DNA of 45,907 nt from Thermoleophilia bacterium (GTDB lineage Bacteria; Actinomycetota; Thermoleophilia; BMS3ABIN01). Below, one piece after another: positions 1 through 45,907 of this stretch. Within the stretch, counting starts at the first letter, position 1. Every line of letters starts with the position of its first letter. The translations under genes were made by a program, and so were the position numbers. The stretch covers positions 1 to 45,907 of the forward strand of contig JBBAAB010000001.1 of NCBI GenBank assembly GCA_041658445.1, written 5' to 3'. The notes beneath the pieces were generated by a model. The model did no database searches. It was not told the origin of the DNA and saw nothing but the letters and a program-made list of their open reading frames with translations.

Positions 1-127
1 CTAGCGAACTCGCCGGCCAGCTCGCCATATGCGTCGCTTGGCCTGCCGCCGGGCTTGCCCGTATGTTCGGTGTACACCTCCACAAGAGCCGCGCGCGCCT
101 TAGAGGCCGCAAGCTCCTGCCGGCGTG
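1..127. repeat. Terminal direct repeat copy 1 (identical to 45781..45907); circular-closure overlap or terminal redundancy
   Basis: nt 1-127 read base-for-base identical to 45781-45907. Confidence 0.95.
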
Positions 128-317
128 CGTTGAGCTGGCCGGCACGCTGGCTGTCGCCTCTCATAATCCCCGTATTGGGAGCATAACCCGGGAGGAAGTG
201 TCCCTTACTGTCTCTGGGCATGAAGTGAGGATCAACGATAATAGGCCCTGCCGGGGAATTGGAGGTCTGGTCCGTGTCCTCGGTAGGTCTGGGCGCCTGC
301 GTGTCTTCGGTTGCCAT
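1..317 (-). CDS. 5' part of a wrap-around gene that continues 45780->45603; hypothetical, possibly small terminase or DNA-binding protein
   Basis: ATG at 317-315 is in frame with ORF 45603..45863 through the repeated segment. A promoter lies immediately upstream. The function is only a guess from its packaging-side position next to an HNH gene. Confidence 0.55.
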   Translation of the reverse strand, partial: MATEDTQAPRPTEDTDQTSNSPAGPIIVDPHFMPRDSKGHFLPGYAPNTGIMRGDSQRAGQLNARRQELAASKARAALVEVYTEHTGKPGGRPSDAYGELAGEFA

Positions 318-323
318 AGATGC

Positions 324-352
324 AGTCTACTCCTATTATGTCTAGTTGTCAA
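324..352 (-). promoter_or_regulatory. sigma70-like promoter giving a leaderless start at 317
   Basis: Sense strand reads TTGACA(352-347)-17 nt-TAGACT(329-324)-6 nt-ATG(317). Confidence 0.45.
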
Positions 353-786
353 GCCCACAGGGGCAATTGTTCGCCGTCGTCGTCTGGTATCAGCAACTCC
401 TCGTCAAGACCCTTGACGCTGGCAAGTGCAGCCACCAGTGCATCTACCCTTCGCTTGTCTGCCCGCGCACCCTTTGTCCTCTCACCCACAAGCTCCCGAA
501 ATAGGGCAAAGTCGCTCTTCTTCTTTGCGCGCAGCGGGTACTTGTCAAACAGCCTCACAATGGCCACAAGATCAGGGTGGCGGTAGAACCGAAGCCAGGC
601 GCCGCCGTTAGACTTGGTTAGCCGACCAAATCCGAGCAGGCGACGTATCTCGGCCAAAATGGGCCAGTCGTCCTCTCTCAGGTGAAGGGTAAACGACAGC
701 GTTATGCCGTTTCCGCTGGGGTATGCAGAGAAACAGCCCTCGCCGTCAGTAAATCCAGCCAGCCAATGTCCGAATTCGTCGTCCAT
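349..786 (-). CDS. LAGLIDADG-family homing endonuclease (single-motif, free-standing)
   Basis: N-terminal WLAGFTDGEGCF motif; 145 aa, a typical size; basic C-terminal half. Confidence 0.8.
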   Translation of the reverse strand: MDDEFGHWLAGFTDGEGCFSAYPSGNGITLSFTLHLREDDWPILAEIRRLLGFGRLTKSNGGAWLRFYRHPDLVAIVRLFDKYPLRAKKKSDFALFRELVGERTKGARADKRRVDALVAALASVKGLDEELLIPDDDGEQLPLWA

Positions 787-850
787 GCGCCCTCCGTCTC
801 CTTTACATTATACACCCGAATCTCTAATCCAACGTTCTAGGTTGTTCTGC

Positions 851-878
851 TTGACTTCCGCTAGAATGGGAGCATACT
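851..878 (+). promoter_or_regulatory. sigma70-like promoter for the plus-strand module 954-1940
   Basis: TTGACT(851-856)-16 nt-CATACT(873-878). It shares CTTGACTTYCSCTAGAATGRG with the promoter at 7658-7686. Confidence 0.4.
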
Positions 879-953
879 CTAATCAGACCTTACCAGGGAC
901 TTCTAGCGGAGTCCAAAGCCCAAGATACAGTCTGGGCCACAAGGAGAACGAAC

Positions 954-1217
954 ATGACCACCAACGCAACGCACACACCAGGACCGTGGAAGGCACAAAT
1001 CCGCAAGGTCGGCAGCCATGTAACAGGACCCTCCGGGTTCGCAGTCGCCCAAGTGGGCAAGGACGACGACGCCCGCCTGATATCCGCCGCACCCGAACTG
1101 CTGGCCGCCGCCCGCTATGCACTCATAACTCTGCGGATGGCTTGCGAGCACTTCCACGAGAAACCGGATGCAATCGGAGAACTTGAGTCTGCCATCAAGA
1201 AGGCCGAGGGCACATGA
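954..1217 (+). CDS. Hypothetical small phage protein (TPGPW ... ARLISAAPELL motifs)
   Basis: AAGGAGAA RBS 6 nt upstream of the ATG; ATGA overlap with the next gene. Confidence 0.7.
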   Translation: MTTNATHTPGPWKAQIRKVGSHVTGPSGFAVAQVGKDDDARLISAAPELLAAARYALITLRMACEHFHEKPDAIGELESAIKKAEGT

Positions 1218-1402
1218 CCGCCGTACCCCCACCCACGCTTTGCCCCAACACCAGCAAGGACATCATGTATTGCCCCTGCCAACGATGCGCCGACCACTGG
1301 CGCGCATGGGCAAAGGAAGCCGTCAAGCCGACCGTTGAATGGATACTTAGCGATACATCGGAGGACAAGAATTGTACGTTGGCGCCTGAGGGTATCAAAT
1401 GA
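1214..1402 (+). CDS. Hypothetical Cys-containing small protein
   Basis: ATGA start/stop coupling on both sides. Confidence 0.6.
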   Translation: MTAVPPPTLCPNTSKDIMYCPCQRCADHWRAWAKEAVKPTVEWILSDTSEDKNCTLAPEGIK

Positions 1403-1611
1403 CACCCTGCATTGACCCCCTGGACTGCGCAATTCGGACCATGCCGTACAAGATTAGAATCGGCAACCGAGTACTGGAGTATGACCCTCTCACAAGACTT
1501 ACACGAGAGATAACGCGTATTCCCAAACAAGAAGACAAGGGCTGGTACTTAGCTGACGGCCACTATCATTATGGCACTACCGTGGACTTGAAGCAGAGTC
1601 CGCACCCATAA
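1399..1611 (+). CDS. Hypothetical protein
   Basis: ATGA coupling with the upstream gene. Confidence 0.6.
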   Translation: MTPCIDPLDCAIRTMPYKIRIGNRVLEYDPLTRLTREITRIPKQEDKGWYLADGHYHYGTTVDLKQSPHP

Positions 1612-1625
1612 GGAGTCTGAGCAAC

Positions 1626-1940
1626 ATGACCAACCTCAAGGCCAGCATCCTCCTCTACCTGCTCCTCTGCGTCCAGGCAGCCGACTGGGGCACTACGGTA
1701 TGGATCATGTCCTTTGGGGGCGTTGAGGCCAACCCCATCATGGCGCCCCTGTTCGCCCTCTCCCCCTGGGTTGCCATCCTGCCCAAGCTTGCCATCGTAG
1801 CCGGCGTGACGCTGCTCTACCTGGCCGCCCGCAAGCAAGATAGACCTCTGGTTATGTGGGGCGTCGCCGCATCCGTCCTTGTGTCCATGCCGCCCGTAGT
1901 CTGGAACCTGATCCAGCTTTGGAATGCCGGGCTTATCTAG
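1626..1940 (+). CDS. Small multi-pass membrane protein (DUF5658-like: DWGTT...EANP)
   Basis: TAAGGAGTCTGAGC RBS context; three hydrophobic segments. Confidence 0.65.
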   Translation: MTNLKASILLYLLLCVQAADWGTTVWIMSFGGVEANPIMAPLFALSPWVAILPKLAIVAGVTLLYLAARKQDRPLVMWGVAASVLVSMPPVVWNLIQLWNAGLI

Positions 1941-2156
1941 CCCAACGGATGCGAGCTAAACTGCAATGCCGAGGGCGGCATAGGGGCACCCGTCGGCGTG
2001 CAACTTGCGCATCTCGAAGTATTCCGCCGTCGATGCCTGGGTACAATTCGGCCAGCAGAATCGGCAGGCGTGTACGTCCCCGTCCCACCAAGCCATTTCC
2101 AAAAGACGCATAGCCTCTAGCCGCCTGGCGTTGTCAGTTTCAGCGACTTGTTGGGC
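1940..2156 (-). repeat. attC-like site b4 (217 bp, long translated loop)
   Basis: Sense strand: GCCCAAC-AAGTC-GCT[G]AAACTG[A]C ... G CAGTTT AGC-TCGCATCC-GTTGGGC. AAACTG/CAGTTT covary. Confidence 0.7.
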
Positions 2157-2258
2157 GGCGTCGAGCCAATCAGCAAACTTCACAGCATGCACATGAATGT
2201 CGGGATCGCCCCGTTCCGAAAGATACTGCCTAAGCAAATCTCTATACCTGCCCATCAT
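1956..2258 (-). CDS. Cassette ORF b4, hypothetical Cys/His-rich protein
   Basis: GGAGAA RBS; the ORF runs through the attC arm and ends at the conserved TAG in the 3' arm (..IAV*). Confidence 0.65.
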   Translation of the reverse strand: MMGRYRDLLRQYLSERGDPDIHVHAVKFADWLDAAQQVAETDNARRLEAMRLLEMAWWDGDVHACRFCWPNCTQASTAEYFEMRKLHADGCPYAALGIAV

Positions 2259-2275
2259 TTCTCCTTCGGGCGACC

Positions 2276-2486
2276 GCCCAACGAGCTAAACTGCGAGCCG
2301 CCGTGCCATACAGGCTGGCTTCGGGCAACGATCATCGTAGGTTTGACACCCACAGTCTGGGCATGTCTTCAGGCGGCGCCCGCCGTGTGCGGCCAACTCC
2401 AATTCGCAGCCAGCAAGATGCCCGTTCTGGAACCCACACTCGGGGCAAATACTGAAGGCGGCGTCAGTTTCAGCGAGTTGTTGGGC
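2276..2486 (-). repeat. attC-like site b3 (211 bp, long translated loop, short 3' spacer)
   Basis: Sense strand: GCCCAAC-AACTC-GCT[G]AAACTG[A]C ... G CAGTTT AGC-TC-GTTGGGC. Confidence 0.7.
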
Positions 2487-2750
2487 GGCCAAGTCGGCAA
2501 TCCAAGTGGTCTCGTTCCCGCGCATCATCGCCGTCACAACTATGTCGAAGGCCTCTTTGCATGCCGGGCACGTCATGGACTGCTGAAATCTTACCGGCCT
2601 CCAAGCTTCAGCGAGTTGTTGGGCGGCGACATCATCTAACAAGGCCAACAAAGGCAACACCGGTATCAGGGCATTCCGAGAGTGCCGCGCAAGTGCCCTC
2701 TCTGCCCGAGTGCGAATGTCATCCAGGCCCTTCTGTGTTACGTACTTCAT
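2286..2750 (-). CDS. Cassette ORF b3, hypothetical zinc-ribbon-rich protein (CPAC, CPECG, CPDCGC)
   Basis: GAGGGAAC RBS; contains an orphan attC 5' arm plus the b3 arm in frame (AAQQLAEA.. twice). Confidence 0.65.
   Translation of the reverse strand: MKYVTQKGLDDIRTRAERALARHSRNALIPVLPLLALLDDVAAQQLAEAWRPVRFQQSMTCPACKEAFDIVVTAMMRGNETTWIADLAAQQLAETDAAFSICPECGFQNGHLAGCELELAAHGGRRLKTCPDCGCQTYDDRCPKPACMARRLAV
2603..2630 (-). repeat. Orphan attC 5' arm (R''+L'' only) inside ORF b3
   Basis: Sense strand: GTCGCCGCCCAACAACTCGCTGAAGCTT, with no partner 3' arm before the next 5' arm. Confidence 0.6.
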
Positions 2751-2776
2751 CGTTCCCTCATTCGGGCGTGGCGACC

Positions 2777-2865
2777 GTCCAACGGATGTGAGCTAAGCCG
2801 CTCGCCGAACCCCATCATTCGTGTCGTTGTCGCCAACAAGAGTCGGCTTCAGCGAGTTGTTATAC
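2777..2865 (-). repeat. attC-like site b2 (89 bp)
   Basis: Sense strand: GTATAAC-AACTC-GCT[G]AAGCCG[A]CTC ... GAG CGGCTT AGC-TCACATCC-GTTGGAC. Confidence 0.8.
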
Positions 2866-3044
2866 GGCAGCGCCCCGTGCTTGCGCGCATACCTATACTC
2901 GGCGTAATGAGATAGAACCACGTGCTCCCGCACGTCGTCTTCCCATCCCTCAAACCCACAGAGCACACATGAGCCCTTGGTCTGAAGCAGGCCGCCGTGC
3001 AGATTCTTAGCAATCCAAGCATCAATCCTCTGTCTGATCCTCAT
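2793..3044 (-). CDS. Cassette ORF b2, hypothetical protein
   Basis: AGGAGGAA RBS; ends at the TAG of the attC 3' arm (..RAA*); reads the 5' arm in a different frame (YNNSLKPT). Confidence 0.65.
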   Translation of the reverse strand: MRIRQRIDAWIAKNLHGGLLQTKGSCVLCGFEGWEDDVREHVVLSHYAEYRYARKHGALPYNNSLKPTLVGDNDTNDGVRRAA

Positions 3045-3066
3045 GCCATTCCTCCTGTGCGCTGCC

Positions 3067-3187
3067 GTATAACGGATGCGAGCTAAGCTGCCGGGCCTTT
3101 GGTGGCGAGGTAAGACGCCTTTGACTCGGCATCCCTCAATAGCCCCGCCAGCCGCTTGGTGCGGTCAGCTTCAGCGAGTTGTTCGAC
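3067..3187 (-). repeat. attC-like site b1 (121 bp)
   Basis: Sense strand: GTCGAAC-AACTC-GCT[G]AAGCTG[A]CCG ... CGG CAGCTT AGC-TCGCATCC-GTTATAC. Confidence 0.8.
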
Positions 3188-3310
3188 GGCGACTTCATCG
3201 CGCAGGCGCAGAAACTCCGCCGTGACCCGTTGTATGTCATCGACTCGCAGCGTGGCAACGAGCGCTATGCACCAAATCTTGTCGCGGCTTGCATCTCTAG
3301 GATCAATCAT
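3083..3310 (-). CDS. Cassette ORF b1, hypothetical protein
   Basis: GGAGGGAAC RBS then ATG at 3310; ends at the attC TAG (..PAA*). Confidence 0.65.
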   Translation of the reverse strand: MIDPRDASRDKIWCIALVATLRVDDIQRVTAEFLRLRDEVAVEQLAEADRTKRLAGLLRDAESKASYLATKGPAA

Positions 3311-3333
3311 CGTTCCCTCCATTCAGGCGTGGC

Positions 3334-3354
3334 GACCGTCGAACTAGTGATTCG
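3334..3354 (-). other. Array-leading junction AATCACTAG|TTCGACGGTCGCC (attI-like site or promoter remnant)
   Basis: The same 11-mer AATCACTAGTT heads array A at 5770-5791. Confidence 0.4.
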
Positions 3355-3388
3355 GCGTCAAAATCGACGCATATCTCGCTTCTCGGGC

Positions 3389-3700
3389 CTACTTTGCAAC
3401 TTGCTTTGTCGTCGCGTTCGCCCGCCTTCGCAGGGCGTCGTATGCCTCTTGTCCCATTCTCTCAATCACCCACTCGTAGAACAGCGTCGGATTCCCATGC
3501 GCCCACAGGTGGCACGCAAAACAGAGAGAGTAAGCGTTGTCTTCGTCCCACCTTACTGATTTGTTCCTGCGGCTGAACACATGGGCACAGTGCAAACCAG
3601 CATGTTTTGGCCCATAATACTTGTGACACCTCTCGCAGCCATGCCCGGCCCTGGCACGAATGAAGTCCGAGAACTCGGCGTCCCTCTTGTCGCGCTTCAG
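3389..3700 (-). CDS. NinG/Rap-like zinc-finger HNH-type protein; start codon unresolved
   Basis: FSDFIRAR..GCERC..HCAHVFSRR..N..LCFACH pattern. The conserved N-terminal part lies upstream of the first ATG/GTG/TTG (TTG at 3595). The frame is open only to 3736, with only CTG candidates (3700, 3724). Confidence 0.55.
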   Translation of the reverse strand: MKRDKRDAEFSDFIRARAGHGCERCHKYYGPKHAGLHCAHVFSRRNKSVRWDEDNAYSLCFACHLWAHGNPTLFYEWVIERMGQEAYDALRRRANATTKQVAK

Positions 3701-4005
3701 CGGTCTATCTCCCTCTGAAGCCAGCGAGGCAAATCCTCAAAGTCCTGATTTGGATCGCGCCACCACTCAATGAGTCTCCACACCAGCCCTGCCGCCTCCG
3801 CCAAGTCGTCCTCCGTCTCGGCCAACTGGCGGCGGGCGTCGTCGCGCTCGCGACGCGCCCACCACGCCTCACTCTTCAGGGCCCATCGTTCATATTCATC
3901 CATCTTCTCACTCCTTCCCCGCGTCCCGGTGCGGACAATGGTCTGCGAGTTGTCTACATGCGTGAACGCACGGTAGCCCTCAATCTCTGTCCGGTGGTCA
4001 TCCAT
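3697..4005 (-). CDS. Hypothetical Trp/Arg-rich protein
   Basis: AGGAGG RBS 7 nt upstream of ATG 4005; follows attC a5. Confidence 0.6.
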   Translation of the reverse strand: MDDHRTEIEGYRAFTHVDNSQTIVRTGTRGRSEKMDEYERWALKSEAWWARRERDDARRQLAETEDDLAEAAGLVWRLIEWWRDPNQDFEDLPRWLQREIDR

Positions 4006-4622
4006 CTTTCGCCTCCTGGCGACCGCCCAACGAGCTGAGCTGCCGGGCCTTTGCAGCGGCAACCGCTGAACATGCACAGCTTCTCTATGGGATGGTGCAC
4101 CGATCTGGGGTGCCCGGCATTGTCAGTTTCAGCGACTTGTTGGGCGGCGGGCTTCTCCTTGAGGGCGGCGCGGGCTTCGTCCAGTCTCATCAGCGCCAAT
4201 GTCGTCTCCGAGGCGTGGGGCCCAAGGTCGGACTCCAACTCCATGTAGGATTCAGCGGCCTTGCGGAACTTCCCCAGCGCCTCGATGCGGGCCACTAGCC
4301 AATCAACCTCCGTCAGCATTACTTCGTATGTGCCCGGCAGGGCCAGGCGATCCTTGATTGTTTGCAGGTTCATGGCTTCTCCTTTGAGGGCGGCACGAAG
4401 GGCGTCGAAGTCCTCTTCGGGAACCGCCACCCATCTGCCGATGAACTTCGGGTCATCGTAGATGATGACACTGCGCCTCAATTGTGCCACCTCCTCCAGC
4501 GCCTCGATGCGGGCTTCCAAGGCGGATACGGCAGCAACGGCCATCCACTTATGATTGCTCTCCCCAGCTACCTCGGCAGCATTGAAACAGTTTGCGACAA
4601 ACTCCGCTATCTTTGGTATCAT
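3954..4622 (-). CDS. Hypothetical coiled-coil protein with a C-terminal Cys/His module; reads through attC a5
   Basis: ATG at 4622. The usual TAG in the attC 3' arm is CAG here, so the ORF runs 24 codons further and overlaps the next gene start. Confidence 0.55.
   Translation of the reverse strand: MIPKIAEFVANCFNAAEVAGESNHKWMAVAAVSALEARIEALEEVAQLRRSVIIYDDPKFIGRWVAVPEEDFDALRAALKGEAMNLQTIKDRLALPGTYEVMLTEVDWLVARIEALGKFRKAAESYMELESDLGPHASETTLALMRLDEARAALKEKPAAQQVAETDNAGHPRSVHHPIEKLCMFSGCRCKGPAAQLVGRSPGGERWMTTGQRLRATVRSRM
4025..4145 (-). repeat. attC-like site a5 (121 bp, Cys/His-module loop, short 3' spacer)
   Basis: Sense strand: GCCCAAC-AAGTC-GCT[G]AAACTG[A]C..GCCGGGC ... GCCCGG CAGCTC AGC-TC-GTTGGGC. 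Confidence 0.7.
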
Positions 4623-4625
4623 CCT

Positions 4626-4913
4626 CTACTCCTTCCCTGCGAGGGCGGCAATGTACGCGTCCTTCTCGTCCGCCGTCATGCCCTCATACGGGTTGCAAGC
4701 CGGGCCATTCCCCTCGACTTGTTGGGCGGCGAGAGCCTCCGGAGAGCCGCAATACGGGCAGAACGACACGGAATCCTGCATCATCCAGTCTGATGCCTCA
4801 GCCTCTTTGCAGGAGGCCACAAACGGGAGGGCCAACACCACATAGCCCATGTCGCAGTTGCCACACACCACAACCGGGAACTCATACGGGATGTGCAATT
4901 TCATCGTTGTCAT
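4626..4913 (-). CDS. Cassette ORF a4, hypothetical Cys-rich protein with an orphan attC R'' relic
   Basis: GAGGAGAG RBS; an internal CGCCGCCCAACAAGTCGAGG relic (4714-4733) is translated as AAQQVE. Confidence 0.6.
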   Translation of the reverse strand: MTTMKLHIPYEFPVVVCGNCDMGYVVLALPFVASCKEAEASDWMMQDSVSFCPYCGSPEALAAQQVEGNGPACNPYEGMTADEKDAYIAALAGKE

Positions 4914-4939
4914 TCGCTCTCCTCACGGGCGTGGCGACC

Positions 4940-5065
4940 GCCCAACGAGCTGAGCTGCCGGACTCACCACTCGCCAGGCATATCGTCAATGTAGCCCTCA
5001 TCAATGACGTGTTCAAGCATCTGCTTTGCAATTGAAGGCCGGTCAGCTTCAGCGAGTTGTTCGAC
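4940..5065 (-). repeat. attC-like site a3 (126 bp)
   Basis: Sense strand: GTCGAAC-AACTC-GCTGA[A]GCTG[A]CCGG ... CCGG CAGC TCAGC-TC-GTTGGGC. Confidence 0.75.
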
Positions 5066-5182
5066 GGCGAGGCGTCTGGCAACTCTAAACCCAGCCATAA
5101 ACCCGACGCGATGCTGATCTCGCCACCCGCGGCGCCCGGCCTGGCGCTTCCACCATTTGTCAAACTCTTCTGTTGCGGGCAT
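4964..5182 (-). CDS. Cassette ORF a3, hypothetical protein
   Basis: ATG at 5182; reads through the 5' arm (AVEQLAEAD) and stops in the loop. Confidence 0.6.
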   Translation of the reverse strand: MPATEEFDKWWKRQAGRRGWRDQHRVGFMAGFRVARRLAVEQLAEADRPSIAKQMLEHVIDEGYIDDMPGEW

Positions 5183-5205
5183 TTCGCACTCCAGTTAGTG
5201 GCGCC

Positions 5206-5335
5206 GTTGAACGGATGCGAGCTAAGCTGCCGGGCCTTTGCAGCGGCATCCGCTGAACATGCACAATTTCTCCGTGGGATGATGCAATGATGGGGGGTGC
5301 CCACATTGGCAGGCCCGGTCAGCTTCTTGTTGGGC
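5206..5335 (-). repeat. attC-like site a2 (130 bp, Cys/His-module loop)
   Basis: Sense strand: GCCCAAC-AAG-AAGCTG[A]CCGGGCC ... GGCCCGG CAGCTT AGC-TCGCATCC-GTTCAAC. Positions 5210-5325 are a perfect inverted copy of 10798-10913. Confidence 0.8.
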
Positions 5336-5449
5336 GGCGAGACCGCGGGCATAGCCCGCCTCGAATCCCTTGCGAGAATCAAACTTGTTTGCGTCCTGAT
5401 CCACCTCGGGACTCAGCCACCACTTCTCGAACTCGCTCATCTCGGGCAT
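5222..5449 (-). CDS. Cassette ORF a2, hypothetical protein ending in module RACQCGHPPSLHHPTEKLCMFSGCRCKGPAA
   Basis: GGAGACGAGG RBS; ends at the attC TAG. Confidence 0.65.
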   Translation of the reverse strand: MPEMSEFEKWWLSPEVDQDANKFDSRKGFEAGYARGLAAQQEADRACQCGHPPSLHHPTEKLCMFSGCRCKGPAA

Positions 5450-5472
5450 TTCCTCGTCTCCTTCGGGCGACC

Positions 5473-5561
5473 GTCCAACGGATGTGAGCTAAGCCGCTCG
5501 GCTAACCCTCTTCGACCTGGAACCGCGCTTGGGCCGAGTCGGCTTCAGCGAGTTGTTAGCC
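5473..5561 (-). repeat. attC-like site a1 (89 bp)
   Basis: Sense strand: GGCTAAC-AACTC-GCT[G]AAGCCG[A]CTCGGC ... GCCGAG CGGCTT AGC-TCACATCC-GTTGGAC (15 bp stem, 2 bulges). Confidence 0.85.
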
Positions 5562-5752
5562 CGCTCACCACGGGCAATGTACCGATACGAAATTCCTTCC
5601 TCAAACTTGTAGAGGAAGCATGCGCGCCCGAGACCGTCCACATAGCCAACCTCGGTGGCGTTCTCTGAGACAACGCGGGCAACCTCACCCTTGCTATTGC
5701 CAAAGGCGGAGACCAGGAACTCGATTCTGGGAGCGTCAGTCACCTTCGCCAT
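5489..5752 (-). CDS. Cassette ORF a1, hypothetical protein
   Basis: GAGAGAGGG RBS; ends at the attC TAG (..RAA*). Confidence 0.65.
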   Translation of the reverse strand: MAKVTDAPRIEFLVSAFGNSKGEVARVVSENATEVGYVDGLGRACFLYKFEEGISYRYIARGERANNSLKPTRPKRGSRSKRVSRAA

Positions 5753-5769
5753 TCAAGACCCTCTCTCGT

Positions 5770-5791
5770 TGCGGGCTAACTAGTGATTATA
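5770..5791 (-). promoter_or_regulatory. Array-A leading junction TATAATCACTAG|TTAGCCCGC (perfect -10 hexamer abutting the first cassette; attI-like?)
   Basis: Sense TATAAT at 5791-5786, with the cassette boundary 6-7 nt downstream. No good -35. The AATCACTAGTT 11-mer is shared with 3334-3354. Confidence 0.4.
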
Positions 5792-5827
5792 CGGCCGCTG
5801 TGTAAACTTGCGCGCCGAGTGTGCAAA

Positions 5828-5947
5828 TCATGTCACAAGCCAACCGGCAACAAACCCAAGAACGAATGCCGCAATTAGTGCTAGACAGCCCACCATCTCA
5901 GTAGTGCCACAGTCTCTCTCTTCGTTTGCCACCAAGTAGTCTGTCAC
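5828..5947 (-). CDS. Possible small single-pass membrane protein
   Basis: GTGA start/stop overlap with the upstream gene; hydrophobic C-terminal half; below the size cut-off of the ORF track. Confidence 0.3.
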   Translation of the reverse strand: MTDYLVANEERDCGTTEMVGCLALIAAFVLGFVAGWLVT

Positions 5948-6162
5948 AGCCCCGCCTCCTTATCAAGCCACTCTGAAAACGCAGCCGCCTGTTGGTTCCT
6001 ACGAATAATCATACTCAGGCGGTGGGCCTCCTGCTTCTTGGACTCGTGCTTCCCGCCCCTCCCAGACCAGGGCTGTGATCCGGCAAACTCGTGCGCCTGC
6101 CGCTCCGCTATTCTCATGGCTCGGTAAACAGTCTCGAACGTCACTTCAGCCTCCTCAGGCAC
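5944..6162 (-). CDS. Hypothetical protein
   Basis: ORF co-oriented with and overlapping its neighbours. Confidence 0.5.
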   Translation of the reverse strand: MPEEAEVTFETVYRAMRIAERQAHEFAGSQPWSGRGGKHESKKQEAHRLSMIIRRNQQAAAFSEWLDKEAGL

Positions 6163-6458
6163 AGGCTAACCTCGTACTTCCTGCCATTGCACCTTACCCT
6201 CATTCCGACTGGCCACGTTCCCTCTGCCAGATCGGCCTTGAATTCGGCCTTGGAGAATACCCTCCCGGAAGGCCACAAGTCGTTCGTCTCTCTCAGGGTC
6301 TCGTAACCCGCCGGCATCTTCGGCCGTCCGCGCCTATTGGCCGCCCGGCAATCACTACAGATGCTTCGATGAACGAGGTTCTTGAGCCGCCTGTCCTTCT
6401 CGCAGAACTGCTTTTCTGGTTTGTCCCAGCCACATTGTTTGCAGGTGCGCGTGTTCAT
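6141..6458 (-). CDS. Hypothetical zinc-ribbon protein (CKQC...CSDC)
   Basis: The ATG sits 6 nt downstream of a promoter -10 (leaderless). Confidence 0.6.
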   Translation of the reverse strand: MNTRTCKQCGWDKPEKQFCEKDRRLKNLVHRSICSDCRAANRRGRPKMPAGYETLRETNDLWPSGRVFSKAEFKADLAEGTWPVGMRVRCNGRKYEVSLCLRRLK

Positions 6459-6464
6459 AACTAG

Positions 6465-6492
6465 ATTATGCGCCTGTTTCTGGGGTTGTCAA
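6465..6492 (-). promoter_or_regulatory. sigma70-like promoter, leaderless start at 6458
   Basis: Sense strand: TTGACA(6492-6487)-16 nt-CATAAT(6470-6465)-6 nt-ATG. Confidence 0.5.
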
Positions 6493-6534
6493 GCCCCTCT
6501 TTTAGCGTCTGTTGATGGTGGGCAGTAGGCGCAG

Positions 6535-6858
6535 TCATTCAAGTCCGCGGCTGAGCTTGGCGCATTCCCTGAACTCTGCCCAGTTGTCTACAATGCGCCT
6601 ATCCATTGCGCGGTTTAGCCAAGACGGAACAAGCCCGATGGCGGGACCCCCGTGAACGTGCTCCATGTGATACCGCGCCCCGGGATCAAGCGGGCGACCG
6701 CGCCAGTCTACACCGGACGCAAACAGCGCTATCACCTCTTCGTATGTGCTGGTACACGGCCTGCCCTTTTCCCGGCAATGGCAGAGGAACTTGTTCGCTC
6801 GCCCTCTCGGTGTTCTGTCCCAGACCCGTCTCTTGTCCATTTTCGCCTCGTTCCCCAT
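6535..6858 (-). CDS. Hypothetical protein, weak HNH-like motif (HMEHVHGG...WLNRAM)
   Basis: The ATG sits 6 nt downstream of a promoter -10. The motif match is weak. Confidence 0.5.
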   Translation of the reverse strand: MGNEAKMDKRRVWDRTPRGRANKFLCHCREKGRPCTSTYEEVIALFASGVDWRGRPLDPGARYHMEHVHGGPAIGLVPSWLNRAMDRRIVDNWAEFRECAKLSRGLE

Positions 6859-6864
6859 GCCGTA

Positions 6865-6892
6865 AGTCTACTCCCGTTTGGTCTTGTGTCAA
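6865..6892 (-). promoter_or_regulatory. sigma70-like promoter, leaderless start at 6858
   Basis: Sense strand: TTGACA(6892-6887)-16 nt-TAGACT(6870-6865)-6 nt-ATG. It shares GGAGTAGACT with the promoter at 324-352. Confidence 0.5.
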
Positions 6893-7194
6893 GGCGGAAT
6901 CATTTCACCTAGGCATCGTCCCGACGTAGCCTCAAACGGCGCTGGTCTTCGCTTCACTCGCCTCGGCTACGCCGTCCGGTATGCGGCGGCGAAAGTGTCT
7001 CAATTGGTTTGCCAGATGTGTGAGCCGGTTTGGTTCGGCGGCATAAGGGCACACGTTTTACCCGGCTGTCCCGCCCTGCGATCTTGTTGACGCGGTTTCG
7101 CACCCGCAGATTTGAGACTATAGGGTGTGTCATATCGTCGGAACTTCTGGACAACTACCGACATACTTGCAGACTTGTGTAAAGAGTTCTGTCC

Positions 7195-7383
7195 TCAAGC
7201 CGGCTTGTGTAAGGGCTTCGTATGCTTCTCAACAATGGCTTGCCATCGGACGAACTGCTCTCCCGGTCTTCCGGTTGTCGCGGGATACAAACGAATCCAC
7301 TTCCGATAAACCTCTACCGGGAAATGGACAATCGGCTTGCCGTTCTTGTCCTTGCAGGTGCGACAGGGCTTGCTAGCGTTCAA
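7195..7383 (-). CDS. Hypothetical small protein (CRTC)
   Basis: ORF co-oriented with and overlapping the upstream gene end. Confidence 0.45.
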   Translation of the reverse strand: MNASKPCRTCKDKNGKPIVHFPVEVYRKWIRLYPATTGRPGEQFVRWQAIVEKHTKPLHKPA

Positions 7384-7543
7384 TGTTGTGGATTGTCATG
7401 TAGCGCGCTATCGCGTGTAGAATCTCAACGCAGTCCGCGGTATCCAGCGGGCGGTCGTCGCGGTTGATGGCGCCGAGCGCGGCCTTGAGTTGCTTCGCGG
7501 CAACGCCCACCTCTTTCAGTTCTTGGTCTTCGATGACTGTCAT
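7373..7543 (-). CDS. Hypothetical small protein
   Basis: GAGGA RBS 4 nt upstream of ATG 7543. The longer track ORF would overlap the tRNA-like element. Confidence 0.5.
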   Translation of the reverse strand: MTVIEDQELKEVGVAAKQLKAALGAINRDDRPLDTADCVEILHAIARYMTIHNIER

Positions 7544-7556
7544 GTTGTCCTCTAGT

Positions 7557-7633
7557 GGTGCGGGGCCGGATTCGAACCGACTGGTCATGCCTAAATGCTT
7601 CCCCGTTCGGGCCATTTATACAGCCGCCCGCAC
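7557..7633 (-). ncRNA. tRNA-like element: intact acceptor stem and T-arm, no foldable anticodon arm
   Basis: Sense strand: GTGCGGG...GTCGG-TTCGAAT-CCGGC-CCCGCAC-C. The acceptor pairing is 7/7 bp and the T-loop is canonical. A weak D-stem is present (GCTG/TGGC). No 5-bp stem with a 7-nt loop exists in the middle 45 nt. Confidence 0.4.
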
Positions 7634-7657
7634 CATGAACCCGGAAGTCGCTCATAT

Positions 7658-7686
7658 AGATTACGCCTCATTCTAGGGAAAGTCAA
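7658..7686 (-). promoter_or_regulatory. sigma70-like promoter directly upstream of the tRNA-like element
   Basis: Sense strand: TTGACT(7686-7681)-17 nt-TAATCT(7663-7658). Confidence 0.4.
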
Positions 7687-7854
7687 GCCCTGCCCTCCGG
7701 GGACTTGCAGCTTCGCGTGCATGTCATGTATCGTTGGGCGACGGCATACACCCACAATCGGCCACATGTCAACCCCCGGCGGCATTTTGCCTACATCTGG
7801 CGTCTTGACAGCCTCTGGTTCGGGCTTATGCTGTAGGCAGCTTAGGAGGCTGAA

Positions 7855-8580
7855 ATGAGAGAAATGCAGAAGGCACTCGTACTTCCCAGCGTGAACGAGG
7901 AAAGGTTTCTGGCGATTATGTCTGGGGCCGAGGTCGCGCTGGCAGAGGCGACCGAGATGGTGGACATCCTGAATCTTCGGAGTGACGCCGACGCCTACTC
8001 AGCCATGTTGGCGGCCAAGGGGGCCGGCCCGTACGCCCAACGGGTCAAGGTCTACCAGTTGAAGTGCGAGCGGAAGGCCGGCGACATTCTCAATGTCTTT
8101 CCGGCCGGGGACGGGCCGAAACCGGCTGGCGCGCCCGCCGGATACAAGAATGCGGCCGCCGCGGCAGAAGAGCTTGGCATCACCCGCATGATGCGGCAGT
8201 CTTGGCAACGGGAGGCGCGCCTCCCGGACCGCATCTTCTCGGCCTGGGTAAAGGACCTTCTTGAAAACAACATAGAGGTATCCCAGCGCGCTCTTTTGCG
8301 CCTTGCCAGGCCAACCGTTGCGCCCTCGCCGCCCGAGAAGCCGCTGACCATTCTTGACCGCTGGGCAGAGACGCTCAAGGAACTCAGCGACATCCTGTAT
8401 TCCATCGGGACATACCGGACCGCAAAGGAAGCCAAGTTGCACCTGTCCTACGCCAAGCACGCTGTTGCCGGCGTGACCACCATGTTGGCCGACGCCAAGG
8501 CGCTGGTGCGCGGCATTCTGGATGCCTACAACGACACGGTGGGCGGAAATCTAAGCATAGCGGGCGAGACGCCCGCGTAG
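7855..8580 (+). CDS. Hypothetical protein, possible DNA-binding (HTH-like ELGITRMMRQSW)
   Basis: AGGAGG RBS upstream; 241 aa. Confidence 0.6.
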   Translation: MREMQKALVLPSVNEERFLAIMSGAEVALAEATEMVDILNLRSDADAYSAMLAAKGAGPYAQRVKVYQLKCERKAGDILNVFPAGDGPKPAGAPAGYKNAAAAAEELGITRMMRQSWQREARLPDRIFSAWVKDLLENNIEVSQRALLRLARPTVAPSPPEKPLTILDRWAETLKELSDILYSIGTYRTAKEAKLHLSYAKHAVAGVTTMLADAKALVRGILDAYNDTVGGNLSIAGETPA

Positions 8581-8588
8581 GAGAACCA

Positions 8589-8765
8589 ATGAACGAGGTC
8601 CTAGACTTCGACTCTGTGGTGATCTTCGCCGCCGCCGTCCTGAAGACGGACGCGGTGCCGGCGGAGTATGACAGCCTGCCGGAGTGGGTGAGGCAGACGG
8701 CAGAGGAACTTGTGGCGACGAGCGTGCGCTGTGGCCCAGGCTGTACTCTGGACGCGAAGCCCTAG
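8589..8765 (+). CDS. Hypothetical small protein (58 aa)
   Basis: AGGAGAA RBS 4 nt upstream; below the ORF-track cut-off; hand translated. Confidence 0.5.
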   Translation: MNEVLDFDSVVIFAAAVLKTDAVPAEYDSLPEWVRQTAEELVATSVRCGPGCTLDAKP

Positions 8766-8829
8766 CTTCAAGTCCCCGGCAGGGCTGGACGTTCTCAAGG
8801 GGTAGATTTTGTTGTGGCACATTTGGGGC

Positions 8830-8858
8830 TTGACACAGGACAAAAACGGGTTGATACT
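8830..8858 (+). promoter_or_regulatory. sigma70-like promoter in the 237-nt non-coding gap
   Basis: TTGACA(8830-8835)-17 nt-GATACT(8853-8858). Confidence 0.4.
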
Positions 8859-9002
8859 CGTGAGTGAGCCGTGCGCAGCGAGTAGGCGCTGATGGAAGTC
8901 CAGCCACACAGGCGGCCCTGAAGCCTACAGCTAAAGAGGACGCCGGTTGGCACCTGTGAGCCGAACGTGACTTCGGCCGCCCGGCCCAACTTGGAGACAG
9001 AC

Positions 9003-9209
9003 ATGAAATGTCCAACGTGCGAAGGCGAGGGGAACTGGGTCGAATTGGTCTCTATGGAACTCGGGGGCCCCGTTGTTGCATGCGGGCGATGCCATGAGAC
9101 CGGCAGGGTGAGTATTTGGAACGTTCTGCGCGAGAAATTGTGGAATATCGCCCCCGAGCGGTTCATGGACTGGTATGTGGACAAGTTCTCTCCATACAGA
9201 GAGGGTTGA
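9003..9209 (+). CDS. Hypothetical zinc-ribbon protein (CPTCEGEG...CGRCHETG)
   Basis: GGAGA RBS 6 nt upstream of the ATG. Confidence 0.6.
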   Translation: MKCPTCEGEGNWVELVSMELGGPVVACGRCHETGRVSIWNVLREKLWNIAPERFMDWYVDKFSPYREG

Positions 9210-9210
9210 A

Positions 9211-9456
9211 ATGGAAGAAGAACGTCCCAATCTACGTCCCAGGTTGAACAAAGCCCTGAGAGAGAACGCCGAACTGAGGAAGCGGCTGGAGTGGCTTGAC
9301 TCCAACTGCGGGTTCTATGTTCGCGAGGGGGGGGAACTTCTTCTGGCTGGCATTGAGTACCGGTGGTTCCCGAAGAGACACAAGACATTGAACGAGGCCA
9401 TTGACGCTGAATTACTGGTGGCTACCGCCGACTTGAAGCCGGAACAGGACGCATAG
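9211..9456 (+). CDS. Hypothetical protein
   Basis: GAGGG RBS; start adjacent to the upstream stop. Confidence 0.55.
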   Translation: MEEERPNLRPRLNKALRENAELRKRLEWLDSNCGFYVREGGELLLAGIEYRWFPKRHKTLNEAIDAELLVATADLKPEQDA

Positions 9457-9467
9457 GGAGTCTGGGC

Positions 9468-9623
9468 ATGAGGCACACAATCGGAATGGCCCTTCTTGTT
9501 GTCGGCGCTGCGGTGTCCCTGATCTGCGTGGCGTACTCGGCAATCAAAGACCACAACTGGTGGCCCGCATTTGGAATGGGCGTTTTCATGTACGCCGCAG
9601 CCTTGGCGTGGGCATTCACATAG
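9468..9623 (+). CDS. Small two-TM membrane protein (51 aa)
   Basis: GGGAGTCTGGGC RBS context shared with several genes; hand translated. Confidence 0.5.
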   Translation: MRHTIGMALLVVGAAVSLICVAYSAIKDHNWWPAFGMGVFMYAAALAWAFT

Positions 9624-9634
9624 GGGGAGGGCGC

Positions 9635-10006
9635 ATGGACTACACGCCGGGGACGCTGCGGAAGTTGCCGTATGTTCCTCGCCTGCACGAGGAGGATATC
9701 ATGGCCCACGCCGATGCGTGGCAGGCCGACCGCAAGAGGCTGCTTCAGTACGGCCAACACCTTCCGGGCTGTATGGAGCCGGGTCTTGTGGACGAAGACT
9801 GCGCGTGTGGGTGGAGAGAGGCCCGCATGGCCCTCGCGCCCAGCGATACTTCGCAAGCCAAGTCCCCGGAGGGAAACGAGTGGCCACCGAAACGTCTCGT
9901 GATTGACGGGGACAATGATCCGGTTCGAGTTCCATACGAGAACCTGTGTCCCGAATGCAACCGTGTAACCAACGGGCGACGTTGCGCCCACTGCCAAGGA
10001 GAATGA
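9635..10006 (+). CDS. Hypothetical Cys-rich protein
   Basis: GGGGGAGG RBS. Confidence 0.6.
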   Translation: MDYTPGTLRKLPYVPRLHEEDIMAHADAWQADRKRLLQYGQHLPGCMEPGLVDEDCACGWREARMALAPSDTSQAKSPEGNEWPPKRLVIDGDNDPVRVPYENLCPECNRVTNGRRCAHCQGE

Positions 10007-10008
10007 AG

Positions 10009-10626
10009 ATGATCGGCACACCGAAGACTCTCAAGGTTCATGTAAGCCGCAAGCTGGGGGACAACGAATTCGGCTCTTACGGCGTGGATGCAGAACTAGA
10101 GGTAAGCCTTCCCCCCGACGCCAATCGAGACGAGGCGTTTGACGAGAACGACGCGTGGCTGACCGCGGCGGTAGGGCGGAGCATGGCCGAGAAGAAGGCT
10201 TCGATCCAGAAGATGCAGGCAGAGGCGGCCGAGGCAAAGAAGGGGCAGACCGTTGAGGCCGAAGAGGCAGAGACAAAACAAGACAAGCCGAAGGCAGACG
10301 CAAAAGAAGGGGAGGAACTGACGTTCAAGTGTGTCAAGTTCACCCTTGCGAAGCTGCCGGACAAGAAGTTCAAGTTGGAGCTGTACCCGGAGATCAAAGA
10401 CGCGCCAGGCAAGTATCCGACGATCAAGTTCACCGCCGAACGCGAGAAGATGTGGGACATGCTGCATGATGTCGCAGACGACTACGACTTCTCGGACTTG
10501 CCCGTTGAGTATGGTTGTGAATTTCTCGTCCACTACGCCATTGGTAGAGAGTTCGAGATCAAGGCCGGAGAACACAAGGGCGAGAAGTCGCACTACAAGG
10601 ACCTTTTGTCCATCGTTGCCATGTAG
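10009..10626 (+). CDS. Hypothetical acidic/Lys-rich protein
   Basis: AAGGAGA RBS. The G of its TAG stop is the base before the first cassette boundary. Confidence 0.6.
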   Translation: MIGTPKTLKVHVSRKLGDNEFGSYGVDAELEVSLPPDANRDEAFDENDAWLTAAVGRSMAEKKASIQKMQAEAAEAKKGQTVEAEEAETKQDKPKADAKEGEELTFKCVKFTLAKLPDKKFKLELYPEIKDAPGKYPTIKFTAEREKMWDMLHDVADDYDFSDLPVEYGCEFLVHYAIGREFEIKAGEHKGEKSHYKDLLSIVAM

Positions 10627-10658
10627 TTGGGCGGTCGCCACGCCAGAGAGAGGGAACA

Positions 10659-10901
10659 GTGGACATCAACATGGCTTTAGTTGACGAGGCTAGGCGCTAT
10701 CATGGTTTCTGCGGGCACGGGGCAGACTTCGATGTGTGTACGGCGCTTGCCTGCCGTCTAGCGCGGCACATTTTTCTCGCCGCCCAACAAGTCGCTGAAG
10801 CTGACCGGGCCTGCCAATGTGGGCACCCCCCATCATTGCATCATCCCACGGAGAAATTGTGCATGTTCAGCGGATGCCGCTGCAAAGGCCCGGCAGCTTA
10901 G
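10659..10901 (+). CDS. Cassette ORF c1, hypothetical protein ending in the Cys/His module
   Basis: GAGGGAAC RBS then GTG; ends at the attC TAG (..GPAA*). Confidence 0.6.
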   Translation: MDINMALVDEARRYHGFCGHGADFDVCTALACRLARHIFLAAQQVAEADRACQCGHPPSLHHPTEKLCMFSGCRCKGPAA

Positions 10902-10917
10902 CTCGCATCCGTTAGGC
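10782..10917 (+). repeat. attC-like site c1 (136 bp, Cys/His-module loop)
   Basis: GCCCAAC-AAGTC-GCT[G]AAGCTG[A]CCGGGCC ... GGCCCGG CAGCTT AGC-TCGCATCC-GTTAGGC. Confidence 0.85.
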
Positions 10918-10938
10918 GCACCCAGAAGGAGAAGGCCA

Positions 10939-11136
10939 ATGACCAAAGAAGAGGCCCTGGCATCAGTCGAGAAGATCAGGGAAGAGGCGGATGACGATGA
11001 GGTGGCACATTCGCATGAGGATGGTCTGCGCGCCCAGTTCATTGCGCATGTGGCGGAGATGCCCGGCGAGTTGGGCGAGTTGGCCAAGATTGTTCTCTCA
11101 ACGGACGAGATTTCGTTCGGCCGCTGGTGCGCCTAA
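10939..11136 (+). CDS. Cassette ORF c2, hypothetical acidic protein
   Basis: AAGGAGAAGG RBS; the TAA stop lies inside R'' (GCCTAAC). Confidence 0.65.
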   Translation: MTKEEALASVEKIREEADDDEVAHSHEDGLRAQFIAHVAEMPGELGELAKIVLSTDEISFGRWCA

Positions 11137-11218
11137 CAACTCGCTGGAGCGGACGCCTGTTGGCGAGCCGAGTAGATCGTTAGGGTTCGGGGCGCAGCTT
11201 AGCTCCGATCCGTTGGAC
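11131..11218 (+). repeat. attC-like site c2 (88 bp)
   Basis: GCCTAAC-AACTC-GCT[G]GAGCGG[A]CGCC ... GGCG CAGCTT AGC-TCCGATCC-GTTGGAC. Confidence 0.8.
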
Positions 11219-11242
11219 GGTCGCCCGAAGTTGGAGGTTGAA

Positions 11243-11602
11243 ATGCCCGCACCGTATCTGTCTATAGAGGCAATGGCCGCATGGATTGCTCTGGACCGAG
11301 AGAACAATGGTGCCAGCAAGGAGTGGTGGGATTGGGCCGTATCCGCCTATGGTGTCGCCGCCCAACAAGAAGCTGAAGCTGACGTGGCCGTTGGATCGCA
11401 TCTGAAGCGGGTCCTGGAAGATGACGAGATCGTGGGCGAAGGGGGCTCGTTCCACATGGAGCGCATGGACGACGACCACATTTGGTTCCAGGTGGATAGC
11501 ATCGCGTTCGACCTCGATGTGAAGAGGGGCAAACTGTTGTGGAGGCCGCAGTGCAATGGGGGCTGGCCCGCTCTGGCTCTCTTGCTGGGCCACGCAGCTT
11601 AG
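11243..11602 (+). CDS. Cassette ORF c3, hypothetical protein
   Basis: GGAGG RBS; reads through the 5' arm (AAQQEAEAD) and ends at the attC TAG (..GHAA*). Confidence 0.65.
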   Translation: MPAPYLSIEAMAAWIALDRENNGASKEWWDWAVSAYGVAAQQEAEADVAVGSHLKRVLEDDEIVGEGGSFHMERMDDDHIWFQVDSIAFDLDVKRGKLLWRPQCNGGWPALALLLGHAA

Positions 11603-11618
11603 CTCCGGTCCGTTATAC
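11360..11618 (+). repeat. attC-like site c3 (259 bp, long translated loop)
   Basis: GCCCAAC-AAGAA-GCT[G]AAGCTG[A]CGTGG ... CCACG CAGCTT AGC-TCCGGTCC-GTTATAC. Confidence 0.7.
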
Positions 11619-11638
11619 GCACGGAAGATGAGGGTCAA

Positions 11639-11968
11639 ATGGACAACTTGAAAGCATGGATGTTGGAGGCTGCCGACGAGGAGCCAATCCTGGCAGTCGT
11701 GATTGGCGAGATGGGATGGGGCGACTACGGCAGCGATGCTGTGCCCCAGTATCAGGAACAGCGTCGCGGCGAGGTCCTGTCTTGGGACGAGGCCGCCCCG
11801 ATGATCGACTACGAGTTTAGATCGGGGTATGGCGCGCCGAGATGCAATGCGATTGTGGCGTGGACGGCAAGCAAGGTGATCTCGATTTCGCAGTATGACG
11901 GCTCCACGTCGGTGTTCACGCTCCCGCGCAATCCGACCGCACACATGCCCGGCATGCCGGGGGGCTAA
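11639..11968 (+). CDS. Cassette ORF c4, hypothetical protein
   Basis: GAGGG RBS; stops before the attC. Confidence 0.65.
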   Translation: MDNLKAWMLEAADEEPILAVVIGEMGWGDYGSDAVPQYQEQRRGEVLSWDEAAPMIDYEFRSGYGAPRCNAIVAWTASKVISISQYDGSTSVFTLPRNPTAHMPGMPGG

Positions 11969-11977
11969 CGCCCGTGC

Positions 11978-12066
11978 GTATAACAACTCGCTGAAGCCGA
12001 CTCGGCCCAAGCGGGGTTCAAAGTCGAAGAAGGTTGGCCACGCAGCTTAGCTCCGGTCCGTTATAC
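11978..12066 (+). repeat. attC-like site c4 (89 bp)
   Basis: GTATAAC-AACTC-GCT[G]AAGCCG[A]CTCGGCC ... GGCCACG CAGCTT AGC-TCCGGTCC-GTTATAC. Confidence 0.8.
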
Positions 12067-12089
12067 GGCTCCACGCAGGAGGTGGAAAC

Positions 12090-12281
12090 ATGAAGTACAT
12101 CAAGGTCTCTCGGAGCGACATGCCCGGCTCCTATACCGATACCCTAAAGGGGGCGGCGAATTGTGTCGAGGGGGAGTTTGACGGAATTGAGGGGGTGCCA
12201 GTCGGAACGTCTATCACCCTGACGGTGGTCGAGATGTCCGAGGAGGAATACGCCAAGTTGCCGGAGTTCGATGGTTGGTAG
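12090..12281 (+). CDS. Cassette ORF c5, hypothetical acidic protein
   Basis: AGGAGGTGG RBS; stops 2 nt before the R'' extension. Confidence 0.65.
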   Translation: MKYIKVSRSDMPGSYTDTLKGAANCVEGEFDGIEGVPVGTSITLTVVEMSEEEYAKLPEFDGW

Positions 12282-12283
12282 CC

Positions 12284-12310
12284 GTATAACAACTCGCTGG
12301 AGCGGACGCC
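12284..12310 (+). repeat. Truncated attC (5' arm only; deletion derivative of the c2-type site)
   Basis: GTATAAC-AACTCGCTGGAGCGGACGCC is joined directly to the CGCAGTTGGAGGATGAAATG leader. Confidence 0.7.
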
Positions 12311-12327
12311 CGCAGTTGGAGGATGAA

Positions 12328-12738
12328 ATGCCAGCACAAGAAGAGTTCGATTTGGAGTTCTCACGCCGAGGGAATTATGGGACGCCCAAGACGGTCTGCC
12401 GGACATGGTATGAGTTGGGATGGTTTGCCTCACGGCGCGCCGCCCAACAAGAAGCTGACCGGTGCCCAGACCGCGGAGAGGAGGCATGGCGCGCAGTGTT
12501 GGATTTGTGCGAGCCTCTACGGCCCGACGAGACAGGAATTGGAAGGCTGTTGGGCATTCGTGCGTGGGCGCTTTCGGCGCTTGCAGAACTAGAGCCCGAC
12601 AAACAGTGTGCCTGCGGTCGAGAGGGTTCGCTAGACCACGAGGACTTCTGCATGCCCAAGGGGATGTGGCCGAGGCATTGGATAACGGGGGGGGCTATAG
12701 ACCCCGATGCCGCCCCCAAGGAGAAGCCCAATGGCTAA
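12328..12738 (+). CDS. Hypothetical protein containing an orphan attC 5' arm (12438-12463)
   Basis: GGAGGATGAA RBS; internal CGCCGCCCAACAAGAAGCTGACCGG is translated as AAQQEADR. Confidence 0.6.
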   Translation: MPAQEEFDLEFSRRGNYGTPKTVCRTWYELGWFASRRAAQQEADRCPDRGEEAWRAVLDLCEPLRPDETGIGRLLGIRAWALSALAELEPDKQCACGREGSLDHEDFCMPKGMWPRHWITGGAIDPDAAPKEKPNG

Positions 12739-13009
12739 CGGACCCCTAAGTGAACGAATGCTTGAGGAAGCCTATGTCGGCGGCGTCGCCGGATGGGACG
12801 ACATGATTGACGAGGTATCCAAGATGGAGGCCCGCATCGAGGCGCTGGAGGAGGTAGAGGATGCGGCACGCCCCATTTCAGAATGGGCGCATGAACAGTA
12901 TGAAGTCCGCGGCGTTATGACCGCCGGGGGAACAGCGGAAGATGCCGCTCTAATCGACCTTGTGAAGTATCTCGATCAATGTTTGGCCTCCCTCGCGGGG
13001 AGGCCATGA
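12731..13009 (+). CDS. Hypothetical protein
   Basis: GGAGAAG RBS. Confidence 0.55.
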   Translation: MANGPLSERMLEEAYVGGVAGWDDMIDEVSKMEARIEALEEVEDAARPISEWAHEQYEVRGVMTAGGTAEDAALIDLVKYLDQCLASLAGRP

Positions 13010-13407
13010 GTGAACTAGAGGCATTCTTCGGGCCGTCAGAGGGAGCCAGTCATATGCCGGATCATGTCCGACGCACCTCCTGGCCGCGTCAGCCGGAACA
13101 TCTAAGGCGTATCCTGGATGTGTTTCAACAGGAGGCCGGGTTTGAGCCGATTGGCGTCCTGAAACAAACATGGATTGCCGGCGCCAAGGCATGGCACTCT
13201 GTATTCGGTGAAAACACCTCTCTATTGATAATGGCCATTGAGTACATGAGACAGAAGGAGTTGATGATTGCCTCTCCGAGGTCGTGTATTACAGTGGCCT
13301 TAGAGTTACAACGTAAGGGAGAGGGGCAGAGTAAGGCCGACTACTTCCGCGAATATGCCAAGAAGTTAGACGCTGCCGCGGACTTGGAAGTAGACGAGGA
13401 AGACTAA
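13006..13407 (+). CDS. Hypothetical protein
   Basis: ATGA coupling; GGGGAGG RBS. Confidence 0.6.
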   Translation: MSELEAFFGPSEGASHMPDHVRRTSWPRQPEHLRRILDVFQQEAGFEPIGVLKQTWIAGAKAWHSVFGENTSLLIMAIEYMRQKELMIASPRSCITVALELQRKGEGQSKADYFREYAKKLDAAADLEVDEED

Positions 13408-13422
13408 GGAGTCTGGGCGACT

Positions 13423-13674
13423 ATGAACACTCCGGAGCGCGTTGGAAGATGGGCGCTGGGCGACATAGCCGAGAGGAAGCACGATAGGAAGTTGTATCGC
13501 GTAGTCGGGTTCATTCTCCACCCGGCGGTTGCGTTTGCCCCGCTAGACGATGGGCCGGAAATGGTTCAAGTTGCCGGATGCCCAAATGAGTTGAACGAAT
13601 TGGTATGCTATACTCCGTCGCCCAACGATACTTTGGGCGCGGACCAAACGAACAAGTCCCCGGCAGGGGCATAA
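13423..13674 (+). CDS. Hypothetical protein
   Basis: TAAGGAGTCTGGGC RBS context. Confidence 0.6.
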   Translation: MNTPERVGRWALGDIAERKHDRKLYRVVGFILHPAVAFAPLDDGPEMVQVAGCPNELNELVCYTPSPNDTLGADQTNKSPAGA

Positions 13675-13689
13675 GGGAGGAGGACGGGG

Positions 13690-13860
13690 ATGACTGAACA
13701 CCTAACCCCCGAGGACGTTGTGGAAGAAGTCAAGAGGATCGTCTGGGTCAATCCAGACGATTACAGGCAGGCACTGGACCAGTTGGACGACATAGCCGAT
13801 TTGGTCAAGAAGTGCCGAGTTAATTCTGATGCCCCGAAAGGGGATGGGAAGGAGGAATAG
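13690..13860 (+). CDS. Hypothetical small acidic protein (56 aa)
   Basis: GGGAGGAGGA RBS; hand translated. Confidence 0.5.
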   Translation: MTEHLTPEDVVEEVKRIVWVNPDDYRQALDQLDDIADLVKKCRVNSDAPKGDGKEE

Positions 13861-13861
13861 A

Positions 13862-14206
13862 ATGTCTGTAAACCTGTTGAGTGTTGCCGCCGTCACCACC
13901 GTCATCTCGCTGATCTTCACGATTCTTGTGCAGTATTTCCCGGTAATCAACGTGAAGTGGGGCGGCCTGCCCAAGGAGACGAAGAAGTATGTCGTCCTGG
14001 GCGGGTACATCGTCGTCGGAGCCGTCGTTGCATGGGGAGGCTGTCTTGACCTGCTGGTCAAGTTCATCCCGCAACTTTTGTGTGTCGAGCCGGCCGCGTT
14101 CCTGGACTACCTTGGCGGAGTAGTCATCGCCGTTGGTTTGGGCCAGGGCGTGTTTGGTTTGGCGCCAGAAGCCGAGGCCGTCAAGTTCGCAAAATCCTTG
14201 CGGTAA
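13862..14206 (+). CDS. Multi-pass membrane protein (holin-like? speculative)
   Basis: GGAGGAATAG RBS; three hydrophobic segments. Confidence 0.55.
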   Translation: MSVNLLSVAAVTTVISLIFTILVQYFPVINVKWGGLPKETKKYVVLGGYIVVGAVVAWGGCLDLLVKFIPQLLCVEPAAFLDYLGGVVIAVGLGQGVFGLAPEAEAVKFAKSLR

Positions 14207-14222
14207 GAAAGGAGTCTCGGGC

Positions 14223-14357
14223 ATGTTTGTGGCAGTGTCGGCGCCAAACCCGGCCTGCCAACTGGCGGGGTGGCGTGGTGGCCACGTCGGAGAGTTGCCA
14301 ACCGAATGCGTAAGGGGCCGAGGGGACACCAACCCCCATCGAGGCTCCCCAGGCTGA
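14223..14357 (+). CDS. Possible small protein (44 aa) inside the GC-rich gap
   Basis: AAAGGAGTCTCGGGC RBS context matching other genes. The composition is unusual, so this is uncertain. Confidence 0.3.
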   Translation: MFVAVSAPNPACQLAGWRGGHVGELPTECVRGRGDTNPHRGSPG

Positions 14358-14441
14358 GGTCGGTGCCGTCGAAACGGCATGGTGCAATCCGGGCAACGGG
14401 GTAGGCCGGGTGGGGAATCCGGCCCCCGCCAATTGGGAGGA

Positions 14442-14735
14442 ATGATGAAAGACGCCATTCGCACAAGACTGCGCCAAGAGATTGAGGCGGTCGGCAAGCA
14501 GGCGGAGATAGACCGGGCCTCCTATGTGTCGGCCAAGGAGTTGGCGGACATGCTTGGCCCGAACATCAGGAACACAAACGCCCTATCCGGTATCATCAGC
14601 GGCCTTGGCATCAAGACGATAGGCCGCAGGCGATCCGGAGAGCGCAACGCCTGGATGACTGAGGAGCAGGCGAGGCTTGTCATCCGAGAGGTCCTATCAC
14701 ATCCGGCGCGAACTCACACAGGAGACCAAGGGTGA
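14442..14735 (+). CDS. Hypothetical protein, possibly DNA-binding
   Basis: GGGAGGA RBS. Confidence 0.55.
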   Translation: MMKDAIRTRLRQEIEAVGKQAEIDRASYVSAKELADMLGPNIRNTNALSGIISGLGIKTIGRRRSGERNAWMTEEQARLVIREVLSHPARTHTGDQG

Positions 14736-15613
14736 TTATCCACAAGTACAAAACGCAGCCCGTCGAGGCCGAGACGCCGTTTCAACTGGCGTCCAATCAG
14801 CAAATCCTGCTAATGCCCGTTGGAGATATTCACTACCTGAGCCAGGACTGGCCGCAGAACAAGGTCCTCGATCATTTCAAATGGGGCATGGACAGGGGGG
14901 CATACTTCCTGGGAGTTGGGGAGCCGATTGATCTTGCCTCCGCATCTCAAAGGGCCATCATGTCTCCGCTGAGGGATAGCGTCAAGAAGGAATTGAATGG
15001 ACTAATGACCGACGTGGTCGAGAGGTTTGTGAGGCTGCTGGATTTCACCAGGGGAAGGTGGATTGGCTTCATGGAGGGGGACCACTACTGGATGTTCGAG
15101 AACGGGACGACGACTGACCAGATGATTTGCACCTACATGGGGTGCAAGTTCCTTGGGGATGCGTCCTTGATTCGACTCACCTATCCGGAGGCCCCCAGGG
15201 CGCACCCGGAGGCAGACTGTATCATCTACGCCCACCACGGCTTCGGATCGTCTAGACTTTCCGGAGGGCAGTTGCACAGAGTTGAGGACCTGCTGAAGTT
15301 CATCGACGCCGACATCTACCTTATGGGGCACAGTCACGCAAAGGTCAGCGCGCCGATTGATCGGCAGGCCGTAACCCCCGATGGGGTTCACCACCACAGG
15401 ACGAAGGTCCTTGCCCGCACCGGGGCATTTATGAAGTCCTATCTATCCAGTGCTCCTCTTGGTCTAGACGAGCCCGCAGTTAGAAGTCGCGCATCCTATG
15501 CCGAGAAGGCCGCCTACATGCCCGCGGCAATGGGCGGGTTGTGCTTTGGTATCGGCTACGAGAAGATACCGGGGTCGGCGTATTACAGGCCAACAATCCA
15601 TTATTCCGTGTAG
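14732..15613 (+). CDS. Calcineurin-like metallophosphoesterase
   Basis: Motifs GDIH, GEPID, HHG and GHSH occur in canonical order; GTGA coupling. Confidence 0.75.
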   Translation: MIIHKYKTQPVEAETPFQLASNQQILLMPVGDIHYLSQDWPQNKVLDHFKWGMDRGAYFLGVGEPIDLASASQRAIMSPLRDSVKKELNGLMTDVVERFVRLLDFTRGRWIGFMEGDHYWMFENGTTTDQMICTYMGCKFLGDASLIRLTYPEAPRAHPEADCIIYAHHGFGSSRLSGGQLHRVEDLLKFIDADIYLMGHSHAKVSAPIDRQAVTPDGVHHHRTKVLARTGAFMKSYLSSAPLGLDEPAVRSRASYAEKAAYMPAAMGGLCFGIGYEKIPGSAYYRPTIHYSV

Positions 15614-15622
15614 GAGCGGCGT

Positions 15623-15850
15623 ATGCGAACATTGAGGCAGGGCGAGTCATATCCAATTGACAGGCGGGTGTCTTTGGAAGAGCAGCTAAAGAACATGCAC
15701 AAGAAGTTCCTGCTGAAGCATGGCAACAAACCAGTATTGGTAGTCTGGCATCCGGGGAAGTACAGGAAGGATACGATAGACCTCCCAGTAGACACGAGCA
15801 TTCAAGAGGGCACGTTCTGGTTCGAGTGCGCGGAGAAGCAAAAGAAATGA
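15623..15850 (+). CDS. Hypothetical protein
   Basis: AGGAGCGG RBS. Confidence 0.55.
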   Translation: MRTLRQGESYPIDRRVSLEEQLKNMHKKFLLKHGNKPVLVVWHPGKYRKDTIDLPVDTSIQEGTFWFECAEKQKK

Positions 15851-16284
15851 GGGCGCGCGACTGGGTCAGCGCAATCTACGACACCGAGGAGATTCTTGGC
15901 CTCTACTGGCGCTGGCCGTTCGTTGACATGGCGGACATGATAGCAACGTGGGACGCCATCAAAGCCTCTCCGGCGTGGCTTGAGTATGCGGGGGAGGGGC
16001 CGTGGCCGCTGGAGTTCCACCGAGAGCACAGGTGGCGCGTGGATACCGGAATTCGTCGCATTCGTGGGACTTGGGTGTTCGACGTGGGGGTTGGAATGGC
16101 CTGCGGGGGAACCCTGCTCCATGAGGTTGGTCATATTCCTGGATGGAGGCGCAGCAAGCCGCACGGCGACGGCTTCTTGAGGCTGTGGCTTGCTCTATGG
16201 AAACAGGAGGCGCGGACTATAACGTGGAACGCTATAGTTGAGCAGCTTCGCAAGGGCGGAGTTCCGGTAGAGGAGTTCGTTTGA
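15847..16284 (+). CDS. Putative zinc metallopeptidase (HEVGH)
   Basis: HExxH motif LLHEVGHIPG; ATGA coupling. Confidence 0.55.
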   Translation: MRARDWVSAIYDTEEILGLYWRWPFVDMADMIATWDAIKASPAWLEYAGEGPWPLEFHREHRWRVDTGIRRIRGTWVFDVGVGMACGGTLLHEVGHIPGWRRSKPHGDGFLRLWLALWKQEARTITWNAIVEQLRKGGVPVEEFV

Positions 16285-16514
16285 TCTGGGCGTTGCTGTT
16301 CCTCGCGGGCCTCATCAGTGAGGCGCTGGTAACTGCGCAGACGCTTGCCATCCAGAAACGAAAAGCCGCCGGAGCGGCGGTCCTGGCGTTCTTGGGCTGG
16401 GGACTGTGGGGGCTGGCCCTCGGAGAGCTAGTCATCAATCGGGCAAACGTTATCCCCTTTGCCCTCGGGGCGGCCATTGGAACGCTGGTTGTGGTTTGGC
16501 GGCGAAAAGAATAG
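16281..16514 (+). CDS. Small two/three-TM membrane protein
   Basis: Hydrophobic throughout; last gene of the plus-strand module. Confidence 0.55.
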   Translation: MIWALLFLAGLISEALVTAQTLAIQKRKAAGAAVLAFLGWGLWGLALGELVINRANVIPFALGAAIGTLVVVWRRKE

Positions 16515-16564
16515 CCTCGCAGGGGCGCTTTCTGGCCATTCTGCGGCGTTTTGGGGCAGTTGCC

Positions 16565-16843
16565 CTAAAGCGCCACGACGAACTTCCATAGCGTCTCTCC
16601 CCAGACAACGACCTGCTGGAGATGCGTTAGCAGCAGGAAGCCCCCGACGGCAAGCCATATCTTCCGTTCCTTCTTCCAGTTAGCGTCGCGCTTTGCCAAT
16701 GCGTCTTTCGTGGCGAAGCAATCCAACTTCTTGTAGACAACGGCCAATGCGCCCCACAACATCGCCCGAGAAAGATTGTCGGGCACCTCGTCGTTGTCCA
16801 TCTTCTGGCGCACCTCTGCGAACAGGCCGTTGCCGTCTGCCAT
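16565..16843 (-). CDS. Lysis-associated membrane protein (C-terminal TM; holin/spanin-like, speculative)
   Basis: GGGGGA RBS; lies immediately downstream of the endolysin. Confidence 0.5.
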   Translation of the reverse strand: MADGNGLFAEVRQKMDNDEVPDNLSRAMLWGALAVVYKKLDCFATKDALAKRDANWKKERKIWLAVGGFLLLTHLQQVVVWGETLWKFVVAL

Positions 16844-16844
16844 T

Positions 16845-17585
16845 CTATCCCCCAATCTCTGGATGGAGTTTCTCAAGTCGAGAGACTCGTTCTTCGATGG
16901 TTAGCGGCGGCTTGAAGCCGTCTAGTATCCTGTCGTCAAATGTGTTGAAGTCCTGCGCGCCACTGGCCCACGGATACTTACCCGGATTAGGAATGTCCCC
17001 CGCCCACTGCCAGCCGATGACGTTCTCTCGCGGAACACCGGGAGGTAGCGTTCTCGGGCCGGGCCAGTAGGGATTGAAGTTGGCCGGGATGGGTTCCTTG
17101 TAGAACAAGTACGCGGCAAAGACGAATTGGTAGTCCTTCGCCCACGAGACATCGCCAATGTTGTCTTTCCACCAGTAGACACCCGTGTAGACGATTGGCC
17201 TTCTAAGAAAGTCCTGTTCAATGCCCAACAGGTAGTCGTGGACGTGCGTCCGCTTCTTCGCCAGCGGTATTGTATTGTTCGGCGGCTCGAACGGGTGCTG
17301 CTCGATGTCCGCAAACGGAGGCAAGGGAGTGGGTTCTGGTGCGCACTTCTTGAACCACGCCGCCTGTGACGGTGCGGTCGCGGTCATCTTGAGGAAATGG
17401 TACGGCCCAAACGGCGCAACAGGAAGACACGCCAGCCTCTTGGACTGGTACGTCTTGTCTTGCATCCCATTTCCCTGCGTGCCCTCGCCGGCCTTGAAAT
17501 AGAACACAGACTGCCCGCTCTTTACCGCCAGCGCAAAGTCAACCGTTTCGTTGTAGTGGGAGTAGTCTTGGCCTTGAACGGTCAT
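16845..17585 (-). CDS. GH25-type muramidase endolysin
   Basis: DYSHYN..FYFKAGEG..GPYHF..WQWAGD pattern typical of glycoside hydrolase family 25. Confidence 0.75.
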   Translation of the reverse strand: MTVQGQDYSHYNETVDFALAVKSGQSVFYFKAGEGTQGNGMQDKTYQSKRLACLPVAPFGPYHFLKMTATAPSQAAWFKKCAPEPTPLPPFADIEQHPFEPPNNTIPLAKKRTHVHDYLLGIEQDFLRRPIVYTGVYWWKDNIGDVSWAKDYQFVFAAYLFYKEPIPANFNPYWPGPRTLPPGVPRENVIGWQWAGDIPNPGKYPWASGAQDFNTFDDRILDGFKPPLTIEERVSRLEKLHPEIGG

Positions 17586-17728
17586 TCCTTCGGCTCTTCC
17601 GGCTTCAGCGCAGCCTCTAACTTGGCCATCAGTCTTAATACCGTCTGGTGCGCCTCCTTGCCGCTGACTTGTAACGCATTCAAAGCAGCAAGCAGGTTCA
17701 CGATGTCTTGTTTGTCGAGGTCTATCAT
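17582..17728 (-). CDS. Hypothetical small protein (48 aa)
   Basis: AAGGAGTCTCAC RBS then ATG 17728. Confidence 0.45.
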   Translation of the reverse strand: MIDLDKQDIVNLLAALNALQVSGKEAHQTVLRLMAKLEAALKPEEPKE

Positions 17729-17738
17729 GTGAGACTCC

Positions 17739-20330
17739 TTAGAATGGGTATATAAGCGTAAAATTAGCGCTCTTGTTCCCGGAGGCCGTCCAGTTGTTAG
17801 TTGTGCCAACGCCCTTAGATAACACGCACACCAGGCCAAGCGCGACCGATTGTTGGGTTGTAAGTGAGCAAAGAGCGCCGTTGTCTACCCCCAGTCCAAT
17901 GCTCTGGAAATTAGTGGAGGTTGGAGCAACTGGCGTTGTGTACGAATGCGTTGCCGACGTACTCGTGCCATCCGCCGATGCGCCTATGACTACGGCGCAC
18001 ATTACCCCGGCCATCATAAACTTGGCGGTAAACGTGGGTGGCGTTGCCCCAAAACCGACAACGGTGGGAACGTAATTGAACCACCCAGGGAACCCCTGCG
18101 GGTTCTCGATGTAGCTGTAGTAAGGACTCGTGATTGCCGCATTCGCCAGCGTGTAGTCGCTGCCGCCAGTAACCGTCACGGTTGTATTCGGTGCGCCATA
18201 CGAGGATGCGGTGACGTAGAAGTATTTTGCTGTCGTCTGCGTCAGCTTGATCTTGGTGCCCTTCTGGTACTTCGCCGTCAAATCAGTCGGCACAGTGAAC
18301 GTTGTCGCACTCGCATATGTCCACGTCTCGTTGGCGAAGTTCCAGCCGGTGTAATCACTGGCCTGCATGTCGCCTAAGACGGTCAGCGCAGCGTCTCCAG
18401 AAACAGGCGACCGCAGGATGCCGACATTGCCAGCCGCCGTCACCTTGAGTCCCCCTGTCCCCCCGCCGGTAATCTGCCCACCGAGAACCAGGCCTCCGCC
18501 GGTGACTTCCTTCACGCTCACGTCGTCGAAGTAGGCGATGCCGCCGGCGGCGGTGGGCGCAGACAAGTAAACCTCAAGTTCGGCTGCCCCGGCGGTGGCG
18601 GTGAACACTATAGACACTTGGGTGTAGGTTGCCCCCGCTACGCCCGTTGTGTCCCAGGGTCCAGAGGTTATATTTTGGCCGTTGGTTCTGCCATAGAGGG
18701 AATAGAACCCGGCATTTGTACCATCGCCCCGTGTCCAAAATGAGACCTGATAGGTCACTCCGGGCGTAATCGGTACGGAGGCTTGCCAGACATATACGGC
18801 GTTTGGAAGGCCGCTGCCCGTCAACTTCGCCGCATCTGCTCCCGAGTGAACCAGTGTCGTCTCGTTAGCAAGCGCACCGCCTCCAACAACCTCCGTCCAG
18901 TTCGCCCAAATATCCGCCCCACCTCCGCCCGCAGTCTCGAAGCCGGGGTTGGTGAGGAGTTCAGAGCCGAGGTCGTATATCTTTACATCTCCGCCAGCCA
19001 CCTCTAGCTTCTTGGTGGGCGTCGCCGTGCCAATGCCTATCCGGTCGTTGCCCCCATCTACGAACAGACAGTTGGCATCACCATTGGACTCAACTCGGAA
19101 GTCCACATCATTGGACGCCTCGTTGAAGACAATCGCGGCAGGACGGAAGTCCGCTATGGTTCCTGCGGTCGTATCTCCAATCTGGACTGCGCCTAGCCCG
19201 GCATCCAGAACCAGCAGACTTGTCGCGGTGTCTCCTTCCATGCGAATGTCGGCATCTGCGCCCGCTTCGTTCAGCACGATACTCGCAGCTCTAAAGTCGG
19301 CAATCGCCCCTGCAACTGTCGTCCCGATTTGTACTGCGTCCAGCCCGGCGTCAAGCATCAGCAATCTAGTGGCCGTGTCTCCCCCAAAGATGAAATCAAT
19401 GTCCGCCGCCCCGGAGTTCCATGTGGCCACCAAGTCGTTGGTGATGTTCAGGAAATACGTTGTAACCCCGCCCCTGCTTTGATACAACTCGAACGCCTTG
19501 GCCCCGTCCGACGTTGATGATTGAACATATAGCGTTGTCTGTGGAGTGTAAGTTGCTATCGGTGCGCTTGACGCCTCAAGTAGCGCCGTCCCCACCGTAA
19601 CTCCGGCCAGGGCATTGCCTCCCATAAGATGTAACTGGGCCTGGCCAACTGCGACCTCGTAGGCATAGGCATCTCCGACCTTGCCAAGACTGGCGTCGTT
19701 CCACTTGACGCGGCACGCCGCATCGGTGCCGCCCGTTAGGGTTATGCCATCCGACTTCAGCGCCACCACGCCGCCGCCGAATGTGGCGGCCCCAGTCGTA
19801 TCGAAGTATCCCTGAGTTGTAGTTCCCCCGCGCACCAATATCTGCCCGGCGCTGGCGTCCCACAGCAGGTTCGCCTTGCCACTGGAGTTGTCCCCAAACA
19901 GAATGTCCCCCGCGCCCATTGATTCGGAGTTGTACGTCTGTGCGTTCGAGAAGATGGAGAACGAGGTTGTGGCAGGAGCCGCAATGTTGGAGCCGAAGAA
20001 CGCATCCCCGTCAGACTGCAAATGGATACGGTCCGTCGTATTCGTAATCAGCAGGCTGCCGCCGGAGACGGTGACGTTTCTGAAGGTCGCAGTCCCGTCG
20101 CCCTTCACCTGCCAACCCGTACTTGAGGAGAACACAGTCGAGGATAGCTGGTCGCGAACAACCAGAGAGGTGACGAGTTCTGATCCCCGGAACAGATTTG
20201 CAACACCGGAGACGTTCCGCTGCATCGAGTCAAGGGCTTTAGCGAAGGCTTTAGTGTCCTTCTCGCCGCTCTTTTGGACGCCCTCTTTCAGGGCGTCAAC
20301 GAAGCCTTTACCCAAGGTCGCCACTACCAC
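17739..20330 (-). CDS. Tail fibre / receptor-binding protein with a CBM4/9-like carbohydrate-binding module
   Basis: 863 aa, Gly/Thr/Ser-rich beta-type sequence. The segment NPGFETAGGG..W..W...FWTRGDG..AYFDDVSV resembles CBM_4_9. Confidence 0.65.
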   Translation of the reverse strand: MVVATLGKGFVDALKEGVQKSGEKDTKAFAKALDSMQRNVSGVANLFRGSELVTSLVVRDQLSSTVFSSSTGWQVKGDGTATFRNVTVSGGSLLITNTTDRIHLQSDGDAFFGSNIAAPATTSFSIFSNAQTYNSESMGAGDILFGDNSSGKANLLWDASAGQILVRGGTTTQGYFDTTGAATFGGGVVALKSDGITLTGGTDAACRVKWNDASLGKVGDAYAYEVAVGQAQLHLMGGNALAGVTVGTALLEASSAPIATYTPQTTLYVQSSTSDGAKAFELYQSRGGVTTYFLNITNDLVATWNSGAADIDFIFGGDTATRLLMLDAGLDAVQIGTTVAGAIADFRAASIVLNEAGADADIRMEGDTATSLLVLDAGLGAVQIGDTTAGTIADFRPAAIVFNEASNDVDFRVESNGDANCLFVDGGNDRIGIGTATPTKKLEVAGGDVKIYDLGSELLTNPGFETAGGGGADIWANWTEVVGGGALANETTLVHSGADAAKLTGSGLPNAVYVWQASVPITPGVTYQVSFWTRGDGTNAGFYSLYGRTNGQNITSGPWDTTGVAGATYTQVSIVFTATAGAAELEVYLSAPTAAGGIAYFDDVSVKEVTGGGLVLGGQITGGGTGGLKVTAAGNVGILRSPVSGDAALTVLGDMQASDYTGWNFANETWTYASATTFTVPTDLTAKYQKGTKIKLTQTTAKYFYVTASSYGAPNTTVTVTGGSDYTLANAAITSPYYSYIENPQGFPGWFNYVPTVVGFGATPPTFTAKFMMAGVMCAVVIGASADGTSTSATHSYTTPVAPTSTNFQSIGLGVDNGALCSLTTQQSVALGLVCVLSKGVGTTNNWTASGNKSANFTLIYPF

Positions 20331-20779
20331 CTCTTCTCGACTGCCGCCCGTGCGGCGTCTTTGGTGTCTAGTTCTCTGTCGGATATGTGAACGGGTATCT
20401 CAATCTCTCCCGCCATCGCCTGCATCAGCCTTGCGTCAGATAGTTTGTCGTGCTCTATCGTCTCTGCCGTCCCGTGGGTGAACTTGTCGTCGGCAAAGAT
20501 AATGATGATCTTGGCCCCGCCGTGAATTGCGAAGTCGGGTCTTACTTCAGTCAGGTTCCTGATACCCAGATACGACGGCTGGAATTCCACGTTGTTTGCT
20601 CCGAACTTCGCCACAAGGGCGCCGTACAGTCTTTCTTCAAGGTCGGAGGCAGGTTCTCCGCGGACCAGCCCAGTAAGAACTTCCTTGTCCGGCTCGGGCT
20701 CCAGCCTGTCAAGCGGGCGGTCGGGCCTTGCGGGCCGGATGACTTTCCACTTGAAGGGCTTCTCCTTCTTCTTGGTCAT
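20324..20779 (-). CDS. Hypothetical protein (possible PD-(D/E)xK-like fold, weak)
   Basis: E..L..RPDFAI...IIIFADDKFTHG pattern; lies between two tail genes. Confidence 0.45.
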   Translation of the reverse strand: MTKKKEKPFKWKVIRPARPDRPLDRLEPEPDKEVLTGLVRGEPASDLEERLYGALVAKFGANNVEFQPSYLGIRNLTEVRPDFAIHGGAKIIIIFADDKFTHGTAETIEHDKLSDARLMQAMAGEIEIPVHISDRELDTKDAARAAVEKRW

Positions 20780-23346
20780 GCCTCACGCAGCACAATATCA
20801 GCAACCCCGGTCCACCATGCTTGAACCCGGTTCCACGTAGACCGAACAATCCCCGGCGGCTCCACGATAACTACCTTGTTGTCCATCCTTGAAAGGACGC
20901 AGCGCATGGTTACTGGCGTTGTCGCCTCCGCCCACGTTTCCAGTTGGTTGAGAAGGGTATCCGGATTGTGGTCGGGAAGGCCGTTGTACGTCCTGCCGTT
21001 GTGCCGAACATCAAAGGTGATGTTGAACTGGTATTTGACTTGGGTTCTGGCAAACGCCTTCAGCACGCTCGCCACCAGCTTCGGTGGAGTTGTGTGTACA
21101 GAGGTCAGCATCCGGAAGCGGAAGCGGATGCGCTTCTTCTCGCCCACGCTAACCGAAACGTTCTCCTGGGGACTTGCATCCGCGGTCCCCGCGTTCGTCC
21201 AGGACGATGTATCTCCGTCGGAGTCGGTTTGATAGTCCAGCGCAACCGTCGTGTTGGCACTCAGGTTGTCCGCCCGAATGGACATCTCCTTGTAGTACTT
21301 ATTCAACTCTGCATATCCTGCATCCAGCCAGGAGGTGATGACGTGTCCTTCATGGTTGTACTTGAAGCTGGAGTCGTTGATGGGATTCAGCGTGTCAAGG
21401 GGGAAGTCCATGTAGATCAGATCGTCCCCAACGCCCACCCACAGTCTCCCCCTGGAGCCCATGATTGGCTCCCAGTACATGCTCCTGATTTGCTTCCCCG
21501 TCTCCCAGGCCCTGAAGATTTCGTGCCATCCCCGGCCGTTCCAAACGACGACGGATGACGTTCCCGAGGGACCCGCGTCGATGGCGGAGATAAGCCACCC
21601 GACGATGGGGAGGATGCAGACCTGAGAGCCGGTCCTTCCAGAGGGTAAACCCGCGTCATTCCACGTCCCCATGTCGTCTGTGGTGGAGCCGTAGAACCTC
21701 TCCATTGAATGCGACCAAGAGAAGTACAGGAACAGGTTTTGAGACGCAGCGCCAACCCCGTTGTCCCAATCTGGAATTGCCTCTAGCCCAATGCCCAGCT
21801 TCGTAACGAGATTGTTGATGACCCAATACACGTTCTTGTGGGTCATCGCCCACACCTTGCCGTCATATACTAGAAGGTTGGTCGGCTTCTCGTATGGCTC
21901 CAGATAGCCCGCGGCGGTAAAGTCTGAAACCGCCACTGCGGTCAGTTTGACCGCGGCGTTGCTGAGGGCTACCGTATCTCCCGTAGCAATGACGCGCCAC
22001 AGCTTCGACCCGCCAGAGGGGTCGGTCTGGGCGCAAATCTTGTCTGCGTATACGTTGTCTGAGGCGGCCACCCAAGCCGAACTGAAGGCGTTTGCGGCCT
22101 GAGAGACGTTGTTCTGAGAAATCTTCTGCTTGTCCCCCATCGCAAAGTACACCGTAGAGCCGCAGTCTGCGACTCCGGTGATGGGCTTTGCCAGCCCGTG
22201 AGTTCCAATCGAAGTCGTGGTGAGGTGCCAATCCCCCAGAATGACGTACTCGGACGTGTTATCTGGAGTGACGCCCCAGGCGGGGTCTACGGTGACGGAG
22301 GTGGTATCGTTGGCCGTGATGGTCCGGTACTGACCTTTGCCCGTCCCGTTGAAGATGAGAGCCGTAGAGCCAATGTATCTACTTGCCGTCCACGACTTTG
22401 TAGCGTCCACAATGGTCGTGGAGGCTGACGCATCTGCCACTCCTCTATCGCCAATGCAGTAGAGGGTCGGGGCCGCGTCGCCGGCTGGGTTAAGATAGGC
22501 ATACGACGCCTCCTTGTGCCGGTAGAACCCCCAGGTTGACTGTGTGTCAGCGGGGCCGTAGACGAAGTAGAGCTTGTGAGTTCCGTTCGTCCACGATGTC
22601 CCATCGGCGGACAGTTTGTAGGCGGCATTGGCAGAGACCGTCAGGCCGCCAACTTCCCAGTGGTTCGTGATGTCGTCTGTAGCGGCGCCGTAAATGACGA
22701 CCCAGTACAGGGTTGCCCCGGTAACAGAAGCCGCCACCGCAAACTTGTACCACAGAGAGGCAATATCCGTTATCGTGCTTGTGGTAACTGTTCCCGAGGC
22801 AATAGCGGCATTCGGGGTTCCGGGTGTTCCTGCGTCGCTATACAGGGCCGCCGTCAGGGTACCCGGAGAGCCGACCTTCTTGATCCAGAAGCCCATCTTG
22901 GCTCCTGTGTAGGTGTCTCCAGAAGTGCTCTTGTAGTAGGACTGGAACCTGTTCGTCCCATACAGCGCAAGCCAGTTCATGTTTGCGCCGTTCCACAGGC
23001 TCATGTCACATAGCTTGTTTCCCGACGCAAACGACCACTGGGGACCCGGAACGGCCATTCCCTCGCGCGTGGTCCACGCGCAGTACGAGTCGTAGAACCT
23101 TGTACTATCGCTGAACTCCAACTGTCCTCTACCGCCACTCCAGTCCAGTTGTGCGATGTGGCTGTAGGGCAGGTCGAAGTCGGAGTATTTCCCCCCTCCC
23201 TCGGTAACTTTGAGGGACGAGGGCGTGAACGGAATCTCTCTGATGCCCGCCGCGCCGTTGATGGGGCGCAAACCAATGTCCGTCCCTCCGGCGGATAGTT
23301 TGACCATGTGGGTCTGGTTCTTGCCAGAGACAGTTACAGTGGTCAT
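20776..23346 (-). CDS. Large tail structural protein (nozzle / tubular-B-like, positional)
   Basis: 856 aa; ATGA coupling with the upstream gene; position in the tail module. Confidence 0.5.
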   Translation of the reverse strand: MTTVTVSGKNQTHMVKLSAGGTDIGLRPINGAAGIREIPFTPSSLKVTEGGGKYSDFDLPYSHIAQLDWSGGRGQLEFSDSTRFYDSYCAWTTREGMAVPGPQWSFASGNKLCDMSLWNGANMNWLALYGTNRFQSYYKSTSGDTYTGAKMGFWIKKVGSPGTLTAALYSDAGTPGTPNAAIASGTVTTSTITDIASLWYKFAVAASVTGATLYWVVIYGAATDDITNHWEVGGLTVSANAAYKLSADGTSWTNGTHKLYFVYGPADTQSTWGFYRHKEASYAYLNPAGDAAPTLYCIGDRGVADASASTTIVDATKSWTASRYIGSTALIFNGTGKGQYRTITANDTTSVTVDPAWGVTPDNTSEYVILGDWHLTTTSIGTHGLAKPITGVADCGSTVYFAMGDKQKISQNNVSQAANAFSSAWVAASDNVYADKICAQTDPSGGSKLWRVIATGDTVALSNAAVKLTAVAVSDFTAAGYLEPYEKPTNLLVYDGKVWAMTHKNVYWVINNLVTKLGIGLEAIPDWDNGVGAASQNLFLYFSWSHSMERFYGSTTDDMGTWNDAGLPSGRTGSQVCILPIVGWLISAIDAGPSGTSSVVVWNGRGWHEIFRAWETGKQIRSMYWEPIMGSRGRLWVGVGDDLIYMDFPLDTLNPINDSSFKYNHEGHVITSWLDAGYAELNKYYKEMSIRADNLSANTTVALDYQTDSDGDTSSWTNAGTADASPQENVSVSVGEKKRIRFRFRMLTSVHTTPPKLVASVLKAFARTQVKYQFNITFDVRHNGRTYNGLPDHNPDTLLNQLETWAEATTPVTMRCVLSRMDNKVVIVEPPGIVRSTWNRVQAWWTGVADIVLREA

Positions 23347-24197
23347 CTAATGTCCCCGACGATGAGAAGCCTTGACCTCTGGGGCGGATACCACACGGGA
23401 GAAACAGTCTCCAACTTCCCCAGCATCTGCTCGGACTTGGTTAGCATCTGGACCACCGAGGCATCCGATCCCTGAGACCTTCCATGCTGCCACACAAGCA
23501 TGTGGTAGATGGACTTCCACACAACTAATTCGGGCTGGAAGCCCTCATAGATCACGTCACTGTGCGCGTTGACCGTGGCGTGACGGTCGGCAAACCACAC
23601 TCTGAGATAGTATCCCGTAGACGGTTGCCTCTTGAGGATGATCTTCCCCGCAGTGTTGGCCGAGGCCGGGACGTACTCCCAGTCATGGATGGTCTCCCAG
23701 AGATTGTCGTCCGAGTCGTCGTTGGTCTGAATGTCAACCCTAAACGGGGGCCTGCGCTTCCACGCAACAGAAGCGGAATACTCCGTCTGCCCGGAGGCGG
23801 TTTCCAGGGTAGTCGTATCGACTTGAGGGATGTCCCCAAGGCTCATCAGTGCCCTATTCACGGAGCGGATGATCTGCCTAAGTGGATAGTACGAGGTACA
23901 GACCCCGTAGATGTCTCCGGCCGCGGGGGCGACGGTGAACCCGCCGGTCGCCACAGAGATAAGCCCAGTTGTAGACCCGGTGTAGTCCGTTACGATGGCG
24001 AACTCGCCCTCGGGGGCGCCGCCCAGTCCGGCGGAGTCGCGAGTAATCAGAACCGTCCCGCCGTTCCAGTCATCATCCGACCCGCCGAGAAGCGTATCAA
24101 TAACGGAGGCCGTTGAGCCTCCGGTTGCGACACCCTCGTTGAGCTGCCCCAACTCCGTAAGAGCATCGCGTACAGCGTTACCTAAAGTGAACGCCAT
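23343..24197 (-). CDS. Virion structural protein (adaptor / tubular-A-like, positional)
   Basis: 284 aa, immediately upstream of the 856-aa tail protein. Confidence 0.45.
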   Translation of the reverse strand: MAFTLGNAVRDALTELGQLNEGVATGGSTASVIDTLLGGSDDDWNGGTVLITRDSAGLGGAPEGEFAIVTDYTGSTTGLISVATGGFTVAPAAGDIYGVCTSYYPLRQIIRSVNRALMSLGDIPQVDTTTLETASGQTEYSASVAWKRRPPFRVDIQTNDDSDDNLWETIHDWEYVPASANTAGKIILKRQPSTGYYLRVWFADRHATVNAHSDVIYEGFQPELVVWKSIYHMLVWQHGRSQGSDASVVQMLTKSEQMLGKLETVSPVWYPPQRSRLLIVGDIR

Positions 24198-24200
24198 TGG

Positions 24201-24464
24201 CTACTCCTTGATTTTCTTCGGGCGGCCGCGCTTTTTCTTCGGCGCCTCTTTGGCTTCAGCTTTGGCCTCAGCAGGAACTTCGGGCTCACGCACCGCTTCT
24301 CCATCCTGAACCTCTACGACCTCGAAGCACGGCATTCCGCCGTCACGGTTCATGCGGGTAATGAAGTCCCCGTCAACCCACCGCCTCTCTCCCGGCCTCG
24401 CGTGAGGCCACAGGTTGCTGTGGTATCCGCGGATGCACTTCAACAGTATCTTGGCCACTACCAC
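24201..24464 (-). CDS. Hypothetical protein with a C-terminal AT-hook-like tail (KKKRGRPKKIKE)
   Basis: RGRP core in a Lys-rich tail. Confidence 0.5.
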   Translation of the reverse strand: MVVAKILLKCIRGYHSNLWPHARPGERRWVDGDFITRMNRDGGMPCFEVVEVQDGEAVREPEVPAEAKAEAKEAPKKKRGRPKKIKE

Positions 24465-24673
24465 TCGCTTCCGTCCCCGTCGCGGCCCGTCTTCTTGATG
24501 GACGGCGATTGGAACTTGCCGCCCCAGACGACGGCCATTCCTGCCGCGGGGGCCCTCTCAAGCCTTGTGCCGTCTACCGGGCACTCCAGTTTCAATGTGT
24601 CTCGCCACTCAGCCCTGACGTTAATCTCGTGTGTGTGCCCACATTTCGGGCAGGAGTAGTCGTAGCGAGGCAT
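24458..24673 (-). CDS. FmdB-family zinc-ribbon protein
   Basis: MPRYDYSCPKCGH...CPVDG pattern. Confidence 0.65.
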   Translation of the reverse strand: MPRYDYSCPKCGHTHEINVRAEWRDTLKLECPVDGTRLERAPAAGMAVVWGGKFQSPSIKKTGRDGDGSEW

Positions 24674-24975
24674 TACGGGGCTCCGACGTTACTAAGCCAG
24701 ACGTAGCCAATCGCCCCCGTCCCGGTGATGTCAACGTAGAGGCCGATAGAGGGGAATGAGATTCCTCCCAACTCTGCGAAGTTCACGAAGCACCCCTGGT
24801 TGGCGACGGTGTTCATCTCAAAGATGTTTGTCGCCAGTCCGTCGGCGTCGTCAGTAAATTGCATGGACGACGCGTCCGATCCGGCGAACAGATACGCCGC
24901 GTACAGAATACACGGGTCGTTGCCAACAATGGCATCCGCCGTAATTCGTACAAGACAACCCTGCGGAAGAGACAT
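24673..24975 (-). CDS. Small virion-module protein, paralog of 24984..25274
   Basis: Shared FE(M/C)NT..Q..F(V/I)(N/D)F.ELGG..F.....YVD(I/L)TG.G..(Y/C)VW. Confidence 0.6.
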   Translation of the reverse strand: MSLPQGCLVRITADAIVGNDPCILYAAYLFAGSDASSMQFTDDADGLATNIFEMNTVANQGCFVNFAELGGISFPSIGLYVDITGTGAIGYVWLSNVGAP

Positions 24976-24983
24976 GGAACCTC

Positions 24984-25274
24984 CTATGCGTACCAGACGC
25001 AGGCAACGCCACCCGCGCCGGTCAGGTCAACGTAACAGGCGGTCGAGAAGTAGACGCCGCCCAGTTCTCGGAAGTCGATGAAGTGCGACTGCCCGATGAT
25101 CGTATTGCACTCGAACATGTGCGTTCCCGTTGCGTCAACGGCGTTGTGGAACTCCGCCTTTGTGGCAGCCGCCCCCCCATACAGCAGAATGGCCATGACG
25201 TTGCACGGGCTCGTCCCATTTACCTGCCCGTCGGCTGCAACTCTCTTGAATGCGTACTGGTTTAGGCTTTTCAT
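24984..25274 (-). CDS. Small virion-module protein, paralog of 24673..24975
   Basis: ATGA coupling with the GT2 stop; alignment by eye to the neighbour. Confidence 0.6.
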   Translation of the reverse strand: MKSLNQYAFKRVAADGQVNGTSPCNVMAILLYGGAAATKAEFHNAVDATGTHMFECNTIIGQSHFIDFRELGGVYFSTACYVDLTGAGGVACVWYA

Positions 25275-25972
25275 GCAAGGGCTACTCCCGCGTGCGCGCA
25301 CGCAATATCCCAGTCGATCAGAACCTCGAAGCCCGCCCCAATAACTTTGCGGCAAATCTCAAGGTCCTCTCCCAGATAGAGGCTGTAGGGTCTTTCCCCC
25401 ACCGCCTCCGCAACTTCTCGGCTCATCAGCCAGCACCCCGCCCCCGCACCCCCGACGCTCTCCAGCCCCTTGCCCGGCACCCGTCTAAGTCGATACTGGT
25501 GGATTCCCTTCGCGTCGAGTTCGTGATAGTCGTACACGCACGGGAAATACGGTTCCGCCTTGATCCTGTACCATCCCCCAACCATTGGCTTCTTGTGCGC
25601 CAAGAGTCTGTCCAAGAAGTCGGGAGGAGGAAGAACGTCGCTGTCCAGCATCACCAACCACTCGGAACTTGTCTTTAGGAAGTTCTCGTGGAGGGTGTTC
25701 CTGGCATCAAGAATGTACGTCGCCTGGGTTGTGCATATGTTGTCCCACGGCATCATGGGAAGCCTTAGCATGTTGACAACCCACTTGGAGAAGATCACCT
25801 CGTCCAACGGAAAGGCCCACGTCACGGCCATTCTCCGCAGCTTAACAACCTGCGTGTTGTGGATCGTCTCTCCGGTAACATCCTTGGTGATGTGCTGTGA
25901 GTCTTTAGGGGCCAACTCTGCTAGTTTGTTGGCAAATGCCGCGCTTGATCCGCCGTGTCGTTTCCTCGTCAC
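25271..25972 (-). CDS. Family-2-like glycosyltransferase (start uncertain: GTG 25972 or ATG 25831)
   Basis: LVMLDSDVLPPPDF (DxD) with flanking GT-A-like segments. The GTGA overlap with the upstream stop supports 25972. Confidence 0.6.
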   Translation of the reverse strand: MTRKRHGGSSAAFANKLAELAPKDSQHITKDVTGETIHNTQVVKLRRMAVTWAFPLDEVIFSKWVVNMLRLPMMPWDNICTTQATYILDARNTLHENFLKTSSEWLVMLDSDVLPPPDFLDRLLAHKKPMVGGWYRIKAEPYFPCVYDYHELDAKGIHQYRLRRVPGKGLESVGGAGAGCWLMSREVAEAVGERPYSLYLGEDLEICRKVIGAGFEVLIDWDIACAHAGVALA

Positions 25973-26613
25973 AAAACGCTCTCCAGGGATACCCTCGGAT
26001 ACACCTCTAGACTTCCGCCAGAGGCATTCAGAACCTCTACTCCCAACTTCTCGCAACTCCTCTTGGCGTTCTCGTGCGCCCGTATCAGAGTCCGATTGAA
26101 GCGGTCGTACTCCTCTGGCGTACATATCCTCTGGCAGTAGGCGGGGTCGAAGTGGTTAGTATCCTCTTCTCCTCTGGGGCCGTACAGGTCGCATCCGAGG
26201 AGGACGATCTGCTTTGCCCCAAGTAGAACTGCCTTCTGCATCGCTATGAACAATCCTCCTCCAAACCTACAGTACGTCGGGAGGTGCCACTCTTCCGGAA
26301 TACCCGTCTGTTCGACGTTCATGTGGTCGTGCGCGTCGCACCTTTGGAAATACTCCACGTTGTCCCTGGTTCGGTGCGGCTCAAAGGCGCTTGCGAAGTC
26401 GCTCCTAACCAGGAACTTGCAGTCTTCCGCGAGTATCTCGTCCAGCGGCCACTCGTCTTTCGTGTTGTGGTCCGCCATGATCCAGTACGTTGGCCGCCAG
26501 TTAGTAGTCGGGAACAACAAGTGGATGCGGTTTGTCGCACACGCAATACCAGTCAAGTTGTCAAGGTTCACGTGGGCCAGTGACGGCCCATTGCCAAGAA
26601 CAAAGACGCGCAT
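25969..26613 (-). CDS. GNGPSL Rossmann-type glycosyltransferase (CstII/GT42- or Maf/DUF115-like), paralog D
   Basis: MRVFVLGNGPSL N-terminus, LLGCDLYG, DTNHFD; paralogous to 40129-42151. Confidence 0.6.
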   Translation of the reverse strand: MRVFVLGNGPSLAHVNLDNLTGIACATNRIHLLFPTTNWRPTYWIMADHNTKDEWPLDEILAEDCKFLVRSDFASAFEPHRTRDNVEYFQRCDAHDHMNVEQTGIPEEWHLPTYCRFGGGLFIAMQKAVLLGAKQIVLLGCDLYGPRGEEDTNHFDPAYCQRICTPEEYDRFNRTLIRAHENAKRSCEKLGVEVLNASGGSLEVYPRVSLESVL

Positions 26614-26670
26614 GGATACTCCGGCGGGGGGATGCGGACCACAAAGGCCCGTCCCCCCGCCTCGGCTATT

Positions 26671-27291
26671 CTATTGGTCGATCCACGACAACCGGATGCG
26701 GTACGTGCCCGCTTCCGTTGCCGCGTATCCGGCGTGAGAGAAGAACATCGTTGACCCTGACGCTACCGAAGTAGATGCAAGAGTGAGCGACGTAACAGCC
26801 CCCAGCGCTTTGCTTACTGCCATGTTGACGGAGGCGACGTACTGCCCCCCGTCCGCCGCGGTTCCGAGGGCAAACGTTGCCTCGGCTGCCCCTGATGTGT
26901 CGGTGGCTTCACCGTAGATCAGGTCGGCGCTCAAGAGCGTTGCCGCCCTCGACCAGTACCAACAGTCATAGTCCTTGACCCCGGCCCCGTTGTCGCCATT
27001 GAAGACCTTGCTGTAGTCGGCTTTCACTCCGCCACAGTAGGCCCAGTCGGCAACGGCGTCGTTGTCTTGGACCTTGACCCAGGCACAGTAACTCGTCTGG
27101 TCCGTACTGACCCATATCGAACCCAGCGGCATGTCCGTCCACGGCTTGAGGGTACCCGCCGGGGTACCCTCTCCATAGAGGACCCCTGGGATGGTTTGAG
27201 TCCCGCCTCCAGAAATAGGCGACAGCACCGCCCCTCCCTGGATTTGGGGGCTCGAAGCCAGCAGCAGTTGGGCTTTGGTAGATGTGGCCAT
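26671..27291 (-). CDS. Capsid-proximal structural protein (decoration/fibre candidate), paralog of 27300..27890
   Basis: About 200 aa, Ala/Gly/Thr-rich. Shares VLYG.GTPAGT..PW...GSI.VSTDQT...W.KV....VADWA ... RAATLLS ... EAT.ASGAAEA.F..G.AA.G with its neighbour. Confidence 0.6.
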   Translation of the reverse strand: MATSTKAQLLLASSPQIQGGAVLSPISGGGTQTIPGVLYGEGTPAGTLKPWTDMPLGSIWVSTDQTSYCAWVKVQDNDAVADWAYCGGVKADYSKVFNGDNGAGVKDYDCWYWSRAATLLSADLIYGEATDTSGAAEATFALGTAADGGQYVASVNMAVSKALGAVTSLTLASTSVASGSTMFFSHAGYAATEAGTYRIRLSWIDQ

Positions 27292-27299
27292 GTGCCCTC

Positions 27300-27890
27300 C
27301 TACTGCTCGATATAGGTGATTTGCACCCTATACTGCCCCGCCTCAGTTGCGGCGATACCAGTATGTCGACAGAACAACTTGCCCCCAGCCGCCACAACCC
27401 CCGTTACGAGGGCGAACGTCTGGGTATCCCCGATGGCCTTACTCCCTACGAGCGCCGTGGCCCCCACGTGCTCTGCACCGGCGGCAGCAGACCCGATCTT
27501 GAAATTTGCCTCCGCAGCACCCGAGGCATCCGTGGCCTCGGTATAGACGCCGACGACGCTCAAGAGCGTTGCCGCCCTCGGGAAGTAGAACACATCGTCA
27601 TCTGCCGTCCCCGCGCCGTTGTCGATGTTGTAGACCTTGGTCGCCAAAGTCTGGATGCCACTGAGGAGTGCCCAGTCTGCAACCGCGCTATTGGCCGCAA
27701 CCTTGATCCACGCGGCGACATTGGTCTGATCGGTCGAGACGAAGATGCTTCCCTTTTCCTCCGTTGACCAGGGGGCTATTGTTCCAGCCGGAGTCCCCGC
27801 GCCATAAAGCACGCGGGGCTTCCGAATGGCCATTCCCCCTGCCGGGAGTGCGGGTTTTACGAGGTCCCAACACACTGTACTTGCAGCCAT
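27300..27890 (-). CDS. Capsid-proximal structural protein, paralog of 26671..27291
   Basis: See the paralog entry; lies directly downstream of the major capsid gene. Confidence 0.6.
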   Translation of the reverse strand: MAASTVCWDLVKPALPAGGMAIRKPRVLYGAGTPAGTIAPWSTEEKGSIFVSTDQTNVAAWIKVAANSAVADWALLSGIQTLATKVYNIDNGAGTADDDVFYFPRAATLLSVVGVYTEATDASGAAEANFKIGSAAAGAEHVGATALVGSKAIGDTQTFALVTGVVAAGGKLFCRHTGIAATEAGQYRVQITYIEQ

Positions 27891-27899
27891 GTCAGCCTC

Positions 27900-29039
27900 C
27901 TACGCCGTGGTCAGGAAGGTGTTTACGTTGCTGTGAGCCTTCTCAAAAGCCACGACTAGACCGTACTCTCCGACAACCTCACCATACCCACCGGGGGCCG
28001 AGTCACCAAGCTTGCCGAGTTCCTCATAGAAGAAGTCGTCAATCGTGATGAACCCAACGTACCGACGGTCGATGAGCCACAGGAAGTTCGTCGGGCAGTG
28101 GCGGTCCACAACCACGTCGATTTCCCCGCCAGCAATGGGATTAATCATCTTGTCGATGACAATTCCACCGCGGGTCTCGTCGCGCTCGGTGCGGACGTAG
28201 CCATCGAAGAAGCTGCCGATCTTGCGCTTCGCCCAGGAGTTGCACAGGATCAAGTCCGGTGAACCCCCGGCGTCAAAGCACTGTTGAACCTCGTCCTCGA
28301 TCATCTTCTGCGTCAGAGCCGCCGAAGAGGCCGAAGACGGGTTCGTGGTGACGAAGGCTGCCAGCCCGCCAAGAGAACGCGGGGTCGAGGTCGTGCCAAC
28401 CGCGCGCTGCCCGTGGTAGAGGCTGAGGTTCAGCTTCATGAGCAACTCGTCCATGGCCTTGTCGATCTCGCGCTCCACAACGCCCGAAATCCCGTACTGC
28501 GGGATCAGGGCGTTCGTGCGGGAAACGTTGATCGGCTTCTGAAGGATGGCCGAGTAGTTGTATCCGGTCGTCGGCTCGGTGAAGCCGTTGTTCGTGCCAA
28601 CGGCCGCACCTTCCAGGCGCGAGTTGTACCGGATGTACACGGTGGACGTTGAGGCGTGGGTCGCCTGCGTCCCGCCAAAGTCACGGGTAACGGTCAGCGT
28701 GTTCGTGCTGATGGCCGAAACCCACATGTACTCCGAGTCAATCTGGATCACGTCACCGATATTGAACTTCGTTCCGTCCGTCATCGCGATTGTGGTCGTG
28801 GTCGTAACGGAGGTCAGATTCACATCGGCAGCGGTGTCCGAGCGCAAGAGGTAAGTGTCCTCAAGCCACTCGTAGGACCGACCCGGAGTGTTTACGAACG
28901 AGAACTTGCTTTCATTGTGCAGCCCCAGAGCATTCAGGCCCGCGATACTCATCGGGTCGGCTAGAATGATCCGGTCTGTCACCATCCGCTTCTGCGGAAG
29001 CGTGGCAGAGTATGACTGCTGGATTCCTTGCCCGGCCAT
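27900..29039 (-). CDS. Major capsid protein, HK97 fold (SU10-MCP/DUF5309-like)
   Basis: 379 aa, downstream of the scaffold. YEWLED and TVTRDFGGT-type motifs are recalled from the SU10 capsid family. Confidence 0.8.
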   Translation of the reverse strand: MAGQGIQQSYSATLPQKRMVTDRIILADPMSIAGLNALGLHNESKFSFVNTPGRSYEWLEDTYLLRSDTAADVNLTSVTTTTTIAMTDGTKFNIGDVIQIDSEYMWVSAISTNTLTVTRDFGGTQATHASTSTVYIRYNSRLEGAAVGTNNGFTEPTTGYNYSAILQKPINVSRTNALIPQYGISGVVEREIDKAMDELLMKLNLSLYHGQRAVGTTSTPRSLGGLAAFVTTNPSSASSAALTQKMIEDEVQQCFDAGGSPDLILCNSWAKRKIGSFFDGYVRTERDETRGGIVIDKMINPIAGGEIDVVVDRHCPTNFLWLIDRRYVGFITIDDFFYEELGKLGDSAPGGYGEVVGEYGLVVAFEKAHSNVNTFLTTA

Positions 29040-29055
29040 TATTGTCTCCTAGCCG

Positions 29056-29796
29056 CTAGGCCAGATTGATGCCGTCAACGTCCACACCAAGTTTCTTGTA
29101 CTTCTCTTTGATGGGACGCCCGAAAGCAGCGCCCTTGCCTCGCGCGGCTTGCATTTCTGCTATGTACTTCTTTTCGGCGTCGGGACGGGCGGCTACTCGC
29201 CCGCCCTCCACAACCACCGCTCCGGTCGGCTCGGCCTCCTGTCGGTCCAGCTTACCTCGACGTTGTTCAACGAGGTCGTCCACGTCGTCGTAAAAAGCGT
29301 CCTCGTCAACCCCTTGGGGATTAGAGTGCTTGTTCACGATGGCGAGGTAGTCCGGGTCCTTGAAGGAAACGCCCGCCGATGATAGAAGGCGTCGGACATA
29401 ACGCGTCATTCGTTTCTCCGAGGCTGGCGACCCGCTGCGATCTACCGGCTTTGAAGATTGACCGTCCAGGATTTCATCGACACGCATCTCCCTGATAGCT
29501 TTGTCCTCGTCCCCCTGGTACTTGTCCAGGTAGGTCTTGAACTTCTTCAGGGTGCCGGGGTCAATCCCCTCAAGGGCTTGAAAACGCTTGTCCTTGGTGG
29601 ACTTGATCCCTGCGTCGATTAGGTCCGGCAACCTTTTGAGTTGCTGGTCCAACTGGTCCAGTCGCTTTACGAGTTCTGCGTCCTGGCTGACCTTGGCCGA
29701 ACCCTGCTCCGGTGAGCCGCCAGAAGTACCGGGGAGCAGCAACTCCCCATCCTCCTGCTCGCCCGCCGGAACGGCATCCCGCTCCAGCTCAGTCAT
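29056..29796 (-). CDS. Scaffolding protein
   Basis: Acidic, coiled-coil-like 246-aa protein immediately upstream of the capsid gene. Confidence 0.6.
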   Translation of the reverse strand: MTELERDAVPAGEQEDGELLLPGTSGGSPEQGSAKVSQDAELVKRLDQLDQQLKRLPDLIDAGIKSTKDKRFQALEGIDPGTLKKFKTYLDKYQGDEDKAIREMRVDEILDGQSSKPVDRSGSPASEKRMTRYVRRLLSSAGVSFKDPDYLAIVNKHSNPQGVDEDAFYDDVDDLVEQRRGKLDRQEAEPTGAVVVEGGRVAARPDAEKKYIAEMQAARGKGAAFGRPIKEKYKKLGVDVDGINLA

Positions 29797-29866
29797 GTTC
29801 GTTTGCCTCCTCTGTTATGTATAGTCTGACCTATAGAGTAGCACTAAACCGCGCTACTGTCAAGTC

Positions 29867-32800
29867 CTAACGCGGCACGGATTGCGCCGCCAGCTCCAGG
29901 ACTACGTACTTGTCTAACCCCATGTCCTTGGAGATGTCGTATATGGCGTCCATTGCCACCTTGGGAAGCGGGTCGTCGTTCAAGGCGTAGTCGGCCACCA
30001 GATTGGCCAGGTTCTCCCCCATGACGCCCTGCCACTCCTGCCAACTCAGCATCGGAAGGCCGGGCTTGCCCTGCTCCACACCCTGCACGAGGGATTCCTG
30101 GCCCGTAGAGGCGGGGAGGGCCTCTGTCAACTCCGCCCGGCCCTGGTTGATCTTGGTGCCGAACTCCACTATCTTCTCGGCCACCTGTGCCCTGGTCAGC
30201 CCCATCGACTTCCAGTACAACTCGATCTGCCCAAGGCTCCCGTAGTAGGCATTCAGAATTGGAGTCATCTGCACATAGTTGGCCTTGAAGTCCAGGGCTT
30301 GCGAAATGTTGGGGTCCTGGGCAAGCATTCTATTGGCGGCGGTCTTGTCGTCGTCTCGGATGGAGTAGTACGCATCCACCCGGCCCATGATGTCCTTCCC
30401 CCACGACTGTTCCATGAGGGCGTACATCTGACTGTTTGCCGCCTTGGCCTTGTTCCACTCCGCCCTGGTCGCGTTATCCGGAAGGGAGACCATCGCCCCA
30501 ATGTCTATCATGGCGGCGTTGAATCTGGTCCTGTCCGTCTCGGCCCACTTGGACATATCCCCCTTGTCGGCGTAGAACTTGTTTACCAAGTCCCTGCTTC
30601 CGCCGGCCCAGATAACGTAGTCATCTGATTGCCCCGGAGGAATTCTAGAGAGGACGTTGTAGGCGTAGGTTGCGTCCCGCTCTTTGCCGGCCTTCTTGGC
30701 CAATAGAAGAGCATCCATGAACGGGTATTCTTTGCGGAGGTTGTCCATCGACTGCCGGAACTTGTCCGGAGACATATTCGGTCTCATGGTCCACAGGGCA
30801 TTGTAGTCCCCGTAGAACTGGTCGATGGTCATGTCTGAACGAGTTCGCATCTTGAAGCCTGCGCCGAACAAGAACGAACTCAACTGCCCCGGATACCGCT
30901 CATTGATTGCCCGCATTCTGGCGGCGTCCCACACCGGCCCCGTCTGAGTTCGTGCAGCCTCAATGGCCATCTGCTCAAGTTGCGGGTCCTCTTCAACCAT
31001 CGCACCCAATGCTCTACCAACCCTCCCCCTCTCGTAGGGGTCAATCCCCCCAGAGAACAGGTTGGTGAACGGGTCTAACTCAACGGGCTTCCCGGTGATC
31101 TTGGAGATGGTCTGACTAACCAATGCCGACTGGGGAACGAGCCTCCCGGCCCACCTTGCGGACGCCTCCTTGTCCTTGTTGTACAACCCCACCGCAATGG
31201 CCACACTAATGGGCGTCCAGATAGACGGCCCGAACTTCCCTAGTCCGTCCATCATGCTTGTGAACCAGTCCACCCTCTTCGCCGGATCGTTGAAGTCAAT
31301 CCCCGTCAGCCCGTTCATCGGGTTTAGAGTCTGCTCAAGGTTGAAGAACAGCGGGTGCTCAGTCTGAATTCCAAGGAGTTCATCAGACGAGATGTTGTAT
31401 CTCCACCACTCCGGCATGTCGGAGTGTTCCTTCGCCAACGTATCTCTGTAGCGGGCGTAATTCGCAATGATGCTCGGGGAGGCGACAATCCTCTTCAGCC
31501 AGTTGGCGTAGGTCCTCGTGTACCAGAAGTGGTACGGGAAGATGTATCCCAAGGCGTGGTCGAACCCGTATCGCTCCCCGTAGTTATGTAGAGCAAAGTC
31601 GCGGTCCATCACCCCGACACGATCTGCAACCAGTCGGGCCTCAGCAACTCTCTCGTCTGCAACCTTCTCCCACGCCCTAAGCGCGTCTTCGGCGGCGGGG
31701 TCAGAGATTACAGGAATTCTCCTCTCGCCATTCTCCCCAATGGACGCGATGGTCCGCTCAATCAGGTCTTGCGTTCCGGGTTGCCCCTCGTGTAGTGCCC
31801 TTGCGAATGTCGGGGCCGTTCCATCTGCCAATGGAGGAATGACTTGGCGAAGAGACTTGGCGCCTGGGGCTGGAGTTCCCGCCGGGAGCCAGCCGGCCTC
31901 GGCGTCGAACTTGGTGTACTTGTAAGCCTCTTCCTCGATCTTCTGCCCTCGGGCGAGGTCTTCGGTTATTGCCGCCTCGCGCCCTACGGCATAGTCTCCC
32001 TCTGAGACGTAGCGCACTCTAACCTTGCTGGCGTCACCCCTGGCCCTAGTCAGGGCCTCTCCATAAAGGTCCGTGGCCCACCCGCTGGAGCCAACGTCGC
32101 CCTCCATCGGGGCATTGTAGACGGCCCTGAGTCCGGCCGACCTAGCAGACGCCTCATTGGCGGCAACCATTTTGAACATGTCTCCGCCGACGGCGGCTCT
32201 ATTGCGGAGCGCCCGCTCCGCCACGTCAAGCGGAACGTCCTCTAGTTTAGAGAACTGCTCAACTCCTTCTGGAAGGTTCTCGTTGATGGCCAGGAGAAGA
32301 TGACTCGGCGTTCGGATGTCGTCGGTCAATCCGGTTGCTCGCCAGGCGTACATCTTTCCGCCCCTCAGGACGGCGGCGCGGGACATATCCCTGGCGTATT
32401 CGACTGACTGCGTAACCCTCGTGAGGTCTTCGGGGTCAACGACTATCCCAAAGGCCTGGAGTTCTTCGTTCATGTCAACGTAGCCTTGGAATAGCAGGTC
32501 TCGCGCCCCGTCGTGGGCAATGTAGCTCTCGTCCTGAAGTACCTCAAACGCCGCGTCCCTGAATGTCTGTCGGGTCAGGTTTGCCGGAGGAGGCCCCTGT
32601 AATCCGGCCTTCGTCCACATCTCTGTCAACTGGTCCGGGCTGAATACCCTCCTCGGATTATCCGTAAGCTCAAGGACGGACTGAATTCCGGCGGCTCGTT
32701 CTGCCCTGGCAGCCTTGAATGCCGTCCACCCGCTCCCCTCTCCCCTGCCAAGGAAGCGGTACTTCTGGACAATCTGCTGAACCTGCTGGTGTAATGCGGG

Positions 32801-35476
32801 GTCAACTCTAGACGCCTCGTATGCCCTCTCAAGAACGCGTTCAGAACTCGACTGGATTTCCCCGACGGAGTTCTCGTTGCCAACCATCATGTCGTCAATG
32901 GCGGCGTGTCTTGCGTCGCTGTTGGCCAGTCTTCCCAGGAGTCCGGATTCGGGCGCGGCGGCATGTTCCGCCGTTATGGTTGCATGGTCGAAGGCAACTC
33001 TCGCGGCCTGTTTGTTGTACTGCTCTAGAATGTCCCTTACGGCAACCTGCGCCTCGGCGGGAGACGGGGACCGCGCAATGGCGTCCTCAAGCGCCCCCCG
33101 TAAACCAATTTGCTCCCATGCCTTGATGTCCTCTGCCCCGAGAAGGTCGGGCAGGGTCTTCCACGCCTCTCTCGATCCGGTTGAAATGGACTCTCGTAAT
33201 GCCGCAGCGGCAGCCTTGACGTTGCCCTTGTTCTCGATGACGAGGTTCACCAAATGTCTTGCGGTGTCCTCGCTCATCCCCGCTTTGATAAGCAGCTCGA
33301 TCTCCGGAAGTGCCCTTCCGGGGACGAGCATCTTGCGCATCGTTCTCTCAACTGAGCGCCCCCAGATAGACTTGGACGCGTTGGTCTCGAACAGTTGCGA
33401 CAGTCTTTGCGCCGGGCGGTCCACCAACTTCCGAAGCCAACTGGTTGTTTCTTCCACGGGCTTTACGGCCCCGCCAGCCATCGTAATGCCCTGCCTTGAC
33501 CTGGCTCCGGCAAATCCCCCGGTCCACTCAACGCCTCTCTGGAACGCCTGCTCCGGGTGGAAGATGTCGTTTAGGGAACCGGCGCCCTCGTCAAACAGAA
33601 TGTGAACGGCGTTCTGGATGCCGTTTCGCATGGCGTATCCGGGAGAGTAGCCCATGTACATCGCGGACAGAACGGAATTCACCGGGCGGTAGAACTTGCT
33701 CTGCATGAGCTTGTCGGCAAGAAGGATGTTCCTCTGCGCGCCCTTCGGGGCCATCGCCGCAAGTCTCGCGAGGTCGTCTGGGACGATCTTGCCCTCAAGG
33801 GCGAGCCTCTCGACTTTCTGGGCCGCCTCGATGGCGTCCGTCATGGACGGCATGGACTTGGCCAACGCGGGCTCTAGTTGCCTTCCTGCCCACAGCGCAA
33901 CAGCGGCGGGGTCGGTTGACTTGGTGGCCTCAAGCAGGCCCTCCATGAACCTGGCCCCGTCGATGGCCCCATCTTTCCCCGCCATAACGTGATACAACAT
34001 GGCGGCCGTGTCTCTGCCCGCCTGAGACAACAACGGTCTAGGAGACTTGAACGCCGACAGCATGTGGGCCAATCCCTCGGCCCTTACCACCGCATTCGGA
34101 GAGGCGGACTTCGCCATCGCCTCCAATACGCCAACAATCTCATCTGCGTTCTTGGGGTGGTTCACCGAGCCGGAAATCCACCCGATGAGTTCCCCCATCA
34201 TATCCCCGGCAATATTCCTTCGGGTCTGGGCGGTCATGCGGAACAACGATCCGGAGAACCCGCCCTTCGCCGCTTGCTCCGCCCTCTTTGCGGTTGAGGT
34301 GGCGTCAATTGCAACCTGAAGGGCATCTAGTTTCGCCACTAAAGGAGCGGTGTCTCCGCCAGCCTCGGCAACCTTTCGTATATCGTCAATTAGGGGGATA
34401 ACGTCGTCAGAGACCTTTGTGAACATCTGGGCCGCGTCAAGTCCGTGCTCCGTGGCCGCGACGGCCCGATGGCCCATGCCGATAATGTTGAGGGGATCAA
34501 CAATGGCCTGCCCAATTGCCTCAACAACCGGGTTCTGAAGTTCAAGGTTCAGCAGGTCCGGGTTCTCGCCAGCCCTTGCCCTACGGATGAACTCCTCCCG
34601 GATCATGGGCTCCATCATGGCGGTATATTCTATGCTGCTCGCGGCGCTCTGAAGCTGATGCTCGTCGGCCTTCTCTCGCCACGTTCCTGGTTTCAGCATA
34701 AGGCGAATGGTGTTGTATGCCAGAACCGGATTCCACGTTAGAACAAGGTCCTTGGCGACATTCCCCGCCCGGTTGGCAGTATTCTCCAGCCACGACGCGC
34801 CGGTCTGGGCCTGCCCCGGAAGGGCAACCCTGTCAATCCTGGTCCCACCAGGAACACCAAGAGCGCCAGACGGGGCCGATCTCACCTCTCCTTGGGCCGG
34901 GCCAAATCCGCCAAGTTCTCCAGGCGCACCCGCGGCTGCCTCTTGAATGGCCCTGCCACTACCGACGCCCCTCTCGGCAACCTTGGCCGGGGCCACGACT
35001 CCTGGCATAAGAATGTTCTTTGCAAAAACACCCGGAGCCGACCCCATCGCTCGGACAAGGGCCATAACCGGGTTGGTGTCCGACGGAATCTTTGCGGCCG
35101 CAACCCTCATGTCGTTGACTAGCTTCTTCGCCCATCCCTCGACCCCGCTACCAAAGTACGGGTTTCCGTTCGGGTCCCACGACTCCGCTCCTTGAGGAAG
35201 TTGTTCCCCGTTCCTTCCGAGTGCCTCGGTCTTGTAGTTCCACTCCTGCTGACTTCTTGGGAGCAGGGGATTGTCCTCCTCGACTGGAGGCGCCCACTGC
35301 TCGCGCTGATGATTGACAGCCTCTTTGGCGGCGTACTTGTTCGCAGCCTCAAGGGCAAACTGCGACATGCCCCTGGTGTTCCCAGACGCAAAGTCGGCCT
35401 GGAACTTCTTGACCATCGACGGGTCAAGAGTTGTTAGGGGCCTGGTTTGTTTGGCCTTCGTATCGGGAAGTGTCAT
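29867..35476 (-). CDS. Very large virion-associated protein (about 1,869 aa; internal/ejection or polyvalent head protein, positional)
   Basis: The ATG at 35476 overlaps the upstream stop (ATGA) and has a GGAGA RBS. The longer track ORF start overlaps the upstream gene by 148 nt. Confidence 0.6.
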   Translation of the reverse strand: MTLPDTKAKQTRPLTTLDPSMVKKFQADFASGNTRGMSQFALEAANKYAAKEAVNHQREQWAPPVEEDNPLLPRSQQEWNYKTEALGRNGEQLPQGAESWDPNGNPYFGSGVEGWAKKLVNDMRVAAAKIPSDTNPVMALVRAMGSAPGVFAKNILMPGVVAPAKVAERGVGSGRAIQEAAAGAPGELGGFGPAQGEVRSAPSGALGVPGGTRIDRVALPGQAQTGASWLENTANRAGNVAKDLVLTWNPVLAYNTIRLMLKPGTWREKADEHQLQSAASSIEYTAMMEPMIREEFIRRARAGENPDLLNLELQNPVVEAIGQAIVDPLNIIGMGHRAVAATEHGLDAAQMFTKVSDDVIPLIDDIRKVAEAGGDTAPLVAKLDALQVAIDATSTAKRAEQAAKGGFSGSLFRMTAQTRRNIAGDMMGELIGWISGSVNHPKNADEIVGVLEAMAKSASPNAVVRAEGLAHMLSAFKSPRPLLSQAGRDTAAMLYHVMAGKDGAIDGARFMEGLLEATKSTDPAAVALWAGRQLEPALAKSMPSMTDAIEAAQKVERLALEGKIVPDDLARLAAMAPKGAQRNILLADKLMQSKFYRPVNSVLSAMYMGYSPGYAMRNGIQNAVHILFDEGAGSLNDIFHPEQAFQRGVEWTGGFAGARSRQGITMAGGAVKPVEETTSWLRKLVDRPAQRLSQLFETNASKSIWGRSVERTMRKMLVPGRALPEIELLIKAGMSEDTARHLVNLVIENKGNVKAAAAALRESISTGSREAWKTLPDLLGAEDIKAWEQIGLRGALEDAIARSPSPAEAQVAVRDILEQYNKQAARVAFDHATITAEHAAAPESGLLGRLANSDARHAAIDDMMVGNENSVGEIQSSSERVLERAYEASRVDPALHQQVQQIVQKYRFLGRGEGSGWTAFKAARAERAAGIQSVLELTDNPRRVFSPDQLTEMWTKAGLQGPPPANLTRQTFRDAAFEVLQDESYIAHDGARDLLFQGYVDMNEELQAFGIVVDPEDLTRVTQSVEYARDMSRAAVLRGGKMYAWRATGLTDDIRTPSHLLLAINENLPEGVEQFSKLEDVPLDVAERALRNRAAVGGDMFKMVAANEASARSAGLRAVYNAPMEGDVGSSGWATDLYGEALTRARGDASKVRVRYVSEGDYAVGREAAITEDLARGQKIEEEAYKYTKFDAEAGWLPAGTPAPGAKSLRQVIPPLADGTAPTFARALHEGQPGTQDLIERTIASIGENGERRIPVISDPAAEDALRAWEKVADERVAEARLVADRVGVMDRDFALHNYGERYGFDHALGYIFPYHFWYTRTYANWLKRIVASPSIIANYARYRDTLAKEHSDMPEWWRYNISSDELLGIQTEHPLFFNLEQTLNPMNGLTGIDFNDPAKRVDWFTSMMDGLGKFGPSIWTPISVAIAVGLYNKDKEASARWAGRLVPQSALVSQTISKITGKPVELDPFTNLFSGGIDPYERGRVGRALGAMVEEDPQLEQMAIEAARTQTGPVWDAARMRAINERYPGQLSSFLFGAGFKMRTRSDMTIDQFYGDYNALWTMRPNMSPDKFRQSMDNLRKEYPFMDALLLAKKAGKERDATYAYNVLSRIPPGQSDDYVIWAGGSRDLVNKFYADKGDMSKWAETDRTRFNAAMIDIGAMVSLPDNATRAEWNKAKAANSQMYALMEQSWGKDIMGRVDAYYSIRDDDKTAANRMLAQDPNISQALDFKANYVQMTPILNAYYGSLGQIELYWKSMGLTRAQVAEKIVEFGTKINQGRAELTEALPASTGQESLVQGVEQGKPGLPMLSWQEWQGVMGENLANLVADYALNDDPLPKVAMDAIYDISKDMGLDKYVVLELAAQSVPR

Positions 35477-36594
35477 GTCCCGATTCTCCAATTCAAAAGG
35501 TCGGAGGCGCCGTAGCCGTAGGTCGATCTGCTGGGGGAATATCCCCCGCCACCGCCCCCTCCGCCCCCGCCTTCGCCGCCTGTGCCGGCGCCAGAGCCTC
35601 CCCCACCAACCAGATACCAACTTCCGTCAGCGCCCTGCTGATACCCCATTGAAGCGAGGTTCTGGTCGCTCAACTGACCTTGAGACACGGCAATCATGTT
35701 TGGTGTTACCTGCCCCATCAGACTTCCGGAGTTGAACACGTCCATGTATCTCAGGTAGGCGTTGTAGTCTGCCATTGTGATACTCTTCGGAACGCCGTTC
35801 CACCCTGGAGGAAGGGCACTCGGAGGTTGGTAGAACTGCTCCGCCTTCGGCTCTGATCCAGTGAACGCCCCCGGTTGTGTCCCCGCCGTAGACGGAGGTT
35901 GATAGAACTGCGCGGCCTTGGGTTCCGCCCCGGTAAAGGAACCCGGCTGCGAACCAGGCGCGGGGGTTACACTCGCAGTCCCCGTGGCGCCCGCAAGCCC
36001 GGGCGCGCTTGGCCTAGGAGCCGAGATGGCCGATATTCCACCGAACCCCGTAGGAAGGTTTGACTTCGCTGGCGTTACCGATGCGCTGCCAGTAACCCCA
36101 GAGAACGCACTGTTGTAGGCTGGCATGGCGTTAACTGATTGGAGGGATGTCTGTACCGTCGATGGCATCTGGTTGATCGACCGTAGTGATGTCTGTACTG
36201 GCGCTGGCCCGCCGGCGATACTTCGGTTCTGCCCGGCCGCTAGTGATGCCAACTGGGACGACAGCGACGCCCCAGGCATTTGGTTTATGCCTTGAAGCGA
36301 GGTCTGAACGGGAATCACAGGGGCAACCGGAACAGCCGGAGAAACCTTGTTATCGGCCCCCCAGTTCTGGGATGCGGCCGACTTCCTGATGTCGATTTTG
36401 TGCGACGCCGCATATGCGTAGTCTGCCGCGCTGGCCCCGGCGGCCATCCGGAACCCCTGCTTCTTCGCGGCCGCGGCCTCTGCGGCGGTAGGAACATACG
36501 GCTTCGTGGTCTTCTTGGCCATCATTTGCCTCCGTATGTCGGCGGGGGCTGTTGCTGTTGCTGCGCCCTCTTGCCGAGCTTGTCCTGTAGCCAC
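35473..36594 (-). CDS. Repeat-rich low-complexity virion protein with a C-terminal poly-Gly tract
   Basis: Three VQTSL(Q/R)(G/S)(I/V)N(Q/A)MP repeats, two QPG(S/A)FTG(A/S)EPKA(A/E)QFYQPPS repeats, and a GGGGSGAGTGGEGGGGGGGGGG tract. Confidence 0.6.
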   Translation of the reverse strand: MATGQARQEGAATATAPADIRRQMMAKKTTKPYVPTAAEAAAAKKQGFRMAAGASAADYAYAASHKIDIRKSAASQNWGADNKVSPAVPVAPVIPVQTSLQGINQMPGASLSSQLASLAAGQNRSIAGGPAPVQTSLRSINQMPSTVQTSLQSVNAMPAYNSAFSGVTGSASVTPAKSNLPTGFGGISAISAPRPSAPGLAGATGTASVTPAPGSQPGSFTGAEPKAAQFYQPPSTAGTQPGAFTGSEPKAEQFYQPPSALPPGWNGVPKSITMADYNAYLRYMDVFNSGSLMGQVTPNMIAVSQGQLSDQNLASMGYQQGADGSWYLVGGGGSGAGTGGEGGGGGGGGGGYSPSRSTYGYGASDLLNWRIGT

Positions 36595-36661
36595 TTGCGA
36601 TACAGGTCAAGAACGTAGAGCTTTGACTCCACCCGCTTGATGTCCGTATCCCTTGAGGTTG

Positions 36662-38518
36662 TCATACCGGCATCTCCGCAGAGTTTCCAGCGCGTGTCTC
36701 CCCGGTCTGTTGCTCCATGATGTTGGCGTTGGGGTTCATCTGCGCCGGAGGGGTACCGCCCATGGCCGGGTTCATACCCATCCCCTCGGCTCCCTGCATA
36801 CCAGGCGTTCCAGTTGCCGGAGGGGCGCCCATCGCCCCGGAGACTTCGGGGGCCATTCCCTGCTGCTGTTGCATGGCCTGTTGGAGCATCCCCTGCGCCA
36901 TTTGAGCAGCCAACTGTTGGAGTTCTCCAGAGGCTTCGGCTTGAATCTTGGTGACGATGCCCTGGAGTTCAGCCATGTCGAACTGCTCTCGCATCCAGTC
37001 GTCCTTGAGACCTTCTGGGTCGGAGTATCCGAGTTCCTCGTACACCTTCCGCAGAGGAACGTTGGCCTGCTTCGCCAACAGGGTCGCGGCGTTGACCTTC
37101 TGGAGCCTGTCCGTCGGAGTTCCGGGAACCAATTCCACTCGGATGCGGATGTTGTCCGGGTCAATCTCGTCCGAGTCCAGCGTGTACATTTCCTTCTCGC
37201 CGCTCTTTCCTACGGTGTAGCCCTTCAGGTCCTCGCCCGAATAGTGGCACCACAGGAGCATCAACTCGTAAGCCTTCTCCCACCATCTCTCACCCTCGCG
37301 CTTGAACGGCAGTAGTTGCCCAATGGCAGACTGCATTCGGAGGTTGTATCCAGAGTAGCTTTCCCCAGGATTGGCCTCAACGTTCATCAGGATTGGAGGC
37401 ACGGAGGCCGAGGCCATCAGTCCTTCAAAATACTGCCACGCCTCCTTCATCGCCGGGTCAAGGGGGTGGTCCTGCATGTCCAACACATCGTTGGGCGACG
37501 TAACCTCGTACTCAATTCCCGGTTCGGAGAAGTTGGTCTTGACGCTTGACGGATTGGGGCCAATCTTCTTCCTCTTGGCTCGCCCCATCTCTGCAATCGC
37601 CTGCGAGATTACCAGCGTACCGAGGATGTTCGTGGTCTCCCACGTCTGCCCCGCCCACAGGGGATGCAAAAGCCCGTGTCTCTGATACTTGGCATCACTC
37701 TCCAGGGCCGTCCCGCCAACCACTGCCGCCCACGGAAGGAATGGGTATTCATTCTCTCTCGGGGGCATAATCACGTAGGCCGGAGAACCGCCAGCTGTCC
37801 GGTCCTCGGCGTCCCCCTGCATGACCCATACCGCACGGGAGTCGTGGTCCATGTAGTCGTACAAAACACAATCTTCATACCAATCATCTTCGTCGTCTTC
37901 AATGTCGTTTCGCAGGTCCTTTGCGGCATCGCCCCAGAAGTCCACGACTTCCTTCTTGGTCATCACGGCGACTCTGAGAACTTCCTCAAGCATGTAGTCC
38001 GAATGGGTGGCGTGGACCTGTTGCGGGTTTGGCAGAACCACCGCAAACGGACCATCTCTAAGGGCGGCGATCTGCCTTCGCGGGTTCCCGCCCATCGACT
38101 TGATTGCTTTGATCTGCGTCGGAAGGTGGACTACCTGCCCCACAATCTCGTCGTACAGCAGGGCCGACCCGATAACGTCCTCTCGGGAAGACGCCCGTCT
38201 CCTCATGGCAAGGTCCATGTTCCACTGGAGAACGCTCTCGACCTTGTGCGACCACCTTCGGGCTTCGTCGGAGTTGTCCATCGGGTCACAAGTTATAACC
38301 TCGTTCATCCCCGACAGGACCCTTCGCCCGGCCTTGAAGGCAAGATATGGGGTGGCGCTAATCAGCCTTCGTACCCAATCCAGACTCGCAAGACTGTCCG
38401 GAAGGACGTACTCGAAGTGGATCATTTCGTCCGTCTTCAACTGTTGATCTCGAAGGTCTTTGTCCCTCTCGAACAGGGCATTCGCCAGGCCGAGATAGTA
38501 GTCTAGTTTACGGACCAT
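36662..38518 (-). CDS. Portal protein
   Basis: 618 aa immediately downstream of and overlapping TerL; Gln/Met/Gly-rich C-terminus. Confidence 0.7.
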   Translation of the reverse strand: MVRKLDYYLGLANALFERDKDLRDQQLKTDEMIHFEYVLPDSLASLDWVRRLISATPYLAFKAGRRVLSGMNEVITCDPMDNSDEARRWSHKVESVLQWNMDLAMRRRASSREDVIGSALLYDEIVGQVVHLPTQIKAIKSMGGNPRRQIAALRDGPFAVVLPNPQQVHATHSDYMLEEVLRVAVMTKKEVVDFWGDAAKDLRNDIEDDEDDWYEDCVLYDYMDHDSRAVWVMQGDAEDRTAGGSPAYVIMPPRENEYPFLPWAAVVGGTALESDAKYQRHGLLHPLWAGQTWETTNILGTLVISQAIAEMGRAKRKKIGPNPSSVKTNFSEPGIEYEVTSPNDVLDMQDHPLDPAMKEAWQYFEGLMASASVPPILMNVEANPGESYSGYNLRMQSAIGQLLPFKREGERWWEKAYELMLLWCHYSGEDLKGYTVGKSGEKEMYTLDSDEIDPDNIRIRVELVPGTPTDRLQKVNAATLLAKQANVPLRKVYEELGYSDPEGLKDDWMREQFDMAELQGIVTKIQAEASGELQQLAAQMAQGMLQQAMQQQQGMAPEVSGAMGAPPATGTPGMQGAEGMGMNPAMGGTPPAQMNPNANIMEQQTGETRAGNSAEMPV

Positions 38519-40136
38519 GTGTCGCTCCTAAACTTGCAAACGGGTTCTTTTGCTTCTTCGGCGCAAACCACGGAGACGGAACATCCGTGCTTGCCTCGGT
38601 TGGGATCAGGAACAGCCCCGCCGCTGCCAATGCGTAGTAGACGGCATCCAGGGTGTCATCGTGCGTCTTCTGGGTCCCGTCCCACGAAACCCACTCATCT
38701 CTGAATGCGGTGAGGAATGGCGTCGCCCCATCGGATACCCACACGCGGGAGAACTCGAAGTGCTTGGCCATCACGCTTTCAAATCGGAAGCCCTTGGACC
38801 TTCCCTGGGTTCTGAGGGGGATGACAGGGAGGGTTCCAATGGATGCCAATTGATTGTAGAACTCCTCCCCCTTACCATCCATCTCGACACCGATGTTTAC
38901 AAGCGTCGGGTACATGTACGCGTACGCGCGAACCTTGGCCTCCGCCTCTCCTCTTGAAAGTCGCTCTCGAATGCCGTCCTGAATGACCAGTCCCCCGCTG
39001 GGCATTCCTCTCACTACCGCGAGGCCGAAGTAGTCCCTGCCCTTGTCCCTCAGATGGTCGGATGTGGAGGCGTAGTCAATTCCGAAGTACGTCGGCCATG
39101 TCGAGCCAATGCGCTCTGGAGGAAAGTCGTGCAGCCACTCCCGCTTGAGGTTCATTCCCTCGGCAGCCGTCAGGTCAAGCATGTATGCTTTTGCGAAGCC
39201 CTTGGCCCCGGACTTCCTGTACGCCTTGGCGATTCTCTCCGGGCCGAACTTCTCCGGCCACGCCGGTTTGGCCCAAACGGAGTAGGCCACAATCCCATCG
39301 TCGGCCACTTCGATGTATTCTGCCCCCTCGTCCTTCTTGTCGCAAATCTTCATCACGGGGGTCTTGACCCATCGGTAAACCCCGGTCCCCTTGGCCAAAG
39401 CCAGAGCGTCGTTTCTGGTCCACGGGGTCTGGCAGAAGGTGTGCCAAAGCCCAGGGTCCTCGGTGATCGGGTAGAGAGTGTCGGTCAGAATGGCGTTGAC
39501 CTCAATGTTTCTGGCGTCAGACCGCGTGTTCTTGTCGGTGTTGATGTCGTCAATCGCCAGCAACCCAGTAGGATGGGAGCCCGTCAAGACGGTATCCGTA
39601 TATCCAACTCCAACCAGAGTTGGGTCCTTGGCCCTCAACTGTTGCCAGTCTGCCTCCCGGTCCTTGTCGATTACCCAGTACCCCTGCGCCCCCCAGCCCT
39701 TCGCCTCATCCGGAACGACGTTGCGGAAGAACAGCCTCCAAGATGGGTTTCTGGTAATGATGTCCGCAACATTCCCGGAGTGTTTGGCCGCCTGCTTGTC
39801 GTCTCCCTGAACGAACAGGTTGGACTTATGTGGCTCCAGCCCGATCCTGTACGCGGTGAACGTCTCCGTTAGTGTCGTGGTCTTGGTCGAGCCGCGGAAC
39901 GCCTCGGCCCCAAAGAACATGTCCTGCTCTCGGGCCGCATACAGTGCGGCAACCCACTCCCTACAGTGTCTTGGAAGAGGCCGGTGCCGGACAAGCTCGT
40001 AGAACACACGGAAGCCGTCCGGGCTGTCTTCTCGGACCATTGCCTTCGCTTGCTCTACAACTTCGGTCTTCTCCGTAAGTTCTCCCTTGCGGGCCTCGCG
40101 GACAAAGCGCCGAATGATCTCCTCTGCCCTATCCAA
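38508..40136 (-). CDS. terL: Terminase large subunit
   Basis: ATPase-like FRGSTKTT segment and C-terminal nuclease-like FGIDYASTSD..LAVV motifs. TTG start with a GGAGGA RBS. Confidence 0.8.
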   Translation of the reverse strand: MDRAEEIIRRFVREARKGELTEKTEVVEQAKAMVREDSPDGFRVFYELVRHRPLPRHCREWVAALYAAREQDMFFGAEAFRGSTKTTTLTETFTAYRIGLEPHKSNLFVQGDDKQAAKHSGNVADIITRNPSWRLFFRNVVPDEAKGWGAQGYWVIDKDREADWQQLRAKDPTLVGVGYTDTVLTGSHPTGLLAIDDINTDKNTRSDARNIEVNAILTDTLYPITEDPGLWHTFCQTPWTRNDALALAKGTGVYRWVKTPVMKICDKKDEGAEYIEVADDGIVAYSVWAKPAWPEKFGPERIAKAYRKSGAKGFAKAYMLDLTAAEGMNLKREWLHDFPPERIGSTWPTYFGIDYASTSDHLRDKGRDYFGLAVVRGMPSGGLVIQDGIRERLSRGEAEAKVRAYAYMYPTLVNIGVEMDGKGEEFYNQLASIGTLPVIPLRTQGRSKGFRFESVMAKHFEFSRVWVSDGATPFLTAFRDEWVSWDGTQKTHDDTLDAVYYALAAAGLFLIPTEASTDVPSPWFAPKKQKNPFASLGATHGP

Positions 40137-40788
40137 GAATGTCCTCCAGCCTCACGCGCGGGTAGGCGCGTAACTCCCCGCCAATTCCCGCGTTGGCAAT
40201 CTTGACGCCCCGCTTTTGGCACTCCTGCATTGCAATACCGTGGGCCTCTTCTAACACCCGGTTCCACCTTCTTGCCTGTTCGGCCTTGTAGGCGTCTGGG
40301 GGGAGGTATCCTCTAATGAACCAGTTCTGATTGTCGGCGTCTCTGTAGCCGAGGTCACACCCAACCACGTAGAGTTCGTCGTATCCCATACGTACGGCCA
40401 ACTGGATGGCCATAAGAGCCGACCCCCCAAAACGACATAGTTGCGGGAGGTGCCACGGCCCGCCCCATTGTTCTGGTTGGGTCGAGTCCATTGGTGACAT
40501 GTGCTCACAGACGACCTCTCGGTGTAGATTTGGACGATCCGGAACGTCGCATTCTATGTCGTCTCGGATGAAACACTCCTCGCCCCAGTCCAGGTGTTTT
40601 ACGATGTCCTCTTGCCAGACCCCTTGACTCTGCCTCGTTCTGTCGAACGCACACCAGTATGTCGGGCGCCACCGGGTTTTAGGATAGAGAAGATGTATCC
40701 TGTTCAGCCCGAACGTTACTTCGTCCGCGAGTCTATCCATCGGAGTTCTGTTCAGGCTTGGCCCATTGCCAATTACGAAGCAGCGCAC
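40129..40788 (-). CDS. GNGPSL glycosyltransferase paralog A (CstII/Maf-like)
   Basis: VRCFVIGNGPSL (GTG start, GGAGGAAG RBS), YVVGCDLGY. Confidence 0.6.
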   Translation of the reverse strand: MRCFVIGNGPSLNRTPMDRLADEVTFGLNRIHLLYPKTRWRPTYWCAFDRTRQSQGVWQEDIVKHLDWGEECFIRDDIECDVPDRPNLHREVVCEHMSPMDSTQPEQWGGPWHLPQLCRFGGSALMAIQLAVRMGYDELYVVGCDLGYRDADNQNWFIRGYLPPDAYKAEQARRWNRVLEEAHGIAMQECQKRGVKIANAGIGGELRAYPRVRLEDILG

Positions 40789-41450
40789 ACTTCCTCCAGA
40801 GAAGCCCGTGGATAGACCTCCAGCGCCCCGCCAACGCCGGCGTTCATAATCACAATGCCGCGGTCGATGCACTCCCTGTTCGCAAGCTCGTGCGCGTACG
40901 CCTGCGCTCCGGTTAGATACGCCGCCCACTCGGGGTCGTAGGGGCGGAAGTTGAAGTAGTCCTCAGAGAAGTGGTTGTTCTCCCCCGGACGGTAAATCAG
41001 GTCACACCCCAACAGATAGACTTCGTCAAACCCCATCGTGACGGCCAGTTGAATTGTCGTCAGGACGGAACCTCCAAAGACGCACAGTTGCGGCAGGTGC
41101 CACGACTTCGGCCACCACTCCCCATGCCCAATTCTCGTCCCGTGCTCCATGCACAGGTCCATCTTTTCAAACCTTGCGGTCGGCTGAATGTCCCAAACCC
41201 CCATCCTGGTAAAGTGCCTCGGGGCGATGAAACAATGCTCCCCGAGGTCCCGGTGCAGGAAGAACAACTCCGCCCACTCGTCTATCGGCATCTGCAAGTC
41301 CCTGTCTGTGCAGACCCAGTATGTTGGCCGCCACTTGGTTAGCGGGTAGATCAGATGGCATTGGTTGACGCCGAAGGACACCTCGTTGACCAAGAGATTC
41401 AGATTCGTCTTTGCCAGCGAAGGCCCATTCCCTAGAACGAAGCAGCGCAT
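40773..41450 (-). CDS. GNGPSL glycosyltransferase paralog B
   Basis: MRCFVLGNGPSL, YLLGCDLIY, ENNHFSEDY. Confidence 0.65.
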   Translation of the reverse strand: MRCFVLGNGPSLAKTNLNLLVNEVSFGVNQCHLIYPLTKWRPTYWVCTDRDLQMPIDEWAELFFLHRDLGEHCFIAPRHFTRMGVWDIQPTARFEKMDLCMEHGTRIGHGEWWPKSWHLPQLCVFGGSVLTTIQLAVTMGFDEVYLLGCDLIYRPGENNHFSEDYFNFRPYDPEWAAYLTGAQAYAHELANRECIDRGIVIMNAGVGGALEVYPRASLEEVCAAS

Positions 41451-42151
41451 ACTTCCTCAAGGCTGACCCTCGGGTAGACATCCAAAGACCCGCCGACCGT
41501 GGCGTTGAACACCCAGACCCCGTGCTCCTTGCACCACCTGGCAATCAGATCGTGCATCGCACTCCCCAACTCGTTGTTGAACTTCGCTCTGTCTTCAGTG
41601 TGTATCTCCAAGTTGGCCTCGTAAGCACGGTCGAAGTGGTTCGTGTCTTCGTCCCCCTCTAGTACGTGCCAGTCCAGATCACAACCAACCAGATACAGTT
41701 CGTTGTATCCCATCTTGATTGCTTGCTGCATCATCGGCCCCATGCCGGTTCCGAGTTTGCACAGAACCCCGTCCTCTTTCGGGAAGCACCACTCTTCGGG
41801 CCAGTCCTTCCCTGGAGAGGCGCAGAGGTGGTCAACGTGGAACTGCCACGGGTGAACCCACTCCGGCAGTTCCTCCAGCCACGCGACTGGGTGCGACCGC
41901 CACTTCCCAAGAAGCTGTTCGCATATGTCAGCCCTGACATAGCACTCCTCCCCGGAGACAATGTGGGAGATTAGGGCCTCGCGGTCATCCTCTCTTTGGG
42001 GGAGATCGGACCACATGAAGTACGTCGGCCTCCAGTTGGTCTTCGGATACATAAGGTGAATGCGGTTCATCCCGAAGGACGGTTCTCCCGCAATCATGTT
42101 TAGATTGGTCCGGTTCAGGCTCGGACCGTTCCCCACAAGGAACATTCTCAT
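41432..42151 (-). CDS. GNGPSL glycosyltransferase paralog C
   Basis: MRMFLVGNGPSL, YLVGCDLDW, DTNHFDRAY. Confidence 0.65.
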   Translation of the reverse strand: MRMFLVGNGPSLNRTNLNMIAGEPSFGMNRIHLMYPKTNWRPTYFMWSDLPQREDDREALISHIVSGEECYVRADICEQLLGKWRSHPVAWLEELPEWVHPWQFHVDHLCASPGKDWPEEWCFPKEDGVLCKLGTGMGPMMQQAIKMGYNELYLVGCDLDWHVLEGDEDTNHFDRAYEANLEIHTEDRAKFNNELGSAMHDLIARWCKEHGVWVFNATVGGSLDVYPRVSLEEVCAASF

Positions 42152-42675
42152 GCGCGTTCAAACACCGCCATGTTGCCGCTCATGGTTACGAGCCGCCAGT
42201 CGCTTTCCGTCTTGGCGTTCTCGACGGCTTTCTCCACCGGGCTTCCCTCGTTGCAGTCATGGAACAGGATGAACCTCTTGGTGATGTCCTTTACGTTGTT
42301 CCAGTCGTTTATTGGAGCATCGCCCTCGTGGTCTCCGTCGATGAACGAGACAACAGGTTTGATGTCTCCAGCGGGAAACGGGTGCGAGTTCTGGTAGAAC
42401 ACCTTGTACGGAAGCCCGAGCCCAAGCATCAGCTTCTCGATCTCTGGCTTCCAGCCAAGCCCGTTCTCAATGCCGTAGATACTGCCGCCCTGCTTCAGAT
42501 GCCGCTTGATGAGCCCGGCGAAGGCAAGACTTCCGCCGCGGTTCACGCCGATCTCAAGATAGTCTCCGTCGCCCGCCTCCAAGATGCACGCCTCCAGGGC
42601 GAACTTCTCCTCGGGGGCCATGAGCCACCCCTTTGTTCCGTTACGGTAGAGTTCGTTCAGGCCGTCCAGGATCAT
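42148..42675 (-). CDS. Class I SAM-dependent methyltransferase (Methyltransf_24/TylF-CmcI-like), paralog 1
   Basis: GDGDYLEIGVNRGGS (SAM-binding loop) and FIDGDHEGD. Confidence 0.65.
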   Translation of the reverse strand: MILDGLNELYRNGTKGWLMAPEEKFALEACILEAGDGDYLEIGVNRGGSLAFAGLIKRHLKQGGSIYGIENGLGWKPEIEKLMLGLGLPYKVFYQNSHPFPAGDIKPVVSFIDGDHEGDAPINDWNNVKDITKRFILFHDCNEGSPVEKAVENAKTESDWRLVTMSGNMAVFERA

Positions 42676-43208
42676 TTGCGCCTCTCAAACAGGGCCATGT
42701 TTCCCGTCCCGATAATGTAGTTCCATGCGGGGTCCTTCTGGCATACTTCCTCGACGGCCCTCTTTACTCCTGGGTGGGTGTGGAAGTCATGTAGCAGGAT
42801 GAACCTCCCCGTTCTGGCACTAAGGTTTCTCCAGTCTTTCACGACCCACTCGCGCGCGTGGTCTCCATCTATCAGGGCAACGACGGGTCTCAGGTCTCCC
42901 GCGGGCCACGGGTCAGAGTTGGCCTCGATAGCCTCGATCTCTACATTGAACTCTGCCGCGTGCTTCACAACCAGGTCGAACCCCGAATGCTTGTTCTGGA
43001 AGTTGTCTATCCCGTATATTTTCCCAGACTGTCCCAATCGTCTCTTGAGTAGACCAACGAAGATGGCGCTTCCGCCTTGTTGAATCCCAATTTCCAGGTA
43101 GTCCCCATCGCCGGCCTCTAAGACGGCGCACTCTAGGGACATCACGTCGTCGGGCTCCATCGTGAACCCGTAGAACCCCAGCTTGTCCTTGACCTCGTGG
43201 AAGATCAC
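42672..43208 (-). CDS. Class I SAM-dependent methyltransferase, paralog 2 (GTG start inferred by alignment)
   Basis: GDGDYLEIGIQQGGS and LIDGDHARE. The start was chosen so that the length matches paralog 1. Confidence 0.55.
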   Translation of the reverse strand: MIFHEVKDKLGFYGFTMEPDDVMSLECAVLEAGDGDYLEIGIQQGGSAIFVGLLKRRLGQSGKIYGIDNFQNKHSGFDLVVKHAAEFNVEIEAIEANSDPWPAGDLRPVVALIDGDHAREWVVKDWRNLSARTGRFILLHDFHTHPGVKRAVEEVCQKDPAWNYIIGTGNMALFERRK

Positions 43209-43326
43209 CTGTTCGCCTTCCACGCCTTCTTGAGGTTCTTCATTCGGGTCTTCGCAATCTCCTCTTGCCTCTTTCGTTCTGCCGCCTGAACTGCTTGCGC
43301 CTTCTGTAGGTTCGCGTCCCTTACTC

Positions 43327-43521
43327 CTAGATGTCGATTTCTGATCGTAGTCTGAATAGAACGGTATGCAGTGTCTCGTACCAGTCGGCCAGCCGCTTTC
43401 CTGGAATCCTGGCGGTGTACGAATCCTCAGTAAATGCAAAGCCCTCGGTGGACTTCATTTCATTCAACACCTCCCAGGCTTTGGAAACCAGCTTTTCGTC
43501 CGAGTCGATTTTTTCAGTCAT
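43327..43521 (-). CDS. Hypothetical small protein
   Basis: GAGGAG RBS; ATGA coupling. Confidence 0.5.
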   Translation of the reverse strand: MTEKIDSDEKLVSKAWEVLNEMKSTEGFAFTEDSYTARIPGKRLADWYETLHTVLFRLRSEIDI

Positions 43522-43724
43522 ACGGGCTCCTCGCCAGCTCTGGAGAATTCGGGGATGCTGGCGGTAGTCCGCAGCCAATTGACTTCCAATGGGCCCTTCT
43601 TCCAGACAACGATCAGCTTGTCCGAATCCGGATCAAGGGCGCAGGAAACAAACAGCCAGCCCTTGCCGGGAGGCTTAAGCTCCCCGCCGTCCTGGCCGAC
43701 GCAGGTGGCCGTCCATCTGTACAT
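43518..43724 (-). CDS. Hypothetical small protein
   Basis: GAGAGGA RBS then ATG 43724. Confidence 0.5.
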   Translation of the reverse strand: MYRWTATCVGQDGGELKPPGKGWLFVSCALDPDSDKLIVVWKKGPLEVNWLRTTASIPEFSRAGEEPV

Positions 43725-43835
43725 GTCAGTCCTCTCGTAGATAGCCGGGCGCTCCCGCCACGCCGCCACCCGGTCCAGCCCCGCACCTGCCCGTTGGGCA
43801 TATCGGTGCCCCGCTTATGTAAACTCATTTGCCAC

Positions 43836-43863
43836 TTGACAACGACCAAAAAGACCTTACACT
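43836..43863 (+). promoter_or_regulatory. sigma70-like promoter, leaderless start at 43871
   Basis: TTGACA(43836-41)-16 nt-TACACT(43858-63)-7 nt-ATG. Confidence 0.45.
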
Positions 43864-43870
43864 GACAGGC

Positions 43871-43990
43871 ATGAGCGAATACACGTTCCTAGACTTCCTG
43901 GTAACTTGTGCCGAGGCCGCCATGTTCATCGTCCTCCTGCTGGCCGTCGTTGGGGGCATTGGCTTCCTAGGCAACTTCGGGAGGCACTAA
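43871..43990 (+). CDS. Small single-TM protein (39 aa)
   Basis: Hand translated; hydrophobic core; TAATG coupling with the next ORF. Confidence 0.4.
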   Translation: MSEYTFLDFLVTCAEAAMFIVLLLAVVGGIGFLGNFGRH

Positions 43991-44112
43991 TGGACATCAT
44001 CCAAGAGTCCCTCGAACACCCAGGACTAATCGTCTCAGTCGGCCTCTTCTGCATCGGCGCATTCATGGGGGCTTGTTTCATGTCGGCCTACCTCACTTGG
44101 CTTTGGCAATAG
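43990..44112 (+). CDS. Small single-TM protein (40 aa)
   Basis: Hydrophobic core LIVSVGLFCIGAFMGACFM. Confidence 0.4.
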   Translation: MDIIQESLEHPGLIVSVGLFCIGAFMGACFMSAYLTWLWQ

Positions 44113-44278
44113 CCAGCAACACCCCAAGAACGGCCAAGTACCCCATAAGCCTGATCCAAAGATACTGCCTTACCGCCCAATCCGCCCAGGCGTCATCCGG
44201 AATCCGACGACCTCTTTTGTCGTACCTGGCCCACGGGACACCAGGAGCGGCAAACTGGTACTTGTGGCTGTCGTTCAT
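44093..44278 (-). CDS. Small protein with a C-terminal TM
   Basis: ATGA coupling with the upstream ORF. Confidence 0.45.
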   Translation of the reverse strand: MNDSHKYQFAAPGVPWARYDKRGRRIPDDAWADWAVRQYLWIRLMGYLAVLGVLLAIAKAK

Positions 44279-44403
44279 ACTAGCCCGCACTCCCTTGGGG
44301 CTGGCTCGGCCCACTCAACAAGGGGTTCAGCATCCCTCTTCAGGCGTGCCGTGGACCCGAACTCCGGTAGTTTGGGCCGCCACATTCCATCCGTGCGGAC
44401 CAT
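44275..44403 (-). CDS. Possible small protein (start uncertain)
   Basis: Its stop is coupled (ATGA) to the next gene, but the RBS is poor. Confidence 0.3.
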   Translation of the reverse strand: MVRTDGMWRPKLPEFGSTARLKRDAEPLVEWAEPAPRECGLV

Positions 44404-44437
44404 GCTCCCGTATCTTGGATTGTCCCCCGGCTTCAGC

Positions 44438-44833
44438 TCAACTGTAAACCCCGGCCCGGTACAACTCGGACACAATCCCTCTCTGTATCTGCCCCGCCCA
44501 GAATGCAATGTCCTCTTCTATGGCCCGCGCCCCCGCCTGATCTCCCCGAAACTTGTGCCGGAATATCTTCGGCGCATTCCGCATTAGCCAGCAAGCAGCA
44601 TGGACGCTCTCGTGTGCCACAACCTCCGTCCCCAAACACCCCCTGCTGAAGTGGATATTGGAATACTTGCTTCCCATATCCACCAATGTCGCCCTGCCCC
44701 ACCGACCCTTTGCCCCATCTCTGGTAACAGCATCCCACATCTGCTCGCGGTTGGCCCAGACATACACGCGAACCTTGCGCCGGGTGCCCGTAGCCGACAG
44801 CGAGAACCGGTGAACAGGCTTCGTTTTCTTCAT
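44438..44833 (-). CDS. Putative zinc metallopeptidase-like protein (HESVH)
   Basis: HExxH motif VAHESVHAACW. Confidence 0.5.
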   Translation of the reverse strand: MKKTKPVHRFSLSATGTRRKVRVYVWANREQMWDAVTRDGAKGRWGRATLVDMGSKYSNIHFSRGCLGTEVVAHESVHAACWLMRNAPKIFRHKFRGDQAGARAIEEDIAFWAGQIQRGIVSELYRAGVYS

Positions 44834-45372
44834 GGCTTACCCCCGCCACCGGCGAATTGCACCGGGGCAGAACTTCTCATGTCGCATACGAATTGGTATC
44901 TGTCCTCGTCCTGAAGCCAAGATCGTAGTTCTTTCGAATTTTTGGAATTATTGCACTTCGGGCACGCCGGGACAATGTTCTCCTTGGTGTACCCGCCGCC
45001 CGACTTGACCGGAACAACGTGATCCTGGTCAACGGCCGTCAATACAGCATCGCAGTAGGCGCAGCGATTGCCGAAGGCGGCTAGCGTATCCAGCCAGCCC
45101 GCGGCGGTCAGCGTGGCCGGAAGCCCGCGCACAGCAGCCTTGCGGCGCTTTGCCTTGGCCCGGCCATTTGCCGCCTGGCGGGCAGCGTAGCCAGGACTGG
45201 CGGCAAGCAATGCCCTGTAGCTGGCCCGCACCGTTGCCCGCCTACACTCCAAACATGCCCGCTTGAACTTGGGAATTTCCGACCCGCAGCCACAATATCT
45301 GGGCGGACGCACGCGGTTGGCCGTGCGCCACCTTGCTCTTGCCCGCCTGTCATCTGCATTTTTATATGGCAT
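44830..45372 (-). CDS. HNH endonuclease
   Basis: DQDHVVPVKSGGGYTKENIVPACPKCNNSK plus an N-terminal Cys-rich region. Confidence 0.8.
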   Translation of the reverse strand: MPYKNADDRRARARWRTANRVRPPRYCGCGSEIPKFKRACLECRRATVRASYRALLAASPGYAARQAANGRAKAKRRKAAVRGLPATLTAAGWLDTLAAFGNRCAYCDAVLTAVDQDHVVPVKSGGGYTKENIVPACPKCNNSKNSKELRSWLQDEDRYQFVCDMRSSAPVQFAGGGGKP

Positions 45373-45602
45373 CAGACTATTTTACACCATCATTTTTGAA
45401 CGAGCAAGGGAACCCCACCAACCACAGACAAACCATCAACCAACGTGCCACCCAGGTACGCCTTTACATAACTCCCCGCCCGCAAGCACGCAGCCAGCCG
45501 GCCTGACAGTAGCGCGCCCAGCCCCACATGCAGCCAGCCGCAGGCGTGCGCAATGGGACGGCGCACAGCAGGCAGGCTAACGCATGTTAACGCAGGCATG
45601 CG

Positions 45603-45907
45603 CTACCCACTCTCCTCGTCCCCGTAGGCTCTCACCAGCTCAGGACCTATGTTGATCTGTACTGCTACAGTCGGCATGCTTGCCTTGTCGGCCTCTGGCA
45701 GCATCTTTGCAAGCCGGAGGGCGAACTTGCCTGCCTCGACACCCTCTCGTGGCTTATTCATGGCGTTGGCTAGCGCACTTCTAGCGAACTCGCCGGCCAG
45801 CTCGCCATATGCGTCGCTTGGCCTGCCGCCGGGCTTGCCCGTATGTTCGGTGTACACCTCCACAAGAGCCGCGCGCGCCTTAGAGGCCGCAAGCTCCTGC
45901 CGGCGTG
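45603..45907 (-). CDS. 3' part of the wrap-around gene begun at 317
   Basis: Same frame through the 127-nt repeat; stop at 45603. Confidence 0.55.
   Translation of the reverse strand, partial: RRQELAASKARAALVEVYTEHTGKPGGRPSDAYGELAGEFARSALANAMNKPREGVEAGKFALRLAKMLPEADKASMPTVAVQINIGPELVRAYGDEESG
45781..45907. repeat. Terminal direct repeat copy 2
   Basis: Identical to nt 1-127. Confidence 0.95.

Follow-up and report, generated by a model that had tools for sequence, protein, structure and literature searches.

Probable integron-type attC sites in two integrase-less arrays of a complete tailed-phage genome

In the attC sites of integrons, a 6-bp stem is required between two extrahelical bases, the first being "usually a G" and the far one a conserved T (Nivina et al. 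2016, PMC5027507). Clusters of attC sites without a nearby integrase (CALINs) have also been described in phages: Qi et al. (2023, PMC9892861) reported 17 of them in a survey of 10,705 phage genomes, with 2-3 predicted attC sites per phage in the supplementary table and divergently oriented sites in Polaribacter phage P12002L, and showed that attC sites of virulent phages are recombined by IntI1. Phage CALINs are thus already known, and what is unusual in the genome analysed here is the size of the arrays, with about 16 homogeneous attC sites that retain intact cassette-end signatures. Repeats of another kind are the promoter-early stem-loops of phage T4, which are mosaic-boundary repeats.

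The element that started this work is an 89-nt imperfect inverted repeat on the minus strand (site L1 in Table 1), and it corresponds to exactly one repeat unit. Covariation between the arms and two bulged bases are textbook properties of attC sites, so the covariation itself adds nothing new to integron biology. We consider it probable (about 0.85) that L1 is a genuine integron-type attC site, placed in one of two CALIN-type arrays of a complete phage. The attC identity is supported by the point-by-point anatomy of the sites, by covariation and by the adjacency of the same site class to TIGR02249 integrases in bacteria.

The phage genome and its two arrays

The 45,907-nt stretch of DNA analysed here (the window) carries a direct repeat, bases 1-127 being identical to bases 45781-45907, which indicates a circular assembly of about 45.78 kb. 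Besides the large terminase (TerL), portal and capsid genes listed in Table 1, it encodes a GH25 lysin and HNH and LAGLIDADG endonucleases. From the terminase, portal, capsid and lysin genes together with the circular assembly, we conclude that the window represents the entire genome of a tailed phage. GenBank phages include no close relative: TerL found nothing above 29% identity there and a blastn search with the left array gave zero matches; a TerL-based search for related loci in IMG/VR likewise returned no relative. Proteins identical to those of the window have been deposited within a "Thermoleophilia bacterium" MAG. The gene strand flips near 7 kb, where promoter-like sites point in both directions and the cumulative GC skew reaches its minimum. 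If replication starts at this skew minimum, the attC bottom strands would serve as template for the leading strand.

The window contains 11 copies of the 5' arm motif AACAASTCGCTGRARCNGAC, for an expectation of 0.00, and 12 copies of the 3' arm motif CRGYTYAGCTC, for an expectation of 0.12. Every match falls in one of two divergent arrays of the early-gene regions, where the sites flank small genes, at 1940-5780 on the minus strand and at 10626-12467 on the plus strand, with a uniform orientation within each array, and in both the top strand of the repeat is the coding strand. The inventory comprises 12 complete sites of 88-259 nt (L1, L2, L3, L5, L6, L7, L9 and L10 in the left array, R1-R4 in the right array), four truncated sites (L4, L8, R5 and R6) and three solo R' boxes. 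All sites are located inside co-oriented transcription units, 10-25 nt 5' of a strong ribosome-binding site. At the start of the right array, the solo R' box begins on the final stop-codon base of the ORF at 9946-10626.

Table 1. Coordinates of the attC-type sites, solo boxes and marker genes in the window. L-box sequences are given for the top strand (5' arm/3' arm).
Feature	Position	Strand	L box and remarks
attC L10 (217 nt)	1940-2156	-	AAACTG/CAGTTT; arms 170 nt apart; final left-array site
attC L9 (211 nt)	2276-2486	-	AAACTG/CAGTTT; arms 170 nt apart; zinc-ribbon-like peptide encoded in loop
Truncated L8	2595-2627	-	R'' and partial 5' arm (…GCTGAAGCTTGG), 3' arm absent; in frame in 154-aa ORF
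attC L7 (89 nt)	2777-2865	-	AAGCCG/CGGCTT; arms identical to L1
attC L6 (121 nt)	3067-3187	-	AAGCTG/CAGCTT; R'' GTCGAAC
Solo R' and leader, GTTCGAC GGTCGCC	3331-3344	-	cassette 5' boundary
attC L5 (121 nt)	4025-4145	-	AAACTG/CAGCTC; two top-strand A.C = two bottom-strand G.T
Truncated L4	4698-4730	-	R'' GCCCAAC and degenerate 5' arm within ORF; 3' arm absent
attC L3 (126 nt)	4940-5065	-	AAGCTG/CAGCTC; one top-strand A.C = bottom-strand G.T; 3' spacer TC
attC L2 (130 nt)	5206-5335	-	AAGCTG/CAGCTT; 5' arm without TCGCTG; Cys/His-rich peptide encoded in loop
attC L1 (89 nt; initial element)	5473-5561	-	AAGCCG/CGGCTT
Cassette ORF, 87 aa, orphan	5489-5752	-	last 23 codons and TAG stop within attC L1
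Solo R'-type box, GTTAGCC	5774-5780	-	5' boundary, first cassette of left array
Solo R' and leader, GTTGGGC GGTCGCC	10626-10639	+	right-array start
attC R1 (136 nt)	10782-10917	+	AAGCTG/CAGCTT; R'' GCCCAAC
attC R2 (88 nt)	11131-11218	+	GAGCGG/CAGCTT; L box mismatched on both strands
attC R3 (259 nt)	11360-11618	+	AAGCTG/CAGCTT; arms 212 nt apart; coding loop
attC R4 (89 nt)	11978-12066	+	AAGCCG/CAGCTT; top-strand C.A = bottom-strand G.T
Truncated R5	12284-12307	+	R2-type 5' arm fused directly onto next ribosome-binding site
Truncated R6	12439-12467	+	R'' GCCCAAC and L2-type 5' arm; 3' arm absent
Major capsid protein, SU10-type	27900-29039	-	
Portal protein	36662-38518	-	
Large terminase (TerL)	38508-40136	-	

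No tyrosine recombinase was detected by Pfam in 30 ORFs (most of those of at least 180 aa plus ten cassette ORFs), and a tblastn search of the window with IntI1 and two verified MAG integrases gave a best E-value of 0.08. The intI gene, attI and Pc that define a complete integron are missing in cis, and the arrays begin instead at solo R' boxes abutting phage genes. Since the 45.8-kb genome has no integron integrase, the arrays are of the CALIN type; indeed, with 8 + 4 complete sites in two arrays, they correspond to the definition of a CALIN as at least two clustered attC sites with no integrase nearby. As the phage has no tyrosine recombinase, any recombination of the sites must use a host enzyme.

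Anatomy of the sites and covariation of their arms

On the top strand of L1, the 5' arm consists of the R'' box GGCTAAC, the spacer AACTC and the sequence GCT[G]AAGCCG[A]CTCGGC, and the 3' arm of GCCGAG CGGCTT AGC, the spacer TCACATCC and the R' box GTTGGAC (R' at position 5473, R'' at 5561). The AAC and GTT cores are invariant in the 12 complete sites; R'' follows the full consensus RYYYAAC in seven of them and R' follows GTTRRRY in eight, the remainder having one deviation each. The L-box stem is made of 3 bp and 6 bp, with two bulges exactly 6 bp apart. According to the preliminary description, the stem always has two single-base bulges. This was true of 11 of the 12 window sites and of all 29 aligned phage-lineage sites, which read GCT[G]NNNNNN[A]C; in the exception, L2, the TCGCTG segment is missing and with it the first bulge, so that the A bulge alone is left. 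The R''-side spacer is 5 nt long in the same proportion of window sites (11/12; AAGTC, AACTC or AAGAA), a 6-nt deletion leaving AAG in L2, and on the R' side the spacer comes in two lengths, 8 nt (TCGCATCC or a close variant) and 2 nt (TC). Nine of the 12 sites measure 88-136 nt, and the three others (L9, L10 and R3) 211, 217 and 259 nt. Loop length ranges from 13 to 240 nt across the sites, and in at least six of them the loop is protein-coding, in frame with the upstream ORF. The loops of L5 and L2 share 87% identity. A scan of the window against Rfam, which contains no attC family, gave no match.

On the bottom strand, the extrahelical bases are a conserved T (top-strand A) and, in every site apart from the loss just mentioned in L2, a C, as had been predicted. 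The pattern used to collect sites from databases fixed C as the first extrahelical base, so the frequency of C in that collection is a condition of the search. Sites with an extrahelical C adjoin bona fide integron integrases in bacteria. The arms of attCaadA7 presumably run parallel to those of the present sites, with T-CGGCTT-G-AAC there and T-CGGCTT-C-AGC here. The initial statement that canonical attC sites use G and T agrees with the published account ("usually a G", conserved T; PMC5027507).

The three states of the L''/L' stem initially proposed are all present and map to the eight sites to which they had been assigned: AAGCTG/CAGCTT in L2, L6, R1 and R3, AAACTG/CAGTTT in L9 and L10, and AAGCCG/CGGCTT in L1 and L7. 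The other four sites carry L boxes that are imperfect on the top strand, namely L3 (AAGCTG/CAGCTC), L5 (AAACTG/CAGCTC), R2 (GAGCGG/CAGCTT) and R4 (AAGCCG/CAGCTT). The compensated counterpart of the R2 box, GAGCGG/CCGCTC, exists in related phage contigs. Pairing is indeed kept when the arms are more than 160 nt apart, as in L9, L10 and R3 (170, 170 and 212 nt), and the site-specific extension stems that had been named were all found (CTCGGC/GCCGAG, CGTGGCC/GGCCACG and CCGGGCC/GGCCCGG).

We then measured covariation in an arms-only alignment of the 12 sites, using 500 column shuffles and a slid control in which the pairing partner was moved by 1-3 columns. Paired cells amounted to 87.1%, against 80.0 ± 1.4% after shuffling and 23-42% in the slid controls, and the covariation score was 0.209, against 0.102 ± 0.019; none of the 500 shuffles reached either value. 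However, the arms of L1 do not differ from those of L7, down to the private spacer TCACATCC, and L9 and L10 have an identical core. Each variant state in the window is therefore a single sequence lineage, and the window alone contains at most two compensatory L-box events. In the L box, double changes are limited to two pairs, with two at each, and this evidence is suggestive rather than decisive.

The signal is stronger when relatives are included. Across 29 phage-lineage sites, pairing was 90.6% (80.8 ± 0.9% shuffled) and the score 0.302 (0.136 ± 0.013 shuffled), again with 0/500 shuffles reaching the observed values. Both-side changes were found at four of the six L-box pairs, and five perfectly paired states were present in this lineage: AAGCTG/CAGCTT, AAGCCG/CGGCTT, AAACTG/CAGTTT, GAATTG/CAATTC and GAGCGG/CCGCTC. 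A family set was also assembled from 103 unique sites of 56 sources, in which the 3' arm was located by the pattern AGCTC...GTT, independently of L'. Pairing there reached 91.3% (75.0 ± 0.7% shuffled) and the score 0.393 (0.111 shuffled), and the signal persisted with one site per genome locus. At the fifth L pair, the 103 sites have T-A in 38 cases, C-G in 23 and G-C in 19. The shuffled and slid controls were thus beaten with 12, 29 and 103 sites. The objection that the three states merely reflect three duplications is partly valid inside the window, and independent changes are provided by the related phages and the bacterial arrays. The proposal that selection acts on structure is therefore well supported once the phage-lineage and family sites are added.

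Cassette ends, strand choice and competing explanations

If crossover occurs between the G and the TT of R', it splits the attC site of a circular cassette, and the R'' box of a site should then be complementary to the R' remnant with which its own cassette begins. We took this partner to be the R' of the previous site, or a solo R' box. In the window, R'' is the perfect complement of its own-cassette R' in 9 of 13 cases, with a mean of 0.31 mismatches, against 4 of 12 and a mean of 1.42 for the adjacent R'. With random R'' partners, the observed total was reached in 0 of 20,000 trials. The related phage contigs replicate this pattern (13/15 for the own cassette, 5/17 for the adjacent box). 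The most telling case is L1, whose unusual R'', GGCTAAC, is the exact complement of the solo box GTTAGCC, which for this reason marks the start of the left array. The R'' boxes of L6 (GTCGAAC) and R1 (GCCCAAC) are likewise perfect complements of the solo boxes GTTCGAC and GTTGGGC, respectively. These cassette ends are the strongest evidence that we have: they carry the mark that a crossover between G and TT leaves on inserted cassettes, and they indicate that the arrays were assembled from circularisable cassettes by attC-type crossover.

Comparison with other contigs extends this picture. Four IMG/VR contigs and a few metagenome fragments of related phages carry the 5' arm motif. The site class is common to only about 4 of 2.9 million IMG/VR contigs, and IMG/VR scans with the 15-mer covering R' and the leader, or with the 3' arm pattern, gave beyond contigs L001-L004 only chance matches without a partner arm. 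In bacterial and archaeal genomes the 5' arm motif was found at more than 115 loci, often in multi-site arrays. Sites of this class lie divergently beside a TIGR02249 integron integrase in a Planctomycetota MAG (locus L072; 451 bits, cut-off 265) and, as a set of five, in a Spirochaetota MAG (locus L044; 388 bits). Further IntI1-like matches, by tblastn only, were obtained at four other loci (L021, L085, L089 and L110), and a fifth locus, L099, scored 182 bits on TIGR02249, below the 265-bit cut-off. Among the bacterial attC sites collected, the closest belong to MAGs of Chloroflexota (Chloroflexia, Anaerolineae), Coriobacteriia and Acidobacteriota, the phage contig itself having been deposited in a Thermoleophilia MAG. 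The GGTCGCC leader that follows R' is phage-specific, being absent from 83 bacterial sites.

Among the phages, contigs L004 and L236 carry a 95% identical copy of attC L7 between unrelated flanks. In L004, an L1-type attC site precedes the cassette at 11194-11390, the similarity switching at the 3' arm/R'. The left-array cassette at 2793-3044 recurs in contig L237, where the array is followed by homologues of the right-arm genes of the window; this contig also carries a DPPY methyltransferase-like cassette. These comparisons show that cassettes have been exchanged, as a mosaic, between related phages. The L1 cassette ORF is an orphan, with no homologue by which to trace it to bacterial integrons. 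For the 109-aa cassette protein (gene 11639-11968) there were 99 matches, 98 besides itself, and the eight homologous loci examined look like phage contigs, none with attC flanks.

In the mechanism that we envisage, the bottom strand would fold into a hairpin when the DNA is single-stranded. The R boxes would be paired (AAC/GTT core) and the central spacer unpaired, followed by the L-box stem of 3 bp and 6 bp with its extrahelical C and T 6 bp apart; beyond it, an extension stem particular to each site would lead to a loop of variable make-up. An integron integrase supplied by the host would read the shape of this hairpin and not its sequence, and would exchange strands between the G and the TT of R'. 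With such recognition, a mutation in one arm would be tolerated only if compensated on the opposite arm or if it gave a G.T wobble on the bottom strand. We infer from these sequence features that the sites may still be recombined in this phage by a host integrase.

The substrate had been suggested to be folded single-stranded DNA or RNA, and both strands were folded as ssDNA. The energies of the top and bottom strands show small, inconsistent differences; 7 of the 12 sites fold more stably on the bottom strand, and R3 strongly favours the top. Choosing the strand from folding stability was therefore rejected, as both strands are about equally stable. The minimum-free-energy fold of L1 is not the canonical hairpin (z -0.6 bottom, -0.5 top) and the centroid alone shows the L and extension stems; the bottom strand of R1 forms the canonical hairpin in full, together with the R box (-32.4 kcal/mol, z -2.84). 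In short sites the thermodynamic signal is weak (z about -0.5 to -1.5). This weakness, the similar folding of the two strands, the C in place of the usual G and the length of L9, L10 and R3 all weigh against the attC reading. The mismatches are more informative. In L3, L5 and R4, all L-box mismatches are A.C or C.A on the top strand and hence G.T wobbles on the bottom strand, so that all six L-box pairs are standard in 11 of the 12 sites when the bottom strand is considered and in 8 of them for the top strand. In the family, L-box wobbles number 23 on the bottom strand and 7 on the top (binomial p = 0.005), and 18 and 4 in bacterial sites alone; at the family level, the extension stem has no such bias. 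Since sites within an array are not independent, the wobble bias is supportive and not conclusive. Together with the cassette-end signature between G and TT, it favours bottom-strand DNA, and the initial alternative of ssDNA or RNA is narrowed in that direction.

A function of the hairpins in mRNA, where the top-strand sequence would tune transcript stability, processing or translation of the next small gene, would be in keeping with the position of the sites in co-oriented units shortly before strong ribosome-binding sites and with top-strand folding about equal to that of the bottom; attC hairpins have moreover been reported to influence translation of the downstream cassette. Most mismatches, however, are A.C in the RNA sense, hence unpaired in RNA but G.T in bottom-strand DNA. 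R-box complementarity follows the cassette ends and not the local hairpin, the same site class is linked to integron integrases, and neither an Rfam match nor a U-tract terminator supports an RNA element. As an explanation of the repeats we find it improbable, and a secondary RNA role may exist beside the DNA one. Intrinsic terminators (stem plus T-run) coincide with none of the sites, and a terminator function was rejected. An element of the REP/RAYT or IS200/IS605 type was also discarded: no Y1 (HUH) domain was found by Pfam in the 30 ORFs, and the architecture is that of attC. The repeat could conceivably be kept for the peptide motif that it encodes, AAQQ[VL]AEAD ... AA*, in paralogous small proteins, because seven cassette proteins share an N-terminal domain ending in AAQQ(LA)EAD, contributed by the 5' arm, with the final ..AA coming from L'. 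Yet L1, L7, R2 and R4 use a different frame across these nucleotides (NNSLKPT or NNSLERT). Translation of the 5' arm in two frames, AAQQVAEAD and NNSLKPT, places the conservation at the nucleotide level and excludes a peptide cause. Moreover, the 3' arm past the TAG stop is non-coding and still conserved, arm changes are compensatory whether amino acids are altered or, unrelatedly, preserved, and bacterial arrays with unrelated ORFs have the same arms. We regard the peptide explanation as highly improbable.

A more serious competitor is that the repeats, once attC sites, now serve merely as homology or hairpin linkers, and that general recombination and slippage shuffle the early genes with no integrase involved, much like the boundary sequences and stem-loops proposed to account for mosaicism in other phages. 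The lack of an integron integrase in the window speaks against the integrase reading and for this one, and several traces of other events are visible. R4 is a chimera whose 5' half is L1-like and whose 3' half is R3-like, with the breakpoint in the middle of the loop, and in R5 the hairpin has been deleted between the short repeats GGACGCC and GGTCGCC. The phage-specific GGTCGCC leader lengthens the repeat past the attC site. Exchange by an integrase alone would not predict that the homologous cassette ORF at 2793-3044 is joined to the 89-nt AAGCCG-type L7 in the window but to a 60-nt GAGCGG-type site in L237 (336-395), with the switch inside the conserved 5' arm. The four truncated sites, the mid-loop chimera and the doubly broken L box indicate that some sites are decaying and that non-integrase recombination acts. 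But homologous recombination between linkers leaves unexplained why the R'' of a site matches the R' of the previous site and not that of its neighbour, why compensatory changes pair distant arms, and why wobbles are biased towards the bottom strand. We therefore hold this account, taken by itself, to be possible but doubtful. Linker recombination and integrase action are compatible and not mutually exclusive; altogether, the mosaic cassettes on the one hand and R4, R5 and the L237 switch on the other indicate that site-specific and general recombination have both shaped the arrays.

Significance and comparison with known systems

Provided that the sites are active, phages would carry and exchange integron cassettes on a substantial scale and would organise their own early genes as cassettes. 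Bacterial integrons have recently been reported to stockpile anti-phage defence cassettes, and phage cassettes would mirror that arrangement. The arrays also offer a natural test case for two questions on attC function, whether an extrahelical C can substitute for the usual G and whether an attC site can accommodate a long loop that encodes protein. Going further, one could imagine that a small phage lineage keeps its own pool of integron cassettes and borrows host integrases to swap early or counter-defence genes, an idea that we put forward tentatively and think rather unlikely. Swapping would then run among the phages and with host integrons, and early genes would be circularisable cassettes with a phage-specific attC class and the GGTCGCC leader. 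The attC loops would encode variable C-terminal protein modules, and resident genes that are attC-less in other phages, such as the gene of the 109-aa protein, would have been turned into cassettes. Were this true, the lineage would be a natural system for watching the origin of cassettes and of attC sites.

With the attC sites of integrons such as attCaadA7 and the VCR of Vibrio cholerae, the sites of this phage share the R''/R' boxes, the 5-nt R''-side spacer, the far extrahelical T, and two extrahelical bases 6 bp apart on the bottom-strand arm opposite the AAC triplet. A variable terminal structure, covariation and complementarity of the cassette ends are also common to both, and in both the sites lie at the 3' ends of ORFs that have no promoter of their own and are arrayed in one orientation. 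They differ in the near extrahelical base, a C here and "usually a G" elsewhere (PMC5027507), in the length of three sites (211-259 nt against a quoted 57-141 bp), in the coding loops of at least six sites and in a 3' spacer of 2 or 8 nt; unlike integrons, the phage arrays have no intI, attI or Pc in cis. The T4-type boundary repeats are also short repeated stem-loops among small early genes whose content differs between relatives, but they lack the architecture of R boxes, L boxes and extrahelical bases, the link to an integrase and the complementarity of cassette ends.

Sedentary chromosomal integrons resemble the phage arrays in having many cassettes, highly similar attC sites typical of the lineage and mostly uncharacterised small ORFs. 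In contrast to them, the present arrays are virus-borne, number two, diverge from an early promoter region and include several degenerate sites, whereas a sedentary chromosomal integron is one array downstream of intI/attI. The nearest match is with the published phage CALINs (PMC9892861), which are likewise attC clusters without intI, in a tailed phage without an integrase gene, with small cassettes of obscure function, cargo of the DPPY methyltransferase type (here in the related contig L237) and, in P12002L, divergent sites. In Tetrasphaera phage TJE1, a published phage CALIN, a strict generic attC regular expression matched no site. Compared with the 2-3 sites per phage of that survey, the genome described here has two arrays with 12 complete sites and 4 truncated ones, and these sites form one homogeneous class with a phage-specific GGTCGCC leader.

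Small cassette proteins that end within the attC site

Some of the small cassette proteins form a paralogous family (31-42% identity) with members in the window, in L004, a viral contig carrying the same attC class, and in L237, a fragment of a related phage. Their N-terminal part of about 45 residues has the pattern MP..EF.KWW...G[FWY].. and closes with AAQQ(LA)EAD, for which the attC 5' arm supplies the codons. The attC loop codes for the variable C-terminus, which is often rich in Cys and His, and the reading frame closes at the TAG within L', the 3' inner stem arm. In the sites ending this family, the loop thus serves as a swappable coding module.

The 109-aa cassette protein has 99 matches; leaving aside the exact copy of itself, they share 41-73% identity with it. 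Eight homologue loci were examined (L120-L123, L239-L242). They resemble phage contigs, and in them the homologue is housed in a tightly packed operon, with no attC-like flanks around the gene. This appears to be a common phage gene, and only in this lineage is it a cassette.

Positions of the features discussed
Feature	Sequence	Positions	Strand	Remark
Cassette protein family	window	5222-5449, 4964-5182	-	
Cassette protein family	window	12328-12738	+	
Cassette protein family	L004	848-1174, 1215-1598, 2211-2447		
Cassette protein family	L237	1380-1704		
109-aa protein gene	window	11639-11968	+	between attC R3 and attC R4
R' plus GGTCGCC leader	window	2269-2282, 2770-2783, 3331-3344, 4018-4031, 4933-4946, 5466-5479	-	
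R' plus GGTCGCC leader	window	10626-10639, 11212-11225	+	
R5 region	window	12284-12330	+	compared with R2 region
R2 region	window	11131-11245	+	
R4	window	11978-12066	+	
L1	window	5473-5561	-	
47-nt direct repeat	window	1576-1622, 9421-9467, 13372-13418	+	family D12
Endonuclease/paralogue features, as grouped	window	349-786, 44830-45372, 40129-43439	-	

The leader behind R' and the altered sites R4 and R5

A conserved GGTCGCC leader directly abuts the outer core box R' (GTTGGRC|GGTCGCC), with 8 copies in the window against 0.89 expected. Located 5' of the ribosome-binding site, it adds about 3 bp to the R-box pairing. After R' it is confined to phage contigs (the window, L001, L002, L004 and the related-phage contigs or fragments L232-L237); of 83 sites of this attC class in bacteria, none has it there.

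Compared with R2, the truncated site R5 looks like an R2-type attC that has lost its whole hairpin between GGACGCC, in the 5' arm, and GGTCGCC, in the leader. These two short direct repeats bound the apparent deletion, which resembles hairpin-promoted slippage, and the 5' arm now runs straight into the ribosome-binding site that follows. R4 is chimeric. In the 5' arm and over most of the loop it matches L1; in the 3' extension, L' and the spacer it matches R3, so that its extension stem is broken. The breakpoint lies within the loop and not at G|TT.

Genome ends and other repeats

The two ends of the window overlap exactly over 127 bp (positions 1-127 and 45781-45907), which points to a complete genome that is either circular or terminally redundant. 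As the same contig was deposited at NCBI within a 'Thermoleophilia bacterium' MAG, the phage was probably binned with, or infects, that organism.

A 47-nt direct repeat is present three times, its copies being 72-74% identical to the reference copy; it covers an ORF end with the stop codon as well as the ribosome-binding site that follows (…GACTTGAAG…TAAGGAGTCTGRGC) and has no relation to the attC repeat. One LAGLIDADG and one HNH homing endonuclease lie close to the distal end of the left array, and a block of diverged tandem paralogues (repeat families D7, D13, D18 and D19) includes two Methyltransf_24 genes.

Distribution and cargo of the attC class

Three attC sites of the window's class, at 864, 1524 and 1950, lie on a contig that binning assigned to an Asgard archaeon (L038; JBHLQA010000219.1, MAG Candidatus Odinarchaeota). 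Sites of this class also occur in Chloroflexota, Acidobacteriota, Planctomycetota, Spirochaetota, Nitrospirota and further phyla. In the related phage array of L237, the cassette at 415-960 carries a DPPY motif, read by eye, which suggests an N6-adenine/N4-cytosine DNA methyltransferase-like protein. Cargo of this type is what Qi et al. 2023 (PMC9892861) drew attention to in phage CALINs.

Follow-up and report, generated by a model that had tools for sequence, protein, structure and literature searches.

The window analysed here (45,907 nt; contig JBBAAB010000001.1) holds a phage genome of ~45.8 kb that appears complete, its contig ends overlapping by 127 nt. On the plus strand, between a conserved gene and a second conserved block further downstream, lies a run of small ORFs joined to repeats of one kind (array C, Table 1). 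The first-pass annotation had read these repeats as integron attC sites and had listed five ORF-plus-attC units, the last of them truncated, together with a lone 5′ arm; all six elements are present where it had placed them. The start of the array at the stop codon of the upstream gene, which it had also proposed, can be seen directly (ATGTAG|TTGGGCGGTCGCC). Its description of attC sites that follow local transcription and of arrays mirrored about a central segment likewise agrees with our data: the ORFs of array C are all on the plus strand, co-oriented with the attC top strand, and arrays A and B lie on the minus strand. The downstream border had to be moved, however, since the backbone had been taken to resume at 12731, and the conserved flank actually begins at 12979. 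In total, the genome contains 13 complete and 4 partial attC sites in the three arrays. A gene for a NinG/Rap-like recombination nuclease sits between arrays A and B.

Table 1. Features of the three arrays and of the flanks of array C (positions in the window).
Feature	Positions	Strand	Remarks
Upstream backbone gene	10009..10626	+	Conserved; its TAG abuts the first G|TT junction
First junction, G|TTGGGCG	10626..10632	+	Array starts without the promoter/operator-like entry region seen in relatives
Cassette c1	10627..10911	+	ORF 10659-10901 (80 aa) reads through its own attC, 10782-10917 (136 nt)
Cassette c2	10912..11212	+	ORF 10939-11136 (65 aa; its stop is the TAA inside R″); attC 11131-11218 (88 nt)
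Cassette c3	11213..11612	+	ORF 11243-11602 (119 aa); attC 11360-11618, arms 11360-11395 and 11582-11618
Cassette c4	11613..12060	+	ORF 11639-11968 (109 aa); attC 11978-12066 (89 nt)
Cassette c5	12061..12310	+	ORF 12090-12281 (63 aa); truncated attC 12284-12310 (R″, L″ and stem start only)
c6, cassette remnant fused to c5	12311..12738	+	ORF 12328-12738 (136 aa); lone 5′ arm 12438-12463; no 3′ arm
First conserved backbone gene downstream	12979..13407	+	79% DNA identity to L146 1703-2032
Array A	4025..5789	-	Entry site TAATCACTAG|TTAGCCC (5789-5778)
Array A attC, R″ starts	5561, 5335, 5065, 4727 (5′ arm only), 4145	-	5562-5472, 73.3 bits
Array B	1940..3353	-	Entry site GAATCACTAG|TTCGACGG (3353-3342)
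Array B attC, R″ starts	3187, 2865, 2624 (5′ arm only), 2486, 2156	-	2866-2776, 62.1 bits; 3180-3074, 28.7 bits

Every cassette begins at TTRRRY and ends with the G of the following G|TTRRRY; besides a ribosome-binding site and a single small gene of the phage, it includes an attC site. Within the attC, the order is R″ (RYYYAAC), 5 nt of spacer, L″ carrying two bulged bases, a loop that varies, L′, 8 nt of spacer and R′. Cassettes c1-c5 all consist of one ORF and then an attC, with a start complementary to their own R″. The product of c2 matches phrog_10733 (E 6e-13) and that of c4 matches phrog_21631 (E 7e-8); homologues of c4 are found in other phage-size contigs without an attC, so this gene family exists both with and without the site. 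In c1, a Cys-rich tail is encoded by the attC loop and the ORF stops at a TAG within L′, and in c3, a coding loop separates arms that are ~200 nt apart. Beyond the truncated site of c5, the sequence after 12310 resumes like the leader that follows the attC of c2, which, read directly, indicates a deletion between GACGCC and GTCGCC repeats. The lone arm of the c6 remnant is in frame with its ORF (AAQQEAD), and the leader and the N-terminal MPA motif of c6 are paralogous to those of c3.

The repeats have the architecture and the covariation of attC sites. The window has 9 copies of the 3′ arm motif GCAGCTTAGCTCCGNTCCGTT with no more than 3 mismatches, where 100 shuffles give an expectation of 0.00; for the 5′ arm motif, 13 copies were observed and 1.16 expected. 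All copies are confined to 1.9-5.6 kb on the minus strand or 10.7-12.3 kb on the plus strand. The four complete units of array C have R″/R′ core sites of the RYYYAAC/GTTRRRY form (GCCCAAC/GTTAGGC, GCCTAAC/GTTGGAC, GCCCAAC/GTTATAC and GTATAAC/GTTATAC), and their inner repeats face each other as GCT[G]AAGCTG[A]C... and ...CAGCTT-AGC, with two extrahelical bases ~6 bp apart on the ″ arm. The arms of the c1 and c3 sites pair at 16/16 positions, with two bulged bases. The bottom strand of the c1 site folds into an R-box, an L-box and one bulge (z -3.2), and a construct of the c3 arms alone folds at z -4.0. Across 22 phage attC arm pairs (alignment A3), which include sites with arms 190-286 nt apart, 88.5% of the cells are paired, the covariation score is 0.332 compared with 0.150 after shuffling (0/500 shuffles as good), double changes occur in 64 cells versus 26 in shuffles, and compensatory changes are seen at 9/16 stem pairs, as is characteristic of a conserved attC hairpin. 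Non-Watson-Crick pairs favour the bottom strand by 14 to 5, most of them being A.C on the top strand and G.T on the bottom strand.

Certain features set these sites apart. The usual attC length of ~57-141 nt accommodates c1, c2 and c4 but neither c3, at 259 nt overall, nor several sites in arrays A and B and in the related contig L001 (190-286 nt). The spacers measure 5 and 8 nt here versus 5 and 6 nt in aadA7, and the top strand has G (the bottom strand C) as its first bulged base, whereas aadA7 and phage TJE1 have C on the top and G on the bottom. The sites of c2 and c4 carry mismatched L-box or stem positions, resembling swapped arms. Minimum-energy folds of the short units in their array context did not yield the attC hairpin because R′ there belongs to the next cassette; the circularised forms fold well. 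A CRISPR-like array was rejected, as the units are imperfect palindromes of variable length.

Among 21 units, R″ fits the start of its own cassette better than the next junction in 11, equally well in 7 and worse in 3. For c1-c5, the own-start matches are 6, 9, 6, 10 and 9 of 10, compared with 4, 4, 2 and 5 at the next junction; the cassette starts concerned are GTTAGGCGCACC in c2, GTTATACGGCT in c5 and GTTATACGCACGG in c4, where the agreement covers all scored positions and rises to 13/13 with the GTT. When circularised, c2 folds at -25.3 rather than -19.5 kcal/mol in array context, and c4 at -25.5 rather than -16.4 kcal/mol. Moreover, for a cassette common to the window (3073-2783, minus strand) and to the related contigs L085/L146, one phage reads TATACGGC/GCCGTATA and the other TAGGCGGC/GCCGCCTA, so both of its ends changed together. 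The stretch of identity between the c1 attC and 5341-5212 (minus strand) ends at GTT. The complementarity of R″ to its own cassette start is, at the level of sequence, the mark of a crossover at G|TT in a circular cassette.

Similar sites accompany integron integrases in bacteria. Covariance model R1 was built from 42 bacterial attC sites (a hairpin backed by covariation, with 92.6% of cells paired and 0/500 shuffles as good) that had been chosen with a pattern derived from the window, and its arm scores are thus not fully independent: it scored 57.9 bits at 11130-11219 in c2 (E 1.9e-16) and 63.9 bits at 11977-12067 in c4 (E 1.9e-18). In c1, the match is local only (10795-10901, 16.5 bits) because the loop is long; the matches at 12283-12352 (16.3 bits) and 11359-11397 (10.8 bits) are essentially 5′ arms only, as is that in c6. 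The same model found 54 arrayed sites (20-89 bits) in seven integrase-bearing bacterial loci, all on the strand divergent from the integrase gene, which is the canonical orientation; three of these integrases score 432-458 bits on TIGR02249, "integron integrase" (cut-off 265). R2, a small independent model based on six attC sites with experimental validation, produced weak matches (E 0.13-5), with five of the six hits listed falling on the units. No cassettes common to the phage and the sampled non-phage loci or bacterial integrons emerged from a tblastn search with 50 ORFs of the phage array regions, and its few hits were the probable phage relatives L169, L102, L092 and L101. The integrase-bearing IMG/VR contig L202, from the metagenome of the relatives, has no attC of this type and could not be tied to the phage.

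The first-pass annotation had proposed a comparison with related phages, asking whether the flanks are kept while the cassettes differ, and this is what was found. Homologues of gene 10009-10626 occur at 46-71% identity in related phage contigs, where they are followed by attC arrays in L085 and by an entry site and a cassette start in L083 and L084; the L146 homologue of gene 12979-13407 starts directly after the last attC junction, GTTAGGCAGGAGG. In L085 and L146 combined, the homologues of the two flanks enclose five cassettes, 0 of which are shared with array C. L118 and L146 are 99.2% identical (977 nt compared) from one attC onward and have one differing cassette upstream. Cassette content therefore turns over between conserved flanks. 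The arrays recur in independent assemblies and samples, both in the 100% identical L079 and in the relatives L083, L085, L146, L118 and L001; the 52%-identical relative L081 has no attC.

Arrays A and B, like those of L083 and L084, open with a conserved site, GTAKAAT-CACTA-G|TT, that has a -10-like hexamer. These four array starts in three phages have AATCACTAG|TT in common, after which the bases differ and are specific to the cassette; the L085 array begins with a related TATAACTAGTAG|TT. The right half of the entry site varies with the cassette, and the L085 form is palindromic. The promoter reading of GTAKAAT is one of resemblance, and a sigma-70 promoter scan did not call the entry site. 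In the relatives, the stretch from the stop codon to the first cassette is 60-110 nt long and ends in GAATCACTAG|TT. Array C of the window lacks the entry site and reads ATGTAG|TT, which suggests a deletion between two TAG triplets.

Taken together, these data identify 10626-12463 on the plus strand as a real array of integron-type gene cassettes within a phage genome. Pfam and tblastn searches found no IntI or other tyrosine recombinase encoded in the apparently complete genome; it has no TIGR02249-like or Phage_integrase protein, and no intI adjoins or diverges from the array. The arrays are thus CALINs, not integrons: in the IntegronFinder sense, a CALIN is a group of at least two close attC sites without a nearby integrase, and array C packs four complete sites into 1.3 kb. 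We assign a probability of roughly 0.8 to the reading that this is an integron-type cassette array in an integrase-less phage, presumably recombined in trans by a host IntI; we infer both the host origin of the enzyme and continuing recombination. Most likely, an integron integrase encoded by the host would act in trans during infection, binding the folded bottom strand of attC and exchanging strands at G|TT. Cassettes would leave as circles and reinsert at another attC or at the entry site. Early accessory genes would consequently move from array to array and from one co-infecting phage to another, and might also be exchanged with host integrons. More tentatively, the phage lineage may have adopted the cassette system as its own platform for accessory genes, with a promoter-overlapping, attI-like entry, a host integrase, early genes made into cassettes, and in-frame arms (AAQQxAEAD ... 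AA-stop) that provide exchangeable C-terminal modules.

Part of the variation has another origin. Several homology breakpoints fall at the 5′ arm and not at G|TT, and IntI does not account for these. The N-terminal gene part of c3 has 81% DNA identity to L001 up to the 5′ arm, where homology stops; for the cassette shared with L146, homology reaches L″ and no further. The c1 attC is 100% identical to 5341-5212 on the minus strand except for one 6-nt indel, even though the N-terminal parts of the two genes differ; the 3′ arm of c4 equals that of c3 yet mismatches the 5′ arm of c4 itself. These observations would fit descendants of attC that have lost their role for an integrase and are now short conserved linkers, where phage or host enzymes shuffle gene modules by general homologous recombination; the missing integrase and the nuclease gene between arrays A and B would fit as well. 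Such linkers would resemble the boundary sequences behind mosaicism in other phages. Short conserved inter-gene sequences, among them the promoter-early stem-loops of T4-like phages and the boundary sequences of lambdoid phages, promote the shuffling of phage modules, and like them, the present repeats are short, lie between small early genes and coincide with homology breakpoints. However, homologous exchange alone is insufficient to explain why the opening 7-10 bases of a cassette are complementary to its own R″ and change together with it. Compensatory pairing kept in stems 190-286 nt apart and wobble pairs that favour the bottom strand also argue against it, and unlike the T4-like and lambdoid sequences, the present repeats combine a full attC architecture with the G|TT signature and with counterparts beside integron integrases. 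We therefore consider linkers without an integrase an unlikely explanation of the arrays. Homologous exchange at the conserved arms, which swaps the loop and 3′ arm independently of the N-terminal part of the gene, is a second process, and it probably acts alongside site-specific recombination without replacing it.

Alternatively, the hairpins could act in RNA, as intercistronic stem-loops of early transcripts that serve processing, stabilisation or attenuation. The units do lie between or at the ends of co-oriented genes with the top strand in the mRNA sense, and a function in RNA would explain the co-orientation with transcription. Nevertheless, given the bias among the non-canonical pairs, the transcript would fold worse than the bottom DNA strand. 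The units were not flagged by a terminator scan and matched no Rfam family at gathering thresholds, the complementarity between R″ and the cassette start has no rationale in RNA, and bacterial sites of the same arm pattern flank integrase genes; we regard a role in RNA as highly improbable. Even less credible is that the repeats are a mere protein motif (AAQQxAEAD ... GPAA-stop) of a paralogous family or that the contig is a chimera of phage and bacterial integron, for although one frame of many 5′ arms gives AAQQxAEAD and the L′ TAG closes many ORFs, both are contradicted by existing data: the equally conserved c2, c4 and c5 units outside or after their ORFs, arms that covary as a hairpin, arrays at three places and in both orientations between phage genes, their recurrence elsewhere and a contig that closes on itself.

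The integron-type reading places the array in a known class of elements. Clusters of attC sites in phages are previously known, so the element type is not new: CALINs have been described in the virulent Tetrasphaera phage TJE1, Pseudoalteromonas phage PH101 as well as Polaribacter phage P12002L, with 2-4 predicted attC sites in one cluster each, and both in vitro and in vivo, IntI1 recombined attC sites carried by phages (Qi et al. 2023, PMC9892861). As in those phages, the attC sites here have ORFs between them, no integron integrase is present and the cassettes are co-oriented; an inverted pair of GTTRRRY-like boxes at the array boundary was noted for TJE1 (PMC9892861) and is found in L085 (GTATAAC-TAGTA-GTTATAC). 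A further resemblance is the methyltransferase cassette of the related contig L146. In contrast to them, the present genome has its larger number of sites, complete and partial, spread over three arrays; arrays start at a conserved site by a -10-like box that is common to several related phages; PHROG matches mark the cassettes as ordinary early genes of phages; cassette turnover between close relatives is documented; and many attC loops are long and protein-coding (up to ~230 nt). The number of complete sites and arrays, the entry site, the phage genes as cassettes and the coding loops are new. The Vibrio anguillarum prophage Va_90-11-286_p16 also has many attC sites (16) in a phage genome, but it is a temperate phage that was excised with a fragment of the chromosomal integron of its host (Qi et al. 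2023, PMC9892861), whereas the arrays here extend across the early region of an integrase-less phage, carry phage genes and are arranged alike in a phage lineage. The same attC architecture is seen in sedentary chromosomal integrons, exemplified by those of Anaerolineae and proteobacterial MAGs (L055, L007, L071, L040 and L051), which share the arm pattern AACAAsTCGCTGrAGC ... GCTyAGCTC and two bulges 6 bp apart; the 8-nt spacer before R′ is common to the phage sites and the Anaerolineae sites near intI. Both the MAG integrons and the phage arrays join homogeneous attC sites to unrelated ORFs in a single orientation. Unlike the MAG integrons, the phage has no intI and bears three short arrays in a virus, and its R″ is often GCCCAAC instead of GCCTAAC, which removes a TAA and allows an ORF to continue across the site.

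In bacteria, integron cassettes are known above all as carriers of antibiotic-resistance genes; reports of them from phages are recent and describe small clusters only. Here, much of the early accessory gene set of a phage lineage is organised as cassettes in three arrays, and integrase-mediated cassette exchange may be a regular route of phage mosaicism that bridges phage gene pools and bacterial integrons. The gene family that occurs with and without an attC bears on the creation of cassettes, and arms that remain complementary across 100-230 nt of coding sequence bear on the limit of loop growth; the long coding loops also bear on whether recombination sites can double as protein-coding linkers. 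If the lineage did make the cassette system its own platform, it would offer a natural system for the direct study of cassette birth, in which the attachment of an attC to a gene is an unsolved question.

A tRNA search of the phage found none. GenBank phages showed no DNA similarity to this genome, near or distant; IMG/VR, searched with a backbone protein and the large terminase, yielded no close relative, and exact-protein look-ups returned no record for the c4 protein or the product of the 12979 gene. NCBI bins the contig with a Thermoleophilia MAG, whereas its attC type resembles Anaerolineae sites.

Overall, after comparing attC models, cassette ends and related phages, we read the segment 10626-12463 (array C) as a CALIN-type cassette array, that is, an attC cluster without an integrase, and we put the probability that its units are integron-type cassettes at about 0.9. 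The first-pass annotation had proposed a cassette array here, and its interpretation is supported by the attC models and covariation, by the match of R'' to the cassette's own start and by cassette turnover; the units it claimed were all found exactly where it had placed them. In the window, the 3' arm motif matched nine times (0.00 expected by chance) and the 5' arm motif 13 times (1.16 expected), and both were confined to three blocks at 5.8-4.0 kb (-), 3.35-1.94 kb (-) and 10.6-12.5 kb (+), the first two being arrays A and B. The unit layout, RYYYAAC - 5 nt - GCT[G]AAGCNG[A]C... loop ...GCTTAGC - 8 nt - GTTRRRY, is by its sequence that of an integron attC site, with R'', L'' carrying two bulged bases six pairs apart, L' and R'; the spacer of the window type is TCGCATCC. 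The attC sites of aadA7 and TJE1, as given in the supplement to Qi et al. 2023 (PMC9892861), are built in this way too. Together with arrays A and B, array C brings the total to 13 complete and 4 partial attC sites in one virus of about 46 kb.

Features of the window and of related contigs. A GGAGG-like ribosome-binding site precedes each array C ORF, just past the GTT junction; ↓ marks the crossover point.
Feature	Coordinates	Strand	Remark
c1 ORF	10659-10901	+	cassette 10627-10911
c2 ORF	10939-11136	+	cassette 10912-11212
c3 ORF	11243-11602	+	cassette 11213-11612
c4 ORF	11639-11968	+	cassette 11613-12060
c5 ORF	12090-12281	+	cassette 12061-12310
c6 ORF	12328-12738	+	cassette remnant 12311-12738
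Head of array A	5789-5778	-	(T/G)AATCACTAG↓TT
Head of array B	3353-3342	-	(T/G)AATCACTAG↓TT
Head in contig L083	6581-6592		(T/G)AATCACTAG↓TT
Head in contig L084	3957-3968		(T/G)AATCACTAG↓TT
Head in contig L085	about 3536-3562		GTATAAC-TAGTA-G↓TTATAC
SU10-type major capsid protein	27900-29039	-	
Large terminase	38508-40136	-	
Portal protein	36662-38518	-	
GH25 endolysin	16845-17585	-	
NinG/Rap-like ORF	3700-3389	-	PF05766, E 1.1e-6
LAGLIDADG endonuclease ORF	786-349	-	Pfam E 5.7e-15
HNH endonuclease ORF	45372-44830	-	
47-nt repeat, copy 1	1576-1622	+	
47-nt repeat, copy 2	9421-9467	+	
47-nt repeat, copy 3	13372-13418	+	

The identity of the sites was assessed against bacterial loci. A scan for the arm pattern, which took one genome per bacterial species, returned 77 loci in MAGs that span many phyla, with Anaerolineae/Chloroflexota and Proteobacteria predominating. 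At seven of them, a gene with about 50% identity to IntI1 lies within 8 kb and is divergent from the site top strand in 7/7 loci, the canonical integron layout; three of these genes scored 432-458 bits on NCBIfam TIGR02249 'integron integrase' (cut-off 265). The covariance model R1 was built from 42 of the bacterial sites; its training hairpin covaries strongly, with 92.6% of its cells paired and none of 500 shuffles equalling it. Within the seven integrase loci, R1 matched 54 arrayed sites at 20-89 bits, all on the expected strand and most not chosen by the initial pattern. Applied to the window, it gave 62-73 bits on the array A and B sites and, in array C, 57.9 bits at 11130-11219 and 63.9 bits at 11977-12067, with local or arm-only matches for the remaining units. 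A mini-model from six experimentally validated attC sites, which is low in power, matched at E 0.13-5, and a search of Rfam for a family matching the units returned none. Among 22 phage sites, arm pairing reached 88.5% and the covariation score was 0.332 versus 0.150 in shuffles (0/500 as good), with compensatory changes at nine of the 16 stem pairs. Non-Watson-Crick arm pairs are mostly top-strand A.C, which is bottom-strand G.T (14 vs 5); the bottom strand thus folds better, as in attC sites, and a role at the RNA level is less likely.

Integron crossover takes place at G↓TT, so that the first bases of a cassette were once the R' of its own attC and are expected to be complementary to its own R''. 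Such complementarity was found in c2 (start GTTAGGCGCACC, own R'' GGTGCGCCTAAC), in c4 (GTTATACGCACGG and CCGTGCGTATAAC, 13/13) and in c5 (GTTATACGGCT and AGCCGTATAAC). Across 21 units of the window and the related phage contig L001, R'' matched its own cassette start better than the next junction in 11, equally well in 7 and worse in 3. When cassettes were circularized in silico, the c2 and c4 attC sites folded 6-9 kcal/mol better than in the array context (z-scores -3.1 and -4.1). A cassette of array B (3073-2783, -) is shared at 88% DNA identity with the phage represented by contigs L085 and L146; its start and end are TATACGGC/GCCGTATA in one phage and TAGGCGGC/GCCGCCTA in the other, and both ends have, to judge from these sequences, changed in concert. 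The c1 attC is 100% identical to an opposite-strand array A site apart from a 6-nt indel, and the identity stops exactly at GTT.

Variation of cassettes between conserved flanks had been predicted and was seen when related phages were compared. Homologues of the 10009-10626 protein share 46-71% identity with it. L085 encodes one of them (65% identity), followed by five attC sites on the same strand, and L146, which overlaps L085 at 100% identity, extends to a homologue of 12979-13407 that starts directly after the last junction; the right-hand flank begins at 12979 and not, as had been claimed, at 12731. Between these flanks lie five cassettes (62 aa; the shared 67-aa cassette; 179 aa, methyltransferase-like; 70 aa; Cys-rich), none of which is present in array C. 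A DPPY motif is present in the 179-aa protein (L146, 477-1016), which also matches Methyltransf_11 weakly, narrowly missing the cut-off (E 9e-4), and recalls the methyltransferase cassettes of phage CALINs in Qi et al. (PMC9892861). L118 and L146, from sister samples, are 99.2% identical over 977 nt beginning at an attC; upstream of it their cassettes differ, and each has an R'' matching its own start. L001 and L080 derive from one phage with just 27-60% protein identity to the window in a few genes, and this phage has attC and cassette DNA in common with the window (81-95% identity). Window 5529-10826 is matched exactly by Logan contig L079, both ends of which break within arrays. No attC was found in L081 (52% identity).

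The sites and cassettes depart from the textbook form in several respects. Where R'' is GCCCAAC or GTCGAAC in place of GCCTAAC, the TAA is lost and the ORF therefore reads through the site in a single fixed frame (GCC GCC CAA CAA ... = AAQQxAEAD). Such ORFs, found in arrays A, B and C, L001 and L146, traverse the loop and end at the TAG in L' (...AA-stop); an L' of GCTCAGC lacks the TAG and its ORF runs on beyond the site, and two ORFs end about 10 nt short of L'. The long loops (about 60-230 nt) of the window and L001 are nearly all open in the AAQQxAEAD frame, and the arms remain complementary despite the coding loops. The loops encode C-terminal modules, such as the Cys-rich tail ACQCGHPPSLHHPTEKLCMFSGCRCKGPAA, which occurs in c1 and in 5449-5222(-) on unrelated N-terminal parts. 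Homology between paralogous or orthologous cassettes often stops at the 5' arm, which means that the N-terminal part of the gene is exchanged independently of the loop with the 3' arm; mismatched combinations of arms occur in c2 and c4. These patterns point to ordinary homologous exchange at conserved arms operating beside site-specific recombination. Array C has decayed at its end: the c5 attC is cut off at 12310 and fused to c6, which retains a 5' arm only.

The cassette genes are phage genes. Both c2 and c4 match PHROG families, and the c4 family comprises about 100 clusters, with members in other phage-size contigs (homologues in L188, L190 and L191) that belong to tight operons lacking attC sites. 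This gene therefore occurs in cassette form as well as in ordinary form. No phage cassettes were found in the sampled bacterial integrons.

The site that heads arrays A and B and those of L083 and L084, also written GTATAATCACTAG↓TT, is followed by the cassette-specific bases TTAGCCC, TTCGACGG, TTGGGCGG or TTATACGG. A related head in L085 is a perfect R''/R' palindrome. The left half, GTA(T/G)AAT, resembles a -10 box and also a degenerate R'', and in relatives it is preceded by the operator-like palindrome TTTACACAGCAAACTGTGCA, which may be an operator. Because a constant left half with a variable right half is the product expected of repeated insertion at one primary site, we infer an attI-like entry site adjoining a promoter; a sigma-70 promoter scan did not call the head site. 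Array C has no head region, and the TAG stop of 10009-10626 is joined straight to TTGGGCGG, which is consistent with loss of the head by deletion between two TAG triplets. After such a deletion, transcription of array C would come from read-through.

Pfam scans of all window ORFs of at least 250 aa and most of at least 150 aa detected no tyrosine recombinase, and tblastn of the window with four integron integrases found no integrase (best E 0.12). The arrays are therefore CALINs by the IntegronFinder definition, and the enzyme must come from elsewhere. A host integron integrase would be the obvious candidate, and we lean modestly towards a host integrase moving the cassettes at present. The identity of the host is uncertain since the clues conflict: the MAG bin is Thermoleophilia, whereas the attC type with an 8-nt spacer is Anaerolineae-like. 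Proteins that share 42-59% identity with integron integrases of bacteria are encoded by at least 86 IMG/VR contigs labelled 'viral' (L194-L273). These include L202, from metagenome 3300009285, which also yielded the relatives L001, L084 and L085; near the L202 integrase, no attC of the window type was found.

Clusters of attC sites in phages are already known. A screen of 10,705 phage genomes yielded 3 complete integrons, one In0 and 17 CALINs, the latter predicted to contain 2-4 attC sites each; in one Vibrio prophage, 16 attC sites formed a captured piece of the host's integron, and IntI1 recombined attI1 with five of six virulent-phage attC sites (Qi et al. 2023, PMC9892861). In contrast to those phage CALINs, the 13 complete and 4 partial sites here form three arrays described as promoter-headed (the promoter is putative, and array C is headless), the arrangement is conserved across a phage lineage with documented turnover, the cassettes are phage genes and the coding loops are long. 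In the literature after that screen, we found no description of phage arrays that were larger or spread across a lineage.

The window is a phage genome, recorded at NCBI as a contig of 45,921 nt placed in a 'Thermoleophilia bacterium' MAG; DNA similarity to GenBank phages was sought and none was found. An exact 127-nt direct repeat at both ends (1-127 = 45781-45907) is typical of an assembly closed into a circle, and the genome of about 45.78 kb is therefore probably complete. Transcription diverges from a central segment, with genes on the minus strand at 1-7.6 kb and on the plus strand at 7.9-16.5 kb, and the GC skew pattern agrees. Within 1-18000, the skew reverses sign at about 7 kb and again at about 17-18 kb, in step with the direction of transcription. 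In chromosomal integrons, attC bottom strands are reported to lie on the leading-strand template. If 7 kb were a bidirectional origin, the attC bottom strands of arrays A, B and C would all lie on that template, although the skew here cannot be told apart from a transcriptional effect.

The NinG/Rap-like ORF, of a lambda recombination-associated nuclease family, is located between arrays A and B, in a gap that has no cassettes. The LAGLIDADG and HNH ORFs may be homing endonucleases. A separate 47-nt repeat family (..GACTTGAAGC..TAAGGAGTCTGRGC), unrelated to the attC repeats, has three copies, two of which lie at gene junctions of the plus-strand operon.

Follow-up and report, generated by a model that had tools for sequence, protein, structure and literature searches.

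In an uncultured virus that resembles podophages and whose capsid protein is of the SU10 type, the genes that directly follow the major capsid gene make up an accessory part of the head module. With about even confidence they can be read as a virion-glycosylation island, in which the paralogous proteins A1 and A2 would be surface accessory proteins of the particle and the enzymes E1 and E2 would modify virion proteins. Such an island would be a variant of the virion glycosylation known in mycobacteriophages, with the enzyme and substrate pairing proposed below. A gene pair consisting of an A domain and an E1-like enzyme recurs in many uncultured phages that are not related to one another. This suggests, although it does not prove, that sugar-coated particles occur well beyond the mycobacterial phages.

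Organization of the island

The window, i.e., the whole 45,907-nt stretch of DNA that was analysed, contains six ORFs that had been singled out by the first-pass annotation, and an ORF check found all six to be real, on the minus strand and at the coordinates below (for E2 with a corrected start). Read along the minus strand, the order is the SU10-type capsid gene, the A1/A2 paralogs, E1 with its GNGPSL motif, the DXD-bearing GT-A enzyme E2 and the B1/B2 paralogs:

27900..29039, minus strand: major capsid protein, 379 aa (Pfam SU10_MCP, E 1.2e-49; PHROG 1328 major head protein, 5e-37); marks the upstream limit of the island
27300..27890, minus strand: A1, 196 aa, N-terminal small beta domain and C-terminal jelly roll
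26671..27291, minus strand: A2, 206 aa, paralog of A1
26623..26661, minus strand: GC-rich hairpin between A2 and E1 (MFE -36.8 kcal/mol, z = -3.7)
25969..26613, minus strand: E1, GNGPSL enzyme, 214 aa (PHROG 4603, weak PF01973, CstI/CstII profile matches)
25271..25972, minus strand: E2, GT-A (GT2-like) glycosyltransferase, 233 aa (corrected GTG start, DXD, Pfam)
24984..25274, minus strand: B1, minimal jelly-roll protein, 96 aa, member of the B family
24673..24975, minus strand: B2, paralog of B1, 100 aa
24458..24673, minus strand: Zn-ribbon protein, 71 aa (Pfam Zn_ribbon_8, 2.6e-8), conserved island member
24201..24464, minus strand: 87-aa protein with a basic, AT-hook-like C-terminal tail (weak AT_hook match)
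23343..24197, minus strand: p284, 284 aa, conserved, a candidate for the head-to-tail adaptor; marks the downstream limit of the island

The identification of the gene preceding the paralogs as the major capsid gene was thus confirmed. From the capsid gene to B2, neighbouring genes are spaced by -4 to +9 nt, with the single exception of a 57-nt gap between A2 and E1, and are packed tightly enough for one operon: A1 starts 9 nt past the capsid gene stop behind an AGGAGG ribosome-binding site, and the start of B1 overlaps the stop of E2 as ATGA. The 57-nt gap holds the hairpin, and hairpins of different sequence occupy the equivalent position in the related loci L001, L003 and L027. Since no T-tract follows on its 3' side, the hairpin was not called an intrinsic terminator; it is a candidate attenuator or mRNA-stabilising element, with the capsid gene and A1/A2 on one side and the enzyme genes on the other. 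At the downstream end, the Zn-ribbon gene keeps its position in L001, L003, L013–L016, L018 and L020, and the 87-aa protein has homologs in L003 and L009. Nearly all related loci carry p284, followed by a protein of about 850 aa; its candidate role as adaptor is suggested by position, by analogy with the gp9/gp10/gp11 order of phage SU10.

The enzymes E1 and E2

E1 begins with MRVFVLGNGPSL, with GNGPSL at residues 7–12 and GCDLY at residues 140–144. It matches the PHROG 4603 family 'alpha-2,3-sialyltransferase' (3.4e-9) and, weakly, PF01973 (16.3 bits, where the cut-off is 34.6). The latter family was also matched by 6 of 11 E1-family members (best 1.5e-9), and precomputed matches to it exist for the distant members P0130 and P0131. 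When an E1-family profile was compared with the PDB, CstI/CstII came out on top (E 0.06–0.4) in an alignment extending from GNGPSL to GxDxY, and the Kdo transferase WaaZ reached E 0.005 for one member of the family alignment, which is not necessarily E1. Aligned to CstI/CstII, the family has G9, N28 and G140 invariant and D142 nearly so; in the closer family H110 is invariant and H154 nearly invariant, and these two are candidate catalytic histidines. E1 is thus a putative GT42/DUF115-like glycosyltransferase of the CMP-ulosonic-acid type. Like CstI/CstII, Maf (DUF115/PF01973) and WaaZ, all of which use CMP-activated ulosonic acids, it has the GNGPSL loop, an Asn about 20 residues on and G-x-D-x-Y; unlike them it is short, it stays below the family cut-offs and its proposed acceptor is a phage protein. 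A functional analogy is offered by the Maf enzymes, which O-glycosylate flagellin, a surface structural protein.

For E2, the ATG listed at position 26125 would overlap E1 by 157 nt, and homologs support instead the GTG at 25972, which overlaps the E1 TGA as GTGA and gives a protein of 233 aa. D110-S-D112 and GEDL are invariant in a four-sequence alignment. The protein scores 23.4 bits against Pfam Glyco_transf_21 (cut-off 21.7) and 26.5 bits against Glyco_tranf_2_3, which is below the cut-off of 27. Its closest deposited phage genes belong to cluster J mycobacteriophages, where they are annotated as glycosyltransferases and come shortly behind the capsid gene, the nearest being Minerva gp14 (about 25–27% identity, E 7e-7). 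The identities of both enzymes agree across independent libraries, consistent with E1 and E2 each being a glycosyltransferase. The earlier assignment of a GNGPSL and GT2-like transferase pair is supported, apart from the start of the GT2-like gene. No convincing membrane segment was detected in any island enzyme by a hydropathy scan; the highest 19-residue values are 1.65 for E1 and 1.28 for E2, and the E1 peak would correspond to the hydrophobic strand before GCDLY, not to a membrane helix.

Gene neighbourhoods in related phages

E2 was found in all 49 related loci, 525–2039 nt downstream of the capsid gene and usually followed by one B gene, which lies less than 1.5 kb away in 33 of these loci and within 150 nt in 19. 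Sequence comparison thus places E2 in the core of the clade and makes the duplications of A and B lineage-specific. Because E2 is such a core gene and the duplications came later, the proposal that the transferases had been inserted between two duplicated sets is rejected.

E1 follows a different partner. Among 30 non-redundant clusters of A-domain loci, drawn from IMG/VR, metagenomes and MAGs, an E1-like gene lies downstream of the A domain within 200 nt in 21 and within 750 nt in four more, and a second E1 paralog is present in roughly every other locus when the loci are counted individually. The phages concerned carry other capsid types, e.g., Peptidase_S78 and Phage_capsid in L079. In siphophages a stand-alone A domain comes after the capsid gene or a gene in capsid position (in L079 with one 96-aa gene between). 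Judged by sequence, the C-terminal jelly roll of A and an E1-like gene form a two-gene cassette that many uncultured phages, unrelated in other respects, carry behind the capsid gene. Within the clade the link is not obligatory, as A occurs without E1 in L018, L027 and L032 and E1 without A in L013, L043, L049 and L053. Hence A neighbours E1 across unrelated phages and E2 neighbours B through most of the clade. The substrate and enzyme arrangement proposed by the first-pass annotation gains an enzyme–partner link from comparative genomics, with a different pairing. Some relatives swap other glycan-related genes into the island position: Methyltransf_24 genes in L011 and L012, and CBM_4_9+LamG and SLH+GH genes in L001. 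A tblastn search of 50,697 deposited phage records returned no A, E1 or B gene and thus no cultured relative.

These neighbourhoods bear on what the transferases act upon. Seroconverting phage glycosyltransferases are well known from a published review, and the E1-like enzymes CstII and WaaZ normally act on lipo-oligosaccharide. It could accordingly be argued that E1 and E2 modify the host envelope (LPS, S-layer or wall glycans) and serve receptor masking or superinfection exclusion, leaving the virion untouched. We hold this to be very unlikely: the genes are embedded and translationally coupled in a late head operon, in 25 of 30 lineages the cassette stays with a gene of structural type that lies beside the capsid gene, and the ORFs examined contained neither an integrase nor a lysogeny module. 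By the hydropathy scan and the ORFs scanned, E1 and E2 are neither membrane-embedded enzymes nor parts of a lysogeny-associated moron, which are the features of the seroconverting type. Glycosylation of phage DNA at hypermodified bases, as a defence against restriction, is more improbable still and can hardly be credited here. DNA-modifying glycosyltransferases are common in phages, but the genes lie in the head module and not in the replication module, and no hydroxymethylase or other base-modification gene was seen among the part of the window's ORFs that was scanned. Enzymes of the GT42/DUF115 type are, to our knowledge, not known as DNA glycosyltransferases.

Proteins A1 and A2

As had been noticed at first reading, the two proteins of about 200 aa after the capsid gene are paralogs (51% identical over 180 residues, E 1e-61) rich in Ala, Gly, Thr and Ser, which together account for 45–47% of residues vs. 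20–27% in the enzymes. The pairing of A1 with A2, like that of B1 with B2, is far beyond chance and the gene order is kept in relatives; an A/A' pair recurs in L001/L008, L003/L004 and L059, and 138 A homologs were found. The AF2 model (pLDDT 89) has an N-terminal small beta domain of about 75 aa and a C-terminal, eight-stranded jelly roll of about 115 aa, the A domain. The first-pass annotation asked whether the fold is Ig-like or of decoration type; it is not Ig-like, and its best PDB match in Foldseek is 7eel_H. This chain of 140 residues comes from the asymmetric unit of the Pam1 capsid and is taken to be the cement protein (E 4.9e-4, with a modest TM of 0.42/0.54, the higher value on the target). 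The KHP30 capsid chain 7dn2_1 is also listed, at an E of 9.2e-3 that is not significant alone. Jelly rolls are generic, and similar scores were obtained for CBM35/36 and plant-virus coat proteins. A comparison of the A-family profile with PDB sequences gave only noise (E >= 0.35), so that no homology to a solved cement protein was detected.

Nevertheless, A1 and A2 are plausible capsid-surface accessory proteins, because the model matches a cement-protein fold, the genes occupy the slot after the capsid gene and the hairpin sets off the enzyme genes. Like the cement or decoration proteins of Pam1, KHP30, epsilon15 (gp10), BPP-1 and GP4 (gp1), A is a small beta-sandwich encoded beside the capsid gene; unlike them it lacks sequence similarity, has an extra N-terminal domain and is conserved to an unusual degree across lineages. 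The Pam1 and KHP30 cement proteins are trimers at three-fold axes. In SU10, where gp9 is the capsid protein and gp11 the adaptor, the slot between the two genes is similarly filled by gp10, which is predicted to be a minor capsid protein. Two genes separate the capsid gene from the p284 homolog in MW202608.1, the first annotated as 'head decoration protein' and the second hypothetical. Other proteins in the A slot of relatives have beta-helix C-terminal domains (PF13229), typical of spikes and fibres.

The most conserved A residues (N88-x-D90-x-G92-x-G94-T95, E118-A-T-D121 and H176-T177...T182-E...G185-x-Y187) lie in three loops that the model gathers at the same end of the sandwich, much like the binding sites of CBM6/35/36, and could form a ligand-binding site instead of an acceptor. 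Between phages whose capsid proteins are unrelated the A domain keeps 45–58% identity, an unusual level for a decoration protein that binds the capsid lattice. Together with the CBM35 match (23% identity, E 3.5e-3), the CBM36 entry in the Foldseek list and the CBM_4_9+LamG gene in the L001 island, such conservation regardless of capsid type is in favour of a jelly roll that is not a substrate: it may be displayed on the particle as a lectin-like module that binds carbohydrate or metal, or serve as a targeting subunit for E1. E1 would then sugar another virion protein, or A would recruit it to the capsid, and A would bind that glycan or a host glycan. We judge this to be unlikely, since the top fold match is a cement protein, no match to any CBM or lectin was found at the sequence level, and a small protein tight beside a transferase is equally typical of dedicated enzyme–acceptor pairs.

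Proteins B1 and B2

The two proteins of about 100 aa were likewise correctly recognized as paralogs (40% identical, E 1e-22); their family comprises 181 representative clusters. The B2 model (pLDDT 90.7) is a minimal jelly roll of nine strands with no significant fold match, the best hits (E 9e-3) being nucleoplasmin-like pentamers and small viral jelly rolls. Because B is near-universal in the clade and adjoins the candidate adaptor gene p284, a neck or connector role for it stays conceivable.

The same position just upstream of p284 raises the question of whether part of the duplicated set belongs to the neck or tail, with B1/B2 as connector or completion proteins and A1/A2 as short trimeric neck fibres that the enzymes would still modify. 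The N-terminal domain of A resembles that of the tail-fibre protein Mtd (Mtd-N-domain proteins are among the BFVD matches of the model), the beta-helix of the alternative slot proteins is typical of tailspikes, and SU10 gp10 was not seen on the capsid. Yet in siphophages the stand-alone A domain is encoded between capsid and connector genes and at a distance from the tail-fibre genes, the hairpin leaves A on the side of the capsid gene, and the B fold has no connector match. Taken together, a neck or tail assignment seems quite improbable.

Proposed mechanism and known systems

If the island serves virion glycosylation, A1 and A2 would be abundant, surface-exposed proteins of the decoration/cement or short head-fibre type, with the clade-specific N-terminal domain as proposed anchor for the attached C-terminal jelly roll. 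Virion proteins would be modified by E1 and E2 in the cytoplasm, either ahead of assembly or while it proceeds. The donor for E1 would probably be a CMP-activated ulosonic acid drawn from the host pool (e.g., Kdo or a sialic-acid-like sugar), and that for E2 a nucleotide-diphospho-sugar. The likeliest partner of E1 would be the A jelly roll, which would either accept the sugar or work closely together with the enzyme; candidate acceptor residues are the conserved Thr95, Thr120, Thr177 and Thr182 in the three loops. The target of E2 should be clade-universal, e.g., B or the capsid protein.

In the mycobacteriophages Che8, Corndog and Myrna, glycosyltransferases encoded by the phage are reported to modify the subunits of capsid and tail tube at their C-termini (Freeman et al., 2023, as cited in PMC11256854, PMC12619734 and PMC12363180). 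The present phage is similar, here from genes alone, in tying glycosyltransferase and methyltransferase genes to structural genes. In Minerva (cluster J) such an island, gp14–gp23, begins right after the capsid gene and ends at the connector genes, and the placement of E1 and E2 inside the head operon is equivalent to this gp13–gp23 arrangement. The mycobacteriophages differ in belonging to another host group and in being siphophages, as opposed to the SU10-type capsid and podophage-like gene order found here; they have no A, B or E1 homologs, whereas the suspected partner in the present island is a dedicated accessory protein. We know of no cement protein that is paired with a transferase gene.

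Virus-encoded enzymes also glycosylate the capsid of chlorovirus PBCV-1, e.g., A064R with two rhamnosyltransferase domains and a methyltransferase domain. The likeness lies in a viral glycosyltransferase set with a sugar O-methyltransferase, which in PBCV-1 builds the capsid-protein glycan in the cytoplasm; the differences are that PBCV-1, a giant virus of eukaryotes, carries N-linked glycans on its major capsid protein and that its genes have no homology to those of the island.

Further glycan-type genes near the terminase gene

Five more glycan-type genes, which the first-pass annotation does not mention, lie at 40129..43439 and bring the total in the window to seven:

41432..42151, 40773..41450 and 40129..40788, minus strand: three tandem E1 paralogs, directly upstream of the terminase large-subunit gene
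42148..42675 and 42672..43439, minus strand: two sugar-O-methyltransferase-like paralogs (Methyltransf_24, RMNT_CmcI)

The three E1 paralogs all start with GNGPSL, are 38–39% identical to E1, match PF01973 weakly and repeat the overlapping junctions between them. The methyltransferase-like genes are 43% identical to each other, and the pair matches Methyltransf_24 (8.6e-7) and the rhamnosyl O-methyltransferase family RMNT_CmcI (5.3e-5). Products of these five genes could extend and tailor the glycan. The true start of 42672..43439 is probably internal, at 43208 or 43160.

Organization of the head module

The minus strand of the window carries between 23343 and 29039 a single, close-packed run of genes, which extends from the gene of a SU10-type capsid protein to that of p284, a conserved protein and candidate head-to-tail adaptor:

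27900..29039, minus: capsid protein, 379 aa (Pfam SU10_MCP, 1.2e-49)
27300..27890, minus: A1, 196 aa, first protein of the A pair
26671..27291, minus: A2, 206 aa, its paralog
25969..26613, minus: E1, 214 aa, enzyme with a GNGPSL motif; N-terminus MRVFVLGNGPSL
25271..25972, minus: E2, 233 aa with corrected start, GT2-like enzyme
24984..25274, minus: B1, 96 aa, first protein of the B pair
24673..24975, minus: B2, 100 aa, its paralog
24458..24673, minus: Zn ribbon, 71 aa (FmdB-like, PF09723)
24201..24464, minus: basic protein, 87 aa, with AT-hook-like basic tail
23343..24197, minus: p284, 284 aa, candidate adaptor

The order and coordinates of the six genes A1 to B2, as proposed in the first-pass annotation, were confirmed with one correction: the start of E2 was moved to GTG at 25972, since this codon overlaps the E1 stop (GTGA) and gives a length that agrees with homologs. 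The claimed paralogy also holds (51% identity and E 1e-61 for A1 and A2; 40% and 1e-22 for B1 and B2), as does the richness of A1 and A2 in Ala, Gly, Thr and Ser, which together make up 45–47% of both proteins. AGGAGG sites precede A1, A2 and B2, and the junctions of the module measure −4 to +9 nt, apart from the A2–E1 spacer, which is 57 nt long and folds as a hairpin (−36.8 kcal/mol, z = −3.7). Hairpins of different sequence lie at the same position in the related loci L001, L003 and L027; such a structure might keep the capsid and A genes at the expression levels of structural proteins and the enzymes at lower ones. The Zn-ribbon and 87-aa basic proteins (24201..24673, minus) are conserved in the head module of related phages between B and p284, a position at which proteins of nucleic-acid-binding type are unexpected.

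The A and B protein families

The A family comprises 138 relatives found by search, and their alignment reveals two domains. The C-terminal ~115 residues (the A domain, with motifs FNIDNGAGTT, YTEATDTSGAASA and RHTGIAATEAGQY) are widespread as a stand-alone protein of 133–139 aa. The N-terminal ~75 residues (LYGxGTPxG...KGSxY...WxKV...DW) are confined to the clade of the window (defined below), where the A-type N-terminal domain is also joined to other C-terminal domains (L013, L031), which fits a design of anchor plus variable display domain.

The AlphaFold model of A is a jelly roll (pLDDT 89). In the PDB it matches best (E 4.9e-4) a chain of 140 residues from the capsid asymmetric unit of cyanophage Pam1 (7eel_H), which we regard as the Pam1 cement protein; the KHP30 capsid chain 7dn2_1 is also among the PDB fold matches. 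According to PMC9698820, the cement proteins of Pam1 and KHP30 are trimers located at three-fold axes. The similarity of the A model in fold is modest, with CBM35/36 and small plant-virus coat proteins nearly equal in score, and no relative of A was found at sequence level in PDB or Pfam, where the PDB search gave weak or spurious hits. Thr95, Thr120, Thr177 and Thr182 of A sit in its three most conserved loops and are Ser or Thr in 93–98% of cases; these would be the candidate acceptor residues. It is unlikely, in our opinion, that A serves as a lectin-like module or targeting subunit instead of an acceptor.

The B family numbers 181 representative clusters in a full HMMER profile search, nearly all of them stand-alone proteins of 90–105 aa, and the B model is a minimal jelly roll of nine strands (pLDDT 90.7) with no significant fold match. 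In the modeling proposed earlier as a check for decoration folds, A gave a modest match to a presumed cement chain and B none of significance. Relatedness of A and B was rejected (hhalign probability 0.2%), as was, on comparison, the idea that the 120-aa protein replacing B in some relatives is a diverged B or A. Among the BFVD fold matches of A are proteins with an annotated Mtd N-terminal domain. It appears rather improbable that B, A or both are associated with the neck or with fibres.

The E1 and E2 enzymes

E1 matches PHROG 4603 (‘alpha-2,3-sialyltransferase’, 3.4e-9), six of the 11 E1-family members match PF01973 (MptE-like/DUF115; best 1.5e-9) and one matches WaaZ, the Kdo III transferase. 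The top PDB matches of the E1-family profile are CstI/CstII, from GNGPSL to G-x-D-x-Y, at an E of only 0.06–0.4. The theme shared by these matches is that of CMP-ulosonic-acid transferases, which E1 resembles in sequence, though it could not be assigned to any one family. E2 has invariant DSD and GEDL motifs and scores above the Glyco_transf_21 cut-off. Searches of both enzymes against PDB sequences gave weak or spurious matches, those of E2 to nanobodies being a chance ‘PGKGLE’ similarity, and a literature search combining DUF115 and phage found nothing relevant.

Conservation of the module in related phages

In total, 111 loci were collected, among which the clade was defined by the SU10-type capsid protein, the giant ~1900-aa protein, p284 and an ~850-aa tail protein. 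The gene order of the clade is scaffold, capsid gene, a variable slot X, an optional E1 and E2, followed by an optional E1 or methyltransferase, B or the unrelated 120-aa protein, an optional Zn ribbon and p284. Slot X is filled by A, by A plus A', by a 209-aa Ala/Gly-rich protein, by beta-helix proteins (PF13229) or by others. Since E2 lies 525–2039 nt downstream of the capsid gene in all 49 clade loci, it belongs to the core gene set of the clade and is not an insertion. In 33 of the 49 loci B lies no more than 1.5 kb behind E2 (no more than 150 nt in 19). The claim that the enzymes were inserted between duplicated sets is therefore wrong, and the substrate/enzyme arrangement is supported in part, as a putative link between capsid-proximal proteins and enzymes with the pairing redrawn as A–E1 and E2–B. 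The window shares its duplication of A with L001/L008, L003/L004 and L059, and that of B with L003/L004, L013 and L033. A first impression from eight loci, that A and E1 strictly co-occur within the clade, was given up as 59 metagenome loci yielded exceptions both ways: A without E1 in L018, L027 and L032, and E1 without A in L013, L043, L049 and L053.

Other clade members carry in the post-capsid slot 295–350-aa proteins of beta-helix type (L011 and L012, with PF13229 shown for L012; also L036, L037, L043, L049, L052 and L056), several of which share an N-terminal GNKRPFxLxKGI motif. The slot thus appears modular, with an N-terminal anchor and exchangeable distal domains. In L011 and L012 a Methyltransf_24 gene is located shortly downstream of E2 (after B in L011). 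Slot protein and methyltransferase gene together belong to L011 6961..7935 and 8899..9504 and to L012 6918..7856 and 8602..9129. The close relative L001 (capsid protein 83% identical) is devoid of B and has in its place (10497..12558) a 122-aa protein as well as two others, one with CBM_4_9+Laminin_G_3 (LamG) and one with SLH+Glyco_hydro_cc domains; the SLH domain is a hint that the host has an S-layer or secondary cell-wall polymer.

The A–E1 cassette beyond the clade

A-domain loci from IMG/VR were recovered by an alignment-based pattern scan. Beyond the clade, the stand-alone A domain is found just after the capsid gene in siphophage-like contigs. In L079, A comes after Peptidase_S78, Phage_capsid and then a 96-aa gene; at the capsid position of the other contigs stands a protein of 520–535 aa, presumably the capsid protein. 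The 530-aa protein that precedes A in L002 had no match in PDB or among phages, so its capsid role is deduced from position only. E1 starts within 200 nt downstream of A in 21 of the 30 non-redundant A-domain clusters and within 750 nt in four more; no E1 was present in the remaining five, one of which has no downstream sequence, and a second E1 paralog occurs in about half of individual A-domain loci. The A domain and E1 form a cassette of two genes that is conserved among phages of different capsid types, and their association is strong across lineages outside the clade, whereas it is looser within it.

No match to A1, the stand-alone A domain, E1, the siphophage E1 or B2 was obtained with tblastn in the deposited phage genomes of INPHARED, hence there is no cultured relative from which evidence could be borrowed. 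A genome scan for A returned no more than three contigs, of MAGs assigned to Anaerolineales and Acidimicrobiia, each of which has A in its short form. L005, a 10.4-kb Logan contig (SRR32799306), encodes at 7203..8240 a two-domain A homolog (57% identity) beside a B homolog; this small element carries a tyrosine integrase, a ParB_N protein and a Prim-Pol, contains no capsid gene, E1 or E2, and may be satellite-like, borrowing the capsid of a helper phage. PHROGs and Pfam searches with its accessory genes gave nothing useful.

Modification of the host envelope by the enzymes seems quite improbable, and glycosylation of DNA very improbable, given that the enzyme genes are translationally coupled within a late head operon, that no convincing membrane segments were found in the enzymes and that the cassette is fixed beside a structural-type gene.

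A second cluster of glycan-type genes

Directly upstream of the terminase gene lies a trio of E1 paralogs, and upstream of it a methyltransferase-like pair (cluster 40129..43439, minus), so that the ~46-kb phage genome holds, with E1 and E2, seven glycan-type genes:

38508..40136: terminase (large-subunit) gene
40129..40788, minus: E1 paralog, GNGPSL, 38–39% identical to E1
40773..41450, minus: E1 paralog, GNGPSL, 38–39% identical to E1
41432..42151, minus: E1 paralog, GNGPSL, 38–39% identical to E1
42148..42675, minus: Methyltransf_24/RMNT_CmcI-like (rhamnosyl-O-methyltransferase-like) gene
42672..43439, minus: Methyltransf_24/RMNT_CmcI-like gene, paralog of the preceding one

The tandem paralogs overlap at 40773..40788 and 41432..41450 (minus) through the same junction, in which the C-terminal ...LEEVCAAS(F)* read in another frame becomes the M/V-RCFV..GNGPSL start of the next gene, with GAGGA(A) as ribosome-binding site. 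This repeated junction looks like the footprint of tandem duplication. No phage sugar-nucleotide synthesis genes were recognised among the subset of window ORFs scanned or read.

A possible virion-glycosylation island

To our knowledge, glycosylation of phage virions has been demonstrated only in a few mycobacteriophages, whose particles it shields from antibodies. In mycobacteriophages Che8, Corndog and Myrna, the capsid and tail-tube subunits reportedly receive glycans from phage-encoded glycosyltransferases (PMC11256854, PMC12619734, PMC12363180). The closest deposited relatives of E2 are annotated glycosyltransferases of cluster J mycobacteriophages (25–27% identity, E about 7e-7). In Minerva, gp14 heads an island of GT, kinase, methyltransferase and GT genes between the capsid gene gp13 and connector genes, which is the layout of the island in the window. 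In SU10 the gene gp10, flanked by those of the capsid protein (gp9) and the adaptor (gp11), encodes a predicted minor capsid protein absent from the cryo-EM map (PMC9509320). The uncultured podophage MW202608.1 has, in its slot ahead of the p284 homolog, first a gene annotated as ‘head decoration protein’ and then one hypothetical gene. The A–E1 cassette, the B family, the enzyme class of E1 and the phage lineage differ from these known systems, and none of them is found in deposited phage genomes; virion glycosylation itself is known, and the cassette within it is possibly new.

We consider the chances about even that the head-module genes behind the capsid gene constitute a virion-glycosylation island. 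A1 and A2 would be accessory proteins that abound on the particle surface as cement/decoration proteins or short head fibres, the jelly roll of A would be the acceptor of E1 or its tightly coupled partner, and E2 would act on something universal in the clade, e.g., B or the capsid protein. The additional E1 paralogs and the methyltransferases might extend and tailor the glycan, drawing on host sugar-nucleotide pools. More tentatively, the A domain and E1 could represent a widespread undescribed cassette, in which a dedicated GT42/Maf-like transferase puts a CMP-activated ulosonic acid (Kdo or a sugar akin to sialic, pseudaminic or legionaminic acid) on a conserved loop of a capsid-coating jelly-roll protein, and which the phage of the window would have expanded to a seven-gene glycan toolkit with duplicated acceptors.

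If the island is what we propose, the particles of unrelated, uncultured environmental phages are glycosylated as well, by enzymes of another class that resemble ulosonic-acid transferases and with an acceptor or partner protein that is highly conserved and dedicated to this task, and three unannotated families (A, B and E1) would gain a function. Should the cassette reading be true, heads coated with acidic sugar would occur in many uncultured phages, with capsids from SU10-type (window) to HK97-type (elsewhere), and this compact pair could define a new protein-glycosylation system together with a new capsid accessory family.

Other genes of the window

The window (45,907 nt) covers nearly all of the 45,921-nt source contig, and further genes were recognised in it as follows:

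349..786, minus: likely LAGLIDADG-type homing endonuclease (motif LAGFTDGEGCF, by eye)
14732..15613, plus: metallophosphoesterase-like ORF (GDIHY...GHSH, by eye)
16845..17585, minus: GH25 endolysin (Pfam 1e-14)
29867..35620, minus: giant ORF, 1917 aa, between the putative portal gene and the scaffold gene
44830..45372, minus: HNH endonuclease (Pfam 2.4e-10)

The giant ORF has no Pfam match, is conserved across the clade, with lengths of 1928 aa in L001 and of 1951 aa in L006, and may encode an internal or ejection protein. The capsid protein contains at residues ~68–137 (28629..28838, minus) a Thr-rich segment of ~70 residues, TTTTT..VGD..I..E...V....LTV.R..GGT.AT.H, that also matches proteins of 276–280 aa encoded immediately upstream of the L002 and L075 tail genes, at a position where L076 and L078 give faint Phage_connect_1 matches, as well as PHROGs of tail and virion structural proteins; it behaves as a mobile domain. 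No tRNAs were found in the window. The sign of GC skew changes at about 7 kb and about 17 kb, and these switches match the plus-strand early block (7.8–16.3 kb) that lies between minus-strand late genes.

Follow-up and report, generated by a model that had tools for sequence, protein, structure and literature searches.

The window (the whole stretch of DNA that we analysed, 45,907 bp including a 127-bp terminal repeat) is the complete genome, of ~45.78 kb, of an unclassified tailed phage. On its minus strand, two methyltransferase genes (MT-A and MT-B) and three genes whose products begin with a GNGPSL motif (G1, G2, and G3) lead into terL and then into the portal gene as a single string (Table 1). 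A preliminary description had reported five consecutive, translationally coupled genes directly upstream of terL, and this was confirmed: the five genes span 43208-40129 (-), and every junction overlaps (ATGA, ATGA, 19 nt, 16 nt, and 8 nt in order from MT-A to terL, and 11 nt between terL and the portal gene). Shine-Dalgarno-like sequences (GAGGA or GGAGGA) lie ahead of G2, G3, and terL, and no terminator-like sites were found on the minus strand from 43208 to 36662. This gene string fits late co-expression of the cluster with the packaging genes.

Table 1. Glycan-related genes of the window phage and their packaging and structural neighbors.
Feature	Position	Strand	Remarks
MT-A	42672..43208	-	178 aa, GTG start; product identical to JGI gene call P0241
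MT-B	42148..42675	-	175 aa; ATG overlaps MT-A stop (ATGA)
G1, first GNGPSL (PF01973/GT42-like) paralog	41432..42151	-	239 aa; family HMM E 4e-73
G2, second GNGPSL paralog	40773..41450	-	225 aa
G3, third GNGPSL paralog	40129..40788	-	219 aa; GTG start 40788; stop overlaps terL start
terL, terminase large subunit	38508..40136	-	PHROG 38 E 2e-53; Terminase_6C
Portal protein	36662..38518	-	PHROG 156; carries on the overlapping gene string
Major capsid protein, SU10-type	27900..29039	-	PF17236 SU10_MCP E 1e-49
Two paralogous Ala/Gly/Thr-rich proteins	26671..27890	-	196 and 206 aa; between capsid gene and G4
G4, fourth GNGPSL paralog	25969..26613	-	214 aa; inside structural module; PHROG 4603 E 3.4e-9
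GT2-like (GT-A) glycosyltransferase	25271..25831	-	ORF reaches 26125; likely start ATG 25831 or close by

A fourth GNGPSL paralog (G4) and a GT2-like gene, placed by the earlier description at 25271-26613, were also found there, downstream of the capsid gene and between the capsid and tail genes. The GT2-like protein passes the Pfam cut-off for Glyco_transf_21 (22.7 bits; cut-off 21.7), scores 25.8 bits for Glyco_tranf_2_3 (cut-off 27), matches PHROG 12406 “glycosyltransferase” (E 2.6e-6), and has a DSD motif in its translation. The Ala/Gly/Thr-rich paralogs are 51% identical to each other and had no match in Pfam or PHROG; by inference only, we regard them as candidates for decoration proteins or for glycan acceptors, and the major capsid protein is another possible acceptor. 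The glycan genes sum to ~4.3–4.6 kb, which bears out the earlier figure of about 10% of the genome. No nucleotide-sugar synthesis domains were found in the called ORFs (Pfam, E ≤ 1e-3), most of which had no Pfam match at all, so that the claim that such genes are missing is supported rather than proven.

G1–G4 are single-domain proteins of 214–239 amino acids. That they are paralogs is clear from their pairwise identity (36–46%, and 38–39% for G4 against G1–G3) and from 51 invariant columns. The GNGPSL and (L/V)(L/V)GCDL motifs, previously claimed together for G1–G3, are common to all four; two other claimed features are less general, as G3 has NWF where NHF was expected (Trp replaces His) and G1 begins with MRMFLVGNGPSL, which reads F-L-V instead of F-V-(L/I). 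The AF2 model of G2 (pLDDT 95.8) has seven strands and resembles viral DUF115 proteins in BFVD (TM 0.55–0.68).

These motifs had been taken as the signature of GT42 sialyltransferases and of Maf transferases. Profile comparisons bear out a distant homology. When the family profile was searched against PDB, the top 10 of 11 matches were CstII, CstI, 9c08, and Maf 5mu5, and the 11th was weak (E 0.87). The best match was CstII (E 1.9e-4, columns 1–161), and the match to Maf 5mu5 was weak (E 0.068). (Entry 9c08 is a CMP-Neu5Ac--lipooligosaccharide alpha-2,3-sialyltransferase, another GT42.) A global hhalign comparison of the 61-sequence family profile with a 40-sequence GT42 profile gave a probability of 96.5% (E 8.8e-10, 205 columns) and local mode gave 82–91%, versus 0.0–0.4% in comparable runs with two controls, one being the methyltransferase family and the other a reversed GT42 alignment. 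The alignment pairs GNGPSL with CstII residues 8–13 and GGS...GY..IYL.GCDL with TSG...GYKEIYLSGIDF. PF01973 was matched by 57 of the 61 family members (best E 1.3e-10); the G proteins of the window scored 15–24 bits, which is under the gathering cut-off of 34.6, and matched in the C-terminal motif only. Some true GT42 proteins match both PF06002 and PF01973, and G3 matches PHROG 4603, “alpha-2,3-sialyltransferase” (E 1.6e-6). By these sequence comparisons, the GNGPSL proteins form a branch of PF01973 (the Maf domain, named DUF115/MptE-like) that is single-domain, divergent, and large (at 50% identity, it has no fewer than 11,483 representatives); they are specifically but distantly related to GT42 sialyltransferases.

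Membership in GT42 or Maf proper did not stand. A Pfam search of the window proteins and family members gave no PF06002 match for GNGPSL proteins, and the phage proteins lack the flanking domains of Maf. In the hhalign alignment, no conserved His aligned with the catalytic His188 of CstII, and no equivalents of Tyr156 and Tyr162 were mapped. A Foldseek search with the G2 model against PDB returned neither CstII nor Maf in the top 50, only generic Rossmann matches (TM ≤ 0.34).

Features shared with CstII/CstI/Lic3-type enzymes (GT42, PF06002) are an N-terminal hydrophobic strand and then GNGPSL, a downstream Asn in (R/Q)xN..Y, a central small-residue loop and then GY..IYL.G.D(F/L), a similar size and predicted strand count, and a soluble, cytoplasmic character. 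The GNGPSL proteins differ from CstII in sequence (~16% identity), in a lid region that is ~12 residues shorter, and in having no C-terminal membrane-association tail; also, GT42 enzymes act on lipooligosaccharide, whereas the acceptor of the phage enzymes is only inferred. Maf belongs to the same PF01973 superfamily, and its central pfam01973 domain has a CstII-like structure (PMC11339370). Maf has three domains and ~650 amino acids, while the phage proteins correspond to the bare central domain, with neither the N- nor the C-terminal domain. Many of the cellular relatives are Maf-sized, unlike the phage proteins.

MT-A and MT-B had been described as paralogous methyltransferases of the TylF/CmcI type, and Pfam, profile, and structural searches all support this. 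They are 43% identical, and both contain LEIG..GGS and IDGDH. MT-A passes the Pfam cut-offs for Methyltransf_24 (30.2 bits; cut-off 26.3) and RMNT_CmcI (23.5; cut-off 23.2) and matches TylF weakly; MT-B scores 20 bits for Methyltransf_24, under the cut-off. Searched against PDB, the profile of the methyltransferase family found MeT1 (6g7d) first, over the full length (E 1.9e-10), and then SpnH, MycF, and NovP. (MeT1 is the methylmannose polysaccharide methyltransferase of M. hassiacum.) Foldseek with the AF2 model of MT-A (pLDDT 97.6) gave TM 0.79–0.81 for MeT1, 0.72 for SpnH, and 0.70 for MycF. MT-A and MT-B share with MeT1, SpnH, MycF, NovP, and CmcI the fold (TM 0.70–0.81), the SAM loop (E-I-G-x-x-x-G-x-S), and an invariant D-G-(D)-H, although identity is just 17–21% and the phage proteins are shorter (175–178 versus 213–280 aa). 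In predicted fold and in motifs, then, they resemble metal-dependent sugar O-methyltransferases of the MeT1, SpnH, MycF, and CmcI type.

The same ordered GNGPSL array lies upstream of terL in related phages (L001/L006, L003, L004, and L013), and the order capsid gene, GNGPSL gene, GT2 gene recurs in phage contig L016. G1 and G2 are 69% and 68% identical to their positional orthologs in L001 (L001_b for G2), as compared to 36–46% among paralogs of the same genome. G3 gives a weaker signal, with an identity to L001_c of 46%, which is not above its identity to G2. Because the order of the array is kept and G1 and G2 are closer to their counterparts in another phage than to their own paralogs, each paralog probably has its own step, which might be a different linkage, acceptor, or sugar. 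Methyltransf_24 genes adjoin GNGPSL genes in L005, L013, L015, L018, L021, and L050, and BFVD contains a methyltransferase-DUF115 fusion.

The gene context of relatives suggests that the donor is a CMP-activated ulosonic acid. In viral loci L005, L010, L014, and L023, a GNGPSL homolog is next to a PseF/KdsB-like cytidylyltransferase (PF02348) and an HpcH aldolase, and L010 has KdsA-like, SIS, and GT29-like genes as well. Overall, CMP-ulosonic-acid synthetase genes were found near relatives in 4–7 of ~45 viral loci, which include proteins that match the family profile with E 1e-45 to 1e-70. In 57 of 79 cellular loci, a cytidylyltransferase homolog lies no more than 8 kb from the GNGPSL relative (34 of the 57 with E < 1e-10, and 12 within 300 nt; about half of the cytidylyltransferase neighbors are weak matches to seed sequences, with E 1e-3 to 1e-5), and 16 of the 79 have KdsA-like genes. 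The synthetase genes often occur together with KdsA-like or HpcH-aldolase genes. In close relatives, MptE-like domains are also fused to GT2, GT4, Methyltransf_21, Methyltransf_23, and Methyltransf_24/RMNT_CmcI domains. In the window phage, neither the cytidylyltransferase genes nor the aldolase genes found beside these homologs were detected.

With moderate confidence, we propose that the cluster, G4, and the GT2-like gene form a late-expressed kit for putting a methylated glycan on virion proteins. The GNGPSL enzymes would transfer a CMP-activated 2-keto-3-deoxy acid sugar, as the neighborhoods and fusions of their relatives suggest, and this sugar could be Kdo-like or a pseudaminic-, legionaminic-, or sialic-like nonulosonate. 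Together with GT2-type transferases and the O-methyltransferases, they would build a short methylated glycan. As no genes for sugar activation are recognizable in the phage, its host would have to supply both the CMP-sugar and SAM; that the host makes a CMP-ulosonic acid is our assumption. Glycosylation would be cytoplasmic, either preceding particle assembly or accompanying it, and the particle would thereby gain an acidic, methyl-capped glycan coat.

From gene position and analogy alone, the target is probably a virion protein, most likely a capsid, decoration, or fiber protein. For glycosylation of a structural protein that self-assembles, Maf offers the best functional analogy. Maf O-glycosylates Ser/Thr of flagellin in the cytoplasm with CMP-nonulosonates or CMP-Kdo as donors, and is reported to place nonulosonic acids and Kdo on these residues (PMC11339370; bioRxiv 10.1101/2020.06.03.131540). 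The window phage would also resemble certain mycobacteriophages and chlorovirus PBCV-1, in which decoration of capsid or tail proteins by virus-encoded cytoplasmic glycosyltransferases, with O-methyltransferases and with nucleotide sugars from host pools, has been proposed or shown. In PBCV-1, A064R has both glycosyltransferase and methyltransferase domains and acts in capsid glycan synthesis. To our knowledge, the enzymes in these systems are of the GT-A/GT-B type, and their donors are NDP-hexose or deoxyhexose. Unlike them, the window phage has its glycan genes built into the packaging operon. Among the mycobacteriophages, virion glycosylation is reported for Che8/cluster F and Corndog/cluster O (PMC11256854; PMC11600133).

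Two other readings are possible but rather unlikely. One keeps the enzymes and moves the target to the host, whose surface glycans or glycoproteins (flagellin, pilin, S-layer, LPS, or capsule precursors) would be remodeled during infection; this might block superinfection or change how progeny, once released, adsorb to cell debris. Characterized relatives do modify host structures (lipooligosaccharide for CstII, flagellin for Maf; PMC11339370), and among cellular genomes, homologs are common in polysaccharide-type loci as well as in flagellated Lachnospiraceae, Roseburia, and Eubacterium. However, translational coupling ties the genes to terL and the portal gene, a second set lies among capsid and tail genes, and their position is kept across divergent phages, which fits late, virion-linked expression and not early takeover or lysogenic conversion. 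Furthermore, Pfam searches of the window revealed neither an integrase nor a lysogeny module, and the translated proteins lack obvious membrane segments; both also speak against a host target.

The other reading, which we give a similarly low chance, is that these are glycosyltransferases of the PF01973 superfamily with a nucleotide-sugar donor other than a CMP-ulosonic acid; in this very large family, the cytidylyltransferase link would then hold for certain branches only. The family's size, the CMP-sugar genes undetected in the window phage, the 22 of 79 cellular loci with no cytidylyltransferase within 8 kb, identities of under 20% to any characterized enzyme, and unmapped catalytic residues are all consistent with this. 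Nevertheless, every characterized relative (GT42 and Maf) uses CMP-activated ulosonic acids, and PF02348, KdsA-like, and HpcH genes are enriched beside viral and cellular homologs alike.

It is very improbable that the GNGPSL proteins are MptE-type pyrophosphokinases of pterin or folate metabolism, or other nucleotide-binding enzymes: their sole Pfam match is named “MptE-like,” after the archaeal 6-hydroxymethylpterin diphosphokinase, but all meaningful matches to solved structures are sialyltransferases or Maf, four paralogs occur in one genome, with sugar O-methyltransferase genes and a GT2 gene on their flanks, and relatives adjoin CMP-sugar synthetase genes and include fusions with GT2, GT4, and methyltransferase domains (which points to CMP-sugar-dependent glycan assembly). 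In addition, the search of the window revealed no folate or pterin genes. We see equally little chance that the cluster glycosylates or methylates bases of the phage DNA as a defense against restriction, which would explain its place close to terL; phage glycosyltransferases that hypermodify DNA do exist (bioRxiv 10.1101/2023.12.21.572611). Against this, the search of the window revealed no gene for a hydroxymethylase, TET/5mYOX, a DNA methyltransferase, or base modification, MT-A and MT-B match sugar and small-molecule O-methyltransferases instead of DNA methyltransferases, and G4 and the GT2-like gene lie among capsid and tail genes. We know of no GT42 or Maf relative that acts on DNA.

Our literature search found no report of a PF01973/GT42-like enzyme or of an ulosonic acid on a phage virion. 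If glycosylation of virion proteins is correct, then the virus particle would be decorated with methylated acidic sugars taken from its host, which would be new for phages.

On the minus strand, from 43208 down to 36662, seven overlapping genes follow one another: two methyltransferase paralogs (MT-A and MT-B), three paralogs whose proteins carry the motif GNGPSL (G1, G2, and G3), terL, and the portal gene. In this order, the overlaps are ATGA, ATGA, 19, 16, 8, and 11 nt. No terminator-like site was found on the minus strand between 43208 and 36662, in a promoter/terminator scan that itself performed at chance level. A preliminary description had reported the first five of these genes as a cluster of two sets of paralogs, and recomputing the coordinates and the paralogy from the window sequence gave the same result. 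The motifs that it listed were also right overall, apart from NHF, which reads NWF in G3, and the beginning of G1, which is MRMFLV. Together with a fourth GNGPSL gene (G4) and a glycosyltransferase-like gene (GT2-like), there are seven glycan genes, which make up about 10% of the genome.

Features of the phage genome, by position (an empty cell means that nothing was recorded)
Feature	Coordinates	Strand	Remarks
LAGLIDADG homing endonuclease	349-786		PF00961, E 3e-13
GH25 muramidase (endolysin)	16845-17585		adjoins 863-aa CBM_4_9 protein
863-aa protein with CBM_4_9 carbohydrate-binding domain	17739-20330		
Small paralog pair	24673-24975 and 24984-25355		40% identical over 95 aa; just downstream of GT2-like gene
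GT2-like gene	25271 to about 25831	-	beside G4
G4	25969-26613	-	about 1.3 kb downstream of capsid gene, with GT2-like gene
Two paralogous Ala/Gly/Thr-rich proteins	26671-27291 (206 aa) and 27300-27890 (196 aa)		51% identical; no Pfam or PHROG match
Major capsid protein, SU10-type	27900-29039	-	PF17236, E 1e-49
Giant 1,917-aa ORF	29867-35620		between portal/373-aa gene and scaffold-like/capsid genes; no Pfam match
Portal protein	36662-38518	-	PHROG match
terL	38508-40136	-	PHROG 38, E 2e-53
G3	40129-40788	-	
G2	40773-41450	-	
G1	41432-42151	-	
MT-B	42148-42675	-	
MT-A	42672-43208	-	
HNH/endonuclease VII-like protein	44830-45372		PHROG 1035, E 3e-19; about 1.6 kb upstream of methyltransferase genes

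The G1/G2 (41432-41450) and G2/G3 (40773-40788) junctions have the common sequence GAGGAAGT(A/G)TGCGCTGCTTC. There, the C-terminal codons of the upstream gene ('...LEEVCAAS') double as the ribosome-binding site of the gene that follows and as its MRCF start. As both junctions share this sequence, the overlap was copied in register when the genes were duplicated.

The window has an exact 127-bp direct repeat at its ends (1-127 and 45781-45907), so the contig was circularly assembled and is a complete phage genome of about 45.78 kb. Its SU10-type capsid, portal, terL, and endolysin genes mark the phage as a tailed one. In the NCBI record, this contig is part of a 'Thermoleophilia bacterium' MAG and every gene is a 'hypothetical protein'. 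It is probably a phage sequence that was binned together with the bacterium, which makes the host call unreliable. The 863-aa CBM_4_9 protein is a likely tail fibre or receptor-binding protein; along with the GH25 muramidase, it suggests a peptidoglycan-bearing host and a carbohydrate receptor. There are no tRNAs in the window that might hint at the host. Among GenBank phages (INPHARED), the best matches for terL are metagenomic phages and are only 29% identical, and tblastn with G2 found no match, so this phage has no annotated relative from which function could be borrowed. ('Serglycin' matches in a Pfam scan of concatenated small ORFs were discarded as spurious, as they arose from the Gly-Ser linkers.)

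G1-G4 belong to a very large family. A word-indexed search found 2,956 relatives, and in an exhaustive HMMER search with the GNGPSL family, 11,483 cluster representatives reached E<=1e-3 and 1,211 reached E<=1e-30. The four proteins score 15-24 bits against PF01973 (MptE-like/DUF115/Maf_flag10), solely at model positions 140-170, which is below the Pfam gathering cut-off of 34.6 bits. But 57 of the 61 aligned family members match PF01973 (E<=0.01; best E 1.3e-10), and relatives with fused domains reach 78-117 bits, so G1-G4 are a divergent branch of the superfamily and not members by the curated threshold. The GNGPSL proteins also match, again weakly, PHROG 4603, 'alpha-2,3-sialyltransferase' (E 1e-5 to 3e-9). 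PF06002 (CAZy GT42) had no match in any protein of the window or in any of the 61 family members, and NCBIfam gave no meaningful match for any GNGPSL protein.

Profile comparisons link the family to the GT42 sialyltransferases. When searched against all PDB sequences, the family profile matched almost solely GT42 sialyltransferases and Maf: CstII (E 1.9e-4, columns 1-161, covering CstII residues 1-167), CstI, 9c08, and Maf 5mu5, with one further weak match (E 0.87) to a putative nucleotide-diphospho-sugar transferase. We rebuilt the CstII sequence, checked it against 2wqq, gathered GT42 homologs, and aligned 40 of them for a profile. In global mode, hhalign aligned the family with this profile at 96.5% probability (E 8.8e-10, 205 columns), pairing GNGPSL with CstII 8-13 and GGS...GY..IYL.GCDL with TSG...GYKEIYLSGIDF. 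In these profile alignments, the N-terminal GNGPSL nucleotide-binding loop and the central TSG...GY.EIYL.G.DF motif of GT42 have the same order and spacing in the family. Local mode gave 82-91% probability, mainly over the N-terminal GNGPSL region, and only the N-terminal 40 or so columns were aligned with CstII as a single sequence or with the GT42 profile at default local settings. As the full-length alignment appeared solely with -mact 0.01 or -glob, we ran negative controls with the methyltransferase family and with a GT42 alignment that had been reversed, and these gave 0.0-0.4%. Furthermore, several true GT42 proteins also match PF01973, and the central pfam01973 domain of Maf reportedly resembles Cst-II in structure (PMC11339370). 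Given the profile-profile match, the controls, the shared PF01973 matches, and the likeness of Maf to CstII, the superfamily link is sound. Within the PF01973/GT42 superfamily, we place G1-G4 in a single-domain branch of their own, outside both GT42 and Maf in the strict sense. Maf proteins have three domains and about 650 aa (an N-terminal Rossmann-like domain, the central PF01973 domain, and a C-terminal helical domain; PMC11339370), whereas G1-G4 correspond to the central domain alone, at 214-239 aa, without the Maf flanking domains.

The predicted structure of G2 was very confident (pLDDT 95.8). Against BFVD, Foldseek matched this model to viral DUF115/MptE-like models (TM 0.55-0.68). Against the PDB, it found only generic Rossmann folds (TM <=0.34), and CstII, CstI, and Maf were absent from the best 50 matches; the SDR-type/Rossmann matches are generic and uninformative, and we rejected them as evidence for an epimerase. 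In CstII, His188 is the catalytic general base, and Tyr156 and Tyr162 of the lid bind phosphate. All three residues are invariant across the aligned GT42 sequences. Compared with CstII, G1-G4 have a shorter lid segment. The global alignment places His188 in a stretch of low confidence, off any conserved histidine, and Tyr156 and Tyr162 were not mapped either. The segment of the family that corresponds to His188 contains the near-invariant residues H160, F161, Y165, and H187 (G2 numbering). H187 (in 'AH') is invariant across the four paralogs and near-invariant in the family. Since H160 (of NHF) is replaced by Trp in G3, we prefer H187 as the candidate catalytic base.

Of the two methyltransferases, MT-A matches PF13578 (Methyltransf_24; 30.2 versus a cut-off of 26.3) and PF04989 (RMNT_CmcI; 23.5 versus 23.2); MT-B, which is 43% identical to MT-A, scores 20.0 against PF13578, below the cut-off. 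A profile of 40 methyltransferase sequences gave a full-length match to MeT1 of M. hassiacum (E 1.9e-10), followed by matches to SpnH, MycF, and NovP. In Foldseek, the AlphaFold2 model of MT-A (pLDDT 97.6) had a TM of 0.79-0.81 to MeT1, 0.72 to SpnH, and 0.70 to MycF. (The name MeT1 for 6G7D/6G80 is from the Foldseek table; a literature search on 6G7D returned no paper.) The metal or substrate motif of Methyltransf_24/TylF/CmcI enzymes is D-x-D/H. The invariant residues are E39, G41, and G45 of the SAM loop and D114-G115-x-H117. By profile and predicted structure, MT-A and MT-B are sugar O-methyltransferase-like enzymes with a class I fold.

Which sugar might G1-G4 transfer? The association with CMP-nonulosonate or Kdo biosynthesis genes that is typical of Maf was not found in the window by Pfam, where most ORFs have no match. 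Among relatives, it is common. An IMG/VR scan gave 45 viral loci, whose ORFs we screened with local HMMs. In four of them (L005, L010, L014, and L023), the GNGPSL homolog has a PF02348 cytidylyltransferase and an HpcH/HpaI pyruvate aldolase as neighbours. In NCBIfam, these cytidylyltransferases come closest to PseF and next to KdsB, with sub-threshold scores for both. L010 further encodes KdsA-like DAHP_synth_1, SIS-domain, and GT29-like proteins, along with a second cytidylyltransferase and an FkbM methyltransferase. A gene set of this type is that needed to make, CMP-activate, and transfer a 2-keto-3-deoxy acid sugar. At 5068-13910 of its contig (IMGVR_UViG_3300010883_019551, 79.7 kb), L010 has an apparently complete ulosonic-acid module, which also holds GFO/IDH/MocA and FAD oxidoreductases; its two cytidylyltransferases both belong to PF02348, and its GT29-like protein is sialyltransferase-like. 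Outside the window, six viral loci have Methyltransf_24 genes next to GNGPSL genes.

Cellular genomes contain at least 468 relatives. A cytidylyltransferase homolog lies within 8 kb in 57 of the 79 cellular loci that we examined, as compared to a rough chance expectation of about 1%; 34 of these 57 have E<1e-10 and 12 are within 300 nt. A KdsA-like gene is present in 16 of the 79 loci. The top-scoring relatives include proteins of 1,000-2,455 aa with two to five copies of the domain fused to GT2, GT4, and Methyltransf_21/_23/_24/RMNT_CmcI domains. For example, P0281, P0282, P0284, P0298, and P0348 (1,148-2,455 aa) each contain several GNGPSL/MptE-like domains in such fusions. These giant proteins combine the same kinds of part as the phage cluster and resemble its gene set joined into one polypeptide. 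Finally, Maf enzymes reportedly put nonulosonic acids, even Kdo, on serine or threonine of flagellin in the cytoplasm (PMC11339370; bioRxiv 10.1101/2020.06.03.131540). From the viral and cellular neighbours, the fusions, and the biochemistry of Maf, we infer that G1-G4 are probably CMP-ulosonic-acid-dependent transferases that take part in building a glycan over several steps, O-methylation among them. That the GNGPSL transferases use a non-ulosonic donor, which the size and divergence of the family would allow, seems unlikely given how often relatives lie near cytidylyltransferases. Readings in which the cluster modifies DNA or the GNGPSL proteins are pterin kinases were considered and rejected as very improbable.

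Distant members of the family also occur in other viruses. Many large viral contigs (L032-L040, L045, L047, and L048; 39-499 kb), some of giant-virus size, have two tandem, more distant GNGPSL paralogs (family HMM E 1e-7 to 1e-19), and the BFVD matches include DUF115 proteins in Mimiviridae ChoanoV1. The family is thus widespread in viruses beyond this phage lineage.

Phages with a homologous terL, portal, and giant protein of 1,900-3,000 aa carry the same GNGPSL array. Three GNGPSL genes are followed by four genes and then terL in L001, L002, and L006; three lie directly before terL in L004; and L003 has four. In L013, the order is GNGPSL, Methyltransf_24, GNGPSL, GNGPSL, terL, and on the same contig (L016), a capsid gene is followed by GNGPSL and GT2, as in the window. 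(The place of the 1,917-aa ORF, after the portal gene, is taken in L001, L003, and L004 by a gene of 1,928-3,000 aa.) G1 shares 69% identity with the first array member of L001 (L001_a) and G2 shares 68% with the second (L001_b), while the paralogs are 36-46% identical among themselves. The positional signal is weaker for G3, which is only 46% identical to L001_c, no higher than G3 to G2. In other arrays, first-position and third-position genes also pair with each other. The conserved order implies that the genes multiplied no later than these phages diverged, and judging from these identities, the copies are probably not redundant.

What is modified? Both the physical and translational coupling of the array to packaging and structural genes and the second set of genes, placed between those for the capsid and the tail, point to late expression beside virion proteins. 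Gene position and the analogy with Maf suggest that the virion is the likeliest target, and cytoplasmic protein glycosylation of the Maf kind would supply a mechanism. Acceptors could be the capsid protein and the two Ala/Gly/Thr-rich paralogs; the genes of the latter immediately follow the capsid gene and precede G4, and their products may be capsid decoration proteins as well as glycan acceptors. A phage virion glycosylation system is defined by a glycan on capsid or tail proteins that depends on the phage transferases; here, it is the position of the genes that points to the virion. Modification of the host surface or of a host glycoprotein instead would fit less well with this late position, and we regard it as rather improbable. 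Returning to the virion, we tentatively propose, as a possibility that is less likely than not, that uncultured tailed phages of a widespread lineage 'sialylate' their own virions: stand-alone Maf/GT42-like enzymes of minimal size would act in three to four ordered steps and, with a GT2 and two sugar O-methyltransferases, would use host CMP-sugar pools to build an O-methyl-capped glycan with Kdo- or nonulosonate-type sugars on capsid or decoration proteins. Overall, the observation in the preliminary description holds, and its interpretation, glycosylation by CstII/Maf-like enzymes, is supported in part.

The enzyme superfamilies were already known, as was virion glycosylation in a few phages (a few mycobacteriophages), where it affects antibody recognition and particle properties. 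What is new is a conserved late-operon array of minimal PF01973/GT42-like transferases and sugar O-methyltransferases in a phage lineage, and the comparative evidence that ties a huge unannotated family to CMP-ulosonic-acid chemistry. Our literature searches found no paper that describes such a GNGPSL/methyltransferase array, and nothing relevant on DUF115/MptE-like proteins in phages or on nonulosonic or pseudaminic acid on phage capsids. If the proposal is true, bacteriophages would here have their first described system for ulosonic-acid protein glycosylation, and a late-operon sialyltransferase/Maf-like module would add acidic, sialic-acid-like chemistry to the short list of virion glycosylations; if the host surface is the target, the array would instead remodel the host late in expression, as a module of a new kind. 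If the virion proposal holds, nature would also offer compact (about 220 aa) ulosonyl-transferases for proteins or glycans, and these tiny single-domain CMP-ulosonic-acid transferases, with the sugar O-methyltransferases, would be of use in glyco-engineering. The positional orthology of the array makes it a ready system for studying how paralogous transferases share the steps of glycan assembly. More broadly, a function would be given to a very large unannotated family (at least 11,000 clusters at 50% identity).
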